Shown: positions 1 through 62,496 of the stretch, in pieces
Layout: each line of letters starts with the position of its first letter
Numbering within the stretch: position 1 is the stretch's first letter
Source: Ginglymostoma cirratum
Lineage: Eukaryota
NCBI GenBank assembly: GCA_024137785.1
Contig: JAHRHZ010000049.1
Coordinates: forward strand, 17,913,667-17,976,162
Reading direction: 5' to 3'
Length of the DNA stretch: 62,496 bases
Program-made: the position numbers and the translations under genes
The notes under the pieces: model-generated
What the model was told of the DNA's origin: nothing
Databases searched by the model: none
Seen by the model: the letters and a program-made list of their open reading frames with translations, nothing else

Positions 1-82
1 TGATGTTTGGCCTGCTGTGTTCATCCAGCTCCACACCTTGTTATCTCAAATTCTCCAGTATCTGCAGTTCCTACTATCTCTG
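1..82 (+). mobile_element. 3' part of short PLE-derived (pLTR) element, family A, cut by window start
   Basis: ggcctgctgtgttcatccagctccacaccttgttatctc...tctgcagttcctactatctc is nearly identical to 50971-51040 and to the end of the PLE at 34230-34314. Confidence 0.85.
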
Positions 83-1379
83 AAATCATCAAGATGATGA
101 GTCTATTCTGGGTAAACATTTCTTCCTTCCTGTTACAGACAGGAAAGGGGTATATTGAACTTGTTTATTTCGTTCACCTTCTGTCCTTTAGAAGTGTGAT
201 TTAATTTTGAGTAGCCTGTGGGATTTCCTAAACCCACAGTTGTGTAGTCTATTTTTTTTTTCAATGAATCTTTAACAAACTTAGACTTAAACCAAGAGTG
301 TCATTTATTCACATTTCAATTTGAGTAGTCTTTGAAATTTCTCACAAAAGAAACAGGAAAACAAATTTCATAGCTATGGACATTAAAACCAAAATTGTGG
401 ATATTAATTCACATGATTATCATAGTCCAAAATGTTAATTTCCAGAGGTGATTCTCCAGCTGGAGCTCACATTCAGGTGGACTCAGCTAGCCAAAGGTAG
501 ATATTGCAGAATTCCATTTAAAGTTAATTAAGCCAGAGCACTACAATGATGTAGAGATTTGATCTACTTTTCAGATAATTGTAAGAATGGTCCAGAGAAA
601 CAGGCTTAATGGAGGTTTGTTTGAGATAGTCTTGTTAGTCTGTAACCTGACTACGTGTTATAAAAACATTACATTCTCAGACTGTCCAGGATCCAGAAAT
701 ATATATCATTAAAGTGTTCAAGACTAGAGGATCATGAGATGAGTCTATTAATGACTAGTTTAAATCTAATAATTGGTCTCTCTCTTGTCAACAATCCATG
801 GTACACCTTTGGAGAAGGATGGGGCTATTATTGTTGAGTGACCGCAGGCTCAAGATTGACATTCTAAATTGACCCACAGCCTGAGAAATCAGGCCTGACA
901 GGAAATTAGCTGAACTAACTTAAACAGAATCCAGCAGCTGTCAGATACAGTGAACAGTGGAAACCACGATCAAAGATGTTACTAAGGTTCAAGGGGAACC
1001 ACTTACAACCAGCCCAAGTATTGTGTATTGGAGAAATGTCAAATGTACGTTACACTCCCCGGTATGGCAACAGTGAAGGGTGTTGGTGCTACCCCAATGA
1101 ACAACTTGCACTCAGCTGATGACCAAATTGACCAAGGCCACAGAACATTCTGGAATGTCTAGGGCGAGGTGGGGGGGATGAAACACACATCTGGAAGCCA
1201 CCCCTTCAACAAAGACTCACAGGAAAGACTCATGGTAGAAGATTGTTTGGCAACCCAGGAAGACTGGAGGAGCAGATCCTCCCTGACCTGAGATACCCAT
1301 CTTCATGGAAGAGAGCCAGCTCTATGTTGGAGAGGAAGGAGGTTCCCAATGACCCAGCTCAAACATGTGTTGTAAGCTG

Positions 1380-1886
1380 AAGTGTCTGACCTCCAACAAC
1401 CACAACCATATTCCAATGTGCCAGGTATGAATCTAACCACTGGCGAGTTTGCGCCCCGATAGCCATTGCTATCAATTTTTACAGGGCTCCTTGATGCCAC
1501 ACTCAGTTGAATGCAGCCTTGATGTTGTGGGCTGTCACTCTCACCTCATCTCTGGAATTCAGCTCTTTTGTCCACATTTGAACCAAGGTTTTAATGAGTC
1601 CAGGAGCTGACTGACCCTGGCAGAACCCAAATGGGCTGTCACTGAGCAGGTTATTACTGGGCAAATGCTGCTTGATAGCACTGTTGATGATACCTTCCAT
1701 CACTTTACTGATGATTGAAAGTACATTGATAGGTTGGTAATTGGCTGGGTTGGATTTGTCTTTTTTTTTGTGTACAGGACATACCTGGTCAGTTGTCCAC
1801 ATTGTCAGGTAACTGCCAGTGTTGTAACTGTACTAAAAGAAATTGGCTAGGAGAGTGGCAAGTTCTGGAGCACAAATCTTCATTAC
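1380..1886 (-). mobile_element. CR1/L2-group LINE fragment, N-terminal RT region
   Basis: ORF 1503-1802 VHKKKDKSNPANYQPINVLSIISKVMEGII...PFGFCQGQSA...IKAAFN matches non-LTR RT motifs (NYRPISLL, QFGFR, D..KAFD). Confidence 0.9.
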
Positions 1887-4029
1887 TGCCTTGTCTTACT
1901 GTTCAGCACCGTCAAAACCAATGAGCTTGTCGTGGTTGTTAGCAGTAATCAGTTAAGGGTGGAAATATTGCTGTATGGCATTATGTTACTTCAGGTCCAC
2001 CGAGTTTCTTAGCAGGTCACACAGCAAACACTGAACATGCATCAGTCAAATCTCAATTTCAGTGGTGTAGTCCTTAGTCAATTGTCGTTTAGAGGGTGTC
2101 TCCACAGTCAGGGAGATAATTGCCCCATTTCAGTCCAAGGGCTTAGACATTGGTTATTTGGCTGCTTGGGTTGGTCATGTTCCATATAACTACAGTCCAG
2201 GGAATGGGCCACGGTCAGATGCAGCGCAAACTGCCTAGGGATTAGCAGCAAGTCAGTTGGGGAGTTAAACATTGTTCAATCAGAAGTCTGGTCATTTGGG
2301 GCTGTACTTCCAAGTCAGTCAAAAGGGTGGACCACAGTCATTCCTCGGTGTCTGCTCACTGACAATCAAGGCAGCTTATTAGACTCCACTGTTGTGGAAG
2401 TTATTTCTAAGTATTGGTGGCAAATATTGTGGCATGAAGAGGGACCAATAATTGTTAAGGCAGGCAGCACAACATGCAAGGGCAGGAGACAATATTGCAT
2501 TGGAGGACATGGGTTATTGCAGGAGGTGAGGGATTATCAATGGGTTGAAGGGGCATTGCAGCACAAGGGTTGTCATGGCTAAGCTGTGGGGTAATTTTAG
2601 GAGACAAGCATAAAATAAAGTAGGAAGGATACATGTGGAAGCTCAGTACTGATGAGGTCAAATAATGAGAGCAAAGCAATAAAAAAGTTTTGGGGTAACC
2701 CTAGATGATCAAGCTGAGCCTGTGATACACTGTGCCAAACAAACCTGTATTGCTTTCTCATCAGAATCTCTAACATGCATTGGAACTGAGAAATAGCTGT
2801 GATCACCCTTGGAATGGATGGAGTGTTTTCTTCCTTTACAAACTCACAGATTCTATTTGTGAGCAATGAGAGACTATTCTAGGGGTAATCACATCAATCA
2901 GGCACTTTCGTAGCAGACGATAAAGTCATTTGCAAGCAAGTATCCCACATGTGAAAGGCATGCAGTGTCCAAAACAACACAGAATTCCAATCCTGATCAC
3001 AAACAATCTTGGCCATGCTATTAATCATTAGAATATTTTGTAGTTTTCTCTGAAGCAGAAATAATCACAGTCAATGATTAAAGAGTCAACCATTTACAAC
3101 AATTCAAAGATAATCTAAGGATCACAAAGTGGATTTTTTCTTATATAGAACTGCAACTATTTGCCAACATGCTTTTATATGCAATGGTCCCTTCCTTCTG
3201 TGACATGAAGTAAGGATTGGGGGGTAAGCTTTCAGTCATCTTGCCACGCTTAGAATCTTCTAATGCATTTGTCTGTCATGGATTATGCTGCAGACATTGG
3301 AATCACATCACTATTTCAACAACATATGTGTAGGCATTCCGTACCCCTTGCCTGACACAGTCTTTCACGTCCCCCTTAGAGGATAATGTTAAATAAATTG
3401 CTGATGATGTAAGTGTTGATTGCTCACATTAAGAATCTTTGACATTCCCACACAGGTTCATTTGAACCATGACCAATGTATCTGGTCATAGCGTGGATCA
3501 TTGTCACTGTAGTTGCCGAGCTACAGAATGTGCACTAATAGTGAGAGGAAAACAGATGTGACAGAGTCCAGGATCAACATTAACCTTCACTGGCTGCCAT
3601 ACAACATACATAAGAAGGAGACGCAGCTGATAGTCCTGTTAGAAAATGCCAGAGGTACAGGAGGACCAGAGATTGTCATTCTCAAAGCCATTTCCTCCAG
3701 GTGAGGAACATGCATTACAATTACACAGTGTACCATTACAGATTGATGCCATCAACTGGAACAGGAATCATGACCTGAGGGAGTGAGCAGTTTATTTTAT
3801 CCTGGTGGCAATCAAGGTAATAAATGCATTAAGTTTCTAAGCAACTGGGTACTCCTAGGGATCTACTAGGGACCTCTAGGATCTCACAGTCCTCAACTCA
3901 AATGCATCAAGGCTATTGGCTATCCATGTTGTGTCTTATGACACTAATTCATTTTATTTCCTCATAACAGGTCAATACGGCAGCCCAGGCAGGAAGTAAT
4001 ATTTGCGAGATTGCAGACAAAAGGACACT

Positions 4030-4409
4030 TTGTCAAATTTTTGTCTTGCACTCATCAGGAGAATTTGAATGAAATACCAGTGTAAAGGGAAGACAACTGT
4101 CCAAGAAGAGAGTGCTAGTTGGTTGATGTGTTGACTGATTGGTATTTCCATAGAGAACGTACTAGTTAGAAAATAATATAGTTAGCTGCCAAGCTTTAAG
4201 TTTTAAACCTTGGATGGGTCAGGCATTGCCCTGAGAAGTGAACCAGAGAATAGCTGTCACGTATTTTATTGGCAGAGTGTTCCGTCTGTCTGCAATGTAC
4301 AGCAACCTGGGTATTAATATATGTAGCTGCAGTAAATGCAAGTGCTTCACACAATTGTTACGGTGCAGAAGGAAACATTTCGGCCCATCATCCCTGGCTC
4401 TGATCAATA
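4030..4409 (-). mobile_element. Old interspersed repeat, probably a PLE terminal region, with a decayed hammerhead-like motif
   Basis: Minus strand 4058-4032 reads CTGATGA-GTGCAAGAC-AAAAATTTGAC (hammerhead core with G12 lost); interrupted at about 4410 by the next element. Confidence 0.45.
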
Positions 4410-4806
4410 TCAGAAATTGCACAACACCAGACTATTGTCCAACAGGTTTATTTGAAAACACAAGCTTTCGAAGCCTCACCCCTTCTTCAGGCGTTAGTGA
4501 GCTGATATGAGACACAAAATTTTTAAGTAAAAGGTTAAAGGGTCACAAAGCTGATGAGGATGTCATAAACAAACCTGAGATGCTGTTAAATCTTTAATCA
4601 GTTGGAAGGTTTTAATTGATTAATATGTATATGTAAATCCCTAAATTCCTTTCAAGTCACTGCCCTGAGAGAACTGAAGGTTTTATCTGTGTAAAGAAGA
4701 GGTGACATTTAGGTCAGACAATGCATGTTAGGTGTGAGGCTTTGTTTAGAATCTGTTTGTGTTTTGGTTTGAAATCAGACTGGTTTTATTTCTAAAGTAG
4801 GAATTT
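4410..4806 (-). mobile_element. Solo terminal repeat (pLTR/3' end) of PLE family B
   Basis: About 400 bp direct match to 7634-8030, the terminus of the GIY-YIG element; hammerhead core on minus strand at 4490-4463. Confidence 0.85.
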
Positions 4807-4829
4807 ATCCCATAACGCTGCGCAATATT

Positions 4830-6040
4830 TTTATTGAAATAATCATCCCTCACGAATGCTCAATTGAAACTGCCTCCAAGACTCCTCCAGACAATGCATT
4901 GTACACTCTAACAATTCACTGAAGAAAGATTTGTCACATTGCATTTGCTTCTTTTGTAAAATACTTTAAATTGTCCTTTTGTCCTCAGTCCATTTATGAG
5001 TAGGAACAATTATCTGAATCCAGACTGCTCACAATTTTGAAATCTTCTATCAAATCTCTTCTCCAAGAGAAACAGTTCCAACTTCTGCAATCATAACTGA
5101 AGTGCCTCAGCCTTGGAAGCACTTTTATAAGCTTCTTCCATACTCTTTTTCTGCATTCACATCCTTCCTAGAGTGCAACATCCAGATCTGTACATAATAC
5201 TCTAGCTGACTTCCATCCAGTATCCTCTATATGTTCATCATGACTTCCTGTTCTTGTATTCTATGACTTTACTAACGAAGCTTAAAATACAGTATACTTA
5301 ATCAACAACTCTCTAAATGTCTTGCCATCTTTAATGACTTATGTACACCGCCACACAAGTTTCTCTGCTCCAGCATATCATTCAGAATAGTGCCCTTTGT
5401 TTTGTGTTGTCTGTCCATGTTTTTACTAATACTAATCATCTCCACCAATTTGTCCATACCTTTTTGGAGTGATATCTTTCTTCCAAGCAATTTACAATTC
5501 TCCCAAGTTTGCTATTATACACAAACTTGGAAATTGTGTCTTGCAACTAAGATCTACATTGTTAGGTAAATCAAGTCTCCAAATACCAACTTCTGGAGAA
5601 ACATAGAAACCGAGAAAGTAGGAGCAGGAGTTGGCCATTTGGCCCTTTGAGCCGGCTCCACCATTGATTATGATCATGGCTAATCATCCAACTTAATAGC
5701 CTGTTCCCAATTTTTGTCCATTTTTTTTATCACTTTAGCCCCATGTGCTATATCCAGCTCCTTCTTGAAATCATGCAATGTTTTGACCTCAACTGCCTTC
5801 TGTGATTGTGAATTTCATTGACTCACCATCATCTGAGTGAAGAAATTTCTGCTTATTTTCCTAAATGATTTACTCTCTATCCATGTACTGTGATCACTGG
5901 TTCTGTCATCCTCAGTCATCTGGAACATCCTTCCTGCCTCTACTCTGTCTAGTCTTGTTAGAATTTTATAAGGTTCTATGAGATCCTCCCCTTATTCTCC
6001 TGAACTCCAGTGAATATTATCCCAACTGAATCAAAGTCTT
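4830..6040 (-). mobile_element. Degenerate CR1 LINE fragments (two 3' portions)
   Basis: CR1 3'-end signature (ggagcaggagttggccatttggccctttgagcc at about 5620) and reverse-strand RT C-terminal remnants (ORF 5302-5490 LEQRNLCGGVHKSLK). Confidence 0.75.
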
Positions 6041-6169
6041 GTCATACTATCACCGCATCACAAGAACCATTAAACAATAGCCTGTGTTTTGCATTATGAC
6101 CCATTACCACTACACCCTGCAAGTAACAAATATTAACAGTTAAACAGCTCCTAATGGGGCAGTGTAAAT

Positions 6170-6373
6170 AGCTTCCTAAATCAACAATTGCTGGGTCAAA
6201 ATCCTGGAATTCCCTCCCTAATGGCATTGTGGGTCAACTCAGAGCAGGTGGACTGCAGCAGTTCAAGAAGGCAGCTCACCACCACCTTCTCAAGGGCAGC
6301 GAGGGACAGGCAACAAATGCTGGCCAGCCAGCAATGCCCACATCCCACAAAAGTGAACTTTTTTAAAAAAAAC
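6170..6373 (+). mobile_element. 3' end of CR1/L2-group LINE
   Basis: ctgggtcaaaatcctggaattccctccc...gttcaagaaggcagctcaccaccaccttctcaagggc...A-rich end; related tails at 14590-14950 (+), 17030-17200 (-) and 37085-37325 (-). Confidence 0.75.
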
Positions 6374-6389
6374 TAGCAAATTTATGTTA

Positions 6390-6775
6390 TTACACATCAC
6401 TGGGAATTGAAACTTGGTTTCCTGGTCCAGAGGTAGGGACACTATCACTGCATCACTGAGCCCGATGAGCTAGCAGACAGTGATTAGAATTTTGCTGTAA
6501 ACTGAACATGGTTACATGGCTAATTTCACCATCAGCTTCATTAAAAAGCTTGCTTGGAAGAAAAATATCACTGAAATTCAAACTCGGGTTCTCTTGCTTA
6601 CTAGACGGGGAATTTAGCCCACTAATGCATAGCACCATCAACACCAGCTAGCTGATCGATATTTTTATTCAACCTGTTCAGAGATATCATTGCACATCTC
6701 TGGAGCTGATTAAACTTGAATCTGGGGCTTCTGGACCAGAGATAGGGATGCTACCACTGTGTCAAAAGACAGCCT
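6390..6775 (-). mobile_element. Two short tRNA-derived SINE heads
   Basis: 6405-6457 and 6712-6770 are related (ctggtccagaggtagggacactatcactg / ctggaccagagatagggatgctaccactg); the minus strand resembles a tRNA-like A/B box head; a third copy lies near 59740-59790. Confidence 0.5.
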
Positions 6776-8121
6776 GGGAACTAGTTGACACCAGTTGCGG
6801 AAAAAAATCATTTTCAGCGGTTTTCTTTAATTATCTAACATGTACTAGTCTTCCAAGGGAAGCCTTGAAAGTCCTATTTACAGCTGTGAAGTTTGGAATT
6901 CAGGCAGTAGACTTCAGTTAAATGTCAGACGAAAACAAGATTACATTTTTATGAAGAGATTTAAGACTCCCTTATTCACCAATGCCAGCCTTCAAATTAC
7001 AGTTAAATTTCTTGGACAAACAGAATCCATCTGATTGATGTGTCACCTGAAATTGTAGGAATTTAAAACATTTTCTGCTGCAAGTAGAGACTTTAGTTGC
7101 TTCATCATTGAGAGCATCTTCCCAGCATCTCCCCATCTGTGTTGATCCAGACGGAAAAGAGCAGTATTGTCCCTGAGATGAGATTTAGGAAGCTGTGTGT
7201 TTATTCTATTTACAGCTTCTGTTGTGGTTTACTACATTATTGTAGCATTGTGTACAAGTAACTTGATCAGCATTATAATTGTTATAACCCTCGGTAAAGT
7301 TAAAGCCAGAAGGATTAGAATGAAATTCAGGTGCTAATTGCAGAGTTCTAATTTTACAACTATGACCGTCCCATTCTCATCCAACTGATCAAGGTAAAAT
7401 TGAGTCATACTTACTTTAACAGAAATGCTTAAATGCTCAGAAAGGGGTATATTATTTACTCAGAAATATAGGATAATATATACAGCAGGAGAAATGATCA
7501 CATCAGGTCCAATGGTTGCCAATTAAACAAGATTGAACATATTAATATAAGTTTCAACAATGTCTAACATGTGTCTGAATACCTAAAGTAGATCCTTATC
7601 CAATATGGCAGGAGGTGCATTTCTAGCATGAGGTCAGAAATCACACAACACCAGGTTATAGTCCAATAGGTTTATTTGAAAACACAAGTTTTTGGAGTCT
7701 TACTCCTCCTTTGGGTGTTAGTGAGAGAGGTAGTATCCGACACAGAATTTATAAGTAAAAGATCAAAGGGTCACACCACTGTTGAGGATATACTAAAAAA
7801 ACCTAAGATGCTGTTAAATCTTTAATCACTTAGAAGGTTTTAATTGATTAATACGTATATGTAAATCTGAATTCCTTTCAAGTCACCGCCTTAGGAGAAC
7901 GAAAGGTTTTATCTGTGTAAAGAACAGGTGACATTTTAGGACAGACAATGCATGTTAGGTGTGAGGCCTTGTTTTGAATCTGTTTGTGTTTTGTTTTGGA
8001 GTCAGACTGGTTTTATTTCTAAAGTAAGAATTTATAAAACACCACATTGACTGTCTATAAATTGTGTGCTTTTGGAATGAAATAGAATTTATTTGCAAAT
8101 ACAAATCCACCCCATAGATTC

Positions 8122-8279
8122 ATGTGTGTGTATGCGTGTGAGTGAGAGACAGAGAGAGAGAGAGATAGGGAGAGTGAATGTGTGTGCGTGTGGGGTGAGG
8201 AAGTGAGACTGTGTGTGTGCGTGCACGTGTGTGTGAGTGGGGAAAGAGAGAAAGAGTGTGTGTGTATATGTGTGTGGGA
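8122..8279. repeat. Compound (GT)n/(GA)n microsatellite inside the PLE 3' region
   Basis: Directly visible dinucleotide runs abutting the gap. Confidence 0.95.
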
Positions 8280-8408
8280 NNNNNNNNNNNNNNNNNNNNN
8301 NNNNNNNNNNNNNNNNNNNNNNNNNNNNNNNNNNNNNNNNNNNNNNNNNNNNNNNNNNNNNNNNNNNNNNNNNNNNNNNNNNNNNNNNNNNNNNNNNNNN
8401 NNNNNNNN
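8280..8408. other. Assembly gap (N run)
   Basis: Continuous Ns. Confidence 1.
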
Positions 8409-9804
8409 GTGGTGGTGTACCCGTAGTATGACATGAACCCAAGGTCTCAGTTGAGACCATTCTCATGGGTACCGAACTGGGCTATCAGCCTCTGCTCAGC
8501 AATTCTGTGTTGTTGTGTATCCCAAAGTCCGTGTTGGAGGACGTTTGCCCAAAGATCTGAGGCCGAATGTCCTTGACGGCTGAAGTGTTCCCCCACTGGG
8601 AGGACCGTCCCTGTCTGGCAATTTTGCATAGTGTCCATTCATCCGTTGTTGTAGTGTTTGCATAGTTTTGCCAATATACCATGCCTCAGGACAACCTTGC
8701 CTGCAGCGTACGAGAATAGACAACATTGGCCGAGTCACATGAATATCTGCCATGCACATGGTGGGTGATGTTCCCATGTGTAATGGTAGTATCCATGTCG
8801 AAGATCTGACATGTCTTGCAGAGGTTGCCATGACAAGGTTGGATGGTATTGTGGCCAATGTTGTCCTGAAGGCTGGGTAGTTTGCTGCAAACAATGGTCT
8901 GTTTAAGGTTTGCTGGTTGTTTGAAAGCGAGAAGTGGAGGCGTGGGGAAGATCTTGATGAGGTGCTCATCGTCATCGATAATGTATTGAAGGCTGCAAAG
9001 AACATGGCGTAGTTTCTCCGCTCCTGGGAAGTACTGGACAATGAAGGATACCTTATTGGATGTATCCAGTGTCTGTCTTCTGAGAAGATCATTACGGTTT
9101 TTTGCTGTGGCACATCGGAACTGGCTATCCTGTTCCTATGAGGCTGTCCTTCATACATTCAGGAAGATTTGTACATTACCTTCCATCATAGACTTTTACT
9201 TCCTTTTTTTTAATCTAAAAATCTAATTTTGTGCAATTAAATTTCTAAGTCACTGCATTTATAATGAATCTGCAACATCTTAATGATTCTTTACTGGGGA
9301 AATCATTATGTATTAGCTATGAAAGCAATACTGTTGGCGTTTAATTGTGTATTCCTGAAAATGGGTTATGGGATTGCAGTGCATTCTTAACCCATGTCCA
9401 TTCAGTGAAATGTTGACAATGTGTCAATGTTGCACTGCCTGCTTATTTTAGCATGCATTTCTGTCAGCAAGCAGTTCTACTTGGGTTGCTCATAGGCTGC
9501 ACACCAGTTGGTGGTCCAACATCATTCGCACTTAAAGCTATTCTATACTATCTATGGTTAGCCTCTATCTCTTAAATAAGAGTGTGTTATGGCTGGAGAT
9601 GAAGGTGGTAAGTGTTATTCTGCAATTAAACCTGATGTGGGAAAAAGTGAGGTTCTTACGACTGTCCATTGGAGAGAACAAGCGCACAGATTTTCAGGTA
9701 TAGCACAAAAATTCTTGGTTGAACAGTTAAATTGGAGGAGGGATGTTCTATAAAGACAAGGAACAGGGGTCTGTTAGACAAGTAGGGAGAAGATGGGGGA
9801 AACT

Positions 9805-9905
9805 TTCTGACAAAGGGCAACTGGACTTGAAAAATTAGCTCTGTTTCTCTCTCCCTGATGCTGCCAGACCAGCTGAATTTCTTTACCACTTTCTGTTTTT
9901 GTTAC
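9805..9905 (+). mobile_element. Older short PLE-derived element (family A-related), degenerate
   Basis: aaagggcaactggacttgaaaaattagctctgtttctctctccctgatgctgccagaccagctga matches the minus-strand copies at 37727-37826 and 43335-43472. Confidence 0.6.
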
Positions 9906-12900
9906 AGCAGTAACTAATCTGGGTTTCATGTTCAAACTCTCATGGAGGATGTGGTGCAGACCAATATCAAATGGTGTTTGTGTTCACTGACACAGCTGAA
10001 TCAATTGAATTTGATGTTATTCTCTTACCTAATCCTTCATCTCACATCTTCCTTATTCTTGACCGTCGGACTAACAACTTGTAGCAGGGTTAAATATGCG
10101 CTTTTTACTTTCCGATCCCCCTTCCCCTTAATTTTCAAACATTTTATTTCACAAAACCAAAAACTGCAAACTGGCCAAGCCACTGTGGAAGACCGTGAAG
10201 ACAGTGATGGTGAAGACACAGCAGTTACTCAATTTTACTCTCACGGACTCCAGATTTTCCTTTGAGGCACTGCACTGATGGAGTGACAGTGGCTCAAAAA
10301 ACCACAAACCTGCTGCACTCTCTCAGGATTAATACTTCTCTGCTCCCACTCCACATCTCCGTCAATGCCGTTGCCATTCTCGGTCAGCCAACCAACCCAA
10401 ACTGCTACCACCCAAGTCAAGATGGTCCAGTCTGAAGCTGGGCCTATTAGGCTCTGTAGTGTTTATGATCATCCTCTAAAACCACCTTCTACCTCCTTCA
10501 CTGAAAATCAGCAGCTCAACTACTGCTACAAGGGTTGAACTTCAAAGAGGCATCACAACAGGCAGAGGAAGATGATAACCAAGCATACAGGAAATGCACA
10601 CAGGTATTTACTGTTTTCTATGTATGTAATATGGTATAATTTAATTTATACATCTCATTTAGAATGTGCATGTGATTATTGCTTTTAAATCTGTAAGATG
10701 ATGATGTCTTAGTTAATTAGGGTGGGGAGGTAAAGAGGTAGGGACTTATTGAATGAGGAATTGGCAATAGGTATTGTATTTGAATCACATTTTTATGTAC
10801 AGCCCATACAGAAAGACATTTTCTCCATTTCAGGCCTCCCCTTTCTCCTCTTTCTCTTCTTTCTTATCTTCGTCCAATCCTCCACCTCATTACTTCTGCT
10901 ACTCAGCTTCTTGCCTGTTCACTGTTACCTAACGGTAAGGTTGTGAAGCCTATACCATAGCACCGTGCATCATGACAGCTGCTCAACAAATTAATACAGG
11001 TCTTCTTTAGAGAAGTCCAGGCAGTGAAACACCAGTTGCCTTGTTGGTCTGCCCTATCACATTTTTCATGGCAGCCTGGCCTCTATTCTACATATTCATC
11101 CCCCCGTTTGTGAGTTGTGAACTGAAGATGTCAGCCATGGATAGTCTTTGTCAGTCAATAGCTCCCCTTTGGCTTGGCATAGTGGTTGAATTATGCAAAG
11201 GACTGCTGCAGAGTGAATTTATCATGACTGTTGATAGCATACTGGACAGTGGCCTGCCTAAAGCACTATGGTCGCACACAGGCTGTACATGAAGCCTTTA
11301 TTCAGGTACATTGCAGATTTGGTACTCAGAACATATAAAACAATGTACATGTGAGTGGCATTCTGTACCTTGGAGAAGCCGACAAATCTTTGCAAACTCC
11401 ATTCACTTCTCTCTGGAAAGAGGGAAGAAATTGTGTTATCACTCTGTGCAGAAAATGCATTCGTGACCTCCCTTATGTTGCTGGAAAAATAGTTTTAATC
11501 TCCAGCAGCAGCCATAAAGGAGCCATAAGAATAAATTTACGCAGCCACAGTCATCTTGACACCCAACTGTAATGCAATTTTTGCCCTGCTCTGAAATTGG
11601 AATTATGATTGCAGGAATTGGCAAAATCCAGTGGTGACTTCCTTAGTAATCTCAAACATCTGAAACATTAGGCATCTCTGAAGTTCAGGTCGGAGAATTT
11701 GTCCCCGGACACCAAGGGTGGATATGGCATACTGAGATCTCTTTTCCCCTATTAATCCTCCTTCTTGCAGCAGTTTGTCCTGCCTGTGTGTTATTCCCTA
11801 TCAACAGCAAACAAGGTTTGATAAAACTTTAATGTGGAATCTTTATTTGAAGAAAAGATGTTGCACAGAGAGATTTACTTAGGAGTTAGGTACAGAACAT
11901 TTGAGCTCTAGCATTGATGCTTCAGACTGCCTCACAACTAATACATCATGTCTGTCGAAGTGGTTAGAGATTAAAATATTTTCTCTCAAAGGTGTATGTC
12001 ATCCTATCACAACACTTTCCTTTAGTACTTTTGTTCATTCTCTGAGTCACGTCCAATGCCATGAGGAAGGACTATCAGTTCTCACATATCAGATTGTGTA
12101 GAAGATTTGAAGTCAGAAAAAAATACTTTAGCACATACCCCAACACACTGTGCACTTTTTAAAACTTAATGCAACAATGGAAAGCACCAAAAATATGCAG
12201 CATTATGGAAGAAGCCAGAAGAAATAATCTAACAACTAACCTGTAAGTGGTTGATACCACTTTAAGCCACTGTGGCCAGTGGGTGGTCCATTATGTTGCA
12301 TCATATAATGTGCAGCTATAAACTTTAAGAGAGGCTTTATGTTTAGAGTGAAAACTCTGGCATCAGATTAGCCTTGCACATGTGTTGCACATATGTTCAA
12401 AGTGCTCTCAGGTTTCCAGCAGATGTAATGTGTGCATGTGTCCATCCCTTTACTAATATGCCATTGACTGCACTTCACCTCCTAAGTGCGTGCCTGTGCA
12501 GTGATATCATTTGTGAATGCCAAGGGACCTTAAAGCACCTGAGAAATAATGTGCTACAAAGACAATTTTCACCTTTTGCAACTGTATTGATGTTATACAG
12601 GACAAAATTATCACTTTTATCAGTGCAGTTTGTATTATTATGAAGAATAAATTTTATATGGAACACTGCATATTCACGTTAAACAATGAACCCAATATAA
12701 GTAAATTGTCAATAAATTAGAAAAGTTGAAAATGCAATGGCTGCACAGTCACATTGCATATGTAACGGTTAATTCCAGAAAAGAAATTTTCAATAAACAA
12801 AAGCATTGTTCTAATGTGATACTATTTGTCTACTGTGCAATTGCTTAAATCTCTCGAAATCATTTCTACTTGTGTATTATGCAAATAAGTAAATGTCTGG

Positions 12901-14589
12901 TATTTATTTAGTCTTCACCCAATGAAAAAGAATAATTCCCTACTGCTGTATATATCTGAGGCACTCTATTAGTGCTGATGTTAGGCACTCACCCCCTTCA
13001 TTCTCCTTTATCATTTTCCCAGTGTGATATTGACCTTGCGCTCTTTCTGCAGTTATTCAACAATCTATCATAAAACTTTAAGAATGACTGTTTTGTTGCC
13101 AGATCATATTGAAGGTTTAAAAAGAAACTATTGTGGTAGAATTAATATATTTCCCTAGTTAATTGACTCGCTAATTTGCAGTCACCTACAGTTGTAGTTG
13201 ATTAATGGTAAATTGAATTATAATTTGTTGGATTCTTTAATTATCTTTTTTTCAGATTATTAACGTTCTGCAATCACAAATAGATCATATAATTTAACTT
13301 GTCCTATATATCAGTGGGAATGGATGAAACATTAGAATTTTTCACGTAATAGCCATCTTATTCCATTTACAGTTTTATTTTGTTGCACATAATGCAGTGA
13401 AAAGTTTTGCTTAGGAGTGAACAAGGTGAGTAAGTGGTAGCCTTTAACATTTGGTTTACTAATACAATTTTAAAAAAATAGAAGAGCAATGGTGTGACTG
13501 GTACAGTAACTGTTGTGTGATCTGCCTGTTTCATTACTGCCTTTCCTTTATAGTACTGAGGTGCAGTGCATAGCCAGGGGAATATCATGAAATGTGTGCT
13601 GTGTCATTCAATGAAATAGATTTCCATTATATTTCAAATGTTACTTTCAAAGATGTTCTTGCAAAAAAAAAATCATTTTATGTCTGTGATTTCTCAAAGT
13701 GCAATGTTTACCACTGTGGGTACATCTCAAGTAAAAGCATCTGATAAAAACAAAATAAAGGAAAGTATGTTATTAAATGAAATACAGAATGAATGTGTTA
13801 TTGGAGCAAAGAGATGTGATTTTCTTTTCAGTAAAATGGTGCATTTGTCGTATAGAGGTTTAAAACAGACGCAAAGAGTTCTGATATTACATATGCATGT
13901 CACTTTGTTCAGATTTTGCTCAGCAAATTATTCCAGTGTTAGTGAAATGTCGCGTAAAACTGTAAAGTGAATTTAATTATTTATTTCAGTAAGCTGAAAC
14001 TGGATCCTTCTGCCTGAGAATGCAGTCTAATCACAGTTAATAACATTTTGTTTCCTTAGATATTTTTCATTGTGAGAACATGCTGCATGTATTTTGGCTA
14101 TTGGAAATAGAGCTCAAAATTCATGGCATTTAAATATTTAAGTCACATGGCAAGCAACTGAAATTTTGAAATGTCTTGTACATTGGCCTTTGAGGATTAG
14201 AGCCTATGCTCACTTATTCATCAGAAACTAAAATGATGCAGATGATTTGATGGAGAGATTTCAGGCATACCACTGTTTATTAATGGAAGAGGACGACAGA
14301 AAAACCAAAAGAACCACAGAGACCTAACGATTCTGATTGAGGTACCATGGGAGGGAAAGCACAATTTTTTTCATATTTGCACAATTATCCCTAATAAATG
14401 CATTATCTGATATGCCAGTTTTATACTAACAAGTTGTTTTTGATAAAATAGAAACAGATTTATGTTTGGGTGCAATTTTGGTGTAAATGGTACCACCAAA
14501 ACTTTAAGCCAACTTTACCTGTGTTACATTATGCTTATTTGAACCTAAATCATACATTATTCATATTAGCGGAAAGAAAAAGGAGTTTT

Positions 14590-14950
14590 GAGGCACAAGT
14601 CAGAAATGTAATTTGCCTGGATGAGTATGGCTCCAGCAATACTGAAGAAACACAACACAATCCAAAAAGAAAACAAGCCATTCGATCTGCACCCCACGCT
14701 CCACTGTAAACATTCACTCTCACCAACACTAACGCACAGCACTTACAAATACAAAACGCACTGCAGCAATCTGCCAAGGCTTCTCAAACAGTACCTTTCA
14801 AAACTGTGAATTCTGATCCTGGAATGTCCTTTCTACAGCACCGTTAATGTACCTGTACCAGATAGATTGCAGCAGTTCACAAGGGCAGTTAAGGATGAGC
14901 AATTAATGTTGACCTACCTCAGCAATAACCATGTTCTGTGATAATATAAA
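14590..14950 (+). mobile_element. Degenerate LINE 3' region
   Basis: Similar to 6170-6373 and to the reverse complement of 17030-17560. Confidence 0.6.
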
Positions 14951-15819
14951 ACAAATTTCACATATCAAAATGTATTTGCCTCATCAACCCGCTCCAAATG
15001 AACACATTAATAAAGCAACCAAAGATTGTTGATGCAAGCTATTCTGGACACCATTTTACTGAGAGCATACTCACAAGTAGACAATAGTTCCCAGAAGGGT
15101 GGAGAATAAGCAGAACATGAGTGTAGATGATTTAATTCTGGCAGTGCCAATTTAGAACTTAATTCGCTATTCCCCTGTTCCTTAAAAATGCACAGCTGAA
15201 CATATATTCAAGAGGAGGTAACACCTACCACACCGCACCCATTCTCTGGAAACACTATTTAAAGTGATCGTGAGCTACATTCAGGTCAGGTGCTGATTGG
15301 TTTCTATTGGATACTGAGTATAGACATGTTTGGTGGTATGTAAAGTTGTTTGAGAGCATTGAAGGGAATGATGCAGGACATGCTGAAGAGGTTTAATCTG
15401 AATTTAAAGGTTGTGAACAAATAGTTTGTAGACACCTTTGGCCGATAGTGTAATATGGAGGAAATTACTTAGACAACAAATTGAAGACAAACTGTTGAAT
15501 TATGTCTCACAGTCAATATATCTTCAGAAGCGATGCTTATGCTATCGTTGCTGTGTCATAGCATGTGACCAGTGGGATCTCAGATATGACTTTAATTCAG
15601 AGCATGGTATCTGAAGCATGGCACACAAATGAAAGAATGTCACTCCTTGTTATTGAATAAATGAACACAGTGAGCTGTAATTAATATTCTGTTGGATTCT
15701 TAAATACCATGTTATTTACAATCTATATTTTTATGTTATGGGAGATAGCTTAAATATTGCTTCATTAAATAAAGATACCCAGCTGGAGTAAAAACACACC
15801 ACAAAATGCTAGGAGAGGG

Positions 15820-15960
15820 TATAAGAGGAGGAGAGCCTCCTCCTGAGGGGATTTCATTAGCAGACCATATATGCCCAAGGTGTCCAGGAACCAATTCTGC
15901 AATCTGGACTTCAGCAAGGATCAGCAATTTGGATGTCTCCACTTCACTAAGGGACTGGGA
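15820..15960 (+). pseudogene. Harbinger transposase N-terminal remnant
   Basis: Translates SRPYMPKVSRNQFCNLDFSKDQQFGCLHFTKG, resembling the RPYPPRVFR..YL.LSEEQC.RRLRFTKE start of Harbinger transposases. Confidence 0.5.
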
Positions 15961-16759
15961 GGAGTGTACAGTGAGTCAGCATCACTGTGATGGGAAAACA
16001 GACCTGAATGGGATGTTGATATGAGGATATGATTTTTCTGGCCTACTGTCTAGTCTGATTCCAAGCCCAGCCAGTTAGAGCAGAAAAAATACCAATGGGT
16101 GAAGAGCAGCAGTGGAGACAAAAGCCTGGGGAGTAAGGCTCAGATCAAGCTCAGTTGTAGCACTTGCTAAACCTCAGTAAGAGCCCTGCCAAAATCCAGA
16201 AAGGCTGGCACAAGTAACATGAGCACAAAACAGTGAGCGATTCATAGATAGTGGGTAAGTTATTATTGTCCACTTTAAAATTGAATTAAGGAAACTAAGA
16301 GCTCTAGTTTCTACTTTTTAAATGCAGACTTAATTACTTTTCAACTTGGCTTAAATTCAGGGTAAGAACTATTTTTAACTAAAAGCATGGCAAGGCGGTT
16401 GAGTGTTCTGTGTTAAATGGCCTGTAGTAGATAGAAAACCTTACATACTCCTGATAGTCTGGATGACCACAGGATGTACCATCAGTATGATCAACTTGAA
16501 CACTAGATTTGGAGATTAAGCGCTGACTGTAGGTGCAGTAGTGTATCAGTGAGGCTGCAGGTTATTTGGATTGTGTGTATTTAGATGTTACTCAGATCAA
16601 GGGATGAATGAATGGCCAACTGTGAGAAGAAGGAAAGTTAGCCAGAAGACCCATGGTACATCTCACTCAAGAGAGGGCTTGTTGTGTTTAAAAACACTGA
16701 GAGTGATGGTTCCTCTGGGAGTGCCATCAGAACCCAGATGTACATGGGGATAGCAGACA

Positions 16760-16910
16760 GATAGGAAGAGCAATAATGGTAGGAGACTCAATCACAAGGG
16801 GTGCAAACAGACATTTCTGCGGCCGTAGATGTGATTCCAGGATGATGTGTTACCTCCCTGGGGCCAGAGTCAAGATGCCACTGAATGGCTGCAGGGCATT
16901 CTGAAGGTTA
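16760..16910 (+). pseudogene. CR1 ORF1 remnant (SGNH esterase-like domain)
   Basis: Translates RAIMVGDSITRGANRHFCGRRCDSRMMCYLPGARVK, containing the GDS and LPGARV motifs of CR1 ORF1 esterase. Confidence 0.75.
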
Positions 16911-17678
16911 AGTTTGAGCTGTGTCATCTCAATGACTGACACAGTGTGGAGGTTTACTGTAAATGGCCTAACCGGATGATTATGGCCAACTCTGGCTCAG
17001 AATACCTGACCTATTTATTAAGTAACAGAACATGGGCTTTGCAGGAAAGGCCAGAACTTATTTTCCATCCCTAAGGGCACTTCAGAAGGTGGTGGTAGCT
17101 TGCCATTTTGAACCACTGCTGTCCATATGATTTAGGTAAAGCTACAATGCTTAAGTAGTGTGTGTTCCAGGATTATGATGCTATATCAGTGAAAGAGTGA
17201 TGATATGGTTAAAACTCAGGATAGTGCATGACTTGGACAGTAACATGTAAACGATCGTGTTTCCATGCCTCAGTTGGCCTGGTATTTTTAGATGGTAGAG
17301 GTCACAGGTTAAGAAGATGTTGTGGGAGCCACTAACTCGAGTGCATCTTGTAAATGGTACACACTGCAGCCACTATGCATTGACGGTGGATGAAGTAAAT
17401 ATTTATGGTAGTGCATGGAATGTCGATTATGTGGGCTGCTTCATTCTGGATGATGTTGAGCTTCTTGAGCTATGCAGGAGTTGCCCTCACCCAGGAAAGT
17501 GAAGAATGTTTCTAATCAAACTCCAGACTGAAGCTTGCATATGGGACAAGTTTTGGAATATCAGGAAGTGAGTTAATCACTGTAGAATTTCCAGCATTTG
17601 ACCTGCTCTTGTAGTCACAACATTTGTACGGCAGATCTAGTACAATTTCTGATCAATAGCAGCCCAGAGATGTTGACA

Positions 17679-18047
17679 GGCCAGCACAGTGGCTCAGTGG
17701 TTAGCAATGGTGCCTCACAGTGCCAAGGGTTTGCATTTGATTCTGCCTTTGGGTGACTGTCTCTGTGGAGTTTGCACATCCTAACTGTGTCTGCGTGGGC
17801 TTCCTTTGGGTGATCTGGTTTCCACCCACAGTCCAAAGATATGCAGAGTAGGTAGGTTGCCCATACTAAATTGCCAGTAGTGTCCAGTGATGTGCAGGCT
17901 GGGTGGATTAGCCATGGGAAATGCAGGTTACTGGGATAGGGTGGGGTTAAGGGGATGGGTCTGGGTGAGATGCTCTTCGGAGGGTCAGTGTGGACTTGAT
18001 GGGCTGACTGGCCTGCTTCCCTACTGTAGGAATTCTATGATTCTATG
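17679..18047 (+). mobile_element. HE1-type V-SINE
   Basis: tRNA head (gtggctcagtggttagca), V-domain (tgtggagtttgcacat...gtgtctgcgtgggcttcc), CR1-like tail ending attctatgattctatga; possible tgacag TSD. Confidence 0.9.
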
Positions 18048-18559
18048 ACAGTAGAAGATTCATTGAATATCAGGGGAAGATGGTTAGAATGTCTCTTATT
18101 ACAAACGGTCATTGCCTGCTACTTGTGTGGCATAAAGATTACATGCCACTCATCAGCTCAAACCTGAATGTCTTCCAGATCTTATTGTATCTAAGCAAGT
18201 TGTCTGAATGTTACTGAATAGTCATATCAAACATCCCCACTTTTGACCTTATGATAGTGGGAAGGTCGCTGATGAAGCAGCTGAAAATGATTGAGCCCAG
18301 ACACTATCCTGAGGAAGCCCTACACCAATATCATGAAGTTGAGATGATTGGTCTCCATAACCATAAGAATTTTCTTTTGTCCTAGGTATGACTACAACAA
18401 GTGAAGAGTTTTCCTCTGATTCCAAGTAAGCCATTTCTTTCTGGGGCTTTTTGATGTCACTCTCAATCAAATGGGACCTTGATGTCAAGTGCTGTCACTC
18501 TCACTTCACCTCAGCTCTGGAGTTCAGCTCTCTTTTCAATGTCTGGACCAAAACTGTAA

Positions 18560-18925
18560 CATAGGGACAACACAAAGAATAGGAGCAGGTATATGTCATT
18601 CAGTCCTTGAAGCTTGCTCTGCAATTCACTTTGATCATAGCTGCTCATCCAACTGAATACATTTTCTTCCCATTTTCTCCCCATGCTTTTGATCCCTTTA
18701 TCCCTAAAAACTACATCTAACTGCTTCTTGAAAACATTCAATGTTTTGGCCTCAACAGCTTTCTGTGGTCGTGAATTTCACTGGCTCACCATTCTCTGGG
18801 TGAAGAAATTTCCTCGTATCTGTCCTGAAAGGCCTTCTGTGCATCTTTAGACTATGATCCATGGTTCTGGACTCCCTAGTCTTTGGGAACATCCTTCCTG
18901 AATTTACCCCGTCTAATCCTATCAT
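18560..18925 (-). mobile_element. CR1 3' end nested in the older LINE
   Basis: Similar to 5600-5960; ORF 18752-18958 GRMFPKTRESRTMDHSLK is a CR1 ORF2 C-terminus. Confidence 0.8.
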
Positions 18926-20468
18926 TAGTTCAGGATCCAGGCTATCCTGATGGAACACAAACTAAGCATCAGTGATCAGCTTATTGCTGCGGTAAGTGCT
19001 GCTTGGTAGTAATATCAATGAAACCTTTCACCATTTTCTTCTTGATTGAGAACCAACTAATAAGGTGGTAATTGGTCAATTGGAGTTATCCTGCATTTTG
19101 TCTATCAACCATTCCTGGGCAATATTTTACACTGCAGGTAGATGCCAGTGTTATAGCTTTTTCTGAATAACTTGGCTAGGGTGTAGCAAGTACAGTAGCA
19201 TAAGACTTCAGTACTATTACTGGGATGTTGTCAGGGTCTATACATTTTGCAGTGTGCAGTACATTCATCTATTCTTGATGTCATGTGAACTGAATCAAAT
19301 TGGCTGAAGATTGGCTTCTGAGATAATGAAGAACACAGGAGGAAGCAGAGATGGGTCATCCACTCAGCACTTCTGGTTGAAAATGTGTGCAAATACTTTA
19401 GTCATGTCCTTTGCACTAATGTGCCAGACTCCTCTATCATTGAGGGTGAACATGTCTTGGAGTCTTTTCTTCTAGTGAGTTAATTATTGTGTACCACTAT
19501 TCATGACTGAATATGATGGGACTGCAGAGCTCAGATCTGATCTGTTGGTTCTGAGATTACTTAGAACTATCTGTAGCATGATTCCTCCACTGCTTGACAT
19601 TCATGCAGTCCTGTGTTGTGGCTTCAACGGGTTGTCATCTCATTTTAAGTTATACTTAGTGCTACTCCTGGCATTCTCTCTAACAAAATCTCTTGTAACC
19701 AGGTTTGATCCTCCGACTTTTTGGTAATTTTAGAGTGAGGGATTTGTCAGGACATGAAGTTCAAATTAAATGTAATTCTACTGCTACTGATCACCCACAG
19801 TGAGGCAAGAATGTCTGGTTTTGAACTGATAGATATGTTCACAATTTATCCTATTTCGTACCTGTGATTGAGGGTATCCTCAATGTGAAAACAGAACTTT
19901 GTCTCCACAAGAACAATGCAGTGGTCACTCCAACTAATACTGTTCATCCATGGATAGTTATATTTGAGACATATAGTTTGGGGAGGACAAGGTAAAATTG
20001 AATTGATTCTCCTGTAGGTTCATTCAGCACCTGCCACAAGCCTTACTGGCTGGTATCTCAGCCAAATCAGTCAGAGGTAGAGTTATTGACTCACTCTTAA
20101 TGATTACTATTGAAGTTACATGTCCAAAATGCATTCTGCACCATTGCTACCCTCATACTTCTTCCAAGTGGTGTTCAACAGTCAAGTGAAAGTGGGATGT
20201 GATTATCGGAAAGAGATTTCCTTGCCTGTGTTTGACCTGATGCCATGAGATGTCATGTGTCCAAAGTCAATGCTAAGGATTCCCAGGGCCCCTCCTCTTG
20301 TCTGTGTATTATGGTACTACACATCTAGTGGGTCTACTGTACTGTGAGGATGGGACCTACTTAAGAATGGTGATGGTGGAGTCAGGCACATTGGCTATAA
20401 AGTGGGATTCAGCAAGTATGATTATCTCATGACATTGTTTGACCATTCTATGATCCCATTCTCAAAAT

Positions 20469-21482
20469 CTCAGCACAAATTGCCACATGACAGTGAGAAT
20501 AAACTTTCAGGATTGACTGGACATTTTCCCATGCTTGATGTCGTGCTGTCTGCTCACTTTCTTGATGATGAACATGAAAGTTTCATTGATTGTTCACTAC
20601 GTATGGTTCACTACTCTTCTTTCAGGAAGGAAATATAACATACATCATTCATGATGATGGCAGACTGCACTAACATGGCATTGTGACATTCCACCACGAT
20701 CTGGCCACTTTGAATTTGTTAGGCATCTGAAATGAGAAAGGTACACGAGTGCTATAATGATGAGGAAAAGGGGCATAGTAAAGGGTATATGTTACCACTA
20801 TGTGAGACTGCAGGAAAAACGGATTGCAAGAAGAGTTATTTTTGAGGATGCATTATTGTCAAAGCTTTCAGCCTTGCAACTGTTCATAGGTTCAGTCAGA
20901 TCCATTTCAATGTCAATGGTCACAATCTCCTCTGTGATACAATCATATTGCTCTCAGTCAGTTTAATGCTCCTACCTTTAGAAATATGCCAATTTGACCT
21001 GAAGGAAACAGAAATTGCATTGTGTGTATCATGCAATATACTTGGGCGGTGTGACTGAAATTGTTTAATAGCTGAAAGTATGTTCAACCTATGAGATGTG
21101 GGTGTGAGAATTGCAGCAGTGCTAAGTATGTCAGGGTGAGCTGAAGCTGTGAATACTTTACCAGAAATCCAAAGAGAGATTATGTGTATGTCCTTTAGGG
21201 AAGGAAGTGGAACATAGAACAGTACAGCACAGAAACAGGCCCTCTAGCCTACCAAGTCTTTGCCAACCATGATGCCATTCTAAACCTCAGCACAAATTGC
21301 CACATGACAGTGAGAATAAATTTTCAGGATTGATTGGACATTGCTCGATATTGTGCTGTCTGTTCACTTTCTTGATGATGGGCATGAAAGTTTCATTGGT
21401 TGTTGTAATAGTTCATATTCCACCACTACTTGGCCAATTTGCATTTGTTGGCATCTGAAATGAGAAAGGTACATGAGTGCTA
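20469..21482 (+). repeat. Local diverged direct duplication (20469-20754 and 21286-21482)
   Basis: Both copies start ctcagcacaaattgccacatgacagtgagaataaa and end ggcatctgaaatgagaaaggtacaYgagtgcta. Confidence 0.9.
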
Positions 21483-22740
21483 AATTAATAAATTAATCCC
21501 ATCTGCCTGCATATGGTCCATATCTCTGTATTCCCTGCTCATTTATATGTCTGTCTAAATGCCTCTTCAACTTTGCTAATGTATCTGCTTCTAGCACCTC
21601 CTCTGATAATGCATTCCAGATATCTTCCACTCTGTGTAAAAAAAGGACTTGCTTCACTCAACCCCTTTAAACTTGCCCCTCTCACTTTAAACCTATGCCA
21701 CCTAGTATTTGACATTTCCGCCCAACTCTGGTGGAAAATGGGTCTGACGATCCATCCTATCTGTAACTCTTGTAACTTAATATACTTCTATCAAGTCGCC
21801 ACTCAGCCTCCGATGCTCGCACGTAAATAATCCAAGTGTGTCCAATCTCTCCTTCTAGCTGTACAGGTAACATCCTAGTAAACCTCTTTAGCATCCTCTA
21901 CAAAGCCTCCTTATCCGTCCTGTCATATGGTGACCAGAAGCGCACAAAATAATCCAAATATGGCCTATATAAATTCAGTAAATATGGAGCTGGAAAAGCA
22001 CAGCAGTCAGACAGCATCTGATGAGCAAGGAAGTCAACGTTTTGGGCTGAAACCCTTCAACAGTCCTGACGAAGGGTTTCGGCTGAAAACATTGACTTCC
22101 CTGCTCCTCAGATGCTGTCTGACTTGCTGTGCTTTTCCAGCCCCATATTTATTGACTCTAGCTTTCAGCATCTGAAGTCCTTACTGTCTCCATGGCCTAT
22201 ATAAAGTTTTATACAGCTGCAACATAACTTGTTAACTTGTACACTTAGTACTCTGACTGATGAAGGCAAGCATGCTGTATGCCTTCTTTACCACCTTACC
22301 CACTTTTGTTGCCACTTGCACCCCAAGATCCCTCCATATACGAATGCTCCTAAGGTCCTGCCTTTCACTGTATACGTTCCTCTTACATTTAACAGAAAAC
22401 ACATCACATTTTACGTGTCTAGCCTAAACTTCCCTGCCATTTTCCCATCCAACTTTTGAACTGATCTACATCCTCCTGTATCCTTTGACAACATTCCTCA
22501 CTATCCACAACTCCACCAATTTATCTGTAAACTTACTAATCAAAGTACTTACATTTTCATCCAAATCATTTTCATATGTTCCAAACAAGAGATCCCAGCA
22601 CTGATCCTTGTGGAACACCATTAGTCACAGACCTTCAGTCGGAAATGCACCCTCCATAACTACCCTCTGTCTTCTATGGCCAAGCCAATTTTGTATCCAA
22701 CTTATCAATTGGATCCTATGTGACTAATCTGTGATCCTTT
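21210..22740 (-). mobile_element. CR1 LINE, 3' part of about 1.1 kb plus insertions
   Basis: 3' tail gaacatagaacagtacagcacagaaacaggcc; RT remnants (revcomp tggtgttccacaaggatcagtgctggg = GVPQGSVLG) at about 22595-22620. Confidence 0.85.
21974..22191 (+). mobile_element. Fold-back (palindromic) short PLE-derived element with perfect 14-bp TSD
   Basis: Inverted arms 21975-22063 / 22066-22155, then a 3' tail; flanked by atggcctatataaa at 21960-21973 and 22192-22205. Confidence 0.9.
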
Positions 22741-22889
22741 CCTGGTCTAGCCCACATACCACTCTTAACTACTATCTAAATTGGCCTAGCAAACCATTAC
22801 ATTCAAAAACAACTAGGAATGGACAACAAATGCAATCCCACCAACTCTCCCAAATCCTACGAAATATCAAAAGACAGTGCTGCCTGTAT

Positions 22890-23270
22890 TCTGATTTTCT
22901 TCAAATCTAATTCATCCATCTACGTTGTGCTCACTGATTTACATTCTCTCCTGGTTACTAATTTCTGTTTTAAAATTATTATCCTCATGTTTGAATAACT
23001 ATTTCCAGACCTACAACCATGTAAAAGCTCTTGTACAACTCTCATTTGCTTCACTGCTACTGGTCACATCTTTAGCAGTTTTGGCATTAAATTCAGGAAT
23101 TCCCTTTTCAACATTTCTACCTTTCAAAGATCGTGCCTTCTTAAAGATTCTCTTTAAAACCCTTCTTTTTAACTAAGCCTCCAGTCATTTGTCATAGTTC
23201 TCCTTACTTTGACAATAATCATTTTTATTTAAATTATTGTTTCATGATGGCCTTCAGATAATTTTCTACA
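22890..23270 (+). mobile_element. Old L2-like LINE 3' end
   Basis: gtgctcactgatttacatt...ttttaaaattattatcctcatgttt...cttaaagattctctttaaaacccttctttttaactaagcc resembles vertebrate L2 3' regions; similar scraps at about 49050-49150 and 59250-59450. Confidence 0.5.
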
Positions 23271-25159
23271 TTAAAAGCCAGTGCAGATGTGCTGCTGTTG
23301 ATAAAGACTTTGAGCTGAATATTCCCAGTTGGATTGTGGTTCCGTGAGACATCAATTCCAGGACAGGTAACCAGTCGTGACTACTGTGGGACATTGATTG
23401 AAAAAGGCACGCAATGTAGTAACTACTACCTCCAGGAGCCCTGATAATTATCAATCAGTAGACCAGTGAAATTGGATACCCATTGGGACATATGCTCTAT
23501 AGGATTATAGAATGTTTAAAATCCTTCATGACCATAGCTGCCAGTGTGAAAGGGGACCCTCTTCACATTCACAGTTGTAACTATTGTACACCAGAAGGTT
23601 CATCCTCATGTTTCAGAGAGGAAGCTTCACCGCCCCATCTTCCTGCTGCCAGGTGCCCACCTCCAGCTCAATTCCAGGCACATTGGAGCTCCCAGTTGCC
23701 AATGTGCAAATCCCAGTAGCTCATCCTAAGATAGCCCAATGAATCTAATGGGCTCCCCATCACTGCTGGGGGGTGCCCTCCGCTGTCCTCACTCAGCCTC
23801 TGACAAGGTTATAAAATATTCCAAAGTGGTAGTATCCCTGAACCACTCATACAGAATTCCAGGCTAATATTCGAGCAGCATGTCTTCCAATCTCAACATT
23901 GTAGATTGTAACATTAAAATTCAATAAAACCTGAGATAATTGTTTGAAAGATGGGTGCATGTTACGGTGGTGACCTGCTGCACATTTTTCCAATTGCATT
24001 CCCAGACCTGCATTCTAAACCACCACAGAGGGACCATCAAGATTCAGCCCAATTCTTCCTCATCTGTCACAAAATGTATACGATATATAAAGCCTACCAA
24101 ATTCCTACATGTTGACGGTAAAGGTTGCAATTTTCACCAAAGAAAAACTGTCATGAAGATGAATATACACAGGTAACATTAGGATCAAATGTTTTTAGTT
24201 TAAATAATGTTAGTGTAAAGCAATGTTAATTTTTGCTTACGACATGCAATTTTCATTTCATTCTGTATTTAAATACCTTTATAGTGAGGCTATTAGAGGA
24301 TGCTTAGGCTACAAATAGAACTATTCAAGAAGGGCTATAATGCAGATACCCTCTATGTATACAACGTTTAATGATTTTGTTCATACCTTGTACACAAAAA
24401 ATGGAACCAAGTAATTTTAATGAAGGTGATGTATTTTAAGCAGCTGCAGATCAGCAAGGGTCAGGCTTGTTACCAATTGTCACTGTTTCAACTACATTAT
24501 TTATGTGCTAAAATTAAAGGGAAATTGTTTGAAATAAAGTATAAATATATCATCTCACAAAGTTATTTAATTTAAAAAAGAACAAGACACCTGGAGATTA
24601 AGGTGCATAAAGCAGTTTCTTACAGGGTATGATCCACTTAAGCTTTACCAGCTATTATAGGTATCAGTGCAAAGCTAATTTCTGAAACTATTTTATTTGA
24701 ACCAAGTGATCCATTTATACTCTATAGAATATGCAATATATTTGTGACTGTTTCACTCAACTACATAACACCAACCATTGTCTTATGAATGGATTTTTCA
24801 CTCTGTGCCCTTTAAAACATATCAGCAACATAATAGGGAATGATGAGCAGAATTTTCCTATTTTTGCTAAGGTGTTTTTTCAAGTGAGATTCTTGTGTTA
24901 GTCTACTATGGCCCACATGACTTTTCTCATGCAATCTTCCACTTTTCTTCATAGTAATTATGTAAGCAGCCACTACGGCACTTATTTTATGGAATTGTGT
25001 GCCTGGACAGGCTGAAGTGCTCACCGTTGCCAGAACTTCGAAACATTTACACTGCTGATGCTGTTTTTAAACTGCAGCCCACAGCACTTCAGATATACTG
25101 CAAGCCAGAAATTACTCTTCACACACGAGTCCTGCACTATCATCATCAAGGAAATAGCC

Positions 25160-25376
25160 ACAAAGACAAGTTAGAGTCTCAGTGTGCTGACAGGGGCTTG
25201 GACATGATGGAGTATGGAGTGCTGGGGCGAAGGGCAATGCCAACAGCTTTGAGGCCACACCATCAGACAGTCAGCCTGGACCGAAACAGCAGCCTGGCTC
25301 TGTGCTGTGTCCTGGATTAAAAGGAACACACATCAGTGCAGGAAGACAGTTAATGACCTTTCACGCTCTGCAAGAT
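25160..25376 (+). pseudogene. Harbinger Myb/SANT-like DNA-binding ORF remnant (exon 1)
   Basis: Frameshifted translation KLESQCADRGLDMMEYGVLGRR...SAWTETAAWLCAVSWIKRNTHQCRKTVNDLSRSAR fits the Myb/SANT-like (MSANTD) pattern W..IA..V......R...QCRK..NDL. Confidence 0.8.
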
Positions 25377-27199
25377 TAAGTGTGACTTTTTGTTTGCTAG
25401 TTCGCCCTAATTTCACAAAGTCACCACTCACCCTATTTTGTCATTGCACACGCCTCTCAACAAGGATCAAGGACTACAATTCTCACTGTTACTTGCATCA
25501 TACCCACTCATGTCCTGTCATCCACTCATCCTCCCACTTTACAAATCATTTCACTGCAATTCCTACTGACTCACTGAGGAGACCTCTCCATCTCTCCTGC
25601 TCCAATGTTATCAAAAACTGTTCTTTCCATCTACTTCCATCATAGTCAGACTGTCTGAGAGTCTGAATCTCATAAGGATACTGGAGACCAGCTATCCATT
25701 CAGCTCCATGTGGAAGATGACGCCCTAGTTTCAGTCATTGGAGACTTTGTCAAGATGCACAGGCAGGCAAAGTACCAGCAGGCAACTTTGTCAGAGGCAG
25801 AGAGTAAACACGCTAGAAGAATGCAGGATTCCACTAACATTATCAATACCATGTTAGCACTGGTGTGTATGCATCTGGCTGTCTTGATAAACAACTGGCA
25901 ACTGCCATGGAGACTCAGGTCCAGCACATTCAGTGTCTGATAAATATGCACAGAGCTGTACTCCATTGCCGTTGCCATTGGTGCTCAACATCAATGACAA
26001 GGCAAGAGGGGCCAAGGAGCTGCCACCTAACTCCATGTATCACTTCCTTTCAGGGAAACAAGGTGGTGCCAGCAGGAGCCACACACAGGGATCCTGGAGG
26101 CTTCCTCTCAGGACATTCCAGAATTCCTGCAATTGCCACCTACTGTCTGCCTCTGACACCAAAGACTGTCGATGTCCAAGCCGAAGAAGGCAAATCTGTA
26201 TTTGGACCCTTTCAGCTCGCAAACCTACAGGGAAGATCAGCAAGGCTTCCAGGCCTATTGAGCCAACAAAAGAACTGGACCCTTGAACGATGGTGCTGAT
26301 GACTGCAGCTAAGACATTACAGTTTAATTTGAACAAAGCAGAGGTGAAATGCAGTTTGCTGGGATTATGCTAGTGTTTTGCCTGCACACATCTTTCACAT
26401 TAACAATCACCTTGTGAGTGAGAGTATGGAATCAGTGATGGTGCCTCCTTGGAGGGATTGGGGTTCCATTCTGTCTAATCAGCTTATCAAGGAAGGCGAC
26501 TGCCATTCAAAATAGAAGGTGCACTACAGGAAGTTTGCATGTCCATTCTCCCTCTTAGCACTGCCGCTGCACAAGTCTCTGCCCATCTCAGGTTAAATGC
26601 TTTCCCATAGGAAGTCCAGGCATGTTCAGGCAACTTAGCAGTCCATGAGAACTCTGAAATGTGGAAAGTTATTAGATAATGGAAGTGTCAGAGGAAGTGC
26701 CTGAGAATTCCAGTCAGCCTGTTACCTGTTATGAGGGATTTCACTGCACAACACTCAGCTATCCTTAAAACTGAAGTTTTAACAGCTACTTGACCTTAGC
26801 AGTAGGCAATTATAATGCCTCGTCTCATTGCTTACTGCCTTTTCCCTGAAAGTTAGTTGGACCTGTAAAATGTACATATTTTGAAATGGATCACCAAAAA
26901 AATACTAAACCGACACAGAGATGGAAGAAGAAATTTTCATTCAGCAACAGAAAATTTCAAGTCATGCAAAATAACTAGGTCCGTATGTCCTTTGCACTAA
27001 GCATGGTTTGATTGTCATTACCACCAACAGCATGTTACACATTTGAAAGAAGTTCAAAGTCCACTCATTCTCTCTGGAAATGTGTTTCAAGAAATTTCTA
27101 TCTGTCTTCTCAAACTTGATGATGCATTGATCCATCATACTGTCTTGAATGTCCCCGAGTCTCAGAATTGTGTTGCTGTTGGTCCCCTATTTCATCTGA

Positions 27200-28050
27200 T
27201 CCATGACATCCCCACAGCATGCCACTTTACGAAACATTCCCTTTCTGGACAGAATGGCAAGCTATACCAGAGCATTTCGGGCATAAAAACCTAATTTTAA
27301 GAAGGATAACAGTTTGGTACACATGGTGCTGGGATACACCTTGTCAGCTTTGTATCTTCTTTCTTTTACACCTGAGGGCTTTGTAAAGTTGTCTTGAGTG
27401 AGGTACGGACAGGGTACCCCTTGTACCCAGCAGCTTATGCTCTATGGCCCAAGAACATTGGAATAAAACAGGAACTTGTAGGTTATGTTCTATGTACACA
27501 TCTTAACAATTCCAAAGATATCTGGCGCACACCTTCAAAATCTACTATCAATGGTCACATGTAATTTGAGCATTGATAAAGTGGAAGCCTTTCCCATTGA
27601 TGAAGTCTGCAGTTTGGTGATAGGGTGCTCTCAAAGCAGTGTAGTTGCATTCAATAGCGCTTTGTATCTGGATGAAGCTAATGATGGTAGAGAATTCTGG
27701 GAATTCCTTGAATCTCCATGTCTATGGGGAAGGATATACATTTGCGCAATCGGGAGAAAACAGCATCAGTGATATCTTGGATACAGTTGTGGGTTGAGGC
27801 CACCTGTTCCCTCTTGTTCCTTGAAGTGAATCGCTAACATCGAAATACAGCAGCAATATCCTTGGTGGCCATCAGGATGGTATGGCCACCCAGTTCTTCG
27901 AAGCACAAGTCATGCTCCAGCAGTGAAATAGTTCCATGATGGTAGCCTGGGATATCCTTCATCTCTGCCTGCATGTTTCTAAGAACTGTAGAAAATAAGT
28001 GTGAGGCCTCTGTCTACTTGGTGGAACTTCACCTGTTGCTTCTCCCTTTC
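27200..28050 (-). pseudogene. Harbinger (HARBI1-like) DDE transposase pseudogene
   Basis: 27661-27500 reads SAIECNYTALRAPYHQTADFINGKGFHFINAQITCDH**ILKVCARYLWNC*DVYI (consensus-like GAIDCTH..., NRKGFHS.NVQ..CD, ARYPGS.HD); upstream LLEHDLCFEELGGHTILMATK and HNCIQDITDAVFSRL. Confidence 0.88.
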
Positions 28051-30022
28051 CAGGCTGAGCACAGCCTCTGAAAGTTTCTGAACCTGTGGGTTTGCAGCCA
28101 ACATTGACAGGACTCTCTTCTTTGATGATGTCTTCATAGTTGAAGCAGTGCCACAAAGGTTCCAGCCACAGCATTGTTCACGTCAGATGTATGAGCAAAC
28201 AACCTTTGAAGAATATGAGAAAGAAAATAATGCTTTATGAAGAATGCTCCTGAAGTGTCACATTAATCACAATGAGGTCTCATATACAATGAAATGACAC
28301 GCCATGGAAGCTTCAAAGGATGACGATGTTATGTCTCAATAACGAGCTCTTAAGTATGCAAAATTATCCAGTTGTATATTGCATAACCAACGTGCTCATG
28401 CTACATTAGGGAGTGGAATTCTAGACATAAACTACCATGATAACATAACGTCCCAAAAAAAAAAGGCACCCTTGAAAAAGACAGGTTATGTCCATGCATA
28501 CGGTCAGTTCAGTACCAAATGCGGCAGCTCCTAAACATCGTCTTCTGGGGTGAGATATAGAATGGGTTTTAGAAATGCCAAGCCCAGATGACATTTTTAA
28601 GTTAATGTCTGATTACATTTGTTTATCAGATATGACAAGGAGACAGTTATTACAAAAACTGTATAGGTTGTGATAACTTTCGACCATTATGGGTAATTGC
28701 CCTCGTGGACAATGAATAACCTGCTGTTCAAATGTAGCTCGACGTGAGGTGTGTGGTATTACTGAATCAGAGGATGTATAATTCATGCAATTGCCCTAAC
28801 AGTGTCTCAAGTTCAAACAATTTTACTCCGCCCTCTCAGAATATAAACAGTAAGCACTCTGCCTGCTCTCCATATGACAGAAGCCATTTTATATCATTTA
28901 TGTATAGTTGACTTTGGATCTAAAATGGCAGGGTTTCAACTCATGTTCTCGTGAGTGACTTGAAGGTTCCATGTGAAATGCAATATAATTCCCCCATTCT
29001 CATGTTTCCTATTGTATTACAGTTCCTGTGACCCCTTTCAGCCCTCCCCCCATTTCTGTTTAGTCCCTTTTAAAAGGCTGTTAATGGCCCTAGTTTACCC
29101 CCAAGGCCAAAAGCTTTGTGAATTGCCTTGTTGTTGTTGGCCATACACTCAGCTGATGTAAAGGCCAGAGAGTTTGTACCTTGTGAAAACATGTCTTTCC
29201 AGAGCTCTTAGTCCCACCCTTCTATCTTGATTTGCCCTCTTTCATTTTCATCATTCCCTCATTGATCCAGCCCAATGAAGCCCAGCCCTAAACTTGTGTT
29301 TCCTACTTTCCCCAGGCCTCCCTGGATGTCCTTCTGATGACGCAAGGACATTAATGCTCAAAACCCCATGACTGACTGTGGCCCAAGCACCTGACTGACC
29401 GTGACCAAACCTCTGGACTAGAATTGAAAGAGCCCTTTTCCTGAGTGTGGTGCTACTCTCTGACTTATAGTCACCTTTTGAACACACTAAGAACAAGGTG
29501 TCTTTGACTTTCAGGCATGGTAATTTCATTGAAGTAAATGTACTGTGTTTTCCACATTAGTTGCTTGCATATGCTGTAGGTGTAATGTAGATATGGCAGA
29601 GTGCACACAGTGACATGTCCACTCTGTTCTCTGTTCAGTGTTCCCAACTGTGACAAACTGCTTGCCTCTCCCTGCAAGCCAAAAAGCAATGCAAGGCACA
29701 AAGGCATGCCACAACTTAGCACTGAAAGAATTGTAAGACCCAGAGGCGGTCTGCCTCCAATTAGCCAATAGGTGTGCACTAAGTAATAGAACACATAACA
29801 CATGAAGCTAACAGCCATAGGATGCATGTTTGCCCCTGCACTCAAAGCAACCTCACAAAAGCTTGCAAGTCATAGGGTTATTTGAGCTCCAATGGCAAGT
29901 TCTGAAGGGCTGAAGTAGTGTGTGAGTTGAACCAAGAGTAGGCAAGATGATACGGTGAGGCTGATTGTTTGCTGATGCCACCTTGCGTGAATGAGGGCAG
30001 TATCCATGCAGCATATTGGAGT

Positions 30023-30213
30023 TAACAAGGTGTAGAGCTGGATGAACGCAGCAGACCAAGCAGTATCAGAGGAGCAGTAAGGCTGACGTTTCAGGTCTAG
30101 CCCAAAACGTCAGCCTTCCTGCTCCTCTGATGCTGCTTAGCCTGCTGTGTTCATCCAGCTCTACACCTTGTTAACTCAGATTCTCCAGCATCTGCAGTTC
30201 CTGCTATCTCTGA
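30023..30213 (+). mobile_element. Fold-back short PLE-derived element (family A)
   Basis: Near-perfect palindrome 30019-30177 centred at about 30097, plus tail; TSD agcatattggagt (30010-30022) / agcattttggagt (30214-30226). Confidence 0.9.
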
Positions 30214-31597
30214 AGCATTTTGGAGTATTGTGTTGAAGACAGAATTGGATAAATGTCAGTACCAGCAACCTGTGAGCCACAGCCACCAGGTAACTGTTCT
30301 GACATTTGCTTCCAGAATTGGTGCCATCTACTTTCTCAAGAAAGGACAGCCAAATTGGAGTATGTATAAAAATGAGGTGAGTTAGGCTAACAATGAGATG
30401 TAAATGTATAAAAATAAATTGGTCTGCACTCACCAGCAAAGTACTGCACTCTCCCTTTAAATCTTAAGGGGAAAACCAGAAATTATTTTATCTATGGTGA
30501 AATTCTGTTTTTTCTTCACACATTTCCCACTGTTGTTCAAAGAATCGAAAAACTCTGCAGTATGCAAATGCAAATCATTATTTTTTATCCCATTTCTATC
30601 CACTGTCAATCTTATATAATGTTCTGGAAATCAGTGCCATTGATAATGGAAGAGAGGACTCAATCATAAGATGCATTTGAAACTTATTCATAATGTTGTT
30701 TGATTAAATATTTGATTATGATTAAATATTTGTAAATATTTTCAGTGAAGCTAGCATTCAAAATGGATGGGAGCTTTCATCAGTCTATGTTATTGGCAAC
30801 AGTTTTGATATTGCACAAGCATTCAACTTATATTTTAAGATATATGAAACTTCTCACTGTTACTTTGATGATTGTCAAATGACTTCACTCAATTTGTATT
30901 TCCATAACATTGTATGAAACAGCTTACAGTCACAACATGCTTATATTTCAACCTAATATACATGCCTGTCCTGCAGGCTTTGCTCGATCTGGTGCTAATG
31001 TTATTTACTACTATTCAATTAAAAGTCACAATCTTTTCTTGAGGTTCAATCTCAGGGTGTCAGAACACAGGCTGCTCGGAAGTTGCTGGGTTAAATTCCA
31101 AATGCACTGCTATCCTGAGTGGTTCTTGAATATAATCTGGGAACTTGACATCAAGAGAAAGCGGAGGTGGAAGGGAGTATGAAGCGCGAATGGCAAAAGG
31201 GCTTTAAATTAGGTAAGAGCACAAGATAATTAATATTCCGAACACTATTTCCTCAAGGGAAAACATGAGCAGATGCCCTGTTCGAACAGAGACAATTTAG
31301 GTAAATTCTGTGACTTTGATATAAATGAGACAGATATTTTTTTTTAAATCACCAGCTGATATTTAATCCAGGCATTGAGAAGAACAAGGAAAAAGTTTTA
31401 AAAATTATTATGATTGAGCCAGTGGATGGAAATAAATCAAACCATATTCAAAAAGTATCATAAACGTAGAAACAAGCAAACACAGGCTTTGATGTCTTAA
31501 TATGAATCCCCCTGTAAAATCAGACAGTTGACGCAAATACCAAAAAGAGATCATGTTAACCTAACCTTATTGAATTTGAAACATCCAAACCTTGTTT

Positions 31598-32483
31598 CAG
31601 AGACAACACAGTGTGGAGCTGGATGAACACAGCAGGCCAGGCAGCATCAGAGGAGCAGGAAAGTTAACATTTCGGGTCAGGACCCTTCTTCAGAAATGGG
31701 GAAAGGGGAAGGGAGCTCAGAAATAAATAGAGAGAGCAGGGGTGGGGCTGGGGGAAGGTAGGTGGGATGGTGATAGGTGAGTGCAGGTAGGCAATGATGA
31801 TGATTGGTCAGTGAGGTGGGAGGAACAGATAGGTGGGAGAGAAGATGGACAGGTTGTGTCAGGTCAAGGAAGTGAGAATGAGAGGGAGGGCTGGTCATGG
31901 GATGAGGCCGGGGAAGGGGGGAGATTTTGAAACTGGTAAAGCCCACATTAACACTATGGGTTGTAGGTTCCCAAGGCGGAATATGAAATGTTGCTCCTCC
32001 AGTTTCCAGGTGGCATCATTGTGACACTGGAGGAGGCCCAGGATGGACATAGAGTGGGAGGGGGCGTTGAAATGGTTCGCGACTGAAAGATGTTGTTGTT
32101 TGTCACGAACAGAGTGCAAGTGCTCTATAAAGCAGTCTCCAAGCCTCCGCTTGCTCTCACCAATGTAGAGGAGGCTACATCGGGAGCGGCTAATGCAGTA
32201 GACCACATTGACAGATGTGAAGGGGGAACCTCTGTCTGATCTGAAACGTTTGTTTGGTTCCGTGGATGGAGTGGGGGGGTGCGTGTAGGGGCAGGTATAG
32301 CACTTCCTGCGGTTGCAGGGAAAGGTGCCGTGGGTGGTGGGGCTAGTGGGGAGTGTAGAGCGGATGAGGGAGTCACGGAGAGAGTGGTCACTCCGGAAGA
32401 CAGATAGGGGTGGGGAGGGAAATATATCTTTGGTTGTGGGGTCAGATTGCAGCTGGCAGAATTGGTGGAGAATGATACATTGA
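31598..32483 (-). mobile_element. Inverted arm of PLE family A (GIY-YIG plus pLTR)
   Basis: ORF 31895-32206 VYCISRSRCSLLYIGESKRRLGDCFIEHL...VANHFN...LEEQHFIFRLG; reverse complement of about 33406-34283. Confidence 0.92.
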
Positions 32484-34314
32484 ATACAAATACTTACCTT
32501 GATTCTGTTTCCTCCCCCTGGTCCGGGAACTCCCCACCTATGAATGGGACACCACCCACACCCTTCACCTCCTCCAAGACTTCCAATTCCCTGGTCCCCA
32601 ACACCTCATCTTCACTATGGACATCCAACCCCTGTACACTTGCATTCCCCATACAGATGACCTGAAAGCCCTCTGCTTCTTTGTCTCCTGCAGGCCTAAC
32701 TAGTCCCCCTCCCCCTCCTAACCCTTATTCACTTAACCGAACTCATCCTTACCCTTAATAACTTCTCCTTCCAATCCTCCCACTTCCTACAGACTAAGGG
32801 GGTGGCCATGGGAACCCGCCTGGGCCCAAGCTATGCCTGCCTCTTTGTAGGATATATGGAACAGTCCCTCTTCCGCAGCTACACTGGCACTATCCCCCAC
32901 CTCTTCCTCTGCTACATCGATGACTTGATTGAGGCTGCCTCATGCTCCCACGAGGAGCTTTTTGAACAGTTCATCACCTTTATTAATGCCATTCACCCCA
33001 AACTCAAATTCACCTGGACCATCTCCGATACCTCCCCCACCTTCCTGGACCTCTCTGTTTCCATCTCTGGTGACTGTCTCAAAACCGACATCTATTTCAA
33101 GGCCACCAACTCCCCCAGCTAGCTAGACTACACCTCCTCTCACCCACCTTCCTGCAAGAATGCAATTCCCTACTCCCAATTCTTCCACCTCAGCCACTTC
33201 TGCTCCCAAGATGGGGCGTTCCACTCCCAAACGTTCCAGATGTCCTCTTATTTCAAGGACCGCTGCATACCCCCTTCAGTGGTTGAAAATGCTTTCAAAC
33301 GTATCTCTTGCATTTCCCTCACCTCTGTCCTCACACCCACTCTCCACAACAAAACAAAGACAGAATCCTCCTTGTCCTCACGTATCACCCCACCAACCTC
33401 CATATCCAACGTATCATTCTCCGCCACCTGCAATCCGACCCCACAACCAAAGATATATTTCCCTCCCCACCCCTATCTACCTTTCATACGCACCGCGCTC
33501 TCTGCGACTCTCTCGTCCGCTCCATGCTCCCCACTATCCCCACCAACCCCGACACCTTTCCCTGCAACCGCAGGAAGTGCTACACCTGCTCCTACACCTC
33601 CCCCCTCACCTCCATCCAAGGAATCAAAAAAATCTTTCAGATCAGACAGGAGTTCACTTGCACATCCATCGATGTGGTCTACTGTATCCACTGCTCCTGA
33701 TGTGGCCTCTTCTACATTGGTGAGACCAAGCAGAGGATCGGAGTCACTTTGTATAGCACCTGCGCTCTGTTCACGACAAACGACAACACCTTCCAGTCAC
33801 AAACCATTTCACTTCTCCTCCCACTCCTTGGGTGACATGTTCATCCTGGGCCTTCTCCAGTGTCACAGTGACACCATCCGGACACTGGAGGAGCAGCACT
33901 TCATATTCTGCCTCAGGAACCTACAGCCCAATGGTGTCAATGTGGACTTTACCAGTTTCAAAATCTCCCCACCCCCAGCCTCATCCCATGACTAACCCTC
34001 CCTCTCATCCCCACCTTCTTGACCTGACAAAACTTGTTCATCTTCTCTCCCACCTATCAGCTCCTTCCACCTCACTGACCAATCATCACCACTGCCTACC
34101 TGCACTCACCTATCACCATCCTACCTACCTGCCCCCGCCCCCCCCCCCCCCTATTTATTTCGGAGCTCCCTGCCCTCTCCGTGTATCTGAAGAAGGGTTT
34201 TGACCCAAAACATCAGCTTTCCTGCTTCTCTGATGCTGCGCAGTACTGCTATGTTCCTCCAGCTCCACGCTGTGTTATCTCTGACTCCAGCACTGGCAGT
34301 TTTTCCTATCTCTG
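32484..34314 (+). mobile_element. Penelope-like element family A (Neptune-type): RT, Cys linker, GIY-YIG and pLTR; 5'-truncated and frameshifted
   Basis: AMGTRLGPSYACLFVG, CYIDD and FLDL (PLE RT); FPCNRRKCYTC linker; VVYCIHCS*CGLFYIGETK (GIY-YIG); ends in the family A pLTR and tail. Confidence 0.93.
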
Positions 34315-37300
34315 AGGCCATTTGTTCAGTCATCTTGTAGAAGGTTGCTGTGAACGATTCTGAGTTAAATCCAAATGTTGTGAATTTAAGTGAATCCAAA
34401 GAACACATATCACAGCTGAAGGGTAAAATATACATTATTAAGGACACCTGCTACATTTGGAGGGAAGTCCTGAGTGAATGTCCGAGGGGCTGGTGTATGG
34501 ACTGCTGGTGTATTTTCATCTATTTAACTGAATTGATTTTTACAAAAATACAATTGATTCTAATTTTGAGTTGATAGAAGAGGTGGAATTGCAGGAACAA
34601 ACCAGTTTTATGGAATAATGTTCCAGGAATGTAAACAACACTGTACAGAAAGAGCAAACCAGCAGTGAATAACTCATTAAATACAATATGTTAAAATGAT
34701 AAAAACTAGTTCATTTCCAATTCCGATGTACACCTATTAGAATTTTTGCTCAATAAAAGTCTCTTTAATTGAAAATCCTGGACAATTTACTAACTTCTGT
34801 GCAAGCTTAATTACCTGTAAGTGGTTAAGCCTGTCTAATGCTGCCATAGACTTTCCATTGTGGGTAGATCAAAAGCAATAGTCTACATACATATTGGTCA
34901 TACAGACAACAGATATTCATTAAAAAGTTGTGATTTGCACTTATTTTAAATCATACTAAGGCATTATTTAATTCTTCCCAGCTGCTTCCTCTGGAACTGA
35001 AGAAATGCTCAGAGACAGTGGAATATCTGAATTATGGCTAACACTCCAATATCTTTCTGTCAGAGTCCAATGGGCGTTATGACCAGCAGAAAAATATGCA
35101 CTGCTTAGGTGTTCGATTTAAATATTCACATCACATTTTCATAAACATTATGAAGAGCAGGTACAGATACATCAGTATGCAGAGTGCAGTATTGTTTCAC
35201 TAAAGATAAGAGTCCATCAATGTGTAAAGATTGCAAGGCAACATAAAATTTATGTGCAATACTGTCAATCTCCTGGACCATCTATAGACAGAAAACATGG
35301 TTTCACCATAATAGTTAAAGCATGCAGCGTCTTCTCATGCACTGATCAGGTCATCAATACAACTGTGTAAATTAGTTGCAATTCCTGCTCATATTAAGGA
35401 CCGAAAAGGATGAAGCTATCTCCTTTGATGAGACCACCACAGAAACATGACAGATATTCATCAATAAATGGTTCCAAATCAGTGATCATCTTCCCCACAC
35501 AACTAGGGAGTCCACAGAGCAACACTCCAGACATTTACTGAAGCCATTAGCCTCAAAAATTTACATTGACAGAAGCAATACAATGTCCCAAGTGCTGAAG
35601 TACATTTGCATATTTCCAGATACACATCATGCTTTTTTTTTAACAGAAACAATTCTCCCCCATCTCAAATTGCAGTCTCACTTGGAATTATCCTGAAGTG
35701 AATAATGTTTGCCTTTGACTCAAACGTAGCGCCTGCTTAACATTTTTTAAAAATCCATTTCAAATCATTATCAAAGAGTTGAACATATGCAGAGCATTAA
35801 AATGACTGATGGTAGTACACTGGCATTTTCTAAGAATGAATTACTTGCGAGTAAGTCATCGATTGTGCAATATAGAAAATATACGCAAACCTGAGGGTGC
35901 CATTGTACTTTGTCCTGTGGTAATTATATATGTCTCAAAGTAACCTTTTCATTTGAAAGCTGCTTTTAACATGTGATGAAAAATTCATCTGTAAGTGGAA
36001 GGATGAAAACAATGAATAAACTACATCATAAGTAAAAATTCCACATCGACTTCGCTATCTGTTTCCATGTGAGAAATATACACTGGATTTATTTTGCTTT
36101 GAATGCATTCTGCAGGAAAAATAATAGGGAATATATTTACTTGTGAGGTTATTTGTATATTTTCATTAACAAAGTCCTCATTTTAGAAAAAGTACTCGAA
36201 CAAAATGTTCCTTTTTATTTTAATTGATTTTTTTTCACTAATATCTGGCATGTGTTGACAGTGCCCCCTATGGATATTGTAGAGGCAGTTAAGATTTTTC
36301 AAGCCCACTTCTTCAAATAATTTATTGAACTATGATTGAATTGCACATTTTCCTCGTTTATCAACGATTATAGAATAATTTACCGTTTCTCTTTTCATGA
36401 TATAATTGGGAGAATGTTCATCATCGCAATTAACCAGTTAAGTTTCAGACTTTAAAATACATCATTTCAATTAATATTTTTGGATTGTGAAGTACAGCAG
36501 AATACAGACACTGTCCCATTTTGCTTTGTTAAAAGATGAATTTCACTGCCTAGAAATGGCAGACAAACACCAAGTCAGTGGGAGGTGGAGCTGTCTATTC
36601 TTGGTAATCGGCTGCAGTGAAAGCCAATAATTTAGTACTCTGCTTATCCAGAAGCTATCATCTGGACAATAAGTCTGAAAATCAGTGTGGTCTTCATCGT
36701 CTACATTAACTCATTTATATAAATGCCATGACATTACTCATAAAAATGGATTAATGAAATGTATTTGAATTGCTGAGTAAGTTCCGTTAGTCACTGAATA
36801 AGCCTGAAGTAAAGTGTGTTGGGTTGTGAATTGCAAGGCCAATTGAATTTTTGATTGGAAAGAAAGTTACAATTTGCCAAAATTAATGGCTTTATTGTTC
36901 AGTGTAAAACTCGTGCTCTGTGCTTAAAAACATGACAAAGACTGTTAGTTCTTTTGCATGATGCTCGGAAGAGTATAAATTATAAAGACTGCCATTGTAA
37001 TATGGAGCTGTGCCACTTACTCGAGTTCAAAAAGATTCAGAAGCTGACTGCATGAGATTTCATTAATGTTTAGAACAATTTTGGTAGGTGTTAGTATCTA
37101 GACCAGTATTCATTGACCAACAGTAATTGCCCTTTTGAAGGTGGACGGTAATTGCTCCACAGAGCTGTGAGCAGTTCCAGGATTTTAATCCTGCGATGAT
37201 TAAGGAATGATAACAGCTTAGTCAAGATGGTGTGCACTTTGGAAAGGAAATTGAAGCTGGTGCTCCCAAGCTTATGCTTAATTACTGTCTGAGGTTGTAG

Positions 37301-37726
37301 ATTTGGAAGGTTATGTCAAGAGAATTAATATATCTTACATATTACTTAATTTTATTCTTTAGATGGTCAATTTAATATAAATCCATCATTTATGGACTTC
37401 TCTTTGAAATTATTGTTGAGAAATTTGAGACTAGTTTTGTATTTGCGTTGTTTTTAAGTAAGACTGAGGTGCAAAGAAACTTATACTAAATTAAAATGAA
37501 AGCATTTTAGACTAGGGATTAATACATATCTAAACAGTTGCATATAGCCTGATTTTGATCCAATAAGAGGTATTGCATAATGATCTTGGCCCTTTAAATA
37601 TGATCATTGTCTTGTGTATGTTGCTTCAAGCTAGAGGGAGTAATACCATGTATGAGGAAAGCTTCTGGTCAAACTAAAAGAACTACATTGCCTTACAACA
37701 ACTACTTACAACTTAAATGAAAACAA

Positions 37727-37826
37727 GAACAAAAACAAAGTTGCTGGAAAAGCACAGCAGGTCTGGCAGCATCTGTGAAGGAAAAAAAGAGTTAACGTTT
37801 CAGGTCCAGTGACTCTTCCTCAGATC
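37727..37826 (-). mobile_element. Older short PLE-derived element with hammerhead-like core
   Basis: Minus strand gatCTGAGGA-A-GAGTCACTGGACCT-GAAAC-GTT-aac. Confidence 0.7.
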
Positions 37827-39464
37827 GTGAATGAAAATAACCTATATTGCTATAGAGTCTGTTAGAAGCACATTAACCTCAGGACTGTCTCCTTCAAGCT
37901 TCTTATTTCCTCTGACCAAATCCCTCCCACATCTCACAGTGGGAAATGCTTACTGCATTCAATCAGGTATTAACCCTTTCAGGTTCCTCTGGATCCATAT
38001 ACAACAATCTTACTTTGGACAAATCTATGGGATCAGTTTTAAACACGGACAGATTTTTGTTAGACAGGGAAAGGAGCCAAAGTAAAATGTACTTTTTATT
38101 TCTTGGGCAGGCCTAAATAAGGATAATGGTTCATTCCCATTATTCTAATAAATGGGATCCACATCAGTGATACTGGCTAACATCCAGACACACTTGGAGC
38201 TAGAGCTTAGTTAGCATGATCCTGGGAGTGCTGTCTCCCACCTAGCTCTGTATATTATGGAAATAGTTCATAAAATGTTCCTGTTCACTGGTAGAATCTC
38301 ACATCATTATGTCTAAATGGATTAATTCACTGATCTCAACTGAATCCTGCTAGCAAGGAGCTTGAGCAAAATAAACAGAAAGCTGCAACGGGGATCAGAA
38401 TGCAGAAAAATGAAGAGGCTGTTAAACATTACCAAGGGGTGGCATGGCACTTTTCTGCTTACCTTGGAGAGCCCTTTGTCCTCCTGATAGCTTGCAACCT
38501 GCCTTCACCAGCTGCAGCAGCTTGTCACTCAGGCCTGTGCAGATTAAAATCAAATCCAATTGATAATAATGTGACCCTGCTTTGTATAAATCTATGAGGC
38601 ACCCTCTTATGTCTGACAGATTTCAGCCACGAAACTACTGTGAGAAGTTAAAATGGTCCCTGGAGGTAGGGTGGGTCAATAATGCATCTGCTGCCTATTT
38701 CAATTATGTCTGAATTTAATTTCCATTTAATTCAGTGTGAAGAAAAATCAGGAGGAATCTAAAATGATGACTCGATCTGTTTCTCTGATTCTTGCCCAGA
38801 GGCAACGGGGAATCGGTAAAAACAATTCAGTTACTAATTTAATTGATACCTCCCACACGCTACAAGACGACTGAAAGATTTTCCCCTTCAATACTTATCA
38901 TTTCTTCTTCAAAGCTACAACATTGGAAAACATCTCCACAGCAACCAGACATGTGACTAATTGCACGTACACTAGAAAACTCATCAGTAGAACAACAGAA
39001 ATGGAAAATCTTTGTGAGGAAATAAAGGACTAAAAGAAAATGTAATAAAATGTAATGCTGATATTTTTGCTCATTGAATCATTAGCTACGTAGAATTTAG
39101 CATTTATCACAATATGGCAAGAGAAACATAGGGCAGAAACTTAGCACTTATTTGGCTAAGTGGAATTTGAATCAAATTTGGTGGAGTGATTCTCACTGTG
39201 AATTCAAATGGGTTTTCTTGTCGTATCTTACTAAATTCACCCCTTTATCTGCCCTTTGAGCCCTCGTGCTGGGAATCATGCCTTATTTTCACTCCGTCTT
39301 ACCACTGATGGACCTGCTGCTCACTGGGGCTCCTCCATAAGACCAGCATTCCCTGCTGGTGTGCCAACTTTCAAAATCTACCGCATATTTTCAGCAGGGC
39401 TGCCATCTGCAAGCTATGCTGCTCTGCTGTCTTAGGCATTGGGGAGAGGGCAGAGCTCAGGACA

Positions 39465-39662
39465 CTGGCACCATGCTTCTCGAAGAGGGACTTGGAGATC
39501 CTTGGCGATGGGGTGGAGCCCTGGTCCTGCAGGACCAACAGTGAATAGTATGCAACCATAGCATGGCAGTGTGGCCAGAGATCTGCCAATCGATCAGTGC
39601 CATCTCCAGGGTGAAGAGGACTGCACATGGAGAAGGTGAATGACCTTCTCTGCTATACCAAG
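39465..39662 (+). pseudogene. Harbinger Myb/SANT-like ORF remnant
   Basis: LAPCFSKRDLEILGDGVE...VWPEICQSISAISRVKRTAH...KVNDLL followed by an AG|GTAAGT donor; parallels 25160-25376. Confidence 0.78.
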
Positions 39663-39766
39663 GTAAGTACAATACTCTGATGTCTGTTCTCTCACAGTTA
39701 TTTGTGCCACCCACTGATGCTCATGCTCTAACACTCCTTTGTAACATGAAACACCGTTGTTTTATG

Positions 39767-40103
39767 ATAGTGTGGAAACAAGCAATTTGGCCGATCGAGA
39801 CCACACTGATCCTCCAAAGATCATTTTGCCCAGGCCCACACCCCCACCCTATCCTGCATTTCCCATTGGCTAATCCACCCAGCCTGCACACCCCTGGACA
39901 CTATGGACAATTTATTATGGCCAATCCACCTAAACTGCAGATCTTGGGACTGTGGGATGGAACTGGTGGTGCATGGAGACAACCCTGCGGACATAGGGAG
40001 AATTTGCAAACTCCACACATTCGATCATCCGAGGGTGGAATCAAATCCAGGTCCCTGGCATTGTGTTGCAGCAGTACTAACCACTGAGCCACAGTGCCGC
40101 CCC
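39767..40103 (-). mobile_element. HE1-type V-SINE
   Basis: Reverse complement of the 17679 and 62007 SINEs (head ggggcggcactgtggctcagtggttagtactgctgc). Confidence 0.9.
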
Positions 40104-43100
40104 ACCGTGCCACTGTCTCTCACTTGCTGCCATTATTCCCACACCCCCATATTCCCACATTAAAAAACCATGCTGCCCTGCACTCCGTCTGAACACCTCA
40201 ACACCTCCTCCTCACATACATCAGTCCTAAACGCTGTGCCACCCTTCTCATTCGGCTTCTTGATTATGGGAGAGGACATCCCATAACTGAGCTGAAAAAC
40301 GCCACACAGGAAGGTGGGTGCCTAACATCCATGTTCCTGCACTCTCTGGTGAGTGAAGACGGGAACTGCTTCTGTGGGAATGCAAAAACAACCATGTCAC
40401 AACACTCTTGAGTGGGAGTCACTTGTCATCCCATTGCCGTTAAACACCACAAATAACCAGAGGCTGCAACACCTTCTGGCTCTCATGTCTTACAGATGGG
40501 ACCTACCCTCCCAAAGACCAGCCCATCCCCACAGAACAGAGTTCATTGATCTCCATGGATCATCATGAGGAAGCATTGGAGGGACCTGCATGGCCCACTA
40601 TCTGTTATCTGCCTTACCTTCGCCTCCTGAACTTGCACCAAATATCCCATCCCTGAGCCCTTTCCCTCCAAATTTCGGTGAACCAAGCTGGTAGGATGAC
40701 TGTGGCCCACCCCTCGAGTGACCTAACCAGCCAACACCAATCCTCACTTGGTCAGAACCCCAGCCATCACCCCTAACAGCCCTCCCTAGCGGAATGCCTC
40801 CATGGAGACCCTGATCTGCTCCCTGCAGCATGAAGTAACCGTGGCCCTGAACATCATCACCCCAAGCAGATGCCAGATCGCAGATAAAACCCAGGACTGC
40901 TGCGGCAAGTTGTCCTTGACTAATACATCCTTCAACTCCTGAGTGCCCCCATGGACTTTATTGTCAGCACCTCCTTTAAGACATTCAGACACATCCCACT
41001 GCTTTCTGCAGATGCTTTGTGTTTGGTGCAAATATTGAGGCCATGTGGTACAGGTTCCAGAGTGATGTAAGATGTACAACGCCCTTTACTTAGGGCTGCT
41101 GCACAACACACCACTCTCCGGGTTGGCTGTTCCAATTGTTAATGCAAGGCAAGGCATGGCAGGGAACAGCAAGGGGTGCTTGCTGTGGGCATTCTGGCAG
41201 GCACTGGATGAGTGCGCACTGAGAAAGCAAAGGAGAGCCTGATAAAAGCCATGTGATAGGCTGCTTTCTCTGTACGGTACCTGTACCCAGTGCAGCCATA
41301 TAGGGGTTGTTGAGGTTGGGTCATTAAGGATACTTAAGGCTGAGATAGTGCGAGATCATATTCAATGTTGACCGAGATCAGTGAGTGGTGAAAATAGACT
41401 CTTTATCGAGCATCTGCAGTAGCACACTTCAACGTGGCGGTGGAATCCAAAATATAGTTTTACAGTAGCCTCTTTTATACATAGCTTTTATATAAATTAA
41501 AATTTTAGCATCATGGTATCACATAGTTGTATCTAAGTTTGCGTGACATCTGTCCCGGGGAAGCAGGAGATAGTTTAAGCACTTGCTAAATGCTGGCTGT
41601 TACTCCTGACGGGATTAGATTGTCTGTCCGGTCTGAGCTTGCGTAATTAAGAGTTGTTAGTCCTTTTGTCTTTAAAGTTAGTAATGTTAGTAAAAATACT
41701 AGACCTATATGACCCAAATAAGTGAGAAATTATACATGTACTGAATAAAAGTATAGAGGATATTAAACTGATCTTACGTAACTGAATCGTGAGATTTCAT
41801 TTACTATTGCTGGTTTTGACAGTTCTTATACATTCATTCATGCAGTTTCACAGAAGCGCCGATTTGAAACCCCTTTTTTAAAGGGGTTGGCAGCCCTATT
41901 TAATGTGTATTTAAAAAATGTAAATCCATATGTTAGTACAAGATGGTAGTCCTAAATAAAAGTTAGAAGTAGGTAGTGCAGTGTTATAGAAATAGGGAGT
42001 GTATAAGGAAATTTCAAAGAGATAAAGAGCAGCAGACTGCAGGGACATGTTACTGGAGGAATCTGTTTGATGTCCTGCAGCCAATCAGGTCTCAAGAGAT
42101 GGTTACTAAGAGCTAATTAATATTATAATCTTTCCATTGTTTTGAGTGAGTTATGGAGACACAATGACATGAATGGCATTGTTCTGAGTAGGTTACAATA
42201 TTAACACTTATTCAGGGGTAGCCTTTGATACAGAAACAGGTCTAAACGGTGCTTGCTATATGGGGCCACTTAGAATTGGAAGGTATAAAGAAACAGTAAT
42301 GGGTTGGAAGGGATGTTGAATTTAGTTTATCTTGTAACAGTAAAATGTAATAAACATAGAGCACTTGTGACTGAGTTAGGAAAGAGCTATGAATGAAAGA
42401 ATGGAAAAACAGTACGGTAAACATTGAGCGCTTGAGACTGAGTTAGTAAACAGAATCATAATACAGTAAAACAGATCTTTAATCTGTAAGAGAATTAAGG
42501 ATTATGGAGAACAGGGAGGAAAGTGGTGTTGAGGATTCTTCAATCAACCACAGAGCAGACTTGATGGACTGAGCAGCCTACTCCTGCCCTCATGTCTTTA
42601 TACGTCTTATACATTGGTGGAATGCCCTTCTAGTCTCCTCAATCAATCTGTTCTTGCAGGGCACACAGCGAGTGCATTGAAGGGTGACAAGATGGCAGCA
42701 CTATCTTCCTGGAAGTGACATGCCAATGTCTGTGGTGGAAAGGCACATGCGGCTGGTGAAGGTGAATCCTGCCCTGCTCTTCAGTTTGTCTGTGGTTAAC
42801 ACTGAACCCGCCATGAACTTGCTCTGGTTTCCTTTTGAGTTTTCTCAATGGCTAGTTTATGTGGCAGGTTTGGTAAAATCGCAACTTGTGCTGGGTTGGG
42901 CTATCAACAAGGTGTTTAACAAGCAACAATGAACAGCAGTTGGGAACTTACTACCTTCTGAAAAGAATCTTGCCAGTGCTGCTTCATCAAAGGGGAAATC
43001 TCCGTGCAAGATGATCTTGACATTGAGGTGAATATCTTGTCCGATCCTATCACTCATCTGGCTGTAACTCAACGAGCCAAGTAAGATTCTGCCCACGGGC

Positions 43101-43334
43101 ACTGATAATATCTCCAGGGTATGTTTGAAACAGATTATTTTACTTGCAATCCCAGAGAAAAGTCTTTAAATACATTTAAATTAATCAGTTTATCTCCTTT
43201 TCATATTACTACAAAATTTGCACCTGATGGACAGAAGCCAGCTAATGCAAGACCTGTGAGACTCCAAAACATTCAATGGATCAATGCAAGGCTAGAAATT
43301 TGAGAAGTTACACAAAATAGGAAGAGAAATATTT

Positions 43335-43472
43335 TAAAAGCAAACTACTGTGGATGATGGAAATCTGAAACAGACACAAAAAATGCTGCAGAAAATTAGC
43401 AGGACTGTCAGTATCTGTGGAAAGAGAAACAGAGTTAATGTTTTGAGTCCAATGTGATTCTTCTTTTAGATC
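43335..43472 (-). mobile_element. Older short PLE-derived element, degenerate
   Basis: Matches the 37727-37826 family plus tail (actgtggatgatggaaatctgaaac); a related scrap lies at 49805-49895. Confidence 0.6.
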
Positions 43473-44049
43473 TGTTCAGATCAATAGAGAGTTATGATGG
43501 ATTCCAGACACACGGGGCTTTATCAAAGACTTAAATTTTTAAATGGGTCCGAATTACGATCAGAGAGGGGCTGGCATTCAATTTGGCACTATCTGTTTTT
43601 ATGCCAGTTGTAGAGCCATATGTGCCCTTTCGTTGATAAAGTAGCAAATAACAATGAAAGTCAATTAAATCGTTTCATGCAGTCATGAACTGCGTTCATG
43701 CAGATTCTAAATGACAATGTATCTGACATGTCTTCATGCCACTGATCTCAACCAATCTGTACGCCAACTGAGTGGAAGGAGTGAAATATAATTGGTCCAG
43801 GAAAGGTCTCATAGGAAAAGATGATGTGGAAGTCGGAAGTCTAAATCCCTCATTATTTGAATGACTCAATTAACCATTACCATTTCCTCTGTTTGAACGA
43901 AAAAAACACCAACCTATCTGAAATCTCCTTATGTTGGCAATTTTCAAATGCTGGTAACATTCTAATAAATCTTCACTGCACATTCTCTCGCTAATTGTCT
44001 TGAACACGGGTCAGAACCCAAAAGTATTACAAACAGGTTTAACCTGTAA

Positions 44050-44407
44050 TTTTTTTTTTCTTTATTCATTCATGGGATGAGGGTGTCACTGACCAGGCAG
44101 CCCATCCTAATTGCCCAGAGGGCAGTTTAGAGTCAGCCACATTGCTATGGGTCTGGAGTCACATGTAGGCCAGACCAGGTAAGGATGGCAGTTTCCTTCC
44201 CTAAAGGATGTTAGTGAACTAGATGGGTTTTTCCAACAATTGACAATGAATTCACAGTCATCATTAGATTCTTAATTCTAGATATTGTTATTGAATTCAA
44301 ATTCCACCATCTGCCTTGGCAGGATTCAAACCCGGGTCCCCAGAATGTTATCTGGCTCTCTGGGTTAATAGTCCAGCGATAAATACCATTAGGCCATTGC
44401 CTCCCCA
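44050..44407 (-). mobile_element. tRNA-derived SINE with LINE-derived tail
   Basis: Minus head ggggaggcaatggcctaatggta (A box) ... ggtttgaatcc (B box); 3' end resembles the LINE tail at 6290-6373; older copy at 54285-54540. Confidence 0.85.
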
Positions 44408-44589
44408 TCATGCATTTTTAAAAAAATGGTTGATACAGTCTCAAATGGCTGCAGATGTCAATTAAGTTGCTCTCTGGAGAGAGAAAGACTCATGGAATAT
44501 CACACATAAAAATAAGTAAAAAGCTTCAAACAACAACCATTCAAAGGGAAAAAGGCAAGTCAGACTGGCATAAGATCTCTGGTAATTGC

Positions 44590-45425
44590 ACAGTTAAGGA
44601 GGGCTGACAGTCCCACCCTCAACAGCAAATCACCCTCTGTGGGTTATACAGACACATTTTGTATTGTTTCATTTGCAGAGTATGCAAAGAAAGGCATTAA
44701 AAAGCCTGTTTCAAACTACGGAGTGTGTTAGTGGGATTGACAGTCTCATATCTATGCTTTAGTGGGACTGAGATTCACGTGTCTGTCAGCGGACCAAGGT
44801 ACCTGTGTGCCCTGGCCTGGGTTTAATCATTAGCATCCCATTACGGTCACAGCTGAAGAACTATTTCCCTGTATCGCAGATAAAGGGACTATCACACTCT
44901 GAGTGCTTGAAACCAGATAACTAGCAAGCAGACAAAACAAAGTAGGGCAACAAAAGGACTCTCTTTCTCATTCTGAATACTGAAATTCAGTCATGGTCCA
45001 ACAGAATCAGAACAAGAGAATCTCAACCAAACTTTTCAACTAAGAATCTTGAAAGTGACTGTTCAACTACTATTACTGATAACTTCCAATGTGATGATCA
45101 CAACATTCAACTATCCACCCTCTGTGAAGAATTCAGTGACTGTCTGATCTGATTACATATCATTGGTTTTTAACTCAATGCTCATTTCTAACCTGAGTGT
45201 ATATGCGCTGCATAATGAATTATTTTTATGCTTAGTAATGAATAAACTCTCACTTTCTTAACTCAAGAAAAACTTGTTAAATTGACTCCTTTTAAAACAT
45301 CAGTTCATTTGGCTCTGAGAGAAGGGGATCAATTTTTAAAATAACCTTGTTATGTCCCCAACTGAGGAAATGGGTGAATGAAGAAGGGAACCCAGTTCAT
45401 ACTTGCTTACCTGGGAGCTTAATGT
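44590..45425 (+). mobile_element. Possible degenerate solo LTR
   Basis: Non-coding block with AATAAA (about 45241) and an end (gggaacccagttcatacttgcttacctggg) reminiscent of elasmobranch LTR 3' ends; TG..CA termini and TSD not confirmed. Confidence 0.3.
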
Positions 45426-45764
45426 TTTGACCTTCACCATCTGGAACCTGAAGATGTCTGTTCAGTTTCCTGTTTTGTGTTGAGTTAGCTAAGCCAGTTG
45501 TACCTGTTGTAAAGTGCGCTTGTGGGCGTGTCTGATCAGAAGTTTGTAATGGCCAGTTTGCCTCATGTTGCTGTTTTCCATTCAATCTCCTGTCAATCAT
45601 TGCAGCCATTTTGATTGCTTCATTATTGCTAACTAGTCTCCCTGTCCCAAACAGCTCCCTCTTCCCAATTATCTCTGCCATCCCTGCAGGAGCTACTTGA
45701 GGGCAATCACACTGTTTGAGCTCCGTCCATCTGTAAGCCTGGAAAATGTTGTGGTTGTGGCTTA

Positions 45765-46260
45765 AGTGAATGAATGAATGAATGACTCATTGTCACATAC
45801 ATCTAGGGAGGTACAGTGAAAAGTGTCAGTTGCCACGATCCGGCACCATTTTGAGGTACAAAAGGATGAAATGAAAGCACTCAAATCGAGGTCATCTTCA
45901 TCAGCTGGGGCCCCAAACATGGCTCCAGAACTTCTGCAAGGTCCCCACTCCAGGTTTCCTGCAGCCAGGAGCCCCCCATGCTGGGCACCGACATCACCAT
46001 AGTCAATGACCTGCCACCGCCGAAAGAGTCCACTCTCTAGGCCTACCATAGAAAAGAGTCCCCACTCCACCATTGCTGCAGTCAATACCCTGCCACCATT
46101 ACAGGATTCCATACATCGGTCCCACTAACCAGGAGTCACAGCTGATACAGCTCCGGCCTCCCCGCAACATCAGGAAGATGAAGAAAAGAGAAAGAAGAAG
46201 AAATAAGATGAAAAAGAGAGACAGGAAAAGAATGTGGCTGGTCTGGAGCTCACTAGTTCA
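45765..46260 (-). mobile_element. Retroposon with (ATTC)n-type 3' tail, family unassigned
   Basis: (gaat)n run at 45768-45785 followed by a GC-richer body and a purine-rich far end. Confidence 0.4.
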
Positions 46261-47349
46261 GCCTGAACACAAACTACTGTGTCAGTGCCTCTATCCTGTA
46301 TCTAGAAGTGTTCTTAGATATAGTTCCTATGTCAACTCAACTGTAGTGAAACATCCACGAAGAAAAATGGTGGGAATAGGGGATGTAGAATCAAAGTAGG
46401 GTGAGATTAGATTGTAATGTTGAGGCATAAAAGCAACAGAATTGTGCTTTGCTGAGCATGGAAGGAATATTCATGTCCCTCTCCATCTTTCACAAATACA
46501 TTGAATCTTAGCTTTGGTAATCCCCTTCATCTGGGCATTTGGTAAGAAGCTCTGATTTGACTCAGGTGGGTGATTAAGCTGGTTAGTGCTTTAGCTGTGG
46601 AAATATAGTAGCAGCCACATTTTCAAGGAGAACAGAATGGCAAGTTCTGTCAGATAGGAATGCACCAAAATGATTGACTTCCATCAGAAATAGCATTGAG
46701 AAAGTGCCAAATAGTGTTTCCTGCACTTTACACTATTCAGATAGCTACTAAATATCAGCAAGGGAAGATAATACCTTCACTCATATGAATAGCAGTGCAT
46801 AATTCATTGGAATACATCATTGAAAATTCTCTTTCATCCCCTCACACAGGTCATAAAGTATTTGCTTATTAAAATACAAATTTCCTCAAACCACAACATT
46901 AAAATATTCTGCAAAATTGATGTGACATCTGGTAAGTCCTGAGGGATACAATTCTTCCCACAGCACTAGAATGGTTATACGATCAGTACCCATCTGTCAG
47001 TACAAAGCAACTGAAATCCTTAAAATGGCAGCCATGTCTATGGAGGACGTTTTTTTATATACCACACAAGAACAACATAAACAAAGTTATTGAAATCTGA
47101 CACATTGTATTTCTCATGTTATTGACAAAATTATGACAAATTCTATTGGAGTGCCTTGTTTACATTGATATAGAATGCAACAGAACACGAATGCATTCAG
47201 ACATGAGCATGCATTAATGCATCAAGAATAGTGTTGATGTTTAAGGACATAGATTTCAGTATTAAAGTAGAATCTTACTGTAAAATGCAAAGCACAAAAT
47301 TTTACATTCACGTGCTTGGGGCTCTCAACTGTGTTGATACACTTCTACA

Positions 47350-48235
47350 CAAATTACTAACAATGTCTTCTATATTCTCATCTAAAACATTTGTATAAAT
47401 GACAAATGAAAAGGACCCAGCACTGATCTCTGTGGAACACTGTTGTTAGCAGACATCCAGCCCAAAACACAACCCTCCACCATCAGTCTCTGTCTCCTGC
47501 CATTAAGCCAATGTTGTATCCAGCTTTCAAGTTCACCCTGAGTCCATGTGATCTAACTTTACTGATTAGTCTACCACACAAAACTTTGTCAAAGGCTTTA
47601 CTGACATTCAAGTTAACAACATATAATGTTCTGCCCTCATCAATCTTCTTGGTTGCTTCCTCAAAAAACTCAGTCAAGTTTGTGAGACACGAATTCACTC
47701 GCACAAAACTATGCTGACTATCCCGAATCATTCCTTGCCTCTCCGAATGCATATAAAACCTATCTTTCAGACTCACCTCCAACAGTTCCAAACCACCACC
47801 GAAGTCAGACTTACAGGTGGAAAGTTCCCAGGCTTCTCTTTACATCCCTCCTTAAACAAACACACAACATTAACCACTCTCCAGTCATCTGGCACCTCAC
47901 CCATTGTTATAGATGATACAAATATTTCTGCAAAGGCCCCTCAATTTCCTCCATAACTTCCCACAACATCCCAGGATACATTAGATCAGGCCCCAGAGAC
48001 TTATCCACCCTTATAGTTTCTAAGACCTCCAGCAGTTCCTCTTCTGTAATGTGAACTGCTTTCAAAACATCAATATTTATTTCGCTGTGTTCTCAAGCTT
48101 CCATTTATTTCTCCAGAGTAAAAACTGATGCAAAATATTCATTTATATCTCCCCCATCTCTTGAGGTTCAACAAAGACAACCTCTTTGTTCTGTAAGGGC
48201 CCCTCCTCTCTCTCTAGTCGCTTTCTTACTCTTAA
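47350..48235 (-). mobile_element. CR1 ORF2 segment (RT N-terminal half), inverted
   Basis: ORF 47483-47791 DSQHSFVRVNSCLTNLTEFFEE...NVSKAFDKV. Confidence 0.9.
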
Positions 48236-48248
48236 TGTACTTTATATA

Positions 48249-48982
48249 AATACAAATTATTTAGATGAGAACATAGAAGTCATGGTTAGTAAGTTTGCAG
48301 ACAACACCAAAATTGATGGTACAGTGGATAGTGAAGAATATTATTTAAGATTACAAAGAGACCTTGATCAATTGGGTCAATGGGCTAAGGAATGGCAGAT
48401 GGAGTTTAATTTGGATAAATGTAAGGTATTGCTTTTTGGTAAAACAAACAAGGGCATGACTTATATATTTAAAAGAAGGGCATTGGATAGTGTTGTAGAA
48501 AAAAAGAGACCCAGGGGTTCACATACATCATTGTTTGAAGTTTGCATCACAGGTAGACAGAATGGTTGCTGGGAACAGAGCATTTAAATTATAAGGGAAG
48601 GCTTTTCTTTCATTAGAGCAGAGGAGGTGACCATATAGAGATTTATAAAATCATTAGGGGTAATAGAAAAGGTGAATGGCAAGTGTCTTTTCCCTAGGGT
48701 TGAGCATTTTTTAAGGTGCAAGAAGAAAGATTTATAAAGGGCATGGGGACAACTTTTTTACAGAGAGTTGTTGACATGTGGAATGAAACTCCATCACAAG
48801 TGGTGGGTGCGGGTACAGTTACAACACTTAAATGACAATTAAATAACTACATTAATAAGAAATGTCTGGAGGGACATGGGCCAAGTACAGGCGGGTGGGA
48901 TTAGTTTAGTTTGGGATTATGGTTGGCATGGACTGGTTGGACCGAATGGCCTGTTTCTGTGCTGCATGACTCAATGACTCTG
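48249..48982 (+). mobile_element. CR1 3' segment (RT C-terminal half to tail)
   Basis: SKFADNTKI...LQRDLDQLGQWAKEWQMEFNLDKCKV; tail ggaccgaatggcctgtttctgtgctgcatgactcaatgactc. Confidence 0.9.
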
Positions 48983-50910
48983 AACTGGTGTAATGAATAC
49001 AAGAGAAGGAGGATTATACTCCCAATGACATCTCACAATGACTAGATAACTATCACGCCTTTCCCTGCTAATAACATTGTCTTCCAGTCTTCCAAATATA
49101 TTATAATTCTCATCCTTGTGTTTGAATCTCTTCATGATCTTACTCTTCCTCTTTAAGGTCCACCAGTCATTAGTACAGCTAAGAAGCTAGACCAAGCAAA
49201 CATGACCATATTGTCTCTCTATATCCACACCTCACTCACAGTAAAGTGGAAACCTCCACACATTCTTTTCTAACTCCAGAATCATTTTTTTCCAAAATCC
49301 TTCTCAATTTCCACACAAGGTCCACACTCCATAAATTCCATTTCATTCAGAATAGTGAGTGATTTCATGAAAACAGAGAGATCAGAAGAATGGGCAGGCA
49401 GATACTAGATATAAATTAATGTGGATATGTTTGAGGTAGTAACATGCTGGGAGGAAAAGTACTGGTGAAAATTTTTAATGATTCTTCTACAGCCTTCTGC
49501 AGGGTTGTTCTCTTTATTCATGGCACTGGGAGGCAACACAATCTTCAGAATTCCCAGCCGGAGCTGCAGAGAACAGTGGCACAGATTTTCCGATGGCCAG
49601 ATAGTTGTTTCTGCCACGTAGATGGGAGTTGCGCAACAGGAGCTCCTGGGGTCCCTAATGTAAATTCTGAGGGAATTAGTCAGGAAATTGAAGGTTCCGA
49701 TGGGCAACTCCACCTGAACCCTTCTGGAAGTGACCATTTAAATCAGAGAATCTTTAAGGTTCAGCTGCTGATAATAGACATCCAAGTAAAGTTATTAAAT
49801 GTGTAAAACAAAATAAGAAAGTGCTAGAGAAATCCAACAGACCTGGCACAATCTGTAGAGAGAGCTTTAAAACATCTGCAGTATCTTGCCTTTATTTTGT
49901 TGAAAACCTAGTTTAACCCATGAATAACTAATGAACTGAAACTCAACATAAAACTCATTACACATCCCTGATCATGAGCCGACAGCTTCTTTCTCTCCAG
50001 GACCAGACCATCTTCCCCCTTCCGCCCAGGACCCAATAACCTGCAGCCACCAGATCTGATGCTGCTCTGCTCCCCTAGAGGTCCAACACACCCTGTCCCT
50101 TTGCTGCCAGATCCCACACACCTCCTCTCCTCTCAGTTCCAGGCACACCTCTCTTCCCGAACAATAGCAAGTAGAGCTAAGATTAGCACATAGTCTGTCA
50201 CTTGATGACTGGGCTACATTAGGCCAGAGAAGGATGATGTGTGTGCCAGTCCACTTTAGTGTGAGGTCACAGGAAAGTTCTGCAAAAGGGAACACAGAAG
50301 AAGACTTTAGTGGGACAGCATACTGGAGAATACTGTCGAGGATGCATGCTGAGATTTTAATGCATTAGCTGGCCCCGAACCAGAATCGCCTCACTGTCAA
50401 AGAGCACGAATGAGTCCAGCTCCAACTTGGCAGAGTGCATCTCTCAGAGACTAATATATTTATAGTCACTGTTCCATTTCCCCAACATTTTGGAGATTCT
50501 TAAGCATTGCCACTGCTGCTGTGATATCTATTATATATGTGTTACATTTGTGTGAAAAAATAGGCAAAATTTGATAAACCGATGCCCAATCATTCATTTG
50601 ACACTTAGTGACACCAGTTGAGATATGCAAACACAGAATCTCCTGTCACACAGGCCGCACTAGAACTGAATGAACAATTTTGATTCACAACTCAGAGGGC
50701 CATCAGCTTCTTTACTGGTGACTGGCAACTCCACAGAGCATGTCTTTTTTTAGTTCACTTATGAGACATAGGCATCATTGCCGAACCATTATATATTGTC
50801 TGTCCCAAAGAGCCTGAAAAGTGACATAGACAGGTTAGACTTGTGGGCAAGCAGGAAGTATACAACAGTACAAGAATTAGGAACAAGTGCAGGCAATTTG
50901 GTCTCTTAAG

Positions 50911-51040
50911 ATTTCTGATGAAGGGTCTAGGCCCGAAACGTCAAGCTTTCCTGCTCCTATGATGCTGCTTGGCCTGCTGTGTTCATCCAGCTCCACACCT
51001 TGTTATCTCGGATTCTCCAGCATCTGCAGTTCCTACTATC
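50911..51040 (+). mobile_element. Complete 130-bp PLE-derived element with intact hammerhead-like core and 14-bp TSD
   Basis: TSD tttggtctcttaag (50897-50910) / tttgatctcttaag (51041-51054); inserted in a CR1 3' end. Confidence 0.92.
50912..50945 (+). ncRNA. Putative minimal type I hammerhead ribozyme
   Basis: CTGATGA (50915-21), extra A, stem II GGGT-CTAG-GCCC (50923-34), GAAAC-GTC (50935-42, predicted cut after C50942); only a 3-bp stem I (TTT/AAG); activity untested. Confidence 0.7.
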
Positions 51041-51509
51041 TTTGATCTCTTAAGCCTACTTTTTCACTTGCCAAAATCATGCATAATTTGATTGTGACCC
51101 AAATTCAACTTTCCTATTTGGCTCCATAATTCTTTACTCTGTTGTCCATCAAAAATCTGTGTAAAACTGTTTTGAATAAATTCATAGTGAGTATTTTAGT
51201 TCTTTGCAAGTGCCAATTAGCACTGTCAGTAGCCACTTCCACCATTTTGCTGAAGCTCTAAAGTAGATTGTTAGGTTAATAACTGCCTGGATTAGATTTG
51301 TCCTGCTTTTTGTTGTTAGCACATAGTTAGGCAATTTTCCATATTGTTTGATAGACTCCCATGTTGTAATTGTATTGGAATAGCATCTAGCAGCATAGCT
51401 CATTCTTGAGGACGTGGCTCCAACATCACTGAAGATGTAAATATTAATGGAGCCTTTTCCTCCTGTTAACTATTTAAATGTGTGCCAGCATTCATTCCTG
51501 CCAGATAGT

Positions 51510-52580
51510 GGACTTGTGAAGAAAGTCATAGATCATGTAATAAAAGGCTCAGTAGCAGCCGTGGTCCAAAATTAGCTACATTATGAAACAGAGTAATGAT
51601 CAACGGACAATTTTCAAGCTGCAGGAAGGTTTGTAGTGGAGTTCCAAACAAATCAATAGTGGGATCCTTGTTTTTCCTGGTGTATGTTGACGCTCAGTTT
51701 CTTGGTATGCAGGGGACAATTCTAAACGTTGAAGAAGACATGAAACTTGGAAGAATTATAAACTGTGAGCAGGATAGTGTGATAAGTTTTTGGATGTGTA
51801 GATAGGTGGCAGATGAGGTCCAATGCAAAGAAGTGTGAGACCATGCACTTTGAAAGGAAGAACAGTGAGAGACAATATAAAATAATGGGTACAATTCTGA
51901 AGGTGGTGCAGGAGCAGACGGATCTAGGTATATATGTGCACAGATCATTGCTAGTGGCTGGACAGGTGGACAGAGCCGAGTCCTTGGATTTATTCATAAC
52001 ATCATAGTATACAAGAGCAAGAAGGCAATGCTAAACTCATATCAGACACGTGTTTACTTCAGCTAGAGTACTGTGTACAGTTGTGGGTATCACATTATAG
52101 GAAAGATGAGAATGTATTTGAGAGAATGCAGAAGTGATTTACACGAGTGGTTTCAGGAATGAGGATAGATTGAAGGAATTGGGACTGTTCTCCTTAGAGA
52201 GAAGACAGCGAAGAAGAGATTTGATCGAGGTTTTCAAAATCATGGATGAGTTGGATAGAGTAAATAGGGAGAAGCTGTTGCCACTTGTGAAAGAAACAAG
52301 AACAAGAGGGCATAGGTTTAAAGTGATGTGCAAGAGAATGAAGGGTGAAGTGGGAAAACACTTTTTCACACAGTAATTAGTTTCAGCATGGAATTCACTG
52401 CCTGGAAATATGATGAAGGCAGGTTCAATTGAGGAATTTAAGAGGATATTGGATGATCCTTTGGATAGAAATAGTGTGCACAAATGTAGGGAAAAATAAC
52501 AATGTTGATTTTAAGAGCTGGTGCAGGCATGATGGGCCAAATTGTGTCTTTCTGCACTGTAACAATTCTATGATTCTGTG
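51510..52580 (+). mobile_element. Degenerate CR1 LINE 3' part
   Basis: CSGVPNKSIVGSLFF, NAKKCETMHF, LFSLERRQRRRDLIEVFKIM; tail attctatgattctgtg. Confidence 0.88.
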
Positions 52581-52910
52581 ACAACTGGATGTGACAGGAC
52601 TGCAGGGTTTAGATCCTCTGGTGGTGATTGAGTAGACAGAAGGTAGTTATCAGCCTGCTGCTTCCTTGCCTATATTAGACCTCACATCATGAGACTTCTT
52701 GGGAACTAAAGTCAATGTTGAGGACACCCGGAATAGCTTTCACTCGCCTCCTGCAGAACATGGTACCACCTGCTGGTACACCTGTTCTGTGTTAAAATAG
52801 GACACACTGTTGTCTGGAACATTGAGTGTCAGATATGATTACTTGAATATGACTACATCAGGTTATTGGTTCACTATATGGATAGCTCTTCCCGCTTTGG
52901 TACAAACACG

Positions 52911-54110
52911 AGGATGAAGGTGGAGAAGTGGATGTGGTATACATGGATTTAAGTAAGGCGTTTGATAAGGTTCCCCATGGTAGGCTCATGCAGAAGGTAA
53001 GGAGGCATGGCATAGGGGGAAATGTGGCAGATTGGATTCAGAATTGGCTGATCCTTAGAAGACAAGGGTGGTAGTGGACAGAAAATATTCAACATGGTGC
53101 TCAGTTACGAATGGTGTACCACAAGGATCTGTTCTGGGTCCTCTTCTATCTGTGATTTTTGTAAATGATTTGGATGAAGGAGCGGAAGGGTGGATTAGCG
53201 AGTTCGCGGACGATACAAAGGTGAGTCATGTTGTGGACAGTGCAGAGGGCTGTTCTAGATTACAAAGGGACATTGATAGAATGCAGAGCTGGGCTGAGAA
53301 GTGACAGATGGAGTTTAACACGGAAAAGTGTGAGGTGATTCATGTTGGAAGGACAAACTTGAAAGCAGAATACAGGGCTAACGGAAAGATTCTTGGCAGT
53401 GTGGAGGAGCATAGGTATCCTGGGGTTCATGTTCACAGTTCCCTGACAGCTGTCACCCCAGTGGATAGAGTTGTTAAGAAGGCGTATGGTGTGTTAGCTT
53501 TCATTAATAGAGGGATCAAGTTCAAGAGCCGTGAAGTTATGCTCCAGCTATACAAAAGCCTGGTTCGGCCATACCTGGAGTATTGTGTCCAGTTCTGGTC
53601 ACCGCATTACAGGAAAGATGTGGAAGCTTTAGAAAGGGTGCAGAGGAGATTCACCAGGATGTTGCCTGGAATGGAGGGAAGGTCTTATGAGGAAAGGTTG
53701 AGAGAGCTAAGGCTTTTCTCTATGGAACGACAAAGGATGAGAGGTGACCTGATAGAGGTGTACAAAATGATCAGAGGTATAAATAGAGTGGACAGCCAGA
53801 GACTTTTTTCCTCGGGTGGAGGCAGCTATTATGAGGGGGCATAGTTTTAAAGTGAAAGGAGGTAGATATCGGGGAGACGTCAGATGTAGGTTCTTTACTC
53901 CGAGAGTGGTAGGGGCATGGAATGCATTGCCGGAGAGGGTAGTGGAGTCGGCCTCATTCAGGGCATTTAAGCGGCTATTAGATAGGCATATGGATGATAG
54001 TATAAGGTAGCGGTGGAGGTTAGATAGACCTTAGATTTAGGGAGAAGTTCAGCGTGGGCCGAAGGGCCTTTACTGTGCTGTACTGTTCTATGTTCTATGT
54101 TCTATGTTCT
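52911..54110 (+). mobile_element. Relatively young 5'-truncated CR1 LINE (RT C-terminal region and tail)
   Basis: DLSKAFDKVPH, GVPQGSVLGP, FADD, LVRPYLEYCVQFWSPH; ORFs 53068-53304 and 53308-53844 are separated by one TGA in place of Trp; (TTCTATG)n tail. Confidence 0.95.
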
Positions 54111-54572
54111 AAGTTCCCAAATACTAGTAAGGAGAGTAAGGCTTTGCAGGCTCAATAAGGATGCATTTGCTTTTATCGTTTCCAATGCCTAAATGTTCTG
54201 ATGCTGTGTGTTTCATCCATTTTCATTCTTTTCTTTGAACTTTGTAGTTGTGTAACATATTGAATGACTTTCTAGGCAATTTCAGTAGGCAGTTAAGAAT
54301 GAATGACATTATTGTGGGTCTGGAGTCACAGGCAGGCCAAACCAACAGATTTACCTGCTAAAGGAGATTAGTGACCAGTATGGGTTTTTATGACAATGGT
54401 CCCATGGTCACCATTAGACTGGCTTTAAATTGTACTTTTTTTCAAATTTCACCATGGTGGCATTTAAACCCATTTCTGCAATATATCTGCCTGGTCTCTG
54501 AATTCATAGGCCACTGATTTTATCACTACCTCATTGCCTCCAATCATTGTTGGGACACCTGGATCCCGCTGT

Positions 54573-54739
54573 GATAACAAATTGTAGAGGTGGATGAACA
54601 CAGCAGGCCAAGCAGCATCAGAGGAGCAGGTAAGCTGACGTTTCAGGTCTGGACCCTTCTTCAGAAACGGGGGAGGCAAAGGGGTTTCTGAAATAAATAG
54701 GGAGAGAGGGAGAGGTGGCATCGGCAGTTCTCACTACCT
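54573..54739 (-). mobile_element. Short PLE-derived element: inverted body plus direct tail, 14-bp TSD
   Basis: Minus body 54573-54715 with CTGAAGA-A-GGGTCCAGACCT-GAAAC-GTC; plus-strand tail gcatcggcagttctcactacct; TSD ctggatcccgctgt (54559-72) / ctggatccctctgt (54740-53). Confidence 0.85.
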
Positions 54740-56650
54740 CTGGATCCCTCTGTATTGTCGATTTCTGCAGTCTCTCACATAACATACTGCTTTTCTATCC
54801 TTTCTCTGAAGTGTAAGCATTCACATTTTCCCACATGATTTCTGCAATTTTTTTGCACATTTACATTTCTTTTCCAAATGCATTTACAGACATTTTACGC
54901 CCTTTTACCAACTTATTTTCCTGTCTTTGTATCATCAGTAAATTTAGCCAACTGACATTTTGTCACTTCTTGATTAGTTATTGATAAATATTTGAAATAA
55001 CTGTGCCACAGCATTGATCCCTGTAGCACTCTACTGATAACAGTTTGCTAATCTGAAAATGATCCATTTATACCTTCTCTCTGTTCTCTATTAGCTAATC
55101 AATCTTCTGACCATGGTAATAACAAATAACAAATAACAAAACAAGAAATAGAAGTAAGAATAATGACCATTGATCCTGCTCCACCATTTAATATGATCAT
55201 GTCTAATCTTGGGTTTTAACCCCAATTTTTACTGCCTGTACCCGATCTCTCTTGGTTTCATGAGAGGCCAAAGATCTGTCCATTCCAACCATAATCCTCT
55301 GGAATATTAGCTCCTATTTGTATGGTAGCTTTTGATGTGGCATATTATCAAATGCCTTTTGGAAATACAAATACACCATATCATCAGTTTTCCCTTTATC
55401 CACCTTATTTGATGCTTTCTCAAAGACATCTAAAAGTTGGTCAAAGGAATGTCTGCTATGATCCAACAATAAATTATTTTTTCTGATAGTGCATGTGCAA
55501 CCTAAAGCCAGTTGCTAAAAATTATTTTAAAATTACTTTGTTTAACAGTTTTTTTTTAAGTTACATGCTTTAGTTTCATTATTTTCTTTCTCATTGTTAA
55601 GGGTGTGTTAGGTTTTTATTACCCTTTATTTTAATTTATTTCAGAAATTTCACTTCTACAATACTTGACCCTGGGTGACAGCAAATGCAGCCTTTAGTCA
55701 AACATTATTTCCCTTTCAAAACACCATATTGATTCCGCCTGATTATCTTATGTTTTTCTAAACGTTCTACTACTAACTTCTTAAAAATAGATTCTACTAT
55801 TTTCCCTGTGATGAATATTCAGTGAATTGCTCCAGAATTTCCTTCTCTCTCACTCCCTTCTTTCTCGAATATGAGCATTTCGGTGGTAACTTTCCAACGT
55901 TTTGAGAATCCAAAAAATTTTGGGTGACCATATTCATGCACCTAATATATCTGCAGCTTCTTATTTTAGTTTTAAGTCATCAGGACCAAGGGACATGTCA
56001 GCCTTTAGTTCTAATAATTTTCACAATACCTATTCCTTCATTGTGTAATTTTATGTTCCTTTCTCTCATTTACCTCTTGATTTTCAAGCATTGGGATTTC
56101 TTTGTGTCCTCTACAATGAATGTCGACACAAAATACTTGTCCAAAGCTTCAAATATTTCCTTGCTTCACATTATTAAATAGCATAACACATTGAGGTAGG
56201 TAGATAGATTAAACCCATAAGAAAATGTGAGGTGATTCATTTTGGCTGGAAGAAAGGAAAACATTTGAATTGGTGAGAAGCTATTAGGTGTTGTGGTCAG
56301 AGAGATGCAGATTTCCTTATGGACAAAATCTAGAAAGTTAATTAACAAGAAACAATTAATAAGTCCTTTGGTTGTGGTTAGATAGGCATTGGTAATTATC
56401 AGCAGGACCTTTCCTTGCCCATGTTAGGTCTCATGCAATGAGACTTCGTCCTTCGTAATTTCTTTCTGTGCCTATGTGTTACCTTTCTGTGATTTGTCTG
56501 CAATGATCCTCAAATCATTCTGAATATTAAATACATATGTATTTCATAATTTAAAAAAAACTTACATACTTATTCTTTACTTATTACTTCCAAGGTGGGT
56601 ACTTGCACATGTAGCCTCATCATACTCCAATAGCCAACTTTCTTACTCTG

Positions 56651-56803
56651 GATGAGTTGGTTAGCTCAGTTGGCTGTATGACTAGTTTGCAATACAAAGC
56701 GATGCCAACATTGCGGGTTAAATTTCTGTACCAGCTGAGGTCACCATGAAGGTCTTGCCTTCTTGAACTTGCCCTTTGCCTGAGGCATGGTCTCCCTCAG
56801 GCT
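56651..56803 (+). mobile_element. tRNA-derived SINE 5' part
   Basis: ttagctcagttgg (A box-like) ... gggttaaatttc (B box-like), followed by gaggtcaccatgaagg. Confidence 0.6.
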
Positions 56804-57052
56804 ATCTCCCCTCCCCCAACCGCATCCCAAAACCAGCCCAGCTCATCTCTGCCTCCCTAACCTGTCCTTCCTCTCACCTATCCCCTCCTCTATCCATCTT
56901 CTATCCACCTCCCCCTCTCTCCCTATTTATTTCAGAACCCTCTTCCCCTCCCCCATTTCTGATGAAGAGTCTAGGACCGAAATGTCATGCTTTCCTGCTC
57001 CTATGATGCTGCTTGGCCTGCTGTGTTCATCCAGCCCCACACCTTGTTATCC
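56804..57052 (+). mobile_element. 3' end of PLE family A including pLTR and hammerhead-like core
   Basis: Homologous to 33965-34280; CTGATGA at 56959-65 and GAAA at 56979-82. Confidence 0.85.
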
Positions 57053-58196
57053 CAGTTACTTCTTTCGACTGAGAAAATGGAATTATGGTGACTTTTTACC
57101 AATTATGTAACAGGTCACTTTGCAGTCTCATTGTGCCTTTTTAACAGATGACTTTCCTACATGCTTTGTAACATCAGCTAACTTAGATATATGACACTGT
57201 TCCCTTACCTCGATAATTAATAGTAATATAAATAGCTGATATCTAAATACTGATCTCTGCACCACTCCATTAATCACTTCCTGACACATTTATTCCTATT
57301 CTGTTTTCTGTGTTCAATCCATGCTGATATATAAAGCTAATTCCATGAGCCATAATCTTGCATAATAACTTCTTGTGTGGCAATCATTAATACTTACTGA
57401 AAATTCTTATCAACTGAATCCATTGGTATCTTCTTGTTTGAGTTGCCAGTTACACCATTGAAAAGTGCAATAAATCTACCAAGCACAATTTGTTCTTCAT
57501 AAAACTGTGTTGCATCTGCCTGATCATATGTTTTTTTTTCCAAGCTCCCTGTCCCCAGACATCTATTATAGATTCCACCTCTTGTCCCTCGATGGACAAG
57601 TTGTGTTTAGTTTCACATTTACTCTTTCCTCCATTTCTAGAACAGCAGAGTTAGATGTGGTATCTTCCAATCTACTGGAACTGTTCTAAAGTTATGGAAT
57701 TTTGATAATAATCTAAGCTACTTCTTTAAATCCAAAGTAGTCTTGACATTTCTACTTAGTCATGGTGGTACCATTTTTCTTTATTTCTCAGAGAATAACA
57801 TATTTGTTGAGAATTATAAATCATGTTTAAATCTTTTCCATTGCTCTTCTACTAACATTTCTTTTAATTAAATATTTTGATCCATCTCAGCTAACTCGCC
57901 CTCATATCTTTGTCATTGTTTAAATTTTGTAACCCAGTTTGTGCTTAACTATAAAAGTAACATGAAATTCTATCATATTATAAATGTTATTCATCAGAGA
58001 AAGCTTTATCATTTCAGACAATTTAATTGCATAATATTTTAAAATTTAATTGATCTTAAAACTTTCTGTTCCCTTCCAACATTTCTCTTTCCCTTTTTAG
58101 CTATACATTCAGTAGTATGCAGGGAGGCAATTGCAATTTAAGTTCTCTAATACATAGACAGCACAGACATGAGGGTGGAATCTAATGAAGACAACA

Positions 58197-58283
58197 GGGT
58201 CTAGGCCCGAAATGTCAAGCTTTCCTGCTCCTATGATGCTGCTTGGCCTGCTGTGTTCATCCAGCTCTACACCTTGTTATCTC
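58197..58283 (+). mobile_element. Tailless short family A element starting at hammerhead stem II
   Basis: gggtctaggcccgaaatgtcaagc...ttgttatctc flanked by agacaaca (58189-96 / 58284-91). Confidence 0.85.
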
Positions 58284-61200
58284 AGACAACAACGATCTTG
58301 GTTGACAGCTAGAAAGATGGGGAGACCCCTACCTCTCCACTTTTTGGTAAGGCGTGCCACATCTTGTGCCACTCAGGCACTTGACAGTCCAGCAGTGGAA
58401 CGTCCTTTGGCACTCAGGACACAAAACTTGAACATGCCTAGATCTGTTGGACAGTAAAAAGCTAGCACCATCCACTACACAGCAGTGCCTCTGAAACCTT
58501 GGATAGAGGTGAATGATGGCATGAAAAAGATCAGGAGTGAAAGTCTCAGTGAGTGGGGATCTACAACAAGATATCAGGGTAGCTTTCAGCTTACCACCCT
58601 TTCTGATGCTGCATCCACCAAACAGGAACTGTATGCCTCTGAAAGATGATTTTTTTCCTGGGAGCCAGTCAGCAAAACTGCCAGTGCACCCTTGCTTTCT
58701 GTGTGAAAAGATATACATCTGCAAGAGTTACAATAAGCAATGTCAGGATGAAGCCCTCAAGTGGACATCCATTACCCATTTAATGGTCTCAGACGATGGA
58801 AAGGCAGGACCCGTCCATGAGCCTTCTTGCTAAGGACATAACTGATACAGCGATGGGAAGCCAGCAAAACGCCCACTTGCCATCCTTCTACCTGAGTAAA
58901 CAAACCCCACTGCCAAACTCGCCACAGGGTGAGACACAAGGTTTCATCCAACAGGAGAATAACCTTCATCTATTCTGTGACCTTTTATGGGTCATATGGT
59001 AATGGAACTACATTCAGTAAAAATGTGCATCATAAAAGGCTGTAACATATTGTGTCAGATTGTCTGAGAGTGACATTCACGCTCGGACAACCACATCACT
59101 CCTTTTTTACTTTAAGAATGAGCTCTGCATTCCTGACAGGAAATTCCAATCAGAGCTCCTCCAGATCGTGGAACCATATTTTAAATCTGGCAGATCAGAA
59201 TCCTCCCACAGACATTGCAGATTGGTTTTCGTGAGTGGATCTTATTTAAGCAAGATTTCAGTGGTATTGACAGATTATATAAATAGGCCAACAGGCAGCG
59301 ATCCCCTGACCCTTACTACTGACCCCCTCCTCTCCATTCTTCATGAGACCTACCTCATGAACCCCTTCTGGCCTTATTCCTTGCTGTACCTCAAAGCTAA
59401 TATTCTGTGTTGCTTGTATGAAGACACCTCACTCTCTCTCTCTGATATTTAAAAGATTTCTACCTTTTACAAAATACATTGTGTTTCTATTGTTTCATTA
59501 AAATGAATAACTTTATATTTCCCCACATTTTGGACAACTCACCAATTGGGATAATGTGAAATTCAGTAGGACTAAGATTCACTTGGGTTTGCAGCAACAT
59601 CCTAGAGGGAAGCTTGAGAGAGATCACAGCAATGGATATCAATGGGGTAATAGACTTACTAAACTTAAGCCTTAACATGCACCCAAAAAGTGAAGGAAAA
59701 GTCAATGCCAGACTATCCTTCCAGCTCCATAAATGCTGTAACCTGAACCCAGGCCTTCTGGCTCAGACATTGGGACACTACAAGAGCCTTACATAATAAC
59801 ATATGTTGAGCAAATATGGTCACCACACTTACTGCAATTACAATGATACTGCATCCCTAACTATATCTCGTTAATCCAATTAAATACATTTTGACATCCT
59901 GGTCTATTAGTGATGGAAACATTGCCTAACTGATATGAAGCTGGAAATCTGAAAATTGCAATGGTTTGTTGAATGGCTTCTTTGTGTCAATGGAATGGGT
60001 GAGGTGGAGGTCCTGGAAAAGGTCATGACTTTTACAATTGTCAATGACTGAATGTACTCATGAAGAATAGTTTATGATTCTACATAGGTATACAGGGTGC
60101 ACAAAATATTTCCCAAAAGTTAATAGACATGAACAAATTGACTGTTGCACGCAAGGTGAAGCATAAATCGAAGTGTTGAATGTGATTGCTGCATTGGTCC
60201 ACTGGCTGTAGCCAGTGACCCTGTTTAAACCAAAGAAAAGTGGCTTAATAGCAAAATGAGAATTGATTTGGTCTGATTCAATTTGGGGCCATTTTGTGTT
60301 CAACAGTCAAACTGCTCACATATAATAATCTGAGGGAAGATTATGTGCGTCCAGTAAGAATATTGAAATGATATCCAATTCTTCATAAACACGTATAGAA
60401 CTCACTACCTATGGCTCAAGGCTATTTTTTCCCTTCATAAATGAAATAAATTCTGGATTCTGCAGTCCCATGTTCAGCTTTCTATTTAAATAAGACAAAT
60501 TATTTAAATAATGACAGGTGACCCTAGAAACCTTTTCTGCAAGTTATATGATAGCTTTTATTTTTCCCATCAATCTCTTTTGTAAGAATGAGAAAATAAA
60601 TTCTCCAAGATGATATTATGCGTATACCAGTGCTGAGTAACGAAAATTATAAGGAGATTGTTGTTCCGTGACTCAGCATGAAGGAAAAGTATATTGACAA
60701 TATCTATTCTCTTTTAGCATAAATCAGACTGCTAAGCTACATGGAGCAATATATAGGACTGCCATGTAGAGAAAGTATGTTGTAACGTTTACTGCATCTT
60801 ATTTCAAGAAAATTTGATTTTAAACACATTACTTTTTATATTGAGCCATGAAGTTAGCCTGTAGTTTAACTACCTAACTCATGCCTCATCCTGAACTCAT
60901 TTAAAAATAACATTTATTCTGAAATTTGAAAAGTGCAGCCAGCATTTGGCTAATTGTGATCATTTTAGTTGTTAAAGATTAATTCACTACATGAGTGGAC
61001 TTGATTAATATTATTTATGCAAATCAATCCTTTATTTATAAAGTCCAGGTTTAACAACCATGCTGACCAAACTAGCCTTAATTAAAATCCTAATTTGTAA
61101 TGATGTTATTTTAAACCCAAAAAATTAGACAACTTGTCATGTTTACTTAATTCAAAAATTCTTTTAATCCTTCAAAATATAATAATGCGAGTTATCTACA

Positions 61201-62006
61201 ATAATAAAATATATGTTTTATCATTTCAATTCAGGATTCACTAAGCACTACCTATAATGCTATTCTCTAATCCCATCAATGCAATAAATGCACACGTCTG
61301 AATATTTAACAGAAGTTAGTCACTCAAGTTCTTGTTAATTGGTACAGAATTATCAGTTCTTTGCACTGCAGTCCAATTTATCATAGTAGAGCCTATTAAC
61401 AAGGTAATGGTAATTGGTATTTGAAGCTTACCAGTCTTCATAGTATTCAATGAATGTATAAAAGTCTCCTGTCTCACTTGGAAGTGGAGTTATTCTGAGA
61501 GGACAGAAAGCACGTTAAATGGAAGTTAACACTTTTGCCCTTTCATAACAACTTGCAGGAGTGCTCACATTTTCTTTCCAAGAGAATTCTTACTCATAAC
61601 ACCACAGCAGAAATTATGCAGAATGGAAATTAACATAAATTTGCTTTTCCATTCTCACCATTAGCAGGTTTAATTTTGCCATTATTGCCAGTGGCTGAGC
61701 GTGCATATGAGTCATGACCCCTGCTTACTAACACTTGGATGGGAAACAACAAGAGGGAAGACCTCATGAGATATTGGTTTAAGGTGAAGTCAAACCTGCA
61801 ACAGACAAAACAGACTAATAGTCAATAAAATTCGACTTCAAAAAATGCAAAGTATAGTGTGTAGAAAGAAAAATGTGTGTAATAAACATTTCAGTTTTAT
61901 TTTGTATATGTGACAGTGAGGTTGAAAGTGATCTTGTGGACAGTTATTATTCTGAGCATTTAATGTATCCTTCATCACAGAGAAATAATCAACACTGCAG
62001 ATAGAA

Positions 62007-62299
62007 GGGCGGCACTGCTGCCTCACAGCGCCAGGGAACCGGGTTTGATTCCAGCCTTGGGCGACTGTCTGTGTGGAGTTTGCACATTCTCCCCGTGTCT
62101 GCGTGGATTTCCTCTGGGTGCTCCGGTTTCCCCCCACAATCCAAAGATGTGCAGGTTAGGTTGATTGGCCATGCTAAATTGCCCGTAGTGTTCAGGGAGG
62201 TGTAGATTAGGTGGGTTATAGGGGGATGGGTCTGGGTCGGATGCTCTGAGGTTCAGTGTGGACTTGTTTGGCCGAAGGGCCACTATAGGGATCCTATGA
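62007..62299 (+). mobile_element. HE1-type V-SINE with A-box region deleted
   Basis: Matches 17679-18047; head collapsed to gggcggcactgctgcc. Confidence 0.9.
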
Positions 62300-62371
62300 A
62301 TGTCAAACTACATCGGCAAAACAAGGCGAGTTGCAGAAATTCATGCTAAAACTAAACAATGCCTTACATTA

Positions 62372-62496
62372 GAGATAAAAGGTACTGCAGATGCTGGAGA
62401 ATCCGAGATAACAAGCATGGGGCTGGATGAACACAGCAGGTCAAGCAGCATCATAGGAGCAGGAAAACTTGACGTTTCGGGCCTAAACCCTTCATC
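62372..62496 (-). mobile_element. Short family A element cut by window end
   Basis: Minus strand gatgaagggtttaggcccgaaacgtcaag... through tail gcatctgcagtaccttttatctc. Confidence 0.9.

Follow-up and report, generated by a model that had tools for sequence, protein, structure and literature searches.

A 130-bp hammerhead-bearing insertion in Ginglymostoma cirratum as a probable terminus of a Neptune-type Penelope-like element

Results

The focal insertion and its predicted hammerhead

We analysed a window of 62,496 nucleotides from Ginglymostoma cirratum (assembly GCA_024137785.1, contig JAHRHZ010000049.1, positions 17,913,667 to 17,976,162). The focal feature is a 130-bp plus-strand insertion (50911..51040), flanked by a left (50897..50910) and a right (51041..51054) target-site duplication of 14 bp with one mismatch between them. 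None of 398 random position pairs reached the score of this direct repeat, in agreement with the preliminary description, which had given the unit a duplication of its own. The insert begins with ATTT, directly followed by a predicted minimal type I hammerhead on the same strand (50915..50945). Specifically, the core CUGAUGA occupies 50915-21 and is followed by an extra A; stem II (50923-26/50931-34) has 4 bp and a 4-nt loop, with GAAA downstream of it; helix III (50938-41) is loopless and palindromic, with the pair C15.2-G16.2 and U16.1. The predicted cut site lies after C17, which is C50942, and stem I has at most 3 bp. The core, which is intact, and the loopless palindromic helix III, both noted previously, are joined by the bulged nucleotide and the pair G10.1-C11.1, and the focal ribozyme matches the minimal hammerhead of Penelope-like elements (PLEs) point by point (PMC4209133). 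In contrast to the schistosome examples, stem I and the 4-bp stem II are shorter here, and sharks are not named in the available part of that paper.

A degenerate hammerhead pattern, derived from these same copies, matched five times in the window against 0.00 expected over 100 shuffles. Rfam returned nine matches at E ≤ 5 with no hammerhead among them, which is unsurprising where a motif lacks helix III; its weak microRNA-like matches to inverted pairs are accounted for by the inverted arms. Two further candidates were rejected: an open reading frame starting at the ATG of CUGAUGA occurs in subfamily A only and closes after 14 codons, while a Drosophila-type downstream promoter element at ACGT is 2 nt off and mismatched, its letters being accounted for by helix III.

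Downstream of the hammerhead lies a small conserved hairpin of the form GCUG-N8-CAGC (50976..50991, plus strand), whose loop varies and in which 46 of 48 cells are paired; the region has no two-sided covariation and a fold z of 0.0. Together with a helix at 50961-67/51018-24, the hairpin is a candidate recognition element for the reverse transcriptase (RT). The insertion has two possible 3' ends (51007 and 51040), both reading TATC, and the 33 nt between them (51008..51040, plus strand) form an optional tail in the sense of PMC11167929 and PMC8557442.

In thermodynamic predictions, the 130-bp unit folds no more stably than its shuffles (z 0.00), the best fold of the 40-nt hammerhead pairs the core with the cut site, and in the dimer the double-hammerhead fold reaches -3.5 kcal/mol versus -33.8 kcal/mol for the best fold. 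By nearest-neighbour energies, inactive folds are preferred in monomer and dimer alike; this agrees with published findings that monomers do not cleave and that the anole element needs protein.

Related copies in the window

BLAST and profile searches recovered a young family of 12 arms in 9 insertions within 62 kb, an abundance that had been claimed at the outset. Subfamily A, to which the focal insertion belongs, is marked by an inserted base at column 34 and an A at column 49, found in the copies at 50911, 58197 and 62496 and in the long copy at 56804. The latter (56804..57051, plus strand) is tail-less, has no duplication that we could find and starts in the last codons of an open reading frame; it carries TATTTAT at 56924 and an initiator-like CCATTT, in which A56955 corresponds to the first base of the focal unit. 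It seems to lie inside a tRNA-like short repeat (56650-56803 and 57052 onward), which we take to resemble a shark SINE, and in which ARAGORN calls no tRNA. A short subfamily A copy (58197..58283, plus strand) is also tail-less, has an 8-bp duplication and begins at the first base of stem II. The flank preceding its duplication (58182-58196) resembles the missing CUGAUGAAG core (8/9), a likeness that suggests either microhomology at the 5' junction or chance. Two tailed copies have their 5' ends cut by the window, one of subfamily A (62371..62496, minus strand) and one at 1..83 (plus strand).

Three other insertions, like the long element described below, have an inverted two-arm form. A subfamily B pair (30023..30213, 13-bp duplication, one arm tailed) is centred on the stem II palindrome; a pair of a diverged subfamily (21973..22191, 13-bp duplication, one arm tailed) has the CUGA core at the start of both arms; and a second subfamily B insertion (54573..54739, 14-bp duplication) combines a minus arm, which begins at about -57 and stops at the first 3' end, with an inverted piece of the tail alone. 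The tail is one-sided in all four two-arm insertions. Across the family, two TATC motifs spaced by 33 nt define the 3' ends, each of which lies at one of the motifs or a few bases past it. Duplications were found in five of eight insertions tested (14, 14, 13, 13 and 8 bp), the exceptions being the copy at 56804, the long element and the second-family fragment.

The copies are not identical in extent. Copies 56804 and 54573 reach 155 and about 57 nt further upstream, while CUGANGA is missing from the 58197 copy and the 30023-30213 pair, both of which begin within stem II. Three older, decayed relatives headed by a hammerhead (37743-37824, 9806-9903 and 43365-43469) have a longer stem II and no upstream sequence in common, and at least two of the three lose homology at the 5' edge of the hammerhead, with identity of 36-50% upstream and 70-71% downstream. 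All related copies listed in the preliminary description are present, with these three in addition, yet they do not all represent one unit. The hammerhead core is intact in 4 of the 12 copies parsed. Stem II, previously described as kept, is broken in 56959 and 22066 and paired in 87.8% of cells; within the family 92.7% of cells pair, and two-sided change occurs in none of 17 pairs across 12 arms, which are few and closely related.

A long element with a Neptune-type linker

The same window contains a broken, 5'-truncated PLE (31597..34315) with an inverted, tail-less arm of 890 bp (32486-31597). Its main arm comprises an RT region (about 32617-33365), a CX4CX2C linker, a GIY-YIG endonuclease region reaching to about 33992 and a tailed end at 34315. 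Identity to the focal unit is 78% for one end and 87% for the other, which makes this element a relative and not the parent; its termini are related to the unit, as first proposed, without being the same unit.

The linker-endonuclease piece matched 9 proteins among 74 candidates. The six matches carrying a species name all come from sharks or a ray, the best being whale shark (69%) and zebra shark (64%). The whale shark protein P0002, which contains GIY-YIG above and RVT_1 below the cut-off, aligns with 32617-33992 at 67-72%, and copy 56804 begins in its last residues (11/11 identical), so that the focal subfamily reaches the end of the reading frame through that copy. The zebra shark protein model continues into sequence that translates like this hammerhead region, which indicates an arrangement common to both. 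No solved structure matched the RT piece. The linker reads CNRRKCYTC in both arms, with CxxC ahead of the YIG motif and HF...H behind it. The Neptune clade is defined by a CX2-5CxxC zinc-finger-like linker between RT and endonuclease, plus a CCHH motif (PMC8557442), and the CX4CX2C linker and CCHH residues fit this definition, a motif-based assignment. Judged by these alignments and motifs, both the PLE origin and the Neptune type proposed in the preliminary description stand, and the focal insertion is best described as the terminus, consisting of a pLTR end and the 33-nt tail, of a Neptune-type PLE.

A second family with its own hammerhead

Additionally, the window holds a second PLE family that cannot be aligned with the first, represented on the minus strand by an end fragment with its own hammerhead (4410..4808, core at 4490) and by a longer broken copy with linker and GIY-YIG (7634..9158). 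The latter is interrupted by an assembly gap of 129 N (8280-8408) beside a (TG)n/(AG)n run. The protein identity of this second family to family-1 relatives is 27-41%. In the longer copy, TATAAAT lies 39 nt and the A of a TCACT initiator 8 nt before the hammerhead core; in the other copy the TATA word is changed and 4 nt are deleted. Both copies end 80 nt past the core. The helix III pair 15.2-16.2 is C-G in family 1 and G-C in the 4490 copy, and stem II is rebuilt between the families, a pattern that suggests selection on the fold in the source elements.

Clustering of 5' ends

We determined 5' ends for the seven insertions with both ends in the window, leaving out the two copies cut by its borders. 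Each inverted pair contributed a single end, and neither the tail-only arm 54716-39 nor the long element's shorter arm entered the count. Relative to the core, the ends fall at -4, -1, +8, +8, -57, -155 and -1690. Four of the seven insertions therefore start within 13 nt of the 5' edge of the hammerhead, with the cut site lying downstream at +28, and from +9 to the 3' end there is no main-arm start. The probability that four of seven ends fall in any 13-nt window is 0.029, 0.006, 0.001 and 0.0002 for exponential means of 100, 200, 400 and 800 nt, respectively, in a test with n = 7, offsets read by eye and a window picked after viewing the data. With P ≤ 0.03 under the nulls tried, the ends do not form the smooth continuum that would have spoken against a discrete unit.

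Promoter-like motifs are located at this preferred end. TATTTAT stands at -35/-36 in all four family-1 arms long enough to contain it, which counts as one observation owing to shared ancestry, and a pyrimidine-flanked purine is found at -4 in three of the four, the remaining arm having a mutated initiator. In both unrelated PLE families, 31 nt separate the TATA-like box from the initiator-like A; the frequency at which a TATA-like word occupies a given 5-nt slot is 0.75%. Pol II promoters have a characteristic geometry and consensus for TATA box and initiator, and by this geometry TATTTAT or TATAAAT and the initiator-like A may be read as such a pair. Over both families, this would place the mRNA start 4-8 nt before the hammerhead. 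Published PLE promoters include both a rotifer pLTR with a TATA box and a TCACT initiator (PMC3846280) and the internal, TATA-less promoter of Drosophila virilis Penelope (PMC2377424).

Contigs of relatives and searches elsewhere

Contigs from four public runs were aligned to 56790-57070, numbering 28,509 to 110,077 in three genomic or unlabelled runs and 981 in a run guessed to be RNA. The best runs share 0.24 of words with the query and thus probably come from relatives. Coverage upstream of the hammerhead is heavy and runs into the end of the reading frame; at 56804, the three runs of DNA or without a label have 319, 290 and 1163 loose ends. An intact hammerhead consensus, with loop variants, is contained in the loose ends upstream of 56989. 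No loose-end peak was seen at 56955 among the best 24 of 950 rows, in a test blunted by reference mismatches, and a dip at 56960-56989 arising from mismatches of the reference copy makes a step at the 5' edge of the hammerhead unreadable. Summed depth downstream exceeds that of the -40 region 1.3-4.4 times in the three runs, where depth stands for neither copy number nor expression; the 29-fold excess in the guessed-RNA run fits a start at -4 and a cut at +28 alike and carries no evidential weight. Small tandem duplications in the relatives at 56807-56847 (pLTR) and 56995-57037 (downstream of the hammerhead), with a depth of about 90 to 920, are possible seeds of pLTR-derived minisatellites.

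A pattern scan for outside copies found none in viral contigs and none in prokaryote genomes. One metagenome match was rejected as a chance 21-nt match in DNA of 61% G+C with unlike flanks.

Discussion

The focal unit is probably a run-off cDNA, copied from one of the RT starts near the 5' end of an uncleaved mRNA to the transcription start, and probably dead on arrival. Transcription would begin in the pLTR at the initiator-like A, 4 nt ahead of the core and 31 nt past the TATA-like box, which would make the hammerhead the 5' tip of the mRNA. The RT/GIY-YIG protein would then nick the target and begin cDNA synthesis at either of two internal RNA sites separated by 33 nt, as shown for an anole PLE. 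With priming this close to the mRNA 5' end, only 95-130 nt would be copied before run-off, in the manner of retroviral strong-stop DNA. Insertion of the short cDNA between staggered nicks would leave the duplication of 8-14 bp; the inverted two-arm forms with one arm tailed would result from priming at two nicks or from the cDNA snapping back at stem II, which is palindromic, and long copies would arise from downstream sites or from template jumps. That the template was uncleaved is evident from the copies themselves, since the core, which precedes the cut site, is retained in them. It is in the parent RNA that the ribozyme would matter, probably assisted by protein, whereas a short copy has neither the TATA-like box nor a tandem partner and so is probably neither transcribed alone nor cleaving. 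The occurrence of short and long copies in both subfamilies, as told apart by columns 34 and 49, also argues for the run-off reading.

Several observations pull the other way. The focal copy alone starts exactly at the initiator A; the other three clustered ends lie 3-12 nt inside the predicted start, and stalling at structure accounts equally well for these. At the hammerhead hairpin, or at a C-rich tract just upstream of it, an RT copying a long template from the 3' pLTR might stall, snap back or be resolved, and the cluster would then mark an obstacle and not an RNA end. Two of the four clustered insertions indeed begin at stem II (58197, and the 30023 pair centred on its palindrome), and self-priming has been described for palindromes at inverted junctions (PMC3846280). 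We nevertheless hold such structure-driven truncation to be unlikely, as stem II has only 4 bp, the unit folds like its shuffles, and both the focal start at the initiator A and the 31-nt TATA spacing in two families would be left unexplained. Plain random 5' truncation, with the clustering a small-sample accident, is very improbable: heavy 5' truncation is normal for PLEs (PMC8557442) and three of the seven insertions end at about -57, -155 and -1690, but the clustering probabilities and the lack of main-arm starts between +9 and the 3' end speak against it. The internal promoter of D. virilis Penelope also counts against run-off, since short copies might then be transcribed. Quite improbable, in our estimate, is a version in which an internal Pol II promoter in the unit, like that of D. 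virilis Penelope, lets some short copies be transcribed and re-copied, so that a 130-nt hammerhead-capped mini-retroposon is repeatedly born as a PLE strong-stop product and makes up much of the repeat load of a shark genome.

The preliminary description had taken the unit for a non-autonomous SINE- or retrozyme-like element of its own; on this view its own copies would serve for transcription, and the PLE would mobilise it in trans. The discrete unit with its flanking duplication and preferred 5' end fits such an element, as does the excess of downstream depth in the relatives, within the limits given above for depth; trans mobilisation of pLTR sequences is possible (PMC3846280), and retrozymes come from pLTRs and leave dispersed monomers (bioRxiv 10.64898/2026.07.22.740005). 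Against this, the window contains no tandem unit, and joints in the relatives that go back rest on one or two contigs each, none of them returning to the unit start among 15 of 46 rows. By consensus there is no Pol III A or B box, nor is there a tRNA or a corresponding Rfam match. Two of the four short insertions lack the CUGANGA core, and the double-hammerhead fold of the dimer lies far from the predicted optimum. Moreover, short copies have no private marks, the subfamily marks being common to short and long copies: of 83 columns, 4 differ between the focal short copy and the long copy that reaches the end of the reading frame, versus 12 between the focal copy and short copies of the other subfamily. 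The tree is mostly unresolved and needs two changes of the short/long label; short-copy monophyly is not rejected by the AU test (p-AU 0.37), which leaves some room for an independent short lineage. We regard this account as improbable overall. Its claim of mobilisation by PLE enzymes holds. The tail, the inverted arms and the copy reaching the end of the reading frame fit a PLE terminus, and a more fitting description of the unit is that of a favoured product made from the RNA of the autonomous element itself.

The run-off reading draws on features already published for PLEs, namely minimal hammerheads, tails and inverted arms (PMC4209133, PMC8557442, PMC3846280). The closest parallel is the anole Poseidon element PAc (Frangieh et al. 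2024, PMC11167929), in which two RT starts, with a tail of 30-40 nt between them, follow the hammerhead at a distance of about 100 nt; there the main substrate is uncleaved RNA, and cleavage is protein-assisted. The shark element differs in its Neptune linker and in that no AT-rich target bias is evident in the five duplications, and start-bounded short genomic copies are not described for PAc in the available part of that paper. Complex PLE insertion units also have an inverted 5'-truncated arm, a tail at one end, palindromic junctions and duplications of 8-14 bp or none, and include solo pLTRs (PMC3846280, PMC8557442); unlike in those units, short forms are the majority here, with 5' ends concentrated at the hammerhead. 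Non-LTR retrozymes, which have been reported from one chondrichthyan, share the non-coding nature, the type I hammerhead, the relation to pLTRs and long duplications (PMC7229834; bioRxiv 10.64898/2026.07.22.740005), but consist of tandem repeats with at least two hammerheads and form circular RNA (PMC7229834), whereas the unit here is a dispersed monomer. In a literature search covering few subscription journals, and neither Repbase nor supplements, we found no paper that treats hammerheads of shark PLEs or short PLE copies bounded by the start; the supplements of PMC4209133 and 10.64898/2026.07.22.740005 may list shark motifs or a family-related shark retrozyme. The start-bounded run-off reading is the point added here, and it rests on seven insertions.

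The focal object itself is ordinary, being a PLE end with a known minimal hammerhead, and its value lies in serving as a read-out of the poorly understood PLE cycle. Should the 5' cluster mark the transcription start, the many shark copies would map the mRNA start, put the hammerhead at the 5' tip and identify the template as uncleaved. Cleavage would then remove the cap with about 32 nt, the question of what PLE hammerheads do would turn into a test of decapping or translation control rather than of template making, and a route would be suggested by which pLTR-derived retrozymes first arise.

Other repeats are found in the same window. LINE-type RT fragments, presumably CR1/L2-like, lie at 53305-53844 and 48165-48587, the latter with a weak RVT_1 match. 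A further dispersed family of 200-340 bp is present at 17684-18020, 39774-40097 and 62012-62281, with 73-79% identity among its copies.
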